Shown piece after piece: positions 1-64,000 of a DNA stretch of 64,000 nt. The translations under genes and the position numbers were made by a program. This DNA comes from Yuukianura sp. NJ FZ-2021 (taxonomy: Eukaryota), in the NCBI GenBank assembly GCA_046563655.1, contig CM102290.1, forward strand, positions 10,726,001 to 10,790,000, in the 5' to 3' direction. Each line of letters opens with the position of its first letter. Position 1 is the stretch's first letter. The notes beneath the pieces are model-generated. The model worked only from the letters and a program-made list of their open reading frames with translations, was not told where the DNA came from and searched no databases.

Positions 1-3000
1 AAAGTTAAAAGTTTAGTAGGAAAATCACTCTTTCTAATCAACTAAATTCCAAATTCCAAAAAGTTAAAAGTTTAGTAGGAAAATCACTCTTTCTAATCAA
101 CTAAATTCCAAATTCCAAAAAGTTAAAAGTTTAGTAGGAAAATCACTCTTTCTAATCAACTAAATTCCAAATTCCAAAAAGTTAAAAGTTTAGTAGGAAA
201 ATCACTCTTTCTAATCAACTAAATTCCAAATTCCAAAAAGTTAAAAGTTTAGTAGGAAAATCACTCTTTCTAATCAACTAAATTCCAAATTCCAAAAAGT
301 TAAAAGTTTAGTAGGAAAATCACTCTTTCTAATCAACTAAATTCCAAATTCCAAAAAGTTAAAAGTTTAGTAGGAAAATCACTCTTTCTAATCAACTAAA
401 TTCCAAATTCCAAAAAGTTAAAAGTTTAGTAGGAAAATCACTCTTTCTAATCAACTAAATTCCAAATTCCAAAAAGTTAAAAGTTTAGTAGGAAAATCAC
501 TCTTTCTAATCAACTAAATTCCAAATTCCAAAAAGTTAAAAGTTTAGTAGGAAAATCACTCTTTGTAATCAACTAAATTCCAAATTTCAAAACGTTAAAA
601 GTTTAGTAGGAAAATCACTCTTTCTAATCAACTAAATTCCAAATTCCAAAAAGTTAAAAGTTTAGTAGGAAAATCATTCTTTCTAATCAACTAAATTCCA
701 AATTCCAAAACGTTAAAAATTTAGTAGGACAATCACTCTGTCTAATCAACTAAATTCCAAATTTCAAAACGTTAAAAGTTTAGTAGGAAAATCACTCTTT
801 CTAATCAACTAAATTCCAAATTCCAAAAAGTTAAAAGTTTAGTAGGAAAATCACTCTTTCTAATCAACTAAATTCCAAATTCCAAAAGTTAAAAGTTTAG
901 TAGGAAAATCACTCTTTCTAATCAACTAAATTCCAAATTCCAAAAAGTTAAAAGTTTAGTAGGAAAATCACTCTTTCTAATCAACTAAATTCCAAATTCC
1001 AAAAAGTTAAAAGTTTAGTAGGAAAATCACTCTTTCTAATCAACTAAATTCCAAATTCCAAAAAGTTAAAAGTTTAGTAGGAAAATCACTCTTTCTAATC
1101 AACTAAATTCCAAATTCCAAAAAGTTAAAAGTTTAGTAGGAAAATCACTCTTTCTAATCAACTAAATTCCAAATTCCAAAAAGTTAAAAGTTTAGTAGGA
1201 AAATCACTCTTTCTAATCAACTAAATTCCAAATTTCAAAACGTTAAAAGTTTAGTAGGAAAATCACTCTTTCTAATCAACTAAATTCCAAATTCCAAAAA
1301 GTTAAAAGTTTAGTAGGAAAATCACTCTTTCTAATCAACTAAATTCCAAATTCCAAAAAGTTAAAAGTTTAGTAGGAAAATCACTCTTTCTAATCAACTA
1401 AATTCCAAATTCCAAAAAGTTAAAAGTTTAGTAGGAAAATCACTCTTTCTAATCAACTAAATTCCAAATTCCAAAAAGTTAAAAGTTTAGTAGGAAAATC
1501 ACTCTTTCTAATCAACTAAATTCCAAATTCCAAAAAGTTAAAAGTTTAGTAGGAAAATCACTCTTTCTAATCAACTAAATTACAAATTCCAAAAAGTTAA
1601 AAGTTTAGTAGGAAAATCACTCTTTCTAATCAACTAAATTCCAAATTTCAAAACGTTAAAAGTTTAGTAGGAAAATCACTCTTTCTAATCAACTAAATTC
1701 CAAATTCCAAAAAGTTAAAAGTTTAGTAGGAAAATCACTCTTTCTAATCAACTAAATTCCAAATTCCAAAAAGTTAAAAGTTTAGTAGGAAAATCACTCT
1801 TTCTAATCAACTAAATTCCAAATTCCAAAAAGTTAAAAGTTTAGTAGGAAAATCACTCTTTCTAATCAACTAAATTCCAAATTCCAAAAAGTTAAAAGTT
1901 TAGTAGGAAAATCACTCTTTCTAATCAACTAAATTCCAAATTCCAAAAAGTTAAAAGTTTAGTAGGAAAATCACTCTTTCTAATCAACTAAATTCCAAAT
2001 TCCAAAAAGTTAAAAGTTTAGTAGGAAAATCACTCTTTCTAATCAACTAAATTCCAAATTCCAAACAGCTAAAAGTTTAGTAGGAAAATCACTCTTTCTA
2101 ATCAACTAAATTCCAAATTCAAGTTAAAAGTTTAGTAGGAAAATCACTCTTTCTAATCAACTAAATTCCAAATTCCAAAAAGTTAAAAGTTTAGTAGGAA
2201 AATCACTCTTTCTAATCAACTAAATTCCAAATTCCAAAAAGTTAAAAGTTTAGTAGGAAAATCACTCTTTCTAATCAACTAAATTCCAAATTCCAAAAAG
2301 TTAAAAGTTTAGTAGGAAAATCACTCTTTCTAATCAACTAAATTCCAAATTCCAAAAAGTTAAAAGTTTAGTAGGAAAATCACTCTTTGTAATCAACTAA
2401 ATTCCAAATTTCAAAACGTTAAAAGTTTAGTAGGAAAATCACTCTTTCTAATCAACTAAATTCCAAATTCCAAAAAGTTAAAAGTTTAGTAGGAAAATCA
2501 TTCTTTCTAATCAACTAAATTCCAAATTCCAAAACGTTAAAAATTTAGTAGGACAATCACTCTGTCTAATCAACTAAATTCCAAATTTCAAAACGTTAAA
2601 AGTTTAGTAGGAAAATCACTCTTTCTAATCAACTAAATTCCAAATTCCAAAAAGTTAAAAGTTTAGTAGGAAAATCACTCTTTCTAATCAACTAAATTCC
2701 AAATTCCAAAAAGTTAAAAGTTTAGTAGGAAAATCACTCTTTCTAATCAACTAAATTCCAAATTCCAAAAAGTTAAAAGTTTAGTAGGAAAATCACTCTT
2801 TCTAATCAACTAAATTCCAAATTCCAAAATTTGTAATCAACTAAATTCCAAATTTCAAAACGTTAAAAGTTTAGTAGGAAAATCACTCTTTCTAATCAAC
2901 TAAATTCCAAATTCCAAAAAGTTAAAAGTTTAGTAGGAAAATCACTCTTTCTAATCAACTAAATTCCAAATTCCAAAACGTTAAAAATTTAGTAGGACAA

Positions 3001-6000
3001 TCACTCTGTCTAATCAACTAAATTCCAAATTTCAAAACGTTAAAAGTTTAGTAGGAAAATCACTCTTTCTAATCAACTAAATTCCAAATTTCAAAACGTT
3101 AAAAGTTTAGTAGGAAAATCACTCTTTCTAATCAACTAAATTCCAAATTCCAAAAAGTTAAAAGTTTAGTAGGAAAATCACTCTTTCTAATCAACTAAAT
3201 TCCAAATTCCAAAAAGTTAAAAGTTTAGTAGGAAAATCACTCTTTCTAATCAACTAAATTCCAAATTCCAAAACGTTAAAAGTTTAGTAGGAAAATCACT
3301 CTTTCTAATCAACTAAATTCCAAATTTCAAAACGTTAAAAGTTTAGTAGGAAAATCACTCTTTCTAATCAACTAAATTCCAAATTTCAAAACGTTAAAAG
3401 TTTAGTAGGAAAATCACTCTTTCTAATCAACTAAATTCCAAATTCCAAAAAGTTAAAAGTTTAGTAGGAAAATCACTCTTTCTAATCAACTAAATTCCAA
3501 ATTCCAAAACGTTAAAAATTTAGTAGGAAAATCACTCTTTCTAATCAACTAAATTCCAAATTCCAAAACGTTAAAAGTTTAGTAGGAAAATCACTCTTTC
3601 TAATCAACTAAATTCCAAATTCCAAAAAGTTAAAAGTTTAGTAGGAAAATCACTCTTTCTAATCAACTAAATTCCAAATTCCAAAAAGTTAAAAGTTTAG
3701 TAGGAAAATCACTCTTTCTAATCAACTAAATTCCAAATTCCAAAAAGTTAAAAGTTTAGTAGGAAAATCACTCTTTCTAATCAACTAAATTCCAAATTCC
3801 AAAAAGTTAAAAGTTTAGTAGGAAAATCACTCTTTCTAATCAACTAAATTCCAAATTCCAAAAAGTTAAAAGTTTAGTAGGAAAATCACTCTTTCTAATC
3901 AACTAAATTCCAAATTCCAAAAAGTTAAAAGTTTAGTAGGAAAATCACTCTTTCTAATCAACTAAATTCCAAATTCCAAAAAGTTAAAAGTTTAGTAGGA
4001 AAATCACTCTTTCTAATCAACTAAATTCCAAATTCCAAAAAGTTAAAAGTTTAGTAGGAAAATCACTCTTTCTAATCAACTAAATTCCAAATTCCAAAAA
4101 GTTAAAAGTTTAGTAGGAAAATCACTCTTTCTAATCAACTAAATTCCAAATTCCAAAAAGTTAAAAGTTTAGTAGGAAAATCACTCTTTGTAATCAACTA
4201 AATTCCAAATTTCAAAACGTTAAAAGTTTAGTAGGAAAATCACTCTTTCTAATCAACTAAATTCCAAATTCCAAAAAGTTAAAAGTTTAGTAGGAAAATC
4301 ACTCTTTCTAATCAACTAAATTCCAAATTCCAAAAAGTTAAAAGTTTAGTAGGAAAATCACTCTTTCTAATCAACTAAATTCCAAATTCCAAAAAGTTAA
4401 AAGTTTAGTAGGAAAATCACTCTTTCTAATCAACTAAATTCCAAATTCCAAAAAGTTAAAAGTTTAGTAGGAAAATCACTCTTTGTAATCAACTAAATTC
4501 CAAATTTCAAAACGTTAAAAGTTTAGTAGGAAAATCACTCTTTCTAATCAACTAAATTCCAAATTCCAAAAAGTTAAAAGTTTAGTAGGAAAATCATTCT
4601 TTCTAATCAACTAAATTCCAAATTCCAAAACGTTAAAAATTTAGTAGGACAATCACTCTGTCTAATCAACTAAATTCCAAATTTCAAAACGTTAAAAGTT
4701 TAGTAGGAAAATCACTCTTTCTAATCAACTAAATTCCAAATTCCAAAAAGTTAAAAGTTTAGTAGGAAAATCACTCTTTCTAATCAACTAAATTCCAAAT
4801 TCCAAAAAGTTAAAAGTTTAGTAGGAAAATCACTCTTTCTAATCAACTAAATTCCAAATTCCAAAAAGTTAAAAGTTTAGTAGGAAAATCACTCTTTCTA
4901 ATCAACTAAATTCCAAATTCCAAAAAGTTAAAAGTTTAGTAGGAAAATCACTCTTTCTAATCAACTAAATTCCAAATTCCAAAAAGTTAAAAGTTTAGTA
5001 GGAAAATCACTCTTTCTAATCAACTAAATTCCAAATTCCAAAACGTTAAAAGTTTAGTAGGAAAATCACTCTTTCTAATCAACTAAATTCCAAATTCCAA
5101 AAAGTTAAAAGTTTAGTAGGAAAATCACTCTTTCTAATCAACTAAATTCCAAATTCCAAAAAGTTAAAAGTTTAGTAGGAAAATCACTCTTTCTAATCAA
5201 CTAAATTCCAAATTCCAAAAAGTTAAAAGTTTAGTAGGAAAATCACTCTTTCTAATCAACTAAATTCCAAATTCCAAAAAGTTAAAAGTTTAGTAGGAAA
5301 ATCACTCTTTCTAATCAACTAAATTCCAAATTCCAAAAAGTTAAAAGTTTAGTAGGAAAATCACTCTTTCTAATCAACTAAATTCCAAATTCCAAAAAGT
5401 TAAAAGTTTAGTAGGAAAATCACTCTTTCTAATCAACTAAATTCCAAATTCCAAAAAGTTAAAAGTTTAGTAGGAAAATCACTCTTTCTAATCAACTAAA
5501 TTCCAAATTCCAAAAAGTTAAAAGTTTAGTAGGAAAATCACTCTTTCTAATCAACTAAATTCCAAATTCCAAAAAGTTAAAAGTTTAGTAGGAAAATCAC
5601 TCTTTCTAATCAACTAAATTCCAAATTCCAAAAAGTTAAAAGTTTAGTAGGAAAATCACTCTTTCTAATCAACTAAATTCCAAATTCCAAAAAGTTAAAA
5701 GTTTAGTAGGAAAATCACTCTTTCTAATCAACTAAATTCCAAATTCCAAAAAGTTAAAAGTTTAGTAGGAAAATCACTCTTTCTAATCAACTAAATTCCA
5801 AATTCCAAAAAGTTAAAAGTTTAGTAGGAAAATCACTCTTTCTAATCAACTAAATTCCAAATTCCAAAAAGTTAAAAGTTTAGTAGGAAAATCACTCTTT
5901 CTAATCAACTAAATTCCAAATTCCAAAAAGTTAAAAGTTTAGTAGGAAAATCACTCTTTCTAATCAACTAAATTCCAAATTCCAAAAAGTTAAAAGTTTA

Positions 6001-6573
6001 GTAGGAAAATCACTCTTTCTAATCAACTAAATTCCAAATTCCAAAAAGTTAAAAGTTTAGTAGGAAAATCACTCTTTCTAATCAACTAAATTCCAAATTC
6101 CAAAAAGTTAAAAGTTTAGTAGGAAAATCACTCTTTCTAATCAACTAAATTCCAAATTCCAAAACGTTAAAAATTTAGTAGGACAATCACTCTTTCTAAT
6201 CAACTAAATTCCAAATTTCAAAACGTTAAAAGTTTAGTAGGAAAATCACTCTTTCTAATCAACTAAATTCCAAATTCCAAAAAGTTAAAAGTTTAGTAGG
6301 AAAATCACTCTTTCTAATCAACTAAATTCCAAATTCCAAAAAGTTAAAAGTTTAGTAGGAAAATCACTCTTTCTAATCAACTAAATTCCAAATTCCAAAA
6401 AGTTAAAAGTTTAGTAGGAAAATCACTCTTTCTAATCAACTAAATTCCAAATTCCAAAAAGTTAAAAGTTTAGTAGGAAAATCACTCTTTCTAATCAACT
6501 AAATTCCAAATTCCAAAAAGTTAAAAGTTTAGTAGGAAAATCACTCTTTCTAATCAACTAAATTCCAAATTCC
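1..6573 (+). repeat. 59-bp tandem satellite, left arm (~111 copies, runs off the window start)
   Basis: Monomer AAAGTTAAAAGTTTAGTAGGAAAATCACTCTTTCTAATCAACTAAATTCCAAATTCCAA repeats head-to-tail with a 59-nt period. Copies are near-identical, with a small set of recurring variants and indels at ~885, ~2120 and ~2830. No ORFs. Confidence 0.99.
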
Positions 6574-6576
6574 TAA

Positions 6577-9500
6577 CCTACTAAACTTTTAACTTTTTGG
6601 AATTTGGAATTTAGTTGATTAGAAAGAGTGATTTTCCTACTAAACTTTTAACTTTTTGGAATTTGGAATTTAGTTGATTAGAAAGAGTGATTTTCCTACT
6701 AAACTTTTAACTTTTTGGAATTTGGAATTTAGTTGATTAGAAAGAGTGATTTTCCTACTAAACTTTTAGCTTTTTGGAATTTGGAATTTAGTTGATTAGA
6801 AAGAGTGATTTTCCTACTAAACTTTTAACTTTTTGGAATTTGGAATTTAGTTGATTAGAAAGAGTGATTTTCCTACTAAACTTTTAACTTTTTGGAATTT
6901 GGAATTTAGTTGATTAGAAAGAGTGATTTTCCTACTAAACTTTTAACGTTTTGGAATTTGGAATTTAGTTGATTAGAAAGAGTGATTTTCCTACTAAACT
7001 TTTAACTTTTTGGAATTTGGAATTTAGTTGATTAGAAAGAGTGATTTTCCTACTAAACTTTTAACTTTTTGGAATTTGGAATTTAGTTGATTAGAAAGAG
7101 TGATTTTCCTACTAAACTTTTAGCTGTTTGGAATTTGGAATTATTTGGAATTTAGTTGATTAGAAAGAGTGATTTTCCTACTAAACTTTTAACTTTTTGG
7201 AATTTGGAATTTAGTTGATTAGAAAGAGTGATTTTCCTACTAAACTTTTAACTTTTTGGAATTTGGAATTTAGTTGATTAGAAAGAGTGATTTTCCTACT
7301 AAACTTTTAACTTTTTGGAATTTGGAATTTAGTTGATTAGAAAGAGTGATTTTCCTACTAAACTTTTAACTTTTTGGAATTTGGAATTTAGTTGATTAGA
7401 AAGAGTGATTTTCCTACTAAACTTTTAACTTTTTGGAATTTGGAATTTAGTTGATTAGAAAGAGTGATTTTCCTACTAAACTTTAACTTTTTGGAATTTG
7501 GAATTTAGTTGATTAGAAAGAGTGATTTTCCTACTAAACTTTTAACTTTTTGGAATTTGGAATTTAGTTGATTAGAAAGAGTGATTTTCCTACTAAACTT
7601 TTAACTTTTTGGAATTTGGAATTTAGTTGATTAGAAAGAGTGATTTTCCTACTAAACTTTTAACTTTTTGGAATTTGGAATTTAGTTGATTAGAAAGAGT
7701 GATTTTCCTACTAAACTTTTAACTTTTTGGAATTTGGAATTTAGTTGATTAGAAAGAGTGATTTTCCTACTAAACTTTTAACTTTTTGGAATTTGGAATT
7801 TAGTTGATTAGAAAGAGTGATTTTCCTACTAAACTTTTAACTTTTTGGAATTTGGAATTTAGTTGATTAGAAAGAGTGATTTTCCTACTAAACTTTTAAC
7901 TTTTTGGAATTTGGAATTTAGTTGATTAGAAAGAGTGATTTTCCTACTAAACTTTTAACTTTTTGGAATTTTGAATTATGACATTTAGAAAGAGTGATTT
8001 TAATACTAAACTTTTAACTTTTTGGAATTTGGAATTATGCTGTTTAGAAAGAGTGATTTTCCTACTAAACTTTTAACTTTTTGGAATTTGGAATTTAGTT
8101 GATTAGAAAGAGTGATTTTCCTACTAAACTTTTAACTTTTTGGAATTTGGAATTTAGTTGATTAGAAAGAGTGATTTTCCTACTAAACTTTTAACTTTTT
8201 GGAATTTGGAATTTAGTTGATTAGAAAGAGTGATTTTCCTACTAAACTTTTAACTTTTTGGAATTTGGAATTTAGTTGATTAGAAAGAGTGATTTTCCTA
8301 CTAAACTTTTAACTTTTTGGAATTTGGAATTTAGTTGATTAGAAAGAGTGATTTTCCTACTAAACTTTTAACGTTTTGAAATTTGGAATTTAGTTGATTA
8401 GACAGAGTGATTGTCCTACTAAATTTTTAACGTTTTGGAATTTGGAATTTAGTTGATTAGAAAGAATGATTTTCCTACTAAACTTTTAACTTTTTGGAAT
8501 TTGGAATTTAGTTGATTAGAAAGAGTGATTTTCCTTTTTGGAATTTGGAATTTAGTTGATTAGAAAGAGTGATTTTCCTACTAAACTTTTAACTTTTTGG
8601 AATTTGGAATTTAGTTGATTAGAAAGAGTGATTTTCCTACTAAACTTTTAACTTTTTGGAATTTGGAATTTAGTTGATTAGAAAGAGTGATTTTCCTACT
8701 AAACTTTTAACTTTTTGGAATTTGGAATTTAGTTGATTAGAAAGAGTGATTTTCCTACTAAACTTTTAACGTTTTGAAATTTGGAATTTAGTTGATTACA
8801 AAGAGTGATTTTCCTACTAAACTTTTAACTTTTTGGAATTTGGAATTTAGTTGATTAGAAAGAGTGATTTTCCTACTAAACTTTTAACTTTTTGGAATTT
8901 GGAATTTAGTTGATTAGAAAGAGTGATTTTCCTACTAAACTTTTAACTTTTTGGAATTTGGAATTTAGTTGATTAGAAAGAGTGATTTTCCTACTAAACT
9001 TTTAACTTTTTGGAATTTGGAATTTAGTTGATTAGAAAGAGTGATTTTCCTACTAAACTTTTAACTTTTTGGAATTTGGAATTTAGTTGATTAGAAAGAG
9101 TGATTTTCCTACTAAACTTTTAACTTTTTGGAATTTGGAATTTAGTTGATTAGAAAGAGTGATTTTCCTACTAAACTTTTAACTTTTTGGAATTTGGAAT
9201 TTAGTTGATTAGAAAGAGTGATTTTCCTACTAAACTTTTAACTTTTTGGAATTTGGAATTTAGTTGATTAGAAAGAGTGATTTTCCTACTAAACTTTTAA
9301 CTTTTTGGAATTTGGAATTTAGTTGATTAGAAAGAGTGATTTTCCTACTAAACTTTTAACTTTTTGGAGTTTGGAATTTAGTTGATTAGAAAGAGTGATT
9401 TTCCTACTAAACTTTTAACTTTTTGGAATTTGGAATTTAGTTGATTAGAAAGAGTGATTTTCCTACTAAACTTTTAACGTTTTGAAATTTGGAATTTAGT

Positions 9501-12500
9501 TGATTAGACAGAGTGATTGTCCTACTAAATTTTTAACGTTTTGGAATTTGGAATTTAGTTGATTAGAAAGAGTGATTTTCCTACTAAACTTTTAACTTTT
9601 TGGAATTTGGAATTTAGTTGATTAGAAAGAGTGATTTTCCTACTAAACTTTTAACGTTTTGAAATTTGGAATTTAGTTGATTAGAAAGAGTGATTTTCCT
9701 ACTAAACTTTTAACGTTTTGAAATTTGGAATTTAGTTGATTAGACAGAGTGATTGTCCTACTAAATTTTTAACGTTTTGGAATTTGGAATTTAGTTGATT
9801 AGAAAGAGTGATTTTCCTACTAAACTTTTAACTTTTTGGAATTTGGAATTTAGTTGATTAGAAAGAGTGATTTTCCTACTAAACTTTTAACTTTTTGGAA
9901 TTTGGAATTTAGTTGATTAGAAAGAGTGATTTTCCTACTAAACTTTTAACGTTTTGAAATTTGGAATTTAGTTGATTAGAAAGAGTGATTTTCCTACTAA
10001 ACTTTTAACGTTTTGAAATTTGGAATTTAGTTGATTAGACAGAGTGATTGTCCTACTAAATTTTTAACGTTTTGGAATTTGGAATTTAGTTGATTAGAAA
10101 GAGTGATTTTCCTACTAAACTTTTAACTTTTTGGAATTTGGAATTTAGTTGATTAGAAAGAGTGATTTTCCTACTAAACTTTTAACGTTTTGAAATTTGG
10201 AATTTAGTTGATTACAAAGAGTGATTTTCCTACTAAACTTTTAACTTTTTGGAATTTGGAATTTAGTTGATTAGAAAGAGTGATTTTCCTACTAAACTTT
10301 TAACTTTTTGGAATTTGGAATTTAGTTGATTAGAAAGAGTGATTTTCCTACTAAACTTTTAACTTTTTGGAATTTGGAATTTAGTTGATTAGAAAGAGTG
10401 ATTTTCCTACTAAACTTTTAACTTTTTGGAATTTGGAATTTAGTTGATTAGAAAGAGTGATTTTCCTACTAAACTTTTAACTTTTTGGAATTTGGAATTT
10501 AGTTGATTAGAAAGAGTGATTTTCCTACTAAACTTTTAACTTTTTGGAATTTGGAATTTAGTTGATTAGAAAGAGTGATTTTCCTACTAAACTTTTAACT
10601 TTTTGGAATTTGGAATTTAGTTGATTAGAAAGAGTGATTTTCCTACTAAACTTTTAACTTTTTGGAATTTGGAATTTAGTTGATTAGAAAGAGTGATTTT
10701 CCTACTAAACTTTTAACTTTTTGGAATTTGGAATTTAGTTGATTAGAAAGAGTGATTTTCCTACTAAACTTTTAACTTTTTGGAATTTGGAATTTAGTTG
10801 ATTAGAAAGAGTGATTTTCCTACTAAACTTTTAACTTTTTGGAATTTGGAATTTAGTTGATTAGAAAGAGTGATTTTCCTACTAAACTTTTAACTTTTTG
10901 GAATTTGGAATTTAGTTGATTAGAAAGAGTGATTTTCCTACTAAACTTTTAACGTTTTGAAATTTGGAATTTAGTTGATTAGACAGAGTGATTGTCCTAC
11001 TAAATTTTTAACGTTTTGGAATTTGGAATTTAGTTGATTAGAAAGAATGATTTTCCTACTAAACTTTTAACTTTTTGGAATTTGGAATTTAGTTGATTAG
11101 AAAGAGTGATTTTCCTACTAAACTTTTAACGTTTTGAAATTTGGAATTTAGTTGATTACAAAGAGTGATTTTCCTACTAAACTTTTAACTTTTTGGAATT
11201 TGGAATTTAGTTGATTAGAAAGAGTGATTTTCCTACTAAACTTTTAACTTTTTGGAATTTGGAATTTAGTTGATTAGAAAGAGTGATTTTCCTACTAAAC
11301 TTTTAACTTTTTGGAATTTGGAATTTAGTTGATTAGAAAGAGTGATTTTCCTACTAAACTTTTAACTTTTTGGAATTTGGAATTTAGTTGATTAGAAAGA
11401 GTGATTTTCCTACTAAACTTTTAACTTTTTGGAATTTGGAATTTAGTTGATTAGAAAGAGTGATTTTCCTACTAAACTTTTAGCTGTTTGGAATTTGGAA
11501 TTTAGTTGATTAGAAAGAGTGATTTTCCTACTAAACTTTTAACTTTTTGGAATTTGGAATTTAGTTGATTAGAAAGAGTGATTTTCCTACTAAACTTTTA
11601 ACTTTTTGGAATTTGGAATTTAGTTGATTAGAAAGAGTGATTTTCCTACTAAACTTTTAACTTTTTGGAATTTGGAATTTAGTTGATTAGAAAGAGTGAT
11701 TTTCCTACTAAACTTTTAACTTTTTGGAATTTGGAATTTAGTTGATTAGAAAGAGTGATTTTCCTACTAAACTTTTAACTTTTTGGAATTTGGAATTTAG
11801 TTGATTAGAAAGAGTGATTTTCCTACTAAACTTTTAACTTTTTGGAATTTGGAATTTAGTTGATTAGAAAGAGTGATTTTCCTACTAAACTTTTAACGTT
11901 TTGAAATTTGGAATTTAGTTGATTAGAAAGAGTGATTTTCCTACTAAACTTTTAACTTTTTGGTATTTGTAATTTAGTTGATTAGAAAGAGTGATTTTCC
12001 TACTAAACGTTTAACTTTTTGGAATTTGTAATTTAGTTGATTAGAAAGAGTGATTTTCCTACTAAACTTTTAACTTTTTGGAATTTGGAATTTAGTTGAT
12101 TAGAAAGAGTGATTTTCCTACTAAACTTTTAACTTTTTGGAATTTGGAATTTAGTTGATTAGAAAGAGTGATTTACCTACTAAACTTTTAACTTTTTGGA
12201 ATTTGGAATTTAGTTGATTAGAAAGAGTGATTTTCCTACTAAACTTTTAACTTTTTGGAATTTGGAATTTAGTTGGTTAGAAAGAGTGATTTTCCTACTA
12301 AACTTTTAACGTTTTGAAATTTGGAATTTAGTTGATTAGAAAGAGTGATTTTCCTACTAAACTTTTAACTTTTTGGAATTTGGAATTTAGTTGATTAGAA
12401 AGAGTGATTTTCCTACTAAACTTTTAGCTGTTTGGAATTTGGAATTTAGTTGATTAGAAAGAGTGATTTTCCTACTAAACTTTTAACTTTTTGGAATTTG

Positions 12501-12975
12501 GAATTTAGTTGATTAGAAAGAGTGATTTTCCTACTAAACTTTTAACTTTTTGGAATTTGGAATTTAGTTGATTAGAAAGAGTGATTTTCCTACTAAACTT
12601 TTAACTTTTTGGAATTTGGAATTTAGTTGATTAGAAAGAGTGATTTTCCTACTAAACTTTTAACTTTTTGGAATTTGGAATTTAGTTGATTAGAAAGAGT
12701 GATTTTCCTACTAAACTTTTAACTTTTTGGAATTTGGAATTTAGTTGATTAGAAAGAGTGATTTTCCTACTAAACTTTTAACTTTTTGGAATTTGGAATT
12801 TAGTTGATTAGAAAGAGTGATTTTCCTACTAAACTTTTAACTTTTTGGAATTTGGAATTTAGTTGATTAGAAAGAGTGATTTTCCTACTAAACTTTTAAC
12901 GTTTTGAAATTTGGAATTATGTTATTTAAAAACAGTGATTTTCATAGTAAATTTTTAACTTTTTGAAAAATTTGA
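6577..12975 (-). repeat. 59-bp tandem satellite, right arm, inverted relative to left arm (~108 copies)
   Basis: Exact reverse complement of the left-arm monomer (TTGGAATTTGGAATTTAGTTGATTAGAAAGAGTGATTTTCCTACTAAACTTTTAACTTT). The last monomer (~12918-12975) is degenerate and fades into unique sequence. Confidence 0.99.
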
Positions 12976-13351
12976 ACAGAGTGAAATCTGAGCTAACCTT
13001 GAACAACATTTTTATGCAAACGGTTTTTTCGCATTTTGGTGAAATTGTGCACAAAAAGGCCCCATATCTCCACTGAAAGTTATGAGCCACGTTTCGTTGC
13101 ATAAATCTCGTGAAAACAGTTTCTTAACGTTTTTCTTGCGTTTGCGGACAGCCGGTGTAAAAACCTTATCAATTGCCAACTCCCTCCAGAAGACCTATGC
13201 TCAACCCTTAAGCATCGCCCTGCCTTGTTGTAGTTTGATACTACTGCGCATGCGTAGTTCTACTGATTGATTGAGATGAGAATCAGAATGATAAAGCAAT
13301 TAGAATTCAATTTGGTGCAGCTCCCGCCATCTCTTGGTAAAGCAGAGCAAT

Positions 13352-13403
13352 ATTCCTGGATGTAAAAACACATCTCGATTCCTGGTGTCAAAAACACATC
13401 TCA
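13352..13403. repeat. 26-bp tandem duplication
   Basis: attcctggatgtaaaaacacatctcg followed by attcctggtgtcaaaaacacatctca. Confidence 0.8.
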
Positions 13404-13404
13404 A

Positions 13405-13797
13405 TTTTTTTTGCAACAGAAAGTGAGGACCAGGATTTTCTACATGGAATTAACTGTCGGCATTTTTCGCAACAGAAATTAGACGTCAGCACTTTTCGCG
13501 ACAGGAATTAGCTACCAGGATTTTTCGCAACAGAAAATGACTGTCAGGATTTTTCGCAACAGAAAATAGCTGTCAGGATTTTTCGCGACAGAAATTAGCT
13601 ATCAGGATTTTTCGCAACAGAAAATGACTGTCATGATTTTTCGCAACAGAAATTCACTGTCAGCATTTTTCGAGGCAGGAATTAGCTACCAGGATTTTTC
13701 GCAACAGAAATTGCCTGTCACGATTTGACGCAACAGGATTTTCTGCAACAGGAATTGCCCGTTTTTTGGTATTCCCGTTGCGGAAAAAATCCTGTTG
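13405..13797. repeat. 29-bp minisatellite (~12 diverged copies) ending in an inverted copy
   Basis: The unit is approximately TGTCAGGATTTTTCGCAACAGAAAATAGC with period 29 (e.g. 13541 to 13570). Segments 13731-13755 and 13771-13797 are near-perfect inverted repeats. Confidence 0.9.
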
Positions 13798-15577
13798 TTT
13801 ATCAGCAAAACTCCCCCCATAAAAATAAGTTGCACTAAAAGCCTCAGCCTGGGTTGAATTAAGGTCTAAAGGCCGATTCCCAAAATGTCTCAATATTATC
13901 ACTTCATAATAATTAAAAGCACAATGACAATAACTAACTAACGAGAAAAATTATTCTATCATAATCCTAATTAGATAGCAGAAAAATTTAATGTGCTGGT
14001 TTATTTTTGTCACGTTAAATTCAAAATCTGGACTCCTGATATTGAACTCATATCAGAATATCCCAACGCGAATACAATAATATACCGCTGGCTTACGGCA
14101 ATCAATATCCTACAGTGGTTTGAATTTAATTTTCCCACGCTCGACAGCTGTGTTTCTGAGTTACAAAATTCTTCATTCATTGAAATTATCGGAGAGGCGT
14201 TCGGAAGATGTGAAATATTTGTGAAAACACAAATGCTCAAAAGCGTCGCACCATACTCACCGAACAAGGGTTCCAAAATATATGTAATCTTAAAACCAAT
14301 ATTCTTCACATTCTTGTTTTGCATGGTATTGTATTAATTTCTTTGTTTTTATTGAAGTTAGCATGAGCTTAGAAGATATTTTTTACATTTTTTTTTACCT
14401 ATCTTATCTATTCCTTCTATCTACATTCCCAACGGTTCTGTCGTTTTAGATGTCAAATGAAAAGACATTTTAACTACGTTCAATTATTACTTTTTTAAAA
14501 CTACATGTTTGCACTATTTGTTTAAATGCGGTTTGCAGTCGGTTTATTTGGACAAAAATGAGGTTGATTGTATGTATGTGGAATATTCATGTGTCAAATC
14601 GGAGACTTAAAAGTAAACGTTTTACATAAAAGTTTGGCATCTACAGCAAATTTTATTTAGAAGCAAAGTGCGTCCATGAAAATAAACAAGAAATGAAATC
14701 AAACTTTTACTTCACAAGCCTATAACCTAATTGATTTGGGCAATCTGCGAGCCAGAATTTGCATAACGGGATTATTTGGTTCGGGGGCGGTTGATTCTCC
14801 AAGTTTTACACCGCTGTGAATCTAATCGAATCATCATCATCTGTATCGTCCCATCGTCTTTTCACTTTCTTTCCTGTTTTCTGATTTGGTAAACTGTTGG
14901 AGTTAAGTTCTCGTCATATCATCGTCATCAAAGTGGCTACACAAAGATTATGTGTCCGTGTTGTCCAAATAAACAACTTAATTCCGTTCTAATTTGAACC
15001 ATTTGTTTTTGCGACCCAACCCTGCTAGATTTGTTTTTAATTGGTTCAGGTCAGGCAGGTACGTACGTTTACGCACTATATTCTTGAATTTGTGCTGCTT
15101 ACCATTCCATGTCGTCAAAACTTTTACTCTGCGTCGTTTTATTTTGACTTTCAGTGTTTAGGAGGTCCATCCAGATCCAGGTTGGTCCTAATTTTGGGTA
15201 CTTCCGTTTTCCACACCGATAAATTCTTGATTCTTCCGAGTCCAGTCGACAGTATTTTTAGACGTCCGGTAAGACGTGCCCAAATTGATTAACGACTACT
15301 TTGTCCTACATTTCTTATGTGTACTATTGCAATGAGGAATTTAAGCCATAGGTTATTTGGCACGAAAATTTAAGACTGAGAAGCTTACCATTTCGAGTGT
15401 AACATTTACTGACCACTACTACTGGTTTTTTCAAGATAACTCTTGAAAAATGGTTACATCATAATTTATAGTGTTATGGTCGTTTCTTCAGTTAGACACG
15501 GATGAAGATTTCAATTACTGTTTAAACTTGACATTACGCACGTTAAAATTTTCAGATTCTTCCATTGCGTGGACAAG

Positions 15578-17565
15578 ATGGTATCATTTGGGGAATCAGC
15601 CTACGACAACAAGAATCGTAAAGGGCCTACCATTGGTTCTAAAACTTCAAAGGACAAACCTACTCCGGTTACGAGAATTCTGAGCGATTCACAACTGGTA
15701 AAGCTCAAGGAACATCGCTATAGCTGTGTCTGTACAAGTATGTTGGATCCTTACCTTCAACCTTACTGGGGCTGGCTAGTGCAACAGCTTCCACTTTGGA
15801 TGGCTCCGAATCTAATTACTATTCTTGGCTTACTCGTTAATGTCGTTACCAGCCTTATCCTTGTCTACTACAGTCCAGATTGCAATCAACAGGTTATTGT
15901 TAAAAACTGATTTAATACTGCTAAAATCATTGTAAGAATTACAGGCAAAATGTGATTATTTATTTGCTGATAATTTTAGGTTCCAGCCTGGTCACTCATT
16001 CTGTGTGCTGCTGGATTGTTCATTTATCAAAGCCTGGATGCAATTGATGGGAAACAAGCACGGCGAACAAAATCGAGCTCTCCATTAGGTGAACTTTTTG
16101 ACCACGGATGTGATTCGGTCTCAACGGGTAAGATTTTTTCTGCCTGCTTTATTTTATGCACTCTTCGTAACAGATCGATCTGATGTCTGATCGTATGGTT
16201 TTACTTTGGCTAGTCTTCGTGTCACTTGGATTATGCGTGGCTTGTCGTCTCGGGCATTCTCCTTACTTGATGTTCCTTCAATCCTTCATGGCGGTGACGT
16301 TATTCTACTTTGCTCACTGGCAGACGTATGTCACAGGTATCTTCTACTTGGCTTATAAACGAATGAAATCATCATTATTTATTTCTAATTTTGTTTCATT
16401 TTTCAGGGGTACTTAATTTCGGGTTCTTCGACGTAACTGAAGCACAAGCTTCTATTATAGTGATTCATTTGGTGACTGCTGCCTTCGGAGGAAGTTTCTG
16501 GACCGACGTGGTAATATTCGTAGTCCTCTGAGTATTGCACTGTACTTCTTATGCCATTTTTTTTAAAGCATTCTGATTTTGCATTCTAGAGAATTCCTGT
16601 GTTGGACTTGCCACTGTATGCAATTTACGTAGTCGTAGCACTAGGAGGGGCTGTGTATACGCTTTGGTGCGAATTCAATACCATTTTGTATAAGGGTGCT
16701 GGAAAAAATGGATCCTCGATTGCTGTGAGTGCCTATTTAGAAAGAATGTGTCAACTACTATATAATTTATGTAACTTCTCTTCATTGCAGGGTACCAGTG
16801 TCCTATTCCCAGGAATACCTTTCGCCTTGGTCGTGGTTCCAGCGTTTTACATTGCCACCAAAAGCAAAGTTGGAGTCTTCGAACAAAACCCTGCTATTTA
16901 CTGTCTAACATTTGGCTTAATCGCTGCAAAAGTCACAAATAGACTTGTCGTAAGTTGGTAAACTTATTAACAACGATTCCTGTCAGTTCTGACATTTCGA
17001 ATTGATTGATTTGGCAGGTTGCACACATGACCAAGAGTGAGATGGACTATTTCGATCCAGCGCTTGCTGGCCCGTTGCTACTCTTCCTCAACCAATATTT
17101 CAGTATTGGAGTCGATGAGTCGTTTCTTCTGTACGTTAGTTTGGTAAGTACTACTAGCAATGCAAAACTTTTGTTTTCAATTTAAACACAAATCTTCCAT
17201 TCGTGCTCATCGTTGAAAGAAAATGTTTGTTTGTTTTTTTTTTTGTGTGTGTGATTCTGACAGGGCCTTTATCATTTCCCTTCCTCCTTCGTGCACTGAA
17301 TAATGAAAATTTTGTCTTTTTTTTTGTTTATGGATTTGAAAAGGGTTTAGTAAGTTTCGAGCTGTTCCGTTACTCGAAGAAAGTGTGTCAAGAAATTTGC
17401 GAGTCTCTCAACATAATGCTATTCAGAATCCAAGTTCCACCGCACGAGCCACCGCCAGTGGAACGCACTGCTGATGTTCTCCCTAAACTTTACAGCCACA
17501 CTGGCGGTGGTGATGCAGATACTGTTTTAAGTGGGGGCCACTTCAAGGGCAAAGCCAAGAAATAG
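15578..17565 (+). CDS. CEPT1: Choline/ethanolamine phosphotransferase (CEPT1/CHPT1 family, CDP-alcohol phosphotransferase), 8 coding exons, ~443 aa
   Basis: Exons 15578-15892, 15980-16127, 16214-16336, 16407-16510, 16590-16724, 16791-16949, 17018-17143, 17344-17565, all GT-AG with consistent phases. Contains the family motif [26 protein letters not shown], plus [36 protein letters not shown] and VAHMTKSEM. Probable 5' UTR exons end at ~15058 and 15268. Confidence 0.95.
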
Positions 17566-18189
17566 ATGTGTCCCATCTTCACTTAACCTCAGGATCCATA
17601 CAGAATTAGAATATATTAGGGAAAGACGCAAAATGGCTACAAAAATCGTCCAGAACAAAGTTCGGTTATACAGGTATATACTAAGGACATACGTCGAGGA
17701 CCGTTTCGTTCCTCACTTTCTACGCTATTCATTGTATTCATCCTCCCCTAAAAATACCCGACAGTCTCCAAATCACCAAAGATGTAACCTAGTAAGTAAG
17801 GCCATTAATTTAATGCTACAAAAATAGTTAACGTAAAAATTCTATCAGTGACAGGTCAATTTCTAAAAACCATTGTAAATGTGAGGGTTGAGCGTGTGGA
17901 GTCAGTCATCGTCCTCCATTCGTTTCTGTTGTACAGACGCAATGTTTTTTAAAAAGTCCAGCGCTCACACTTGATTCAAAACTTGTTAAAGTTAGTTTAA
18001 AATCATTTGCTAACTAAATAAGTGAAACTTCGCAATTGACAAGCAATAGCAATTAGTTTACTAACTACTAATTTGTTTCCGTTTTACTAAACTTATGAAA
18101 TGGAAATGTAAATTGAAATGGGATTCTATTTTTGTAATATCCTTAATAAGTGTGTAACGACCGACCAGCATCAACAAACACAAGATTTT

Positions 18190-18270
18190 TAAAACAAAAT
18201 GGCGGGGCGGTACATTTGAATTTGTAATCCAAATGTGTTACTGCCAATCTCCTCCACATCGATACACGCT
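18190..18270 (+). promoter_or_regulatory. Possible housekeeping-type promoter for the downstream MADD transcript
   Basis: AAAATGGCGG (YY1/Pho-like) overlaps a GC box (GGGGCGG) at ~18197-18210, and a DRE-like CATCGATA lies at ~18257. The site is just after the CEPT1 3' end and upstream of several UTR-like spliced segments. The TSS was not demonstrated. Confidence 0.3.
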
Positions 18271-21200
18271 ACGACAAAACTACAATCTACCACATTGTTC
18301 ACTTGGTACCTTCAATATCCATAGATTCCCGTTCGTTTTTGTCGCCTAACGATTGTCAATTTACTGAAAATGTTATTTGTTGATTGCATTTCGAAAAGTA
18401 TAAGTTTTGTGAATCAGAAAAACATCAAACCAAAGAAACTTAAAGCTTAGCATTTCTTTTAACGATATTTTTCTTTCAACAGGGAGAAGTTGTGATACTA
18501 AATAGTTTTAGTACAATTATTACAAAATTATGCGATGATTTATTACGACTCTCTTTTGTCCTGGTGTAAACAAACAGGATCCAAAACATTAATCAAGAAT
18601 GTAGTTCTTTGGACTAATAATTACAGGAAAATGTTCAGATTTTAGTTGAACGCAGGTCGACGTCACCCTTATCCTCAATACTCAAGAGATTAAATTCAAA
18701 ATTTTGTAGGAAAATCAAAACATCAACACTAATTTGTACTCATTTCAAGTCTAAGTAAGGTTTCTATTTGTGGAAGTGGTTTTCATTTGAAAAGCCTTGG
18801 AAAAGATCTGGTTAACCTAACACCGTAGCGTAACCAGGCTCCAGGTTTTTTTTAGAGGTTTTATGGACGTAGTGATTTTATTTGAACGGAACTATCAAAG
18901 ATCAAAACATCCTGGAAGCGTGTAATAAAGCAATAAAGGCATAAACGTTACGACGTTTAGTCTGAAGGAAGAATCTAACTTTAATCTCTTTGCTAATACA
19001 AACTTGGATTTCCTTTTGTGCGTCAGTGTTTTACTGTAGTAAACAACACGCAGAAACCTTATGTTTGCCGGGAATCAGCAAACTACAAAAGTGGTAAAGT
19101 AAAAATAAAACTTGAAAAGGAAAATCAAATCTCGGGGAAAGTTTGTGCTTTCCTTTTGAAAATAAATTGATTTTATTTTCAGGTCTGAAGTGGTCGGCGT
19201 GTCTGGCGGTTTTCTTTCAACATTTTCCTTCCGATTTCAAAAGTTTTGTTACGTTTTTTCCCCCTTAATTTTCAAGATTTTTCCAATTTTTGTCGTTTTG
19301 ATTTGCTCCTGATTTGAATTTTGAAAAGGTTTGTTGCGTTTGACATCTTTTTTTAGTTTGAAAAATTTTCCCCACGTTTTGTTTTTCTTTCTTTTCCATA
19401 TTATCGTTTTTAACTTACAATACAGATCTGTATTATTGCGTGTCGTTCAGGTTAGTCGTTCACATCTTGGGTTTTCTTTTTCTCATCGTGATATGTTTCT
19501 CTTTTTTTTTCATTTTCAATATTTGGAACAATCAATCTTCAAAAACGTGACAATTTTCTTTCTATTTGAAAACGTTCCAAAATTGATAAGGTTAATTGTA
19601 ATTAAATTGGATACGGTAGAGAGCCAATGGAAATCGAACACCAAGTTTTCCGTCGAATTTTGAAAAAATCCATGGACTATAGTTCATGTTTTTTTTTTTA
19701 CTAAATTTGGGTAAAATCTGCAGGTACCTTTCTAAAATTTCTAAAAAAAATTTTTTATTTTTGTGAATTTAATAGCCAAGAGTTTGCCTCTCTGACGTCT
19801 TTCATTCCTGAGATATGAATTTTCAAAAGTTTTTGAAAATTAAAATAATATTTTGATTTATATCTCGAGAACGGAAAGCGATAGAAAATTCTTCGGGAAA
19901 AACTTTCAAAAAACATGATAAATTTTAACAAATATTGAAAAGTCCAAAATCTTATTCAATTTTGAGCCTCCTTGTGAACAAAGGAGGAAGGTTAAGGTCA
20001 AGGTCGCTTTGCTCCTTTGAACTTTGCTTCCCAAACTCATCGTATGTATGTAGCGCTTATAGTAGTGGAATGATTGAATTATTTCAGTAATGAAAGGGTT
20101 GCCAACTTTCTCTCAGATCAGAGAAAGTTGAGTCAATTTCTTGAAAAACCAAAATAACCAAGTGAAAAGCACGGGAAAAGTTCGTCTAACCTTTCCAGAA
20201 ACTTTTTTTGCTGTACAAAGACTTCCTCATTGGAGTTTCTTCGTGATGCATCGCTTTCACTGCTGGAGCAACGCAGAGTTAGCTTTTGCTTCGAGTGTCC
20301 TTAGTTTTCTCTAGTCTCGGGTTAACTTTATGATACTAGACTTTCTCTCTTTTTTTCTGGAGGGAATATGAGGCCTGTCTTTTGGCTTCCTTTTTAGTTC
20401 TAACAAGAAATTGACCTACTTTCTCTTTCAGCCGAACCAAAACGCTGCTATTGATTTGACTATGAAGTAGACAAACGGCTTAGCAGTGAAAAGAAGGAAA
20501 TTCCAAAACTCCTGCTAGTTTCCTCCTTTTTTTCTTCCGTCGTGTTCTATTTGAATCGGATCTTGTTCATTGAATTTTCAAATATTTGACGTCAAATCCC
20601 CTCCCTTGTGCTGACTCTTGAACTTTAAAAGGAAAACAAAGTATTTCTATTCTGACCCGGATTGGAGGGGGGAGGGTAATACTTACACAAGGGTGATATG
20701 TTTGTTCAGCGCAATCCTCAACAGCATCGCTGCACACGCTTATGACGTCATCTCGATCGTTGACTGGCTGCTTGTGTCGTTTTTCGCATGCCACTTTTAG
20801 ATACCAATTAAAGCGACATCGATGATTTGCAGTCGAATCAAAAATCAAGTTCAGTCACGTAGTCATGTCAGTTTTACTAAACCCTAACTGGTTCCAGGTC
20901 ATAACTGACAATCCAAATGCCGACAATCAAAACCCAACAACTCCAAATCCGACAATTCAATAATCATGATCTAACCTAAGTTGCCCTTTAGAATTAAAAC
21001 GTCGCGAGGTCATTTAACACAACGTTGGATTTTAACTTCAAAATCTGAGTTCAAATTCAATGAGAAAAATTTGTTGCTCTTTGCAAATGACATCGTGACA
21101 TACCATGAACGCTATTACGTGACTTACCTGACCTAACTTTTGATCCCAGCACAAATTGTACTTCAATTGTGCAAAGATGGAACTTTTTCTTTTCTCCTGG

Positions 21201-23431
21201 CGAAACTTGTAGGTTTTACTTTTCGTTTGTTAAAGTAGTTTAGGACAGACAGGGTTAGGCTATAAATCTAACAAATTATCTCCAATTCTCTCAATCAGTT
21301 ATTTTTTTGTTTATGTCTAAAGTTTGCACTGAATTATTATTTTTTTTGTCAATGCTGTAGAATAGGCTAGAAGGAGCGGAAACCGCAGAAACTGGGAAGC
21401 AGCGTCGACCAGAACTCCCTCCAGCCAGTTCCCCCGTGTTCCATTGCATGTCAATGTCCGTATGGCTTCAATGTTTCTAATTAGGAGCTCCACAATAGAA
21501 TCCAGAATGTATCAATTACCCACATTTATTCCGTGCGGTTCTAATAAAGCTTTACCAAACCAGCTGAATAAGTCCTAACCTCTAGCTACAACTCCAATTG
21601 CGAAATCAAGCGAAAACATATTCACTTCACCCAGCAAAATTTTTCGCAACATTTTCATATTCTTCCACCCTCGAAATTTGCACGTCTATCGGATGAAAGC
21701 AGTTTTTTTGACAGACGTGAAATCTTAGTTGTGATTCTGAATACTTTTAACTTTTCAAAGTTTAATTTTCAAAAGTTGAGATTTTGAAAGTTAAAAATTT
21801 AAAATTTTGAAGTGCTTTCATTCGTGAGCAATACAACTCCATCGGGTTCCGGGTAAGACAAGAAAGAGCTTTTGATATAATTGAATTTTCATTGTTAATA
21901 ATTTAGTTTTTCTGGCTTTTTCTTCTCCTTGATTTTTTTTAACTTTTTTTTTGTCTCGTTTGAAAACCCGGGTTTAAATTGAAAATGAGGCGGCCATTTC
22001 GGTTTTTTTTACGCAACAGTCTCCTGGAGCTGTAACTGCAAAGTACTGTAATAACATTTCCTCCTTTTTATGTGTCGTGTAGGGCTTAGTTCAGGTTTTA
22101 CGTGACTTTGTCAGTTTCCTTACTTTTTTTTGCACATTCCGTTAATGATGAGGATGACTATGTTCATGTGCGAAATGGATCCAGCATATCCAGGAGCGTG
22201 TGGTGGTAGTGTCATGGGAATTGGGAATTGACGCTACGTTACTGCTGGAAGACGTATCTCGTTGGTAACGTAAACCCAGATTGCCTCCATCATCCGGCAC
22301 GGATGACTCCTTAGAGATATCCTCAACGGCAGCCTAACATAACTTATACTAAAGCAGGCTGAATGTGGAAGATCAACTAGTAAATCAGCGTACAGTGGCA
22401 CGCGTGACGCCAACGTCTAAAGTGATTTCAACTTGACTGGAAAAATCTAGGACTGGAATTAGTTCACAGGATCCACCATGAGCTTGATGCTGAAGATGAG
22501 TATGACGGAGGACCTCAAGCATTTTGAAAAGAGAAGGGAAATTCTGAAAACTCAATTATAAAAGATCATTATATTTGAAAAGCTCCTTGTTAAGTTTTGC
22601 TACTCGAAGTTGCGTCAACTCAGGTTCCTCCCAGAATCAACTTTGTTTTGGTATATGTCGTCGTGACATTTGGAACAAGAAGGAGGATTGAGGTCAACTT
22701 TAAATTAGTTTGGTAATTGGGTCGTAACAAAGTTTTATTTGGAGGGTCTGGATTGGTGGACTCAAGGATTGATGAGAAGTGGTTTCGATTTGGAAATTTG
22801 TTAAGAACGACTCGAAAAAGATATAATATTCTGTTTGTTTGTGTCTTTTCAGACCACTGGCCAACTCCCCCCTTACAGAATCTTCCCCCCTGGGGGAGGG
22901 AAGTGCTGAGGTGCCCTTGAGCTGAGACGACACCGTTCCATGTTCCTTCAGTTAGGTTATGCTTAGGAACTTTATGGTTTGGCCCACTTTTGTCGTCTTC
23001 AGCAGCCTAACCCAACGGCTCCACTAGCTGTTCTAAAAAGTTCTAGTCGAAGGCGGCTTCTAGAAAAAGGAGCGGCTCCGGAAGTATTGATCCCCTGCGC
23101 AGAGCATCTCTTCCCCCGTGTGGCTCTTTTTGGCTGGAACTTTCTCCACAAAACCAAACCTAACCTTTCTCCTATGTTTTTCCCATGACTCTTTCCCATC
23201 CTTAGTCTCAGGATCATCTCAACCGTCGTCAGTGTCACTTTCCCTCCTGACCATGTCAGAACACAACCTCCAGCGCTCCAGCCCACCACGGTCTGACACA
23301 AAGTGCATCTGTCCCACTTCCAAATCAAGGCCCCACCGCTGCCGTTGAAAGGCCCACCAAAACCCACCGCGGCGGCCACCGTGACGATGAGACTCGACTC
23401 ACACCATCTCCCACCCAGCAGCAGCTCATAA

Positions 23432-26400
23432 ATGACGGAGAAGTGGTTATGTCCACGCCTCGCAGACTACTTGGTCATTGTGGGGTCACGAAATCCCAAT
23501 CATCAGGCCAGCATCCAACCACCAGAACTCCTGCGCAGATATCCACTAGAAGATCATAAGGTAACTATAACTTGAATTACAAATTAAGATATAAGCTTTA
23601 AGTTTAAAATTAAGTTTTAAACGATTAATCACAATTAACTAGTCGCTTGAATCTCCTTTCACTCCTTCTGAAATTTGATTCGCAACTTTCAAATTTTCCG
23701 TTTATTGCTTGTCTGTAACTTTGTCTCTATTTTTGTCGATTTTACTGTTCGAATCACCTTAAGATGAAACCAGAAACGTCTCGACTAGTCAAGAATCTAG
23801 CCTAACCTTAGTTAGTTTAACTAAGCTAATGTTAAAACAGTGTAAATTATTGTTAGGCACGGAAGCTTTTGTATTTCTACGAATAAGATTAATAGATTTG
23901 TGTGAATCGAACATTTCATCAGAAAAGCAAACACAATAATTTAGATTTTAAGAAAATGCGGGCTAAAGAACAACAATTTTTATACTTTGAATTCTTTCAT
24001 TTCCACTGAATTACAAATGGGCCAGAACATAATTTGAATTGGATCAACAACCTCAAAAGAGTTTAAGCCAGCTTAAAAAGAGACTTTGTTGACCTTAACC
24101 TAACTGAAACATAAAACCAACCTAATCTAAACTTGTATCAAGCACCGTTGTACTTGTAAGCTAGATAAACACGAATTAATCGATTAACTATTTGGAAATA
24201 ACCTAGCATTACTTTTTTATTCCAGGATTTTCCTCTTCCTCTAGATGTCGTGTACTTCTGTCAACCAGAGGGCTGTGTTTCTGCTGGTCCAAAACGACCG
24301 GCCCTGAGGGACGCAGTCTCCTTTGTCTTTACTCTTACTGACAAGGACTCTGGTGAGTTACAAAACTTTTTATAAATTTTGAATTTTGGCACCATTTCAT
24401 TGTCTTCAGAATTCAAAATGGCTGTTTTTGGTACTTTTTTAGGGAAGACTCGGTACGGCGTTTGCCTTAACTTCTATCGAAGTACAGAGAGAGGCCCTCC
24501 TCCAAGTAGTAGCAAAAGAAAAGGTTCTGATGGCAATACAAATGGAAGAAGACAATCATGGAGGAAGTCCGTGGAGAAGAGCACGGACTCGGCCTTTTCC
24601 AGGTACGTTTTCTGAAAAACCTTGTTCTAAAAATTTAAAAAGAAGAGCACTTACCTTTGATTGGTCCTGTATCCTAGCGACCATCGAAGTGGAGTTGCTC
24701 CGACGAGTGACTCTGAACGAGAATGTACCAGTAGAAGGGATTCAGAGTCAACGACTCAAGGTCAAACGGCTTCGGCTCAAACGAATCCATTTGCCCCGCA
24801 ACAACCTCTGGGGTCCCGCCTGGGGGTCATTCCCCCCTCGGGGAACGACTCCGAAAGCGGCGGTTCGCAACCCCCATCTCCAAGAGCTGCACGGAGACGT
24901 CAGGTAATGCTTTTGGCTTCATCTAAAAATAGAAACTATAAAACCTCGATTGATTCTCTGTGTCTAATTCTGGAAAGTAAATAACTGATAATCGATTTAT
25001 ATAAAAAAGTAATTCATTTCTGATTTATTTTTAGCGTTGTAAGAACCATAGCTTGACGTCCCTCTGTCTCCTGTCCCATCATCCCTTCTTCTCATCATTT
25101 CGTCAGTGCCTGAGTCTACTCAAACGATTAATCGATGCATGTCAAGACAATATTTCACCTCGACGTGTTGGAGCCTCGAAGCTCAATTCCAGGTTAGCTC
25201 CTATTTCTTTCTTTTTTCGAAAATGTCGGCTTTTCTTTAAATTTTTTGAAATTCGAGCGTTTTCGTTCGAACGTAGCAAACGTTTTTCTTTTTTGACTGC
25301 AGTATCGTTGTACACAAAAGCTTTAGTACTTGGAAAATGCGACGAACAAACGTTTAGAAAAGGTTTTTAAAGATGCGACCAACGTTTGTGAAACGTTGTT
25401 GAAGATGCGAAAACGTTTGTGAAACGTTTCTTTGTAGAAAGTTAGCTAATGTATGTTTGACGTTTAGGGAGAGCGTTTGGTCAGTATTAACTGGAAAGAA
25501 TTTTGAAGGCGGGTCCTCTTTCGTTCTCCATGACGTGCGTGAAATGGAGATGTGGATTCTACGCTTACTTAGCTCACCTGTGTCCGTACCTGGTAGTACA
25601 AGAGTAGAAGTAAGTAATTCAAAGTATTTCAAGTAATTGCAAAGTAGTTTATAATTGGAAATGTAATTACAGTTAGAAGTATTACCAACGGATTTACATC
25701 CACCACTAATTTTTGCACTTCCGGATCGCACAAGATTCTCCTTGTCTGACTTCCCACTTCATTTGCCACTGGAACTCTTGGGGGTTGACGCTTGCCTCCA
25801 AGTTCTCACACTCATCCTCCTCGAGTGCAAAGTAATTGCTTAATTTTTAAAAAATTCCAAAATTTCATTTTTTTTTATAAAACAGAAGTGTGATGAAATT
25901 TTGAAAATGATGAATTGTAGGTTGTGATACAATCGCGAGACTACAGCGCCTTGTCAATGTCCGTGATGGCATTGGTAACCCTTCTATACCCACTCGAGTA
26001 CATGTTTCCAGTGATTCCACTTCTGCCAACTTGCATGAGTTGCGCAGAACAACTTCTGTTGGCCCCCACCCCGTACATTATTGGTATTCCCGCAAGTTTC
26101 CTACCCTACAAAAAACATTTTCGGTAAGCAAATTTTAAAAAACTTGTTTTTTGTTTCAAAATATATCAAAATTTAGTTACATTTTTCGATATTTTAGGCT
26201 TCCAGATGACGTTTGGCTAGTGGATTTGGATTCTAATAGGATCAGTGGTCCTACAAATGCAGAACGAGATAGTTGTGATTTTGTGCCTGCATTACCCGAA
26301 GCTGAAGCATCCGTACTCCGAAACCATCTTAAACAGGTACGTTCACCGAAAACTGCAAAATCAAAATTTTGATTTTAGAAACAATTTCTTTTGAAAGTTT

Positions 26401-29400
26401 GAAAGTATTGAAAGTTTAGAAACAATTTCTTTTGAAAGATTTGTAGTTTTTTTTTCCTCCAAAACTTTAAATTTTAAACGAAAACGTTTTTTTTTTTGGT
26501 ATGCACCACTTAACTCGTGTAAATTCAAATTTGTATAATTATTCTCTCATCGTCCTTACTGTTGGCTTTACATGTTAAGATCTTTTCCAACAAAAATTTC
26601 TGTCTCACTTTCCATGTTTGAACATGTCTGTAAAACTTTTACTCACAATCTGTTTTTCCCTTGTTCTGTTTCCTGTGGAGCAGGTCATGGGTCGCATGGA
26701 CCTGCAGGTCAGTCTATAACTTTTCTAACTTCCTCTTACATTGCACGCTTTTGTCCCTGTGTTTTATTTTTTCCGTTTTCATGTTTTCTACTTTTTTAAT
26801 TAACAGTTTAAAAAAAAGTGAAATTTTTTGAAATTTCTTGTAAATATGTATTTTAACGTTTTGCTTATTGCCATCTCCAGTGCATGTCACATTTGTTTCT
26901 GTACGTTAACTCCAAGCATCTCTAGTTTTCCTTTGAAACGGTAGAGTCTAAGCGACATTTTAATTCCCAAAACTGTTTTTATCTGATGTGGGGATTGGAA
27001 TTGATTGAAAATTCCCCTCAACATAGAAGTCATAGCTTTAGGTGGAAGAATCCGGTAGTTTTTTATTTATTTTTCATTTATGCAATTTATTATGGAATCT
27101 AGATTTTAGTTTTAATATTTTTTTATTGCGTGGGAAGTTTTTTTTGGGATGAGTTTTGAATCTAATTTTCCGAGCGAATAGCAGCACATTTTAGGACATT
27201 TGAAATCACTTTAAGAATTTGCTCGGATTTCAAAAACACGAAAGCTAATCCTTATGTTTTCTCTAAAAATCAGGCACTGACCAGCATGTCATCGGAACCA
27301 GCGTTTCCTGAACTGTCTTCACGTCATGACAGTGGGATTTCGCCAAATCAGCCGTTTCAGCCGTTTCCATCGTCACAACCACAAGCTGGTGGCTCTGCCT
27401 TGCAACCGACGCCGACGGCTCAATCCGGCCCGAGTCCCAAGCATCCCACGGGATTCAATCCGCTGATTCACGGAAACGATGTGGATTCGGTGGATGTGGC
27501 GACCAGGGTGGCTATGGTAAGCAAAATTAAAACTAAGTTATAAAAACTACTTTAAGGTCATTGACCTCTGACGTTGATTTTACTAAAGGTCAAATTCTTC
27601 AACTCTGCCAATTTACTTGCCAACTTCAGCGAACACACGAGAACCCTCAGACTCTACCCGCGTCCCGTCGTTGCGTTTCAAATTTCAAGTTTCCTTCGCT
27701 CTCGGCCTCATCCGCCTTCACCGTTCCTGTGTAGATTTGCCAGAACGCAAGTAAGCACATAAAATTTGGCTTTTTGCATTTGGATTTTGAAAAAAAATGT
27801 TGACCTTTGACTTATGACATACGCTAACTAACTATTTGTGACTTCACAGGCTGTCGAGTACTTGGCAGAATGGAGCTTGGCTCCAACCAATCAGGCTTTC
27901 CTTCGTGTTCAAACGGGAGTGTATGATCCCGCCATTATTGGTGACAAACCCAAATGGTATGCTCATGCCCTCACGCCAATCAAGTTTGATATTCATTCTG
28001 ATGTTCCTGCACTTTGTGCACTACTCCGAGTTTCACACAACGTCTCCGCTCCAGCTACGGGTAACAACAACGTGACCTTTGACCTTATGTCCAAAATGGC
28101 AAAACTAAAATTTTAAGCTGAAACTAACATTTCCATTTTAAAAAACTTGCTTTGAACTCAACTTCTCTTTGATTCAGATGAAAGTGGATCGGATTCCGAA
28201 GGAGAAAGTGGAGAAAGTACCTCCAGCTACTCGTCTCTGTCCGACTTTGTCTCAGAACTGGCGTCATCTGACTTGTCACCCAGCGGTGTCACGGGTTCAC
28301 ACCACCGTCGAAAATCGTCACAACAGCGCCATTTTCAACATGCCTTTGAGGAAATGGAAGAACGACGGGAAGACCGTGAACTGCGAGAACTTGACCGAAA
28401 TATAACTTCCCTTTGTTCGTCACTCGACATTTCCACGGTTTATCGTCCACCATCGTCACTCCAATTGCCTGGAGAAACTGGAATGGCCAAGGGGAAGGGA
28501 TCAGGATCTCCTTCAGCTTCTGGATCTGATTCGGAGTCAAGTGACTCTGGACCTGAAGATGTTCCGGTGGAAAGTCGTCGATCTTCAGGAGGTGACAAGG
28601 ACAAGGACAGCGCTGGAGACGTTGCCGACAGCAGTCATCATCCTCCAAGTGCCGGACCACCGGACAAACCAACCCGCCAGCCAAGTTTCGGTTCGGGATC
28701 ACTCCTGGGGCACATTGCGTCGCAGGCCAAAGAACTTGTGAAGGAAACGAAGCGGCAGAGTAGTCAAGAAGGCTTGTTGTCAACTGTTGACAAGGTAAGA
28801 CACGTGACAGGGAAAGTTCAAAAAAAAAAGTTTAAAAGTTAAAAAAAGTTTTTTAAAAGGACGCTTGTTTCCTAAACTTTTCTTCTGTGTTTCTGTCTCT
28901 GTACTTTTTCTGTTTCTTTTCTGCTTTTTCCAAACTTTTTAGCTCAAAACAAAAACTAGAGAGCGTCTGACTGAAGTGAAGCGTCAGGGATCTTCGGCGG
29001 AAGACTCTCCTTTCTTTTCTCCATTGGAGCACGTTAGTTTTCCAAACTTCTTGTTTCTACTGTCCAACCTAACTTATCTTTTCTGAAAAAAATTACTGTG
29101 ATTACTAAATAACAATTTACTAAATTAACTTTGGGTAACTAATTTAGTCCTGAAGTTTTTTCGCGATGTTCTCTAACTGTTACGTTTGGTTTAGATTACA
29201 ATTCAAGCCAAAAGAGCTGCTGAGGAAGCGGGAAAAAGCGTACAAGCTGGACTCAGCCAATCGAGTCTCGACGATCTCAAAACAGCCAGTCGGAGTACAT
29301 GGGATGACATTACAAAATCCGCAAGGAAGGGACTCCTTAAGGTAACACAAAATTTTGCATTTTGCCGTCTTTAAAAAAAGCTTAGGGAAGCAACACATAC

Positions 29401-32400
29401 CATCAGATTGTTTTTTATTTCTTTTTTCTACAAAAAAATATTGGTAATTGAGATTTATTTTTCAGCTACAAAAACAAAATTCCAAAAAACTAAAAATTAT
29501 TTTCCTCACCCTACGCAGAAAATGACTTGCTTCCCACGCGTTCCAAAATTTTGTGAAGATCATAAAGATAAAAAATTTATGAAATTTAAGGAAAAAAAAA
29601 GAGAAATTTCGGGTGTTGTTACCGCTCTTTCTCGACGTAGTCATTTTGTGATTGATTTCGATGAACTTTACCAAGTATTGTTCAGGAGGGGGGAGACGTC
29701 ATGGGAGTCAAACGTCAGTTCTAGTCCCAACGACAGGCGTAAATTGATCCCGACAGTTTCAGAAACTAAAAACAGAAAGAGAAAAATAAGTAAGAAATAA
29801 CGACGAATGATTCCCACTGTTTCAGTCTCTTGGCGAATCTTCTGAACGGAGCATCAGTGACTCTCGGTCGGAGTCCATGGAGCGGAAGGACTCCGTGGCT
29901 TCCGTGGCGTCCCAGTCTCAGCGGGCAGTGGTCCAGCCGCAGCATCCACAGCATCAGCAGTATCCTCATCCCAGAACAGCCTCAACTGGGAGAGACTTTC
30001 TATCGAACATGAGCACTGAACTTAATGGATTGGCATCTACAACGTCCTCCATGTTCTCGGAGCTTTTTGGTAAAATGGATACACTTTTATTAAGTTAGTC
30101 ATAATAAGTCAATAGTCCTTGAACCCATTTTAAAAATCCTGCTTTTAGTCTTTTACTCAATTATGAAAAGCCATAGCCTAAAATTTCCTGGATCCCGCTG
30201 AGCTACAAGAGTCTTCGATTTTAGTACTGCTAACGAAATTTCAGCAGCGCTTAAATTCGATTCATCACATTTTGTCATCGGAAATCCTTGCGTAATTACA
30301 TGTTGACTCCGCCTAGTTATTGACTCTTCGAGTTGTAACGGATGGGTGGTAAAGTCATTTTCCAATTACTGTTTTCAGCTTGACAGTTTCTTTGTTCATT
30401 TTGAATTTAGGCGGCAATCGAATCAGTGTGTCAGCCTGTGCGAGTCCAATTCGTGGAAGAAGTCCAGCTCCATCAATGGCTGGAAGTACTGGCAGTCTTC
30501 CAGCTACTGTGTCACGGTCTCCACAACGCGAACCGTCAGTGGCATCATCTCAACAGTCAGCATTTGGTCCATTTCCAACAGGACGAAAGGGATTGGTGGA
30601 AAGATCGTCACTCATTAGACATACGACGACGCATCTTCATCCACAAAAAGGCAAAGCGGAAATTAAAATGCTCCAAAAGTTTTCTGGAAGCCAAGGGTCC
30701 AATGTAACCAGTGCAGAAAATCAAGCTTTCATTTCCGATGTAAGACTTGATTTTATATTAACGTTTTATTTACTATTTTATCTATTGATTTATTTATTTA
30801 TTGTTGCAGGTTGGAAATCAAGTCATGGCGGGAGAGGGAGTAGGATGGCTGAGAGTGGGGAGGCTAAAGAAACTTTTGGAAGATGAAAGTTACCGCGTGA
30901 TGCTCGTGGTCAAAATCAATAAAGCGTTTGAACGGAAGGTTGGACCAGATGACCACGTCGACGACGTTGTAAGGACAAGCTTCTTGTCTTGTATAGCCTA
31001 ACTCACCCTAATTCAGCACGACATAAAAGAATTTAACCTAACCTAATCGTACTTGTTTCAGTGCGTGACAAAAACAGTGTGGAAGGGAATGTTGAAATTG
31101 TTACAACTTTTGGTCAACGGACTTGAGCACAGCTATGCAAACCGGGGACTCGGTGGAATGGCCTCTGCTTTTCAGGTGAAATTTCGAACAAATACTTCCG
31201 AAAATGTCGAAAAAATTGAAAAAGAAACTTTTTCTTATGAAATTTTTGTACAGGTCCTTGAAATCGCACATACGCACTACTGGACAAAAGACTTGTCGGA
31301 CTTGGGTGGAGACCATGCGCAGTACTCTCAGTTTCTGGAACCAAATGCTATTAGTCCCGGCATGTCTATGGCAGGATCACCAACGTCTTCTGCGCAAGCC
31401 TCACCCGATGCTTCGCGACGACCTTCTGCTCAATCCTGTGATCCAGGTGAGTTGAATATTGTGACTATGAGATAGTAGTTTGCAATGAAGATTTCCAATT
31501 TGAAAATATCAAATTTCCAAATTTTGATTCAAAAATATGGTCAACACTTTCAGATCCAGGTTCAGAACACACTGCGATTCAGCAGTTGCCCCAGCATCCA
31601 CCCGGGGCCAACACAGCCGAAATATTCCGAGACCTGCTTCAGGGCAAAAAACATTCCTTGATAGCCAGGCTTAGCTCATCAGAGTCTCACGTAAATTTTC
31701 ATTTTTGAGCGCTAAATTCAAAAATTCAACTGATTTTGAAATTTTTCCAATTTGGAAATCTAGATTGAAGGTCACGCGGAAGGTCAACCTCCAGGAAGTG
31801 TAGTGATGAACCCATGGCCCCCCGGGGGGCTCCAGCTTCCGGCACACGGAAGCAAACCCAAGCTTACAAGTCGTTTGTCTCAGATGTCGCTCCGTTCTAC
31901 TGTGTCTGATACAGAACTGGAACAGGTACGGTTTACTCGTTAAGGATTTTGAAAATTCAGTTTGAAATTTAGAAGTTACGTAACCTCCAAAGTTAAAGCA
32001 AAAGTTGAAATTCAAGACTGAACTTATCCAGGGTTCCGGTAGAGGAAAACGAAGTCCGAGTGTTTGGTCCAGTAAATCTGCGTTGGCAGCAGGACTCCGC
32101 TACCACGCAGGATCCTTGATTCCTACTGGCAGTTCTCCGACAAGTCCCGAAAATGGTCGAATGTACCTCTTCGAGGGACTGGTGAAGGAAAGATCCAGTT
32201 TGTGGGATCAGATGCAGTTTTGGGAAGATGCATTCCTGGATGCAGTGGCACAGGAGAGAGAAATGGTCGGGATGGACCAAGGACCGCGGGAAATGATGGA
32301 CAGATACCAAAGTTTGAGTGACAGTGAGAAGAAACGACTGGAGCACGAAGAAGACCGACTACTGGCGACACAGTTATACAATCTAGTTTCTTTCATGTTG

Positions 32401-35400
32401 ATGATGGACGTTAATCGACAGGAGTTGCGTCAAAAAGTTAGGCGACTCCTTGGGAAAAGTCACATGGGATTAGTTTACAGTCAAGAAATTAACCAACTTC
32501 TCGAACAAGTGTCACATTTGGTAAGTTCAAAATTTCAAGAATTTTGATTTTTCATAAACTCTGAAATTAAAAAAATTAGTTGAATTTTTGTTACTAAATT
32601 CTTTGTTTAGAAAGGGAACGCTGTCGACTTGAAGCCAGCAGGATCACGCCTGGCTCACCGTCAAACTTTTGCCGTCCATGCTGGTTCGGAACCCATCGGT
32701 GACTTGTTGTTCATGGAAGTTCGGGATGATGGTCTCGTGCTTCGAAATGTCGCTGGAGCAATAGTAGAGAGGTACCTTAACCTAATGCCATCATAAGTTA
32801 CGTACAAAGCCTAATTTACAAAAATCAACCTACCTGTAAAAATTTACACCAGAGTTCAACTTTTTGAGCGAGTGGTTAGGAATTGTCAACATTATTTCTT
32901 GAAAACTATCTCTAGGACTTCAAAGTCTTCAAAACTTGCTCAAAATTGTACCAAGCCTGCTACAAATTTTAATAATCGACTCGAAATTTGACTAATTCGT
33001 TTATGATTCTCTATGATTTGCCATAGATGGTGGTGGGAACGCTTGGTAAACATGACATACAGTCCAAAAACGCGTGTTGTTTGTCTCTGGCGACGCAACG
33101 GTGGACAGACGCAATTACACAAATACCATTCACGCAAATGTCGTCAGTTGTATCAAGCAATTAAAGAGGCCATGGAACGAGCGGCTGCGCGCGGGTCAAC
33201 TCCGATTCCTGGTACGGATTTAGGTGGGGAATTCCCGGTGGAGGATTTGAAGACGGGTCAAGGCGGGTTGCTTCAAGTTTGCATGGAGGGTGTGGGCCTT
33301 CTCTTCGCCAATAGCAAGGTTCGGGCATCCATTTTCCAAATTTATCTCATTTTCTGAACACCAGTTTTTGATTTTAACTTTCTTTTAAAAAAATACTCTT
33401 TTTCTTCTTTTTTTTTCACTTTCTCGTTTTCACTTTCCCTTCTTTCAAAAACTTTTAAAAAGTACTTTTCCAAAAAAACAAAAGCATATGCTTTCTCTGA
33501 AAACAGAGTATATGATACATATTCAGAATTGAAACAAAAAGAAAAATTTAACTTTTTCTTCAAGTAGAAAAAGCGAACGTTTGTACTTCCAAAGTTATTT
33601 AAATTTCAAATTTTAAATATTTTCAAAGTGTAACAAAAAAAAACTTTCTAAACTCACTTTTTAAAATACACACTTTTCCTTGTTCAAAATTATACTTTCA
33701 AATACTTTGGTTATTCGAATAGGTTAAAACAGGTTTAACTTTTTTTTTTAAAAAAGAGGTTGGGTTTTAAAGAATTTGACCTTGACCTTTGACCTCGCTG
33801 TTCTTTCTCCTTTACTTTCTCACTGTCACTTTCTCTTTCTCTATCTCTCTATCTCTCTCGTTTAAAAATTCGAAGGACCTCTCAAACTTTCCTATTGCTC
33901 TGTCTTGCCTTACATTCAGTCTTTTTCTTCTACAAAAGAATAGGTTAGGTTAACCTAACCAAAACAAAACAGGGAGCCTTTCAAATTTTGTGCTTCCACA
34001 ACATCTACAAGTTCATTTTTTTCAAGAAAATAATCAGTATTTGACTCACTTTCAGAATTAAAAAGAACCGAGCTTTTTTTTCTTTAACTTTTTGTCAATT
34101 AGCCAGCCGCGCTTTCCACTCAAACTATTGTTTTGTTTTGTTGAAAAGTTTTCTTTGAAATGATAATCCAATGTTTTCTTTTGGAAAGGATTGAATTAAT
34201 TAATTCCTTCGTAAATATTGTTACTTGTTGCTGAAATCTTACTAATTAATTGTAATTTATCGAGTTTTGTCTTTGCTTCTTTTCATGTTACAACAAATTT
34301 CTCTGCAAATCGAAACTTTTCTGTGCTTTGGGTTTCATTTTTTCAAACTTTTTGACTAAAATATTCAATTAAATCCTTGAGTAGAAAAATTTTTTATTCA
34401 AGTTCTAGCAGGTTTCAGTTCACTTGCTTAAGTAACTGTTGTTTAACAAAGGTTAATTTTACGCTCTTGGTTTTTCTTTTTATGTTTTTCATAAGCTTAT
34501 TTCTTCAGAAAAAAATTTTTACGACTTCTCCATTCTGTGTTTTAACTTTCCAGTTCCACATCTTGCACGATTTTTAATGTTGTTTTTTTTAAGTATTTAC
34601 ATGTTCCCCGTTTTTCTTTACCAAAATTATTAAAAACGTCAGGCTGCAAATGTTTGATTACCCACCCAAACAATTTGCAAACTTTTTTTGAAATTTTGGC
34701 AACGTGTTTCAAAAGATCTACTAATTCTACATACACTTACGCATGTTGGTCGAAACAACGGAATCATTAGCATATTTCCGCCTCTTGTTCTTTTCTTTTT
34801 GTAACAATTCAAAATTTCGAAAAAAAAAAATCATAAGCTTAGATTATGGTTGTCATGATCAAGGTTCTCTCCGTAAATTACAAAAGTTTGACCTAAAATT
34901 TCAGAAACTAATGCATTCCAAGACTAACAAAAATATTTATTATTTAAAATAAATTAATTCGAACTAATTCCTTTTCATTTCCTTTGACATTGTACGAGTA
35001 TGCTTTTTGTTTCACTTTTTTATCACTTTACCTTTAGGACGTCAACAATCCAGTAATGCTTCACAAATGTTAACATATTTAAATACAAGCTCACCTTTCA
35101 ATGTCATTTTCTAATGTGTATATTAGTTTTGTTTAGTTTTGTACCATTTTTGAAACTTTCTTTTTAATTTTTGAAGTTTCCCCGGTTACTCTTCCGATTC
35201 ATAAAGCTGAATAAGGATCCAAGTAGACACGTAGCGATTTAGGAGTTGAGATGGTCCTTCTGCATGTATTTCTGATGATAAAATTAAGTTCCAAAATTCC
35301 GATCCACAATTCTTTTTAGAATTACAAAATTTTAAAATTGGAATCACAACTTTAACAACTTGGTTTAAAACTTCTTAGTTTTTCTTTTTGAAGACTCCCT

Positions 35401-38400
35401 CGAAATTCTTTTATGAAAAGAAAAACTTCGATTATTTCTCTGATGTGGTTGTTCTTTTTTGTTTTCTCTTCTTTGTTTTGTACACCATGTCCCACCATGA
35501 TCTTCAATGTTCGAATTCTCTTCAATATTTCCCGCCCTCATTTTCATCCCATTAGTCAAAAAAAAAGTTTTGTACTTTGAGTCAAAATAATTCTTGTCAA
35601 AATTCTATGTTGCGTTCTTGGTCTCTTCTGGATGCGGATGAAAATACACTCGACACACGTTGTTCTGCTGTTCAGGATTTTGAGGTATTTTTACATCCCA
35701 CAATTTACTTGCTTTTAATTACAAATTAATTGTAGATGACACAGAGTTTTAGTCAAAAAGAGACAAAAGATCCGTTAGGAAAGTTTCAAAAGTTTCAAAA
35801 TTTGAGAAAAGGAGTGAAATTTCCTTGCTTACCATTTCTTTGTTCCTATTTCCAACTTTTACTTTAAAAATTGAAATTTTAAAGACTTTTTTTTTTCACA
35901 AAATACCATAGTTGTAGTTATAAAAAGAACACTTCAAATTTTACTTTCTTATTCCCACTTCGCTCTTTCCGTTTCTCTTTTGGTAGAATCAGACAAACTT
36001 TACAGGGTGTTTGCAAATTTGAAAACATGAAAAAAGTAGTAAACTTTTGAAGAAAAAGAAATCACAGTTCTTTTCAAAAAATTTAAGAAAATTTTAAGAA
36101 AGCACTTTAGTCGTAACGAGTGGTGGAGTATGAATGGTTTTGTGGACACCCTGTACATATTTGGTATACGTTATTTACACACTACTTCTCTTCTGCAAAA
36201 CCTTTTCCCACGTTCTTCAGTGTCAGTGTAAACACGTTTCTGTTTTTATGTTTCTTAGGTTAGGTAACCTAACCTAACCTGCATAAGGTCATTGATTTCT
36301 TCGTCTGCCTCTCCTGTTGTGTCCCGACTTCCTTTGACCTTTGACCTCTAAGGTCAACCTATCGTTACCACAAGGAAACTACCTCGTTTTCTTTTTGATT
36401 TGTTCGTAGTTTGATGAGTTAGAGACAAAAGCTTACTATGCCAAAGCAAAACCGTTTTTAGTAGTCTCGTAGTCGCAGCAAAAGCGTTTATAAGCTCATT
36501 TACCAGTGGAGTAGCTCCCATCCAAAAAAAAACGCGTTTTTCAAAAAAAAATTTTTTTTTCTTGTTTTTTAATTTTTTTTAAACTCAGTTCGTAGTATGT
36601 TGTTTTTTACATATGGAGTAAAAATTGGTCCTGTGACGACTCTTCCTAAACATCTCCATATCAAAAAAAAAGTTTTTTGATGTCGTCTTTCTTTTTTTCT
36701 CAAAAGTTTACATTTTTTTGAATTATAATTGCTGGAAAATTTTATTAAATTTTCCTTTGAAAGAGTTTTTTTAACCTTGTAGCTCACTTTGTTTAATTTG
36801 TTCTTTCAAAATCCAAAATCCAAGAAAAGTTATGTCTAAACATCAGATTTCCATGCTGATGGCCATCTCAAATTTTTTCAATGGATATTCTTCCCAATGA
36901 AGTTATTGTAGTTCTCAACTATTTCTTTCTTTTGTTTTTCGAAACCTTAGTAAAAAAAAAGTTATCAAAAACTCACATATTTTCCAAATGAAATTGGAAG
37001 ATGAAGAAATTATTTAAAAATCAGATCCGGTACAAAGTCATCCCAAAGTTAGTTCTTCCAAGAATAGGATCTAAATCCAATTTCAAATTTTAGACACGTT
37101 TTTGTTTTGTTTTTTCAAACTTTTTGTTGGAAGCATGCGAAGTTTTTTTTTTTCGAAAAGTTTATTTTTCGCTTCTCAGTTTTTTTTCTAAAGTTTGTGG
37201 TATCGCCGCTGTGGAAAGCTTTTGAGTGTGAGAATGGCCTTTTTAAGCTCAAACTGTCTCCAATGTAGTTCAAAAGCTCAGCGTTTATTATGTTGCCCGT
37301 TTATAAACGTGGATTTCAAAATTTTGAACACTTTCAAAGTTTTGAAACAAAAATTCTTTCGTTTAAGCTATATTACTAAAGTTCTATCTATCTTTCCCAA
37401 TGCTTTCTGCTTCACTAAACACTATATTTTTTCAATTAGAATTTTTCATAAGCTTTCTTTTCTACACCCAACTAAATGTCCTCCTCTAAAATTCTTTATT
37501 TAAAACGCCATTTCCAAAAAGAGAAGACTAACCAAAATTTTACCAAAAAATATCCTATTTTTTAACTTCTTATCCATCTTTCATGCCTCCGTTTGCCTAA
37601 TTTCTTTAATAAAGAATATTGAAAAAAATTCAAATTCAAAATTGAAAAAGTCAAAATCGAACCAGCAGGGCTGTTTGTCTCTTAAGTAGTGTTTGGCGGG
37701 AATTTTCAAAACTTAAAGATACTGAAATTCCTTTTCTTGTATTTAGTTTTTCGTGAGACTTGATCATATCCGGAAATGCTTCACACAAAAGGGTGGAATC
37801 TTTGTCCTTGAGGAATACAGTATGTTTCGTTCTAACGCGTCTGTTACTTTAAAAAAAATCAAGATGGCCACCGCGATTGTGGAATGTTCCAAAATTTTAA
37901 TTCGAAGTTTTAACGTAAACTGCTAATGTATATTTTACTGATTTCACACTGGAACAAACGAAAAAAAATTTTTTTTTTTTACAAAATTATGACCGTTATT
38001 GTTCCAAACCTACTCAATTCTTTTCAACTTCTTGATTTTAATGATCTCAAAATATGCGCGTCAGCCATCTTACCTAGTCACACTATAAACGACTGTTTTG
38101 AAAAAAAAAATTTGGAATAAAAATTTCAGATCCGAAGACGAGGAAGGTCCTTCAACGCCGTTACAAATCTGCTATGGTGGGTTTAATATCATCAACTTCT
38201 ATATTATTTCAATTTCTAATGTATTAATATTTTGTATTCATATTTTATTTTCATAGTTTATTTAAATATTCTTTGTTTTTTAGAATTTATGTTTTCTTCA
38301 TTTTATTGTTTGTTAATTTAGGACCCAGGAAAAATAGCTTTGCAGATACACAGAATGTTTTCAGTTTATGAAACTTTTTGTATGGCACACGGTCAAGAGC

Positions 38401-38827
38401 AATTTTTAGATTTTTCGGAACAAGAAGCAGACGCATGAAAAGTTTCGTGTTCAAGTACTTTTTCGTTTGTGTCATGCGAACCATAGCACTCACTTCGCCG
38501 CCATTTCTGTTACATGGGTTGTTATGATTTCTTTCCGTTTTTGGTTAGTCTTTTTTGGTTTTCCGTTTTATATTTATTTGAATTCTGACGCTACAGAAAG
38601 CATCACCACCTCCGAATTCAAAAAAAAAAACTTGAAAAATCCATTATGTAACTTTCTATTTTCAGGCTGAAAATATTTGCTACTCGGTGCTCTGCGTCTT
38701 TTCCTACGTGGCTGCTGGTCATGAGCAGAAAAAACGCATTTCCGTAGCTGCTCCGACGCTGCATGCCTCCACGTCAGCCATTCCAAGCAGCGTCTCCACA
38801 TTCTCTGGCAGTGGAGACGACAAGTAA
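23432..38827 (+). CDS. MADD: MAP kinase-activating death domain protein / Rab3 GEF (DENN domain; AEX-3 family), 28 core coding exons, ~1824 aa
   Basis: The N-terminus [18 protein letters not shown]...[30 protein letters not shown] is followed by [48 protein letters not shown] and [16 protein letters not shown]. The C-terminus includes [16 protein letters not shown] and [12 protein letters not shown]. Exons: 23432-23560, 24226-24352, 24443-24602, 24678-24903, 25035-25192, 25468-25609, 25673-25831, 25921-26123, 26198-26336, 27274-27516, 27589-27750, 27850-28060, 28178-28794, 28943-29032, 29195-29341, 29826-30069, 30411-30739, 30810-30968, 31062-31175, 31254-31446, 31554-31690, 31764-31925, 32032-32520, 32611-32771, 33027-33318, 37747-37819, 38130-38176, 38666-38827. 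Phases are all consistent. Confidence 0.96.
26684..26707 (+). CDS. Candidate 24-nt alternative microexon of MADD (VMGRMDLQ)
   Basis: cag|GTCATGGGTCGCATGGACCTGCAG|gtcagt. Phase 0-0 inside a phase-0 intron, preceded by a long pyrimidine tract. Confidence 0.6.
35038..35052 (+). CDS. Candidate 15-nt alternative microexon of MADD (DVNNP)
   Basis: cctttag|GACGTCAACAATCCA|gtaatg. Phase 0-0 with a strong pyrimidine tract; the donor is of moderate strength. Confidence 0.35.
35676..35684 (+). CDS. Candidate 9-nt alternative microexon of MADD (DFE)
   Basis: tgttctgctgttcag|GATTTTGAG|gtattt. Phase 0-0, giving ...FANSK-DFE-FFVRLDH...; a TGC motif sits just upstream of the 3' splice site. Confidence 0.7.
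36001..36155. mobile_element. Short non-autonomous Tc1/mariner-type MITE remnant
   Basis: TA-CAGGGTGT...ACACCCTG-TA: a 10-bp perfect terminal inverted repeat including the TA target duplication, extending imperfectly (ttgcaaa vs ccacaaa). About 155 bp, non-coding. Confidence 0.6.
38322..38438 (+). CDS. Candidate alternative terminal coding exon of MADD ([38 protein letters not shown])
   Basis: Strong acceptor (ttttattgtttgttaatttag|GAC), phase 0 matching the donor at 38176, open for 38 codons. Pattern resembles the canonical last exon. Confidence 0.6.
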   Translation, partial: DPGKIALQIHRMFSVYETFCMAHGQEQFLDFSEQEADA

Positions 38828-39963
38828 AGAAAAAAATGAAAGTGCCCGGATATCTCTGCAATGCCAGGGATTTTCAAAATGGCCAACAACTGCAACGGAC
38901 ACACTAATAGCGAGTTCTACTTAACATTTTAATAACTTATGAAGCAATATCAGTTACTTTCTAGCAAAAAAAAAATACTTTTAGAAATTTAGAATTCAAA
39001 CTGACACAAAAGGCTCATGAGTAGGGTTCACTTTAGGTTTTTCTATAACTTGACCTGAATGGAGTTAAACTTGACCTTTTGAGAAGGTGTAGGTTAGGGA
39101 AGATTTTAGCTAGTCACTTCTAACGTCGAGATGTCAAATCCATAAATACTAATATCAAGTTTTACAAAAGAAAATATTCTTAACTACTCAGAAAAAAAAA
39201 CGAAGTGAAAGGAAAGAGATCCTCGTCGACGGTAATAAAATCAGACTACAACAGTTGACCGGATGAATTTTAATTTTTAATTTGCTCTAATAAGGTAGTG
39301 AGTCAGTTTTTCTTGACAACCGTTAGTTGGGTAAGGTCCACCACAGTCGTTCTTCAGCATTTGACGGGTTTAGATTTCAGATTTTTTTTTTAGTTTCTGT
39401 TAGTTTTTACATCTTTTTGTTACAATAATTTCGAAAAGTTTGAAAAATCTTTTGGAAATTTTGGATATCAACTTACTTTTATGTTGTTGATTTCTAATGG
39501 TATACACTTTCTTTGAGTTTTGGATTTTTACAATCGTTTTTTTTTACTGTGCTTTATCTTTTGTCAATTTTTGATACATTTTAAAATTTTATTTTTTGAA
39601 AACTTTTGAATTTCGAAGATTTTGCATTAGTTTATATTGAATTCAATTATAATTATTTTGCTACATCGTGTATTAATACACAAACAGTTCACATTTGATG
39701 TCTGAGCAAAGTATGTTAAACTGATCGTGAGTTATGTCCCTTATGTTATGGACAAATAAATATTATTTTTTCATACTATTTCACTATTTCAGCTTTCTGA
39801 AAAGAAAAGATTAGCACATTTTGGGGAAACACGTTTTTTAATCTTAAAAAGCAGAAATGCTGAGTGAAACAGATTGATACCGTAACCATAAATTGAAAAA
39901 TTCACTAAAGAACTCCGAAAATTTCTTGCTAAAAAGAATTTCAAAATATCTCATTCCTTTTCT

Positions 39964-42900
39964 TTACCTATAGCTCGATTTCATTTTGAAAGCCTTTTTC
40001 CAAACTTCGCAAAGGCAAACAGTAGAATGAAATCTGCAAAAAAAAATCAGGAAGAATGGTTTTGGCATTGAATTTCATAAAAAAATCGGAGCTTTAAAAA
40101 TTAATCATTATTTAAAAAAGTACCTGTAGAAAATTGCAAGTGGCATTGATATGTGCGTGATGATGGTCCAAGCCCATAGACCATAAAATTTTAGCTGTAC
40201 AGGATGACTGTCAGCTCTGGATTTTTCGAGCGTATTGATGAGCCACATTGCCAAGTTCGTCACGAGCAAAAACGTCACAATTTCGCGGCCCGGTTTGCGT
40301 CTGACCTGGTCAGACGTTGCTGCACATCTTTTTGTAGCATCCAGAATGAACAGGGTTTGGAATACGACTTGAATCAAACACGCAAGCCCAGTCATCATCA
40401 CCAACGCCGTGTTTTCTTTCAGAGTAAAGTGACCTCCGATAACCGTAAAAACGTTGTAGATAAACGACCCTGTTTGAGCCACAATCAGTAAAATGTTGTC
40501 CAACTCCAAGTTGCGTGTTTCAACAAATTTCAATTCACGTACCTACAATCATTTCCAAAAAATAAGTTTGTAACTTTGTGTGATACTTTGAATATTTTTG
40601 AGGGAAGTATCCGTGGTGACCATACTTGGCACATTCCGATGAGTACGGCAACAGTGGTGATTGTATATAAAACCAATTCCGTGATGTTGACCTCCATTGT
40701 TGCCAAACCTTGATACCCAGGTCGGCTGATTAGAACGAAAAACAGGATCAGACTGATGATGGTCATAACGAGGAAAAAGATGCCAATAAACAAGCCTTTG
40801 TTTGCCCGTGCACAGTCAACGGAGTAGGAATGCGGTGACCTCTTGGCTATAAAATGCTATAAAGAACACAAATGGATAAATTAAATTAGTACGTATTTAT
40901 ACGTATTATATTATACGTTATACGTTTATACGGATTAATTATTTTTGAAAGTATTTTATTTCACAGTATTCTTACGTTTGCAGAGTCGCTTTGTGCACAG
41001 CTTCCTTGGCAGCTTCGTCTGAGTTCAGCTCGACGTTTGGCAATGCTCTTCCACATGACATATAAAATGGCAGCACAAATCAGTGAGTACTCAATGGTAC
41101 ACGGAAACAGAAAGGACGACGCATTTTGAACCAACGACCCCATAATATCCGTTCGACGGCATTCGTAAATTGAATGTGGACCTCGGAGACCACGACGAAT
41201 TCGATGATGTACACTGCTGTTCAAAGTTGACTGAAAACCCTGAGCAGCCATGTGATCATGTCCACCAGTGGAGTGGTGGCCGTGACCTTCATCAGCTAGG
41301 TTGACCTCGGTGCTGGGAACATGTCGATTGTAGTTGACGACGAATGTGTGGTTGTCAGGGTCGTAGAAGTGGAGGATTTCGTGGCGTGTTTCTTGGATGA
41401 TGACATTTAGCCACACGCACATATTCGTGCCAATCATATGCATGAGGCCAAATTGGGCTCCGAGACGTACGGAGGAGACGGCCATCTTGGAGTTGAGAAA
41501 AATGAAGTACATTTGGCCAAAAGTGAAGATCATGCGCACTGCTGGAGTCAGAGCGATCATGAAGTTGTGACATTTCGTATCTGGATCAAGCTCAAAGTAT
41601 TGTCCAAACTCCAGTCCACTGTATATCATGCTTCCAATTCCAAACGCTGAAAAAAAAATCTGTATTTGGAATGGAATTTTTTGTTTTGTCTGGTTAATAT
41701 CTCTCTACACACGCCAAAATAATTACGACACATGCAAATGTCAGAAACAATTTTTTAGCTTGTTTGACTTACACTTCTCAAACAATTTCAGATGCAAATA
41801 TATCTTAGTCAATTCAGTTTTTGTATTAAAATGTGCATTAGTAAACCAATTACAAAACCACTTAAATAACTAAACAAAACGCATGAAGTGTTTTCAGTAT
41901 TTGTACGTGCTCGTGTGCCTGATCACGTGAAACATTTAGCTTTAGTTATGTTAGTTAATTTTTCAATTTGGTTTGCTAAATCTTTAAAATTCTTCGACTG
42001 GTTTTTTTTTCATTAATTTGGAAAATGGAATCACCTTGACCTTAACTCGAACGCAGCTTATTCATTGTAGCAAAAAGTATTGCAATCATGCTTTCAATTT
42101 TTTGCAAGTCCAAAAACAAGTAGGAAAGTGCCTAAACTTCGGTTTTACGAAAAAAAAAACATAATTATCATTGCATGTTAAATTTAAAAAAAAATAGTGA
42201 CGAGGAGAAATCATGAAGGAAACATAATCGTGAAAGCTCTCATTTTGAATTTTGAAATAGTAAGAATTATTTGTGTAAATTTACCTATGGCTCCTATTCT
42301 CAAATAGAAACTGCCAAAGTTGACGCGCTGATGACCCCCAAGAGGCTGTACGACGCTACCACTGGATTCTACAGTGACTTCCAGCTCTGACTGGTGACAT
42401 TTGGTTGACCTTTTACCTTTGCTGGGTCCAGGAAGACGAGATTCACATGATGATGTTGTACCTTCTGAATCCTCACAACCTGCATCCTCTTTTTCTTCTT
42501 TGGCGGCATTAGTGGCATTACGCGCCGTTTCAGAATTCGTTGACGTCAACCTTGACCTCATCGTATTGATTCCTTCAAAAACAAACATTGGGCTACTTTT
42601 CAAAAAACAATCAAACATTTGTTTGTTTTTTGAAATCACAGCCTAATTCAAAGAACTTCGTATTAAAAAAAGTTTTTTTTGCCTTACTCTGAATTGTAAA
42701 ACGAACAGAGCGAGATGCCTTTTCACGCACAACGTTTCCATAAATGCAGATCATGAACGTAATGCTGCCAAAGTACAAGTAGAGGTAGAATCCCTGTGAT
42801 CATAAAAAATCAATCAGAGTTTCCAGAGGTCAAAACATGTCAGTAGTGATCCAATTTCCTTCGGAGAAGAATAAAAATTTGTAACGGTGATACATACGTC

Positions 42901-44103
42901 ATAGAAAGATGGAGGAATATACGTTGAAATGACTTCTGCCATTGGAAACGCAATTCCCAGAACCACCAGCAGCTTCCCATACAAAGCAGATAAAACCAGA
43001 CCAAGTGCCTCACTTCAAATGAAAAAAAAAGTAGACGTTTGACCTTTGCTGATAAAACAACTGTTGACCTCGAGGTCAATTGTTGCTTACTTTGCCCGTT
43101 CCTTTGAACTAGAGATGTCAGCAGCACTCAAAACGTCTTCTCCACGCTTCATAGGAACAATCGTGTAGTGCTTGTTTGGGTGATGTGTTGGCGTAGATGC
43201 CAAGGAATCGTCATGGGTGAAGTCGAAGCTGCTGAGGTTGTTGATCTTGATGTCATTGGTTTTGAGGTGATTGACCTTGACGTCCTTGACCTTCGCGTCC
43301 TTGACCTTGAGGTCAGTGACCTTGATTTCTTTGATGGGCATGAGGGGGTAGGAGGATTCGTCATTTTTGGAGTCCAACGGAAGGTTGAGTTCCTTGTGTT
43401 CCGGAATAGGAATTCCAGCGACATCTTTGGATGAACGAGACTGATGCGCATGTGCAGACCCCTCGCCAACCGTCGTGCGCAACTGATTCGGAAGTGTTGG
43501 AGTTCCTATCCACCTAATAAAACAAATAGTATATTGTTTTCAAACATGGACATTTCATTTTCACTTATTAACGTTTTTCCTGTAAGGCTTGAAGCCTGTG
43601 GAGCCATATGCATTTCAATTTTGTGTAAATATTAAATTTGAATGAATCTAAATATGAATATTTAATCAAGAATGAACAATAGTTTGTCAAAGTTTTGACA
43701 AAGTTACGTGTTAACTGCCCACTGGAATGAAAGATTCTTACTTTAAAAGTTTATAGACGCAGCTTAATCTCCTAAACTGAATGATTTATTAGCACGAACG
43801 CGCTAACTTTAGCTAACTTTCCTAATGACCTATGTAACCTAATGACCCATTGACCTAGGACTTTGTGCATAAACTATTTTAGTAACAACTATTATGTAAG
43901 TTAATTTCAAAAGTTAGTTTTAGCTAGTTTGCCTTACGATGATTTTGGAACCTTGTGCTAGGTTAGTTAGGATACCTTGTAAGAAAAAAAAATTACCCCG
44001 GGAGGGAGCCGGAACGTAAACGTCCAAGAAATTTGCCGGGTCCTCCACTTTTGCGTTCGAAGATTGTTCCGAGCGTATTCGGCCAACGATTGTTTCTGCT
44101 CAT
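39964..44103 (-). CDS. OTOP: Otopetrin-family proton channel (arthropod OtopL-like), 9 coding exons, ~809 aa
   Basis: Minus-strand exons 44103-43997, 43513-43091, 43012-42898, 42793-42688, 42572-42285, 41646-40976, 40856-40626, 40542-40124, 40033-39964, with consistent phases. Motifs include LSALYGKLLVVLGIAFPMAEVIS, GSFYLRIGAIAFGIGSMIYSGLEFG, FGLMHMIGTN, FLFPCTIEYSLI, SVDC..ANKGLF, KPGREIVTFLLVTN and PLAIFYRFHSTVCL. The first exon (ATG 44103, in-frame stop upstream) is less certain than the rest. Confidence 0.94.
43234..43335 (-). repeat. 15-bp coding repeat giving ~6-7 pentapeptides (IKEIKVTDLKVKDAKVKDVKVNHLKTNDIKINNL) in the otopetrin N-terminus
   Basis: Repeated cttgaccttg/ttgatcttg units at 15-nt spacing; translation is in ORF 43087..43482. 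Confidence 0.75.
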
Positions 44104-46149
44104 TATGGAAGTTACAACAATTGCTCAACAACAGCGTCTGAACAGAGTGACCAGCAATCCGGGCGTGGGGTATCACGAAATGTGAGAAGTATTTTCAAAA
44201 AATTTCAAAATGGCGTGTCGTGCACTTCACTTGCCCTTCAAAATTTGACAATTGAAACTGCACAGTGACAACAAGTGCATGAAAACAGACAGTTTCCTTC
44301 TTGAAGACAGAAAATTACTGAGGCGATTCGGCACTTTTTCTTAAAAGAACAATTGAGGTGGACCAACATTGTCCCAAGACGAACACAATTTCGAGAATTG
44401 TGGACAACAATTGAAAGATTTCGCAACAACTTGAAAAACTGGGACACAGTAACAGTTGGCAACACTTTGAGAATCGGACGATTCGTAGTTTTGATAATGG
44501 ACCAATTTTGTGATTGATTGTCAAGGATAACAAAAAGTAAGCTTCTGTGCTTAAAAGCCAAGAAGAATTGGCGTGCAGGTCTTTGGAAGTGCAAATTCAA
44601 ACTGGAGCGAAGGGAGGTGTAGATTTTAGCACTTTAGTAATCTTTGCAAAAAAAATTTTTTTGGTTAGCGAAAATTCCGTGTAACTAATTGCTCTCACTC
44701 CCCCTAAGTTTGAAGCATCTTGAAACGTGTAGTTACGTTTTAGAATAATGATGATAATGACAGTGAAGATGCTACTTCGATCTGTGCAAACAGGAACTAA
44801 AACAATTTTGTTGCAAAATGCAGCATGAGAGAGGAAAATCCAGAATTTTGTACTAAATTCTAGAAATACAAAAATATTAAAAGTTATTTGAATAAGTCAA
44901 ATAAGCATTTAGATCATAACTTCGTCATTAGTAAAAACAAAATGGCTGAAATCTGAAACATTAAGTTGGTTATATGCAGACGTTGAACGCTGTTTCAGCC
45001 GAAGATAATTTTCAGTCATTAGTTTCAAGCATCTTAAGTGTGACTTGAATTAGTATTTCACTGGCTAGATTTCCATTTGTTTTTATTTGTCCAAAGCCGA
45101 AAATTTCTCCGGAAAATAATTCCTACCAGTCGTCGCGTTTGTATTTAAAAAAATTTGTTTCGATTCCTCGAATTGAAATGGTTCACATTTTTTCATAGGC
45201 TTACGGGTAGTTCAGCACTGCATTATCATTTTTGATCAAGAAAGCTTCTTTTTTTTAAACAAATATCAACGTTAACCGTACAAATCTGGATTTGTCTGAA
45301 AACAAGAATCTAGAAGGTTTAGAAACCTACAGAACGCGTTGATTAGTTTGTGACGTTTAAACTTAAATTGAACATGATTAAACGGAAACGAGCTTCCGTT
45401 TAATCATTTTCAATTATTAATTCAAATGTATACATACGTCTGGGAGTAAATAAAGGCAGGTGGAGGAAATTTTGTATATGATAAATTATTTGCTGTCCAA
45501 GTTGTAAACTTTAAATATGTTTTTGTATCATATATTTATATATGTTATGAAATAGAAAAGGAATTATAACAACTTCACTTAAAATCTTCAGTTTACAAAC
45601 TATATGCAAAAATCCGACATGCTATAAATATTTAAATAGAGATATTTATGTTCGTTCAACAAAATAAAATATATCCTGCCGTCTTACGTGTAAGATTCGT
45701 AACTACGGAAAATTTGCGAATAATTCTAAACCTTATGCTGTTACAGTTTGTTAAATTATTAATTATTCAATAGCATTCACAAATTAAACGAATTAATTTC
45801 ATATAATGTGTGTTAATTTAATATCCATTTAAATTAAGTAATGAAATTTGTTCTGTGAAGGAAAATGCTTTAGTTTTATGCCCTCCATTGAATGTGATGC
45901 CCAGCCCTGACGATCCTCATTAGTCACCGTGCAGAGTGTACACGGTGTGTCTTTTGTCGGGTTCAGATTTGTCAAATTTTTACATTTATGAATGTGTATC
46001 CTCTCCCAACAGCAATTCATATAAGTAAGGTCACGGACATCAAAAAATTGAAGTAAGCATCAATTAATCACAAAGCTAGGGAGGGGCTACATCAACTGTT
46101 GAGGAGCGGACGACTGTGCTCTTGTGGTAGTGAAATCGTTTTGACTGAC

Positions 46150-49100
46150 ATGGACGACATGGACCAAAAGCCTTTCATAAATGATAGAACAGGCGTATCA
46201 GTTTCAAAAATCCGTGACATCCTGCGACGTCAACGACAAGAGTCCGATGGTGGTACAAGTGGTGAAGAGGTGTCAGACTTAGATTTTGTGTATGACGATG
46301 CAGATACGTATGCAAACGAAATATCAGAACTGTACAGCTATACCGAAGTACCGGAGTTTAAGCAAAATCTAAATTCATTTGAAACACTACTTCTCAAATG
46401 GGAATTCGAACCAAGATGGCAGACACTCAACAACCAAGTTCGAGAATCTATTATCCTCCGGCTTCTCAACCATCTAGAATTGTCTGATAAATTGGCCAGG
46501 AATGAAGCCGCCAGAGCTCTTCTATACATTGCTCAGGTATGTCGCCTTCTGCATCAATTTACGAGTGATTACGAAACTGACTTTGTTAAAATGATTGCAG
46601 GGTTGTTGGAACGAAGTCCAGTCAGACGTGGAACAACAATCATGGACGAGGCAAAACGTTTCCCTGTTTTTAAAGATTGGAGTATTTCCATCAGTCGTAG
46701 AGTTACTGAGCCTTGAAATAGAGTAAGTACTGCTTGAGTTCGTGTTTTGGCTAAAACTAATGGAACACATGTACCTTTCTCTAGATCCTGCCCTGGACCA
46801 ACGTCACTCCGGAAACTAGCTATCAGCCTAGCCGATTCCGCTGAACTTCGTGTCATTCTGAGTATCTTGTACACTACACTTGAAACTGTACGATGTGGTG
46901 ACGACGACGAGCAGCTCCGGCCTCAAATAGCAAATTTTAAATCGGAACTATGTAAGGTGTTTTACGTTTTTGTTGTTTTTTTCAGTTGACTGAAACGATT
47001 ATTTATCATTTTCTTAGGTTTACCAATGCCTGACGAGCTTTTAGGAGTAAAGCTACTAAAGATAGTGACAAAATTTTGTAGTGGGTCTGCACCCCATTTT
47101 CCAATTAAGAAGGTTCTTCTACTGCTATGGAAAGTCATGTTATTTTCACTGGGCGGAACAGCTGAGCTAAAAGAATTAAAAAGTAAGCGATTTTCTTGAT
47201 ATACTGGATATGCTTGAGGTTTTCTTTGGAACGTTCAATTTAATTTCATACTCAATTATTCAATTCCAGATAAATACCGTCAAGCAGCTGGACTACCACC
47301 TTTATCAGAGGATACTTTAGAAGTTTCAAAGAATATGAGAGCTTCCTCTCCGCCAGCAAATGCCCTTTTAGATGGTGAAGTAGAACGAAGAAATATTCGG
47401 CCGCTGAGACGTGTATGATCCAAGTTCAAACCATTGAAAAAGCATGTAGTCTCACAACATTCTAATGAAAGGTAACGTATTGTTCTTGAAGGGTCTCATG
47501 AAGCAAAGCAGTTTAGACGAAGCAGCAGCACTGGAATTAGAGATGAACGATCAGCTGGATGATGAAATGAAAGAAATCGAAGAGAGGAGAGCCCTTGAAG
47601 AGTCTGGTGAACTACCTCAACCGCCATCACCACGTCCAATGACCCCACTTCCTACTAAAAACAAAGGTTCGGTCAACACAATCAAGTGATTGATACTCTA
47701 ACGCACTGTTTATTGCAAATTTTAAGATGTTTTACTGAATATGACTTCTTTTCCAGGGCTTCCATGGACTCCCAAAGTTCGCAATAAGGATTTGGATGTG
47801 TACCTTGAGAGCACAAGACTCAAGTTTTTGGGGTTTCCAGTTGATGGAGATCGGGACACGCTCGTTGGGCTTCCAGCACCAATTCACGAAGGAGTCAAAG
47901 TTCTTAAAGATGTGAGTCTGCCAAGCTGTCTCGTCTGTTCTAATTCAATTTGTTGGTCAGTTTATGCCCACAAACGATTAACGCCACATTTCCTCCGTTT
48001 TTAGCATGTCTACGTATCATTATCCGAATGGCAAATGCAAAGGGAAGAGGATCTCTGGAAGTGCCCCCTGTCCAGTCAAGAGAACGAAGAAGAGCCTAAT
48101 CCTGTCGAAACGTTTTATTCCGCAGCACTTCCAAATCTTCCCCAGTACATCATAGCTATTCTCAAAGTTCTACTGGCCGCTGTTCCAACGTCAAAAACGA
48201 AAACCGAGTCGATCAATATTATGGCTGACGTTCTACCTGAAGATATTCCGTAAGTTGCACATCATCCACTAATACAAAGAAGATTGAAATGATTTTTATC
48301 CTTGACCTTCAACCTAACCTAACCATGCCTGCTTTTATGCAATTCTTATAGTGTTGTCAATAATTCTAGTACGACTGTCGTTCAGTCCATGAAACTGGGA
48401 ATTGACTGCGGCAGACACAAAGAGATTATTATCAAAGCCATCTCAGGAATCCTGATTCTCCTTCTCAAGCACACGAAAATCAACCACATCTACCAATTTG
48501 AATTTATTTCACAACACCTCGTCTTTGCTAACTGCATCCCACTTGTACTGAAGTTTTTTAATCAAAATATATCAGTTTACGTCACAGCAAAAAATACGTA
48601 AGTTCCTTTCCGTCATCTTTCTGTCCTTTTGATTTTGACATTTGAGATGATGTATGATTTTCCAGAATTTTGTTGACTGACTTTCCTTCTTGTGTTCTGA
48701 CGGAGCCATATGAATTGACAGCCGAAGGCCTGGAATACGGAAGTCATCAGCCATATACATGGAGGAACATTTTTGCATGCATCAACCTTTTGCGTGTTCT
48801 CAACAAACTTACGAAATGGAAACACTCACGCGTAATGGTAAACCAATTCGAACGGAAATTTCGAAATTTTTCAAAATTGGGCAACAACCAATCATCTTTT
48901 GAATCTAAAACCCCAATACTATCTTTAATGATCTTTTCTACAAGAATATAAAAAAATGTTAAGAAAGAGAAAATCAAAAATGCTATTTTTAATTTGGTTT
49001 CAGATGCTTGTTGTTTTCAAGTCAGCTCCAATACTGAAACGATCTCTTCGTGTCAAGCATCCAGTCAACCAACTCTACATTCTGAAACTCCTCAAAATGC

Positions 49101-50500
49101 AAACAAAATACTTGGGACGTCAGTGGAGAAAGGCAAATATGAAAACAATGTCCGCCATTTATCAAAAAGTTAGACATCGACTCACTGATGACTGGGCATA
49201 CGGAAACGGTACGTTTTTTTCTTTCCTAAATCGCTTTTTCAATTCAAAATCTTCTCTGAATCCCGAATTTGTTCTCGTTCCAAGTTCAAGTTACGAAAAG
49301 CCATCAAAATGATAAGATTCAATTTGGATTTAAGCTGTGTATTTTGTTTGGCTTTTATCCAAACTGATTCAAAAGATTTTTTTAACTTTTGAACCTTTTT
49401 AAGTTTTGGTAATTCTGATACTTTGTTTTGATTATTTTTTAGTAAGTAGGAAGTGGAATGAGCTTGACGTTGACACGGGAGTGAATGAACAGTAGAGCTT
49501 TTTAGAGAGGGAGAGGCTGCAGAGAGCATTTGTGTCTTGTCAAATGTAATAGTAGGAGAGGTTCAATTAATCGAGACATAATAAAGTGAAGTAATCAGTC
49601 ACTTGGCGGAAGGAAGGGAGAGATTTAGGATTGAATGGCAGCTTCTAGGATTTTTAGTTTCGGACAGATAGTTTCATCATCTTCTAAAAAAAAGAAAGGA
49701 GATTCTGGTTTTCAGAGGGCAAGTTATCTTTTGAGTCTTCAACAGTTTACTTTTAATGACTGAAGATGAATTAGGAGAAATGAATGAACGACTACAGTGA
49801 CTTAAGTGCGTTTAATAAAAAGTGGAAGCTCCCTCATCCTTGATTTATGACTCATTTGCTACTCACTAACTTGTTCAAAACGATAGTTTTTTTTTCTTTT
49901 GAACAAAAAATAAATCACTCTTTTTTAAATTAATTTAAAACAGGAGATGGAAAGGGTTTTTGAACAACAGGAGAAGGAAATGGTTTTTCAAAAACGTGCT
50001 AGTCAATTGAGACCGACGATTAAAAATAGAGTTTGCTTTTCAAACAAAAAATTGCCTAAAAATTGCTTCAAAATATTCAGTATTCATTTACGAAAAAATT
50101 TAATGTGTTTTTGAAGTCGAACTTAATTTTTTGTGTTTTTGATTTTTTTTAGATTTGGATGCAAGGCCATGGGACTTTCAAGCTGAAGAATGTGCTCTGA
50201 GAGCCGCTGTAGATCGATTTAATAACAGAAGATACGGAGAGCTAGGAAAAGTATGAACTGAACAAATTTTCTTTTGTTTTTGCCGATTTTTTGAAATATT
50301 GAAACCAAAATGATTTTGTTTTTGATTTTTAGACTTTGCCGGACTTTGAACCAACTGAAACGAATTTGCAAACAGTACTGGGACGCCCGGTTCACCTCAC
50401 GGAAACTTTTAAAGACAACTACGAACAATGGGTCAATCATGAAGTATTTGGAAAACCAATTAATTGGGACGAACTAATTAATTTGGAAGTCACAATTTGA
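46150..50500 (+). CDS. STRIP: Striatin-interacting protein (STRIP/FAM40, STRIPAK subunit), 13 coding exons, ~809 aa
   Basis: Exons 46150-46536, 46601-46722, 46785-46951, 47018-47182, 47270-47412, 47492-47666, 47757-47911, 48005-48249, 48370-48597, 48666-48837, 49004-49208, 50153-50250, 50333-50500, with consistent phases. Motifs include LDFVYDDADTYANEISELYSYTE, SAPHFPIKKVLLLLWK, LPWTPKVR, RHKEIIIKAIS, QHLVFANCIPLVLKFFNQ, LTKWKHSR, YLGRQWRK, HRLTDDWAYGN and ARPWDFQAEE. Confidence 0.96.
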
Positions 50501-53500
50501 AGCTGATCGGCCTTCCATAAGGTCCAGGCAGTACATCCGCCATCATTTGAGAGCGATAGTGTTCTCATGCCCCTCCAGGCTGCACACCACAAAACTGATT
50601 GGACGAGACGATGAATTAACTGAAGACTATGCAATTAATTTTGTGTTAATTTTTATTCTATACCTATGTGTTATACTTGTTCTTACAAAGATTTTCGCGC
50701 GTCCGGGAGGAATTGAGTTTGAAAATCTGGACAGAGCGGGAAAATCCGAAAAATTTTGAGATTCGAATTCTCGATACTGTGAATAATAACGAAATAATGC
50801 GACTGCACGAACGGATTTTTTCTAAAACGGCCCAGATTCGAACTCGATGATCCAGTACCGGTCTGCTTTCCAACCGGCATGTCGACACTGGTCGGTTACG
50901 GTATCAGTGAAGCTCCGAGTTTCCTCTGTTTTCCCCCGAATGCAAGTCGTGTAAGAATTCTTTGTGACGAAATGAAAATAAATGGCAGAAGAGAGTCTAT
51001 TGGACGAAATCCATTTGAGTGGTGACTTTGGACTCTTTACCTTGGGTCAACAAGTGACCTTGTTTGTTATGTATGATTGAATTAAGTTCGGCAACTATTG
51101 GCTAACCCAAGGCAGTTGTTGACCTCACGTGATTCAAACAGTGCTGTTGGCCGGTTTCGTGGAGGTTAGAGGTCATGGGCCTTAGCCTTGTGCAGAGGGC
51201 GTGGCAAGGAGACACTTGAGTAGAAGGCGGGAGAAGTTGAAGGCCTTGAGGAGTTATGGCGATGTCAATGAAACCCATAGATGTTTAATTCATCATTTTC
51301 CTTGAGTAGTGAAATGCCATTGGGATTACTCACTTTTTGCTCATGGGGTATGTTTTTGTTGGCGACGCTGCGCATTTTGTAATTTTACTATCAAGGTCTC
51401 ACGGTTACAAAAAAAAAACCACTGCCATCTCACACAATAGAGTTACTTCGCGGAGAGGTAAGGTCATGGACCTCTGGACATTGACAAGTTTAACAGACAG
51501 ATTTTTGAAGTTGCTGCGGTTTTTGTTAAGGTTAAGGTCAACTCCATCGACTTCTAAAATTTTCGTAAAACTTAAAACGCAGAACCAATTATACACACGA
51601 AACGTTTCCAAATGTTCACCTTTGAGGAATTTGCAAAAATTTTACTTTTTTGGTGATGGCCAATTGGCGAATTGGCGAGTTTTTTTTGTTCTGACAAATT
51701 TGGAAAGTGTTAAAAAAAGTTGAACAAAATTTTTCAATTATTAGTCTTTTAACATTCAAAAATTCAAATTTTCTACTAGTTTTTGAAGAAAAAATGTCAT
51801 TGGAATTTCAAAACCTGACATAAAATTTAAACCACAAAACTAAAAATTCGATTTTAGAAGGAATATGAACATGCACTTTTGTAGAAAAAATTTGTTTTTG
51901 TGTATTTATTTTGTAGTGCTCGTCATTTCCTTCTTTTTGCTTTATCTCTGGAATCCATGACTGTTTTTTAAACAAAAATTTCAAAACTGGTCATAAAATT
52001 TTGAAAAATTCTAATGCGGCAGAAGTTTTATTTACCTTTTTGGAAAAAAGTTAACTACGCGGAGTCTTTTTATGATTATTGGTTGACATAATTCACTTTT
52101 TAGAATTTTCGAACTCTTTCAAAATGGAATCAGCGTCTTTTCCTCTCAGAGCGGAGGAAGATGAGTGTCAAAGGCAAACAATGAACCCCGTCGAGGTTAA
52201 ATTTCTTGCAAAAAGAATTGGCACAAAAAATTTTGCAAAAACTTTTTTTTTGCGCGACAGATTTGGTTTCGGTTGGCAGCCTTTTAGGAAATCCTCCCCC
52301 GTCCGTTAACATTGCAAAAAAAAATTTGGTGTGTCGTACCTTGAGACCTTGAACTTGGCTATTAAACTCTTACTCGTCTCTATGTTGAGGGAGGCCAATG
52401 AGCTCTGCACGCTGCCACACAAAAAAAGACGCCACTATTCTTGCAAATTTTTGCACAAAGTGGGAAACTTTCCCGCTTTCTTCGGTGTTGAGGCTTTGTC
52501 CAATTTAGTTTATGCGTCTGAACGGACCGCCGACTGTTTGCAAAAACTTTGGCCGTGCCCAGACCCATTCCCATTTCCATTGATTTTGTTTCCAGACACT
52601 TTTTTTCTTGCAACATTTGTTCCTCTGGGTCTGGTCGCATTTGGAATTGGCAAAGAGGCGAAAGACCTCTCACCATGTGTGTGACTCTACAAAATTTTTG
52701 CAACGTTTTATGAGTTGGCTTAAGTTTGCGAAGAAAGGCATTGAAAAGTTCGATTGGCATTAACTATATGTCAATTGCAAAATAGGAAAATAACAAAATG
52801 GAGTTGAGTCAGATCAGGAATTCAAGGGAAATCCGTTCACACGGAAAATTTTTATGTGCGAAAGTAAACATTGCAAAATTCCGGCCATGACTCATTCATC
52901 TTTACTCGTCACTACTTTGTTTACTTTGTAGTTTTCTGAAAATTTAGTCTTTTTAAAAAATGGAAATCTTAGATTTACTTGCAAGTACAATGTTCTTCGC
53001 AGTTTTTCATGAATTTCCTTTGTGTTTTTTTTTAAATTAAGACTACTATAATCCATTGGAAGCTAGGATGTTTGTTTTGAAATTTTTATAAAACGATTTG
53101 AAGAACTTGGAATAAAAATTTATTAAATAGCGAAAGCTAGTTTACTGTTGGTATTATTTGCACTTTTTCCATCAGACGCAAAAGCAATTCCAAACAGATG
53201 ATGAAATGGTGTTGGAAAATGATGAAATGTACACAGGAGATTGTACGAGAGACGAGAGGTGATTGGCTTCGTAGTATTTTTGCATGCAACTATTTTTTCG
53301 ACTTGATGCGTGCTTTAGCGAATTTGTAAAAAAAAAGCATGACAATTACTTTCACTCTTGATCTGGAACAATTTTTCTTCCCAAATGTAATTCGACTTTC
53401 CATTTATTTTGGGATGATGGAGACAACGCCCCTTCCCTTTCGCTGCTGATTCATTTGTAATCCAATTTGTTTACCACAAAGGAATTGCATTGAAGGAAGC

Positions 53501-54937
53501 ACCAATTGTTGAGGCCCTGATCCCATTTATTCTGTGCGTTGAACTAACCATAAACTTCCAATAATATAAAACATAACCTAACCTACCTAAACATGTCAGT
53601 AACTAACTTAACTAACGTATTCCAAGTCACTAACGTAACAAAATCCGTAGAATTGCTGCTGTCATTGGCGGTTGGTCGAACTTTAGTTTATGGAGGTTTT
53701 ATGTTAGGCTAACCTTTTGTAGTCAGACATGAACCAGCAAACATAACGTAATCTAAGCTTATTTGAGAATTTTTGCTGAAATCTAGTCGTGTGACGATTT
53801 GCAGATTCACCTTGTACCTTTGGACTTTAACAGAAAAGTTGAGGAAGATTTATTTGATGCGTCATAAAAAAATATGTGAGAAAAGAATACAAAAACTTCC
53901 TGGCAAAATTGACCATTCAAAATGGCAAACGGGATCTTTACAGGCAATTTGCTCTTTTCATTTCGAAATTTTTAAAATTTTCTCACGGTTTGAAATGGAT
54001 GCTTTATTCTTATCATAATTTTAATGTTCATGTTTTACGATTCTTTAATTTCAATAGCGTTAAATTTTCTTGAAATTTAGTACGAGCTGGTGTGAAATTT
54101 TTGGTAATCCGTTTCAACTAATGCTTCAAATTTCCGCTATTTTCGAGATTGAAATTTCATCCACACCAACTGTGATTGCAAACTTATTGCAAAATTTTTC
54201 TTTTAATTTACAACAACTTTAACTGCAACTTTTCCGTAAAATTCAAAACAAGTTGCAATTTTCTAGTTTACTAAATTTTTTAACACCTTACAAAGATACT
54301 TTAACATGAAATTTTCTGTTCCAGTTTACAAAAATATGTGAAAGTACAACTTGACTGCGCAAATTGTAAATTCGAGTGGAAGGACTTTTTGTCAGCGTCT
54401 GACGCACATCTCAAAGTTTGAGGAAATGCATCACAATAAAAAACTCAAATTAAAAATAAACATCACACATCCTCCTCTTCGTTTCCTGTCGACTTCATAA
54501 AAAACTTCAAAGTTCAAACTTTTTTTAAGAAGATCAAAAGAACTCCAGCAAACATTTTTCTTTTCAAAAAGCAGCAATTATCTCAATCAAAAATAATTTT
54601 TTGTAATTCAAATTTAGGAACAAGCGGAAACTCTCTTCTTCTCAGTTATTTTTAAGACGATTCATAGCCAGAAACAAATGCGTCACCAAATACTGGAATT
54701 CCCCCTGGGGAAAACACAATTTCCCCGAACATTCTTCCCGCGGGAAAAAATTTTCCGATTTTTTAATTCTCGCGAGAGAAAGTAGGGAGTTTGACCTCCA
54801 GGACTTTTGTAGTAACACTGAGCATAGTCTTCCGCATCACAAAAAACCTGCGTTATTCCCCCTTGTCTTTTACTTTATGGAATTGTTATCGTAGGGCCAT
54901 TACTACGCACGGCCCTTTTTTTTCTTTTTTGACAAAC

Positions 54938-57900
54938 TTTGAAATTTCCCGCTCTCTCTCTCATCCAATTCAAATCCCCCATTTCTTCCCGCTCAACTAG
55001 CTCATGAACGACTTTTTATTACTTGAATTACTTGTTTAGAACGCGTTCACAACCTACGTCGTCACAATTTTTGGTGACATTTTGTCTACCGAATCCAACC
55101 ACTGCCCCTCTAGATACCCACTCCCTGAACCCCTATGCATAAAGTTAATTAGGTAGGAAATGTTTAGCCTAACGTTAACACTGACGTAATGGACTTAAAG
55201 TTAAGACAGTAAAGCTAAGTAAAGTTAAGATTTAGTATTTCGGCGCCATTTTTCCAAAAGTCAAAAACCATGGAGGGGTGGTTTGTTCGAGATTAAGAAA
55301 TGGGGATTATGGGGATTGCGTAATATGAAGGGAGAAGGGTGGATATTCCCCCCTTGGACTAGAAAATAAATGAAAGAACAAAAGTTGACATGCACCTCAT
55401 AAAAGGAAATTGACACTTTGTTGGTGGCGGGAAATAATGTTCACTTTAAGTAACAACCACCAAATTTAAAATCTGGCGGGAAAGGAACTTCATTTTCAAA
55501 AGTTTCAAAAACTGTTAACGTAATTCTTCCGTGCAACGTAAAATACTTCTATATTTAATCCCCCAACTTACTCTTAAAAGTTTCGACTTAATTCCAAAGC
55601 AACAGATGAGCATGAGAAGCCGGACTGTATTTTACAGAAAGCGCGAAGATTCAAACTCATTTCCAACTTTCCCTCCGACATTTAAAAAAGATTTTTTTCA
55701 AATTTCAAAAAAGAGGGAAGTTATGAATAGATGGCACACATTACAGACGCGCCTCCCTACGGCACCATTATCCAGTTCCGTTTTTCTCTACGTTCACTTT
55801 TCCCCAACAGCATCACCTCCAGCCACCCTAGACGTATAATTCCTCTTTTTTTTGAAAATTTGAAAGTTCCGCCAAAATTTTACTGGGTTTAGAAACATAG
55901 CCAAGCCAAACTACGTTAAAATTTTACCGTCCCAAATGCTCGAACAAGAACAAGCGGTTTGAGACGGGCGTGGCCCCTGAGGTGCGGTTTACCCAAAATT
56001 CAGTAAATTTTGAATTCTCCACGTGGCACTTTGAAGAGGCGCCATTTTCAAAAAGTTCCGCTCTTTCTCTGTTCCATTTCCATTCATGGGGACTTCCAAA
56101 ATTGAATTTCCTTTCTCCACTTTCTCCTCCCGCCACAAAGGAAAGCCTTCGAGAAACTCCTGCAGGCATTTGTTTACGCACAGCCAGGAAATAGGCCAAG
56201 CTCAAAGACACGACGCGCCACTCCCGCTTAGCCTTGTTCAAACCGATGAAAATTTAAATTGATTTTGGTTAAAATAAAATTTAAATCTCTGTGTTCATAT
56301 CTTGCCTTCTGCCTTAAGGCCAAGTCTCAGTGTAGCTTCTTCCTTTTAAATTTGAATCAAATTTGTTTTGATAAATTCTTGGCGGGAAAAAATGGAGCAC
56401 ATGATGATTTCCTCCAGGTTTCTAGATTTCAAATTTTGAAAGGAATACTAACTCATAAGTAGGAAGCAATTATTCTACTTCCGCTTCGGCTTCCTTATTT
56501 GAATTTCCCGCTTCAGCTTTCTAAACTAAAACAATCAAATATGAAAAGTCAATCTTGGTTTGTGTCTAATCAAAACCGAATTGACAGTGACAGTTGATGT
56601 ATCAAATCCTGCAAATGAACAGCCACTTACACAAAGCTTCTCGACTCGACTTCAACAGCAATTCTTCATACGAAACCAAAAATCCGTTTTAGGATTACTG
56701 AAAATCCTGAGCAGTACAAAAACCAATCCGATCATAGAAATCAGAAACTCCTGATTGGGAGTCAAAATTCCCAACAAGTCGTATTTAAAAAATTCCTGAT
56801 GCGGATACAGGATATGGTGGAGGTCAAGAGACCAAACACTTTGTGTATTCCTAAAGTTGAAGTGAGCGTGGGTGACCCTGACCTCAACCATTGAGTTGTT
56901 GATCTCGCAGAAGGACGAATGTAGTTGACCTTAGGATTTTGAGGAGAGTGACACATCGAAGGGGTCCTCCAGATCCTTCTTTCTCCTGCCTCCCATGATC
57001 CACTTATGAATCATTCATGAGTTCCCTCTATTATGGTTCATTATTCTCCAAAACAGATTTTAAATCCACTTAGACCTCCCGCCTTCTCGTTCCTGCCTCC
57101 AGGAAGAAGAAGGAAGTCTAATGGGAGCGTAGAGAAATTATTTAGAATCAGGGTAATTCCGAAGAAAAGCGGGAGCTTGCAAAACGGCACGGCTATGGCA
57201 ACGGGAGGATTCAAAACAACGGGAGCGGGAAAGCAAAAGGATGGAGCGCTAGTGGCGCCGCGGTGGACCCACTTTGGCTGAAGTGGATTCAGTTTACGTT
57301 GGGGTTGGGAAGTCCGCATTGAGGTTTCTATGCTGGAGGAATTCCTTGAATGTCATGCACGGACATTTTCAGACGGAGAATTACTGATACAATTCCAACG
57401 AAACGGTATAGCCCTAACCAATCCTGACTTCGGACGTCAATCAGTAACTGTCTTAAGAATTCCAGTCGGTAGGAATACTTGTAGATCAGTTTCCGTCCAG
57501 GAGCGTTGTGGACGAAGGGTCCTCTCCACGGTCTTCAGTCTTGCGTGTCTATTCTTCTGTTAAGGTTGGACGGTACGGTAGAGTGGTGGTGGCGTTGCAG
57601 ACAGACACATGGTGCAGCTATCGATCCTCCGCCTGCCCCCACCTCCCCACCCCCTACAACTGTGCGGGCGGTAGTGTTTGGGTTCTGAAGTTCCCTGCCC
57701 CACTCCCCACCCAACAAAAGGGGGGAAGACAGAGCGCCAACTTACTTTCAAAGTACTCCTCCGTCGGAGCTTTTGAAAATGGCGGGAGAGCACATGGTTT
57801 TTGGAGAAAGCTGCTTAACCTTCTCCAACCAAATTCTAAAGAAACCTTTCACCTTTTCACTTTCTCCCGCACTACAGCTTTTCTTTGAATCAAAGTTCAA

Positions 57901-58768
57901 AACGCGCCATTTTCACTCATTCAATGCCATTTTTTAAAGAAAAACGATGCTTTCTGACTCAGGGTAGGTCACATTTCAAAGAAAACTAGAAAAAAAAAGC
58001 AATAGGAAATTAAATTTTTTGTGTAATTTTAGAAAGTGTTTTCTAAACACTAAATTTTCTGCTCTACATTTGGAGTAATTGAGCTTTCTGTAGTTCTTGT
58101 TCGTTACTCAAGTGCTGCGTGAAAATGAAGATGCGTTTTGTTCCATTTGTTTTGAAACTTTTGTTTTAAATTTCCATTTTCTAAAATTTCATTTTCTAAA
58201 ACTGAGAATTGTAATTTATTGTGCCTGGTTGTGACTTTTGAAACGAGAAGTGATGACAGGCTCATGTGACGCGACAATACCCTGCGTCCTTACTCTAGTA
58301 TACTACAAAAGTTAAGGCTCCCCCTCCTTCACTTTTAGTTTGTCCAAACTTGTAAAAAATTCAGAACACGTTTATTTTTTTGAACATTGGCGGGAGTGTG
58401 GAATCCAGCAGGATCATTTCCCCCTTCTCCTGCTGCTGTCTTCAAAAGTTGGATCGAAATGAAGTTCTGGATGTGCCACCAAGGGCTTTGGGGAGGAAAG
58501 AGACACGAGGCAAGGAACGGGGTGGGGAGGACGAAATGGGGGCGGGAGAGCTGAAGGGGCAAACGGCGGGCTTTTCTCCCCTTCATTCTGTCTGCTCAGA
58601 GGTCAATGTCCCCGAATTCGGATTCGGTTTTTTGGAGGGGAGCGGGAGCGGAGGAAGACGGATGGGGGCAGGGGTGGGTGGGGAGGCGAAGTTTGGAATG
58701 GAGGGAACCTAAAGCCTCAGACCAAAAACTGTGCGGGAAGTTTTTGTGCGACGGCGGGATATTTCAAA
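54938..58768. promoter_or_regulatory. Putative cis-regulatory region rich in E2F-like (GGCGGGAA), CHR-like (TTTGAA/TTCAAA) and YY1-like (GCCATTTT) motifs
   Basis: Composite sites at 54938, 55859, 56498 and 58753. GGCGGGAA also at ~55426, ~55475 and ~56381; GCGCCATTTT at ~55243, ~56039 and ~57904. No credible long ORF in the region. Confidence 0.35.
56799..56861 (+). CDS. Possible first coding exon of an unidentified downstream gene (MRIQDMVEVKRPNTLCIPKVE)
   Basis: ATG-initiated frame ending at a good donor, GAA|gtgagc, downstream of a promoter-like motif cluster. No partner exon was confidently found in the window. Confidence 0.25.
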
Positions 58769-61700
58769 AGTTGTAACGTTGTATACGCAACCCTACGGGT
58801 TTTACTCGAAGTGAACCTTATACTATACAGTAGACACTTCTGTGTTGAAAGTAGTGAAAGTCTGGCTTACTACACACGCACTACGCTACGCAACTTTTGC
58901 CTCCATTTTCAAAATTTCCCCCTTCCTCTCTCCTTCCCGCCTTCAAAACAAACGAGTTGGCCATGCTATAACTCTAGACTGGACTTCCTGGATGTATGAC
59001 CCGTCCGAACGTCAGAAACTTTATTAATTACTTAAATCCTTCTTCCTAGAACAAAAAAATGACATCAACCTAACAAAATTTAATTTGGAAAAAATTTAGG
59101 GTGGGGTGGCCTACCATTAGAACGGAAATTTGAATTCAAATTTTAGCGTGCCCACAAAAAAATGCCGCCTCGTGGAGTACCACTTTGTTTTCTGTTCGTC
59201 TTCTTCTAAAATCAAGATTTGAAAAAAAAATCCAAAAATAGATGCAAATTCTTTTGAGCTCTGCGTGAAAAAATTGTTTGAGCAGAATTAAGGCAGAGTG
59301 GAGTCCATTGTACCACTACGCATAGCTTAGCGTCCTTTTTTGAAAAATTAAAACCAACGATCTAGGCATACAAAAATGTCTAGAATTAATATGCATGTCA
59401 GAGGGTAATGGCTAGAACCTAAGGATGGAATAAATAGGAGGGAGAATTTAAAAAACAAGAGGATCAACTTCTGCACGGAACTCATCCTAGTTTTTTCTTT
59501 TAGAGTTTTTGAATTTTCAAAATTCCCGGGGAAAATGGGCGCCCGACTCATTTGTCCCTTTGTATGTATTTCCCACGCCCTCAGTCAAAGTCAGCGCATC
59601 GCGATATTACCCAAACTACAAAATAAAACAAATAAGAGGTTTTGCAATTAATTTGGAAAAAAAATTTTTTTCAGTTTTTTGTAGGGTTCCGAAACGGCAC
59701 GAGTACTGCAATTGGTTTTCAAGACACATAATTCGAAATCTTCCAATTTTTGGTTTAGGTTTTCATTGAAGTGATTTAAAAAGTATTTTTTTGGTGATAA
59801 CATCGGAATCGGAATGGAAAATAAAATTGTCGATTTTGATTCTACACCGTTTTGGTGACTGGAGAAACATTCTGGAAAGATCCAATTACTTTGTTGATGG
59901 CGAGATTAGATGAGCAAATGGGGGCGGGGGTAGGTCAAACTTAATAAAGTTCAAAAGTTCATAAAGTCCCGCGTTCCATTAAGATGGATTCTTCATTTCC
60001 CGCAATTATTCCAAGAATTTTAGGATTCTAAGCCAAACCATCCTCATCCCAACTTTTTTTTTGCAGGAAAAGAATTTTTCTTACCGTTTTTCATTCCAAT
60101 TCTCTCCATATTTTGGTTCTCACAAAATTTCAGCATTAAAAAAAACGAAACTTTCTCGCCTTTAAAAACAAAACGTTCCCGCTAAATTCAAAAACAACAC
60201 TCTCCTGATACTGTGCTGTAATGGTCTTTGCCTAATTATAAGGATCAATAGTAGAATGGGCATCTTATATGAAAGCATCCAGGATATGGCCACGCACAAT
60301 TTGTGTATGACCTCTGCGTGACCTCTAGTCTCTTGCTCTGGCGAGTGAAAGTGAGTCTGAGGCGTGAGTGCAATTAAGTGAAAGTGACTCTCCCCTACAC
60401 ATTCGGAAGGAAGTTGTAATTGAATCTGCATCGGATATGGGAAACCCTCCCATTTTACAAATAGTACCAACTTTAGGACAGCATTCAACAAATTCGATTT
60501 TTGGTAGGAAGGGGAGCGACGCTTAAGGCCCTCATGAATTTCCCGCAATGCTCACCAGGTCAAAGGTTATGTGCAAAAAAAGCAACAACATTAACAAAAC
60601 GGAGCTATGTAATTTTTTCTTTGTTAAAAAAGTGTTCCCCAATGTGTTTTTTCATTTTCTTTTGAGACAAACATGCTAGACAAGCTAATTTCCAGTGACA
60701 AAGTTGTCGAAGAGCTGAAATTAATTTTTTTTCTGATTAATGTGTCGAGTCATTAAGCTGTAAATTTCTAAAAAATATACATTTTTAAGGGCATAGAAAA
60801 TGCAGAGAAATTCAAAAAGAACAAGGAAGCTTCTTGCTTTAAATCAAATCCATATTTAATATAAACTTTTTTCTAACTGATTTTTTTTTGAAAAATTGAA
60901 AAATGTGAAAACTTTTGTTCCATAACTTTCTCCTTCGCCGGCCCGTCCCTTGCACCATTTGTTGTTGTTTTTATTTTTATTTTTTTTGTTCATATTGTGC
61001 CCAAATTCAAAAACTTTTCCCTCCTTTACAAACTTCTTTTCGTTTTGAATATTCAAAAGTTTTTGTAGAAAGTTCTATTTTTACGTTGTTCATCATGCGT
61101 CTCCTCCTCCGTCTTCTGGATTCTCCATTTCCTCCAGTACTAAAGTTTATTTCTGAACACAACTTTTCAACATATTTAAAAACTTTTACCGCTTAAGATC
61201 ATCCGTCAGTCCACAGATTTTCAATTCATATTTTCTCCCTGTCCCCAGAGACAAGCTGCCCCCTGGGGGAGGGGGCGTTTGAGGAAAAAGTAACTGTTTT
61301 CACGCCTATTCTTAAAATTCTAGAAGTTTTGTCTAAACTGAATCTCGCTTTCCCAAAACTTTCTCTCTTGACGAACCTGTTTTTTTTTTTATTTGAAATT
61401 CATGAAATTTCCTGTTTTGATTTTTTTTAACTTTTACTACAAGTAAAATCTCTACAATCAATAAATGCAGATCTCTATCAAGAACAAGGTCAGCAGTTTC
61501 TGGAGTATCTGCGGTACTGTACTAGGCTAATGCATACCTGCCAAAAATATTTAAAAAACTACCGAAATATTTAAATAAATACAATATTTACTGAAAAAGT
61601 TCGAAATATTTACGAGCTTACCATTAAGGGCATGGGTAACTAAATCAATATTTAGTAACAAATACCCAAAATATTGATTTTGATAACATTACAGTTACAG

Positions 61701-64000
61701 GCATGGGAACAAAATATTTTTGGCAGGTCTGCAATGAGATAGGTTATCGTTGACGTTAGGCTGAGACTATGATGAGTCAGTGTCGCCAGTAGTGGTATGG
61801 ACAGATGCTTGCGATGCTTGTGGTGATTGTTTTCCAAGTACTTGGGAATCCATTGTTCTTTTTCACCTGGTCAATCAGCGTCTTCCGTTTGGCACGTGCC
61901 GCGTCTTCCTTCTTGGAGATCTCATCTCTCCCTCTGAATTTACTCGGAAAATCCCGTCCCATACGCATCTTCCCTTGACGTAAACATCCATCACAGCATC
62001 ACGAAATCAACAGCAATTACCTCAACGCCAAACGAATCAATCTCGATAACCTAGGAGTGATGAAAGTAAACTAAGGTATGGGTAACCAAATGAGAAGAAA
62101 GTGAGTGGCGTTCAATCCAAAGCCAAAGTGAAAGTCAGTCATCTGCAAATAAAAATTTCTCCTTTAGATAAAGCTTTTGGTTAGATTAGGAAAAACTAGG
62201 TTTTAAGTTAACCTAACTTGAAAGTTAAAAGAAGTATTTGAAGATCGTCGTACAATTGACAAAATACTAAGGTGTTCGGTTAGGAGGATGCTTATGTTTT
62301 CAGTGTTGAACTATTTATTGTTGACCAAATTGCTGTCCACTTGCCTAACCCTGTCTCACCTGACCTCCACCCTCACGAACGCCGTCTGCTCTGAATCATC
62401 TGCTCCTGCTTTACCATCTGCTTCAATTTCTTAGACAAAAAGCACGAGACACCTTGGCACAAGCTGGTCGAGGATGAGTAAAAACATGTAACGTGTTATT
62501 TCGAAAAAAAAAGAAATTTTGAAAAAAAAATATTAAAGATTTAATAATTTTCTAAATTTTGAAAATGAAAAAAATAAGGCTATGGCATACTCCCCGACTT
62601 ATTTTTAGAACATAATTTCCCCAAGGTGTCAAAAAAGAATGCAGCAATGCAATCTCCACATTTTCCTCCTTGACACCAATCTGCAACACCAAGATCAAAA
62701 TCACAAGAAACAAAAGAGGCGCCCTTAAAATTAAATTTAAATTTTTGTAACAGCGTCGCAGCCCAATGCCCAACCAACTCAAGGTTGGACGCGTATTTTG
62801 GTGGGGGCGGGAAATAAGTTTAGGTCATCATTTTAAAGCTTTACGAAATTACGTAATTTCTCAACCAGAAAACTACGAAAACCAAAAAAAAAAACGGTCG
62901 TAACAGTCGCTTAAACTTGAAATTTAAAATTACCGCTCTCATGTGTTGCATCCGCTCAGACGAACCGGAGTTTATGAGCGGCAGGACTTTGAATTTTTTT
63001 TTATTTTTTGAAAGTAAGTGGTGAAAAGTTGATGATGACTTCCCTTTCAGACTGTGTGGATCTGTTCGAGTGGTTTTGTAGCATGTGCCCAACAGGAGAG
63101 CTTGTTAAACCATTTAAAACGGCGCGCGCGCCCATTCCGAAAAAAAGGACTAAAAAAGTCGTCTTTTTATTACTGTTTCTTATTCCCCGCACTTGAAGAA
63201 TTGAAATTCAGTGGGAAGTCTTTCCAGTTTTTTATTGAACAATGTCACACACTGCCCCCAGTTTCGTTTGTACTTTTATGTTATTGTTCGTCTAGTTCCC
63301 CTTCATTTTCTCACAAGTTCGAAGTCCCCCCTCGCTAAAAGGACACACTAAAACAATGACGGGGGACACGACAGATCAATAGACGCTTAACAAGCTCAAA
63401 TGGATCTCAGTCGGCTGGAAACGGCTCATCACCAGAGACAATTTCGGTTTTCAGTTTTTTTTTCTAAAAAACGGAAGGGGAAGTTGGTTTTGGTCAATTC
63501 CCGCCAAGCATTGGGGGGCGGTGATGACAAATTTCATGGTTCGAGAAACTGTCCGGGTCAAATGGTCAAACATTATAAAGTGACCCCCTTGGTCGCCTGT
63601 TGCCTAGCGTAGCTTGTTGATTCTCAACATAACTAACAATGAAATACTCGTTCCAAACAAAAATCCACTGCGTGTAGGATAACCTGACAATTAAATCTAA
63701 CGCTGGGTCAAAATGCAGCCTAATAACCTAACCGATGGTGTAGAAATTCACCCGAACTTGAACAAATCTTAGCGTCAGTCGTAAATCTACGAGATTTGAG
63801 AAAAGATTAAATGAATTGTGGAGAGATTTGTTAACATAAAGACGTTAACGTAGGCTGACAAAAGTGTAACCGCGTTCTGGAAAGTCGTCATTAATAGAAA
63901 GGAGGGGAAGAAACTGCTCCTGGATTTTCTGGAAGTCGAAACAGAAGCGATTACTCTAATGGAAACTCTTGCTTTTTTTTTGTTTAAGCTTCTCCAGAAA

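Follow-up and report, generated by a model that had tools for sequence, protein, structure and literature searches.

The first 13 kb of the window analysed here (the whole 64-kb stretch of DNA) form a single block of a 59-bp satellite in an arthropod genome, at positions 1–12990, and we put at roughly 55% the probability that this block represents a true head-to-head ("macro-dyad") satellite array that arose as a real inverted duplication and was later reshaped by ordinary array turnover. TRF reports the 59-bp repeat in one orientation at 1–2829 and 2830–6573 and its reverse complement at 6577–12965. The strand flip that the sequence-only reading had placed at ~6574 falls at 6574–6576 by TRF and by the sequence itself, and the GC skew switches sign in the interval from 6 to 7 kb. 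The left subarray (1–6573, plus strand) is cut by the start of the window and holds ~112 monomers with TRF matches of 97–98% and 67 variant events, over a length of at least 6573 nt. The right subarray (6577–12990, minus strand, ~6414 nt) holds ~110 monomers and 85 variant events and ends in unique flanking DNA through degenerate edge monomers, read in the sequence at 12903–12995 on the minus strand, with variant events at 12974–12901. Allowing at most three mismatches, a 29-nt core of the monomer matches 216 times, with starts from 11 to 12865 (111 matches on the plus strand of the left subarray and 105 on the minus strand of the right), and has no match between 13 and 64 kb of the window. 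An Rfam scan of the whole 64-kb window gave no match at the gathering score, a contamination check of the monomer against 185,579 prokaryote genomes gave none, and a text search of the literature for a 20-nt monomer string found no paper containing it. A literature search on springtail satellites listed no work on a comparable repeat.

At the inversion junction, the last left monomer breaks off after phase 56, the 3-nt filler TAA follows (6574–6576), and the right arm opens with a reverse monomer truncated at phase 19 (...AAATTCC-TAA-CCTACTAAAC...). Foreign sequence at this point amounts to 3 nt at most, and no inverted microhomology is visible there by eye. Folded as DNA, the central 291 nt are predicted to give a hairpin (−134.9 kcal/mol) whose loop measures ~19–25 nt. 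The locus thus consists of two opposite, adjoining arms with a short spacer, as an inverted duplication does. We think it unlikely that the flip at 6574 is instead an assembly artefact, in which a chimeric fold-back read or a palindromic read from whole-genome amplification caused a mis-join. Because position 1 of the window already lies within the array, it may be a contig end, and contig ends are where fold-back mis-joins tend to arise. Fold-back reads are reported to make up ~0.55–0.6% of ONT genomic reads (PMC12338684) and whole-genome amplification to give palindromic chimeras (PMC6218980); the inverted junction with little or no spacer, possibly at a contig end, resembles both, as these sources describe them. 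Against such an origin, the junction holds no insert of adapter length, the window contains no N, and a short chimeric arm of pure consensus satellite should, we infer, give an assembler no usable overlap.

The order of variant monomers is mirrored between the arms. At each of the 14 coordinate pairs listed in the sequence-only reading, the two arms agree in variant type, and the sums are those given there: 13552 for 1241/12311, 1582/11970, 1654/11898 and 2066/11486; 13548 for 2389/11159; and 13048 for 2833/10215 (read directly), 2861/10187, 3038/10010, 3097/9951, 3274/9774, 3333/9715, 3392/9656, 3510/9538 and 3569/9479. Its 4-nt left-arm deletion at ~2120 lies at 2121. The map continues inward with sums of 12989, 13063/13064 and 13113 and a 74-nt gap in the right arm at ~8535. 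Its well-supported core spans 1235–4690 on the plus strand and 8373–12317 on the minus strand; the right half takes in sums of 13611, 13552, 13548, 13048, 12989 and 13063, with 6 mismatches over 3564 nt when gaps are cheap. Over its whole length the piecewise map aligns 5233 nt, of which 33 are mismatched; the arms share 47 variant positions, 46 of which lie at left 1180–4453 and 4528–5578, together with one left-private substitution (5044). What did not hold for most of these variants was their description as rare: they are recurrent monomer types that are also repeated in direct orientation inside each arm, with 24 left-arm and 19 right-arm occurrences of variant 2A>C and 15 and 14, respectively, of 55C>T. 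A series of 10 variants at 565–770 (plus strand) is directly repeated at 2389–2594 and 4485–4690, at offsets of 1824, 2096 and 3920 nt with all 10 variants common to each, and the same series stands on the minus strand at 11159–10954 and, interrupted, at 8799...8373.

Three other ways of describing the symmetry were set aside. One fixed mirror sum does not serve for the whole arm: the sum of 13048 matches just 2407 of 3731 positions over 2840–6570, and the mirror map is therefore piecewise. Rare 15-mers used as markers gave 62 rare k-mers with an inverted partner, which fell on several diagonals because most variants are recurrent, and the analysis was therefore made at the level of monomers. 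A base-level global alignment with ordinary scores settled, for the outer part, on a register that was longer but incorrect. Cheap-gap alignment buries private variant monomers in gaps, and for this reason the counts of shared and private variants are drawn from the explicit piecewise map.

The mirror order between the arms is above chance and exceeds what monomer identity alone gives. The mirror-collinear monomer score is 26.5, compared with 17.2 ± 2.1 when the right arm is block-shuffled (maximum 23.1; 0 of 300 shuffles reach 26.5) and with 4.2 for the reversed monomer order. Along the correct diagonals there are 0 mismatches in 709 positions and 6 in 771, and these rise to 16–20 and 16–28, respectively, when the register is shifted by 1–5 monomers. 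The local monomer alignment, which ends at left 4674 and right 8389, scores 31.35 in mirror orientation, about twice the best direct match within either arm (16.9 and 16.6). That difference bears on a reading in which part of a one-directional array, already containing long segmental duplications in direct orientation, was inverted by two breaks, and the mirror order is a by-product of higher-order repeats. We regard this as very improbable, even though variant blocks are indeed directly repeated at offsets of 1824 and 2096 nt, block shuffles still reach a score of 17, and direction changes in mouse centromeric satellite have been ascribed to inversions (cited in PMC12581902, as far as that text was available). 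Such an inversion would need its two breakpoints to lie at the edge of the array and at precisely one duplication period from there; a diagonal meeting the junction within 87 nt would be a coincidence of ~3% (a rough estimate, 180/6500 nt); and reverting the inversion would place the degenerate edge monomers in the middle of the array.

The symmetry axis coincides with the junction, with one shared variant as support in the inner 1.9 kb. Between the last strong anchor common to both arms (4690/8373) and the junction lie 1883 nt of left arm and 1796 nt of right arm, and the 87-nt difference is made up of 50 nt of right-arm indels and a 37-nt asymmetry at the junction; likewise, the innermost diagonal sum of 13113 equals the junction sum of 13150 minus the same 37 nt. 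The sequence-only reading had taken the left arm for a fold-back duplicate of the right. A common origin as an inverted duplication with its axis at the junction is supported; either arm may be the copy, and the inverted flank that a simple fold-back copy of the present right arm should carry at left ~577–680 is absent. The outer boundaries of the arms are not mirror-equivalent: the right array edge at ~12990 has its mirror image at left ~577–680, yet clean satellite runs on from there to position 1, where the window cuts it, and left 1–~580 has no partner on the right arm. This extension of the left arm, ~580–680 nt beyond the mirrored right edge without an inverted flank, tells against an inverted duplication, and so does the poor mirroring of the inner 1.9 kb. 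In the inner ~1.9 kb the arms have a single variant position in common, with zero shared variants at left 4974–5921 and with one shared, four left-private and three right-private positions at left 5971–6536 (sum 13113).

The arms also differ by changes private to one of them, as the sequence-only reading had claimed. Its 28-nt phase break in the left arm, equated with a 500-nt gap (8 × 59 + 28), is borne out: at 2826–2833 (plus strand) the phase passes from 1 to 30 at 2829/2830, whereas the right arm stays in phase across 10718–10219, so the left arm has a 500-nt deletion relative to the right. In the right arm (minus strand), a 74-nt deletion (59 + 15) relative to left 4454–4527 is marked at 8530–8540 by a 15-nt phase jump at 8533 and a 44-nt TRF row at 8490–8579. 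A second right-private deletion, of 10 nt at 7138–7146, leaves a 49-nt partial monomer, with a phase jump of +49 at 7142 and a left-only 49-nt gap at 5922–5970. Two right-private variant monomers of the "CATAATTC" type (7965–8080, variants at 8043–7972), related to the degenerate edge monomer, are missing at the mirror position on the left arm. The right-arm variants reported earlier as private were recovered at 7972–8043, 11964, 12009, 12175 and 12276, and further right-private markers lie at 6769 and 7123/7126. On the left, a private marker monomer (6163–6226, plus strand) lies 350–410 nt from the junction, and its mirror partner at 6948 retains 1 of 5 variants. Comparable erasure toward the consensus is seen in the left arm, where 3 of 6 variant positions survive in each of the series at 3274–3333 and 3510–3569. 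The earlier suggestion of later divergence or homogenization is consistent with this variant-to-consensus erasure in both arms. Private substitutions number 27, with 22 on the right and 5 on the left (binomial p = 0.0015), and 14 variant types occur once on the right (three of them in the degenerate edge) and none on the left. Such a ratio is unexpected for arms of equal age evolving alike; it calls for an edge effect or stronger homogenization of the left arm, or else is a hint of a consensus-like left arm produced by the assembly.

These differences also bear on the artefactual reading. Chimeric reads copy one molecule, and matching arms would therefore be expected. The arms do not match apart from read errors; their differences begin 192 nt (right) and 350 nt (left) from the junction and include the three arm-private, phase-breaking deletions in addition to the 27 private substitutions. 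A one-molecule fold-back read cannot supply both arms, a single chimeric read is therefore an unlikely source, and the artefactual reading loses weight, since the two arms do not reproduce a single molecule. On that reading, the left arm would be the same array placed in reverse at a contig end, either in the version of the other haplotype or as a collapsed consensus. The ~0.6% mismatch and the indels could be allelic differences, an allelic copy would show mirror homology at equal distances about the junction, and the left arm, which lacks variant types of its own and has the fewer private substitutions, looks consensus-like. An allelic copy of similar length would, however, carry an inverted flank where the left arm has none.

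We favour the inverted duplication and hypothesize that it began in a 59-bp array of uniform direction, where a break or a stalled fork was repaired and the DNA thereby joined to, or copied onto, the complementary strand; either sister-chromatid fusion or a fold-back or template switch would account for this. Its product would have been the monomer cut after phase 56, the three filler bases and the reverse monomer cut at phase 19. An inverted duplication at the junction would have started both arms with the same order of variant monomers, counted outward. The arms may then have been reshaped separately by out-of-register deletions (500 nt on the left; 74 and 10 nt on the right), gain and loss of whole monomers, indels of 1–4 nt and new point mutations, and short conversion tracts may have replaced old variant monomers by the consensus. 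What is read from the DNA is the geometry, the order mirrored between the arms and the changes private to each; the mechanism, direction and age of the duplication we infer, and one junction does not separate breakage-fusion-bridge from template switching.

The closest parallels to this architecture are the macro-dyad arrays of flour beetles. Arrays comparable in size to ours and composed of two inverted subarrays are described in Tribolium freemani and T. madens, and those of T. freemani have median lengths of 9.3–16.3 kb, 71.8% of them with two subarrays; at their inversion points an abruptly truncated monomer meets a differently truncated reverse monomer with no extraneous sequence and loops of 9–27 bp (PMC12581902, PMC13081366; the accessible portions of both). 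Our array resembles the macro-dyads of T. freemani, T. madens and T. castaneum, as those portions present them, in its two multi-kilobase inverse subarrays of roughly similar length, in the truncated monomers at the inversion point (phase 56, TAA, phase 19) with essentially no extraneous sequence, and in a small predicted hairpin loop, ~19–25 nt here and 9–27 bp there. The Tribolium arrays, as described there, number in the thousands, occupy multi-megabase (peri)centromeric regions with an intermingled minor satellite and share a few conserved inversion types, whereas here a single array is present in the window, 2.5 kb from a protein-coding gene and in a different arthropod lineage, for which the best protein matches are to springtails (60–66% identity). 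A (peri)centromeric setting with a second satellite is not seen on the right side of the array, where unique DNA is followed by genes from 15.5 kb on, and no second satellite related to the 59-mer is present in the window near the array. Mirrored monomer-variant order between subarrays is not reported in the available portions of the Tribolium papers (PMC12581902, PMC13081366).

Human inverted-duplication chromosomes, an example of fold-back inverted duplications (breakage, intrastrand fold-back or sister fusion, dicentric intermediate), likewise join inverted and non-inverted copies by a short non-duplicated spacer, and 5 of 18 junctions without repeat homology bear small insertions, not microhomology (PMC3907307, in the part available). 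The human cases given there have spacers of 766–70,466 bp, megabase duplications and terminal deletions. At our locus, the asymmetric spacer is ~25–40 nt, the duplication lies within the satellite array, and the flank is not copied.

A different source of the same geometry would be a pre-formed dyad unit, either a foldback-type transposon or a macro-dyad array spread through circular DNA, in place of a fold-back event in situ. The FB element of Drosophila is a foldback transposon with tandem repeats in long inverted termini, and the subterminal repeats of such elements might be degenerate in the way that the monomers at the end of our right arm are. Among foldback transposons, Tetris and Rehavkus hold satellite repeats in their inverted termini, which can expand to long arrays, and the long inverted tandem-repeat arms and little central sequence of our array resemble these (PMC12581902, in the accessible portion). 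Inversion sites conserved over thousands of Tribolium arrays likewise imply spread of whole units (PMC13081366, in the portion available). The array here differs in having no transposase-like ORF and no further copy in the window; matches to the monomer core are confined to the array, and neither terminal inverted repeats nor a target-site duplication are visible, the left terminus lying outside the window. The flanking 29-bp repeat at 13390–13766 shows no relation to the 59-mer: its local score of 17 is no better than the shuffle mean of 18, and 210 of 300 shuffles are as good. We therefore consider a pre-formed unit improbable.

The neighbouring gene encodes a choline/ethanolamine phosphotransferase homologue, whose first recognizable coding exon lies at ~15.5 kb, ~2.5 kb from the array edge. 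The cruciform extrusion, the hairpin RNA and the activity of this gene put forward in the sequence-only reading are conjectural. Most simply, the array is a neutral structural feature beside this phospholipid-synthesis gene, and nothing here implies a function. As a single locus of a known kind, it is of modest importance, whether real or artefactual. If it is an artefact, it would be a useful warning case, with private markers within 200–600 nt of the junction. Most likely it goes back to an old fold-back duplication of the kind already described in flour beetles. We are cautious in speculating further, and it would be a long shot to propose that macro-dyad arrays are a wider arthropod feature that includes small arrays in gene-rich DNA, that the locus is a natural 13-kb palindrome recording its origin and arm-specific conversion, and that it is a candidate source of long hairpin RNA beside a housekeeping gene. 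If real, the array would be an example outside Tribolium of a satellite organized as two facing subarrays, in which the marker monomers suffice to reconstruct, arm by arm, the deletions, monomer gains and conversion tracts that followed the inversion; with these markers retained, the locus would serve, on a small scale, as a natural experiment in the stabilization and homogenization of palindromic repeats.

The first 12,990 nt of the window form a tandem array of a 59-bp unit with 25% GC, in which two 7-bp tandem duplications, AAATTCC and AAAAGTT, each present twice, can be read from the TRF consensus. The unit runs in one orientation (+) over positions 1–2829 and 2830–6573 and as its reverse complement (–) over 6577–12965, with 96–98% matches over the TRF rows of the array; the sign of both GC skew and AT skew switches in the interval 6–7 kb. 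Allowing three or fewer mismatches, a 29-nt monomer core has 216 matches, 111 in the + orientation (starts 11–6527) and 105 in the – orientation (starts 6617–12865), and no match between 13 and 64 kb. The junction reads ...AAATTCC TAA CCTACTAAAC...: the last forward monomer breaks off after phase 56, three filler bases come next, and the reverse-oriented monomer beyond them is truncated at phase 19. The junction holds no foreign sequence beyond 3 nt, and the window contains no N bases. Folded as single-stranded DNA, the central 291 nt are predicted to form a near-perfect hairpin (–134.9 kcal/mol, z = –31) with a loop of ~19–25 nt, a stability that is a trivial consequence of the inverted arms and has no bearing on extrusion in chromatin.

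The sequence-only reading had described the array as a palindrome whose arms are inverted duplicates sharing rare, mirrored variants. The analysis bears out the observation and supports the interpretation in part only. All 14 of the coordinate pairs that it listed carry the same variant in both arms with the sums it reported, including 2833/10215, which was masked by a phase jump in our phase-aware variant caller (67 events in the left arm, 85 in the right) and was checked by direct reading of the sequence. As listed, the left arm lacks 4 nt at 2121 and breaks phase by 28 nt at 2829/2830 (equivalent to a 500-nt gap of 8 × 59 + 28 nt); the listed right-arm private variants are likewise present. 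The supposedly rare variants are mostly common, however: the left and right arms have 24 and 19 instances of 2A>C and 15 and 14 of 55C>T, respectively. In addition, a block of four monomers carrying ten variants is found three times in direct orientation in the left arm (565–770, 2389–2594, and 4485–4690), with right-arm copies at 11159–10954 and, interrupted, at 8799...8373. Given this recurrence, single positional coincidences are weak proof, and many rival diagonals are seen.

The mirror order of the variants nevertheless exceeds chance. Aligned in mirror-collinear order as strings of monomer types, the two arms score 26.5, a value reached by none of 300 shuffles of the right-arm variant and consensus runs (17.2 ± 2.1, maximum 23.1), and the score falls to 4.2 when the order of the right-arm monomers is reversed. 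The local mirror alignment scores 31.35, compared with 16.9 (left) and 16.6 (right) for the best direct similarity within an arm. Two core segments show 0 mismatches in 709 nt and 6 in 771 nt on their correct diagonals, versus 16–20 and 16–28, respectively, when the register is displaced by one to five monomers.

A piecewise mirror map aligns 5233 nt with 33 mismatches (99.37%) and places 47 variant positions as shared, 5 as left-private, and 22 as right-private. The sums of paired positions are, from outer to inner, 13552, 13548, 13048, 12989, 13063, 13064, and 13113. The steps between diagonals consist of gaps of 4 and 500 nt in the left arm, a difference of one 59-nt monomer, and, in the right arm, gaps of 74 and 1 nt and a 10-nt deletion that leaves a 49-nt partial monomer. 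The innermost sum equals the junction sum of 13150 minus 37 nt, the offset between the cut points of the two junction monomers. The last strong anchor (4690/8373) lies 1883 nt from the junction in the left arm and 1796 nt in the right, and the difference of 87 nt is exactly the 50 nt of right-arm indels plus the 37-nt junction asymmetry. The geometry is thus that of a true palindrome centred on the junction and more than a pair of similar opposed segments.

The strong mirror signal is confined to ~1235–4690 versus 12317–8373. The inner 1.9 kb is poor in variants and includes a single shared position (6165/6948), and left positions 5971–6536 contain four left-private and three right-private variants. 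An almost complete monomer of a minority "old" type lies at left 6163–6226, and its right counterpart retains one of its five variants; a 1C/4C monomer, which at other sites stands five monomers ahead of the ten-variant block, occurs at right 7123–7126 and is missing from the left. We infer from this arrangement a single ancestral unit that has since eroded in different ways in the two arms. The right array stops at ~12990 in degenerate monomers, and these bear variants of the old type (10G>A, 31T>G, 55C>T), which suggests that this type is ancestral and that the consensus type may reflect a later amplification. The mirror image of this array end falls at left ~577–680, where the left arm is still clean satellite on to position 1; the outer ends are thus not mirror-equivalent within the window, whose start cuts the left arm.

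The two arms do not come from one molecule read twice, based on phase-breaking junctions private to one arm (2829/2830 in the left arm, ~8535 and 7142 in the right arm), a right-private pair of odd monomers (7965–8080, – strand) identified from sequence reading and the mirror map, and differences close to the junction, the nearest being 192 nt (6769) and 350–410 nt (6163–6226) away. Fold-back reads are reported to account for about 0.55–0.6% of ONT genomic reads (PMC12338684), and whole-genome amplification is described as yielding palindromic chimeras (PMC6218980); a fold-back, missing-adapter, or amplification-palindrome read would yield arms matching around the junction, whereas these arms differ. 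Errors that collapse or expand a satellite consensus would presumably add or remove whole monomers rather than stretches of 28, 15, or 10 nt. An assembly artefact would instead call for a chimeric read that mis-joined two naturally occurring versions of the array (for example, the two haplotypes); in that read, less than ~200 nt of pure consensus repeat in one arm would have to seed the overlap. We regard this as unlikely but worth weighing; the window start may be a contig end. Private substitutions are in excess on the right (22 vs. 5, binomial p = 0.0015). The right arm has 14 variant types that occur a single time, including three in the degenerate edge, and the left arm has none. Array edges tend to escape homogenization, and four of the isolated right-arm singletons, less than 1 kb from the array edge, fit this tendency. 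A consensus-like left arm would produce this asymmetry as well.

The evidence best supports the following history: the array would initially have run in one direction, a single inverted duplication would have arisen inside it, and ordinary turnover would then have proceeded separately in each arm. A simple two-break inversion of part of the array is unlikely, as both breakpoints would have to fall at the ends of a direct duplication of 6.5 kb already in place and the reversal would place degenerate edge monomers mid-array. An origin as a transposon of the foldback type, or as a dyad unit propagated whole, is likewise considered improbable. Inspection by eye revealed no inverted microhomology at the junction. 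The 3-nt filler and unequally truncated monomers are compatible with sister-chromatid end-joining after unequal resection or with a template switch accompanied by a small insertion; a single junction does not discriminate between these mechanisms or establish the direction of copying. Among human fold-back junctions without repeat homology, 5 of 18 are reported to have insertions and not microhomology (PMC3907307), as with the filler here.

Beyond the array, a 26-bp repeat (two copies, 13352–13406) is followed by a 29-bp tandem repeat of ~10–13 copies (13390–13766; TRF, 79% matches; also scored with an 87-bp period), which begins 400 nt past the satellite edge. The 29-bp repeat is unrelated to the 59-mer. 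The gene next to the array, termed active in the sequence-only reading, is a choline/ethanolamine phosphotransferase (CHPT1/CEPT1) homolog with exons at 15518–17565 (+; first recognizable coding exon against solved structures, E = 1.5e-21). Further genes include a MADD/DENN homolog (exons ~27000–33400, +; Pfam: Death_MADD at 31984–32547, E = 1.9e-41, and PH_MADD at 33007–33357), an otopetrin proton-channel gene (40108–41704, perhaps to 43539, –; Pfam: Otopetrin, E = 7e-68 and 3e-59), and a STRIP (N1221/DUF3402) homolog (exons 46057–49312, +). A 15-bp repeat (six copies, 43233–43325) lies within an open frame on the otopetrin strand. The interval between the MADD and otopetrin genes (34000–40000) is AT-rich, with 28–35% GC compared with 36–47% in most of the non-satellite window. 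The best matches of the otopetrin exon are springtail proteins (60–66% identity), which assigns the window to an arthropod, probably a springtail relative.

The closest match to this organization is the "macro-dyad symmetry" of Tribolium satellites, arrays of two inversely oriented subarrays. For T. freemani, a median array length of 9.3–16.3 kb is reported, with 71.8% of arrays consisting of two inverted subarrays; at the switch a monomer ends abruptly and the next one, in reverse orientation, is truncated at a different position, and the switch points are described as having no extraneous sequence and 9–27-bp loops (PMC12581902), similar to the predicted loop here. The same organization is reported for T. 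madens, whose authors state that macro-dyad symmetries are documented only in Tribolium (PMC13081366). Unlike the Tribolium arrays, which are part of a megabase pericentromeric region, the array described here is a single one located 2.5 kb from a gene, and its host is another arthropod. If real, the locus would add another example to an already known kind, and its importance would be modest.
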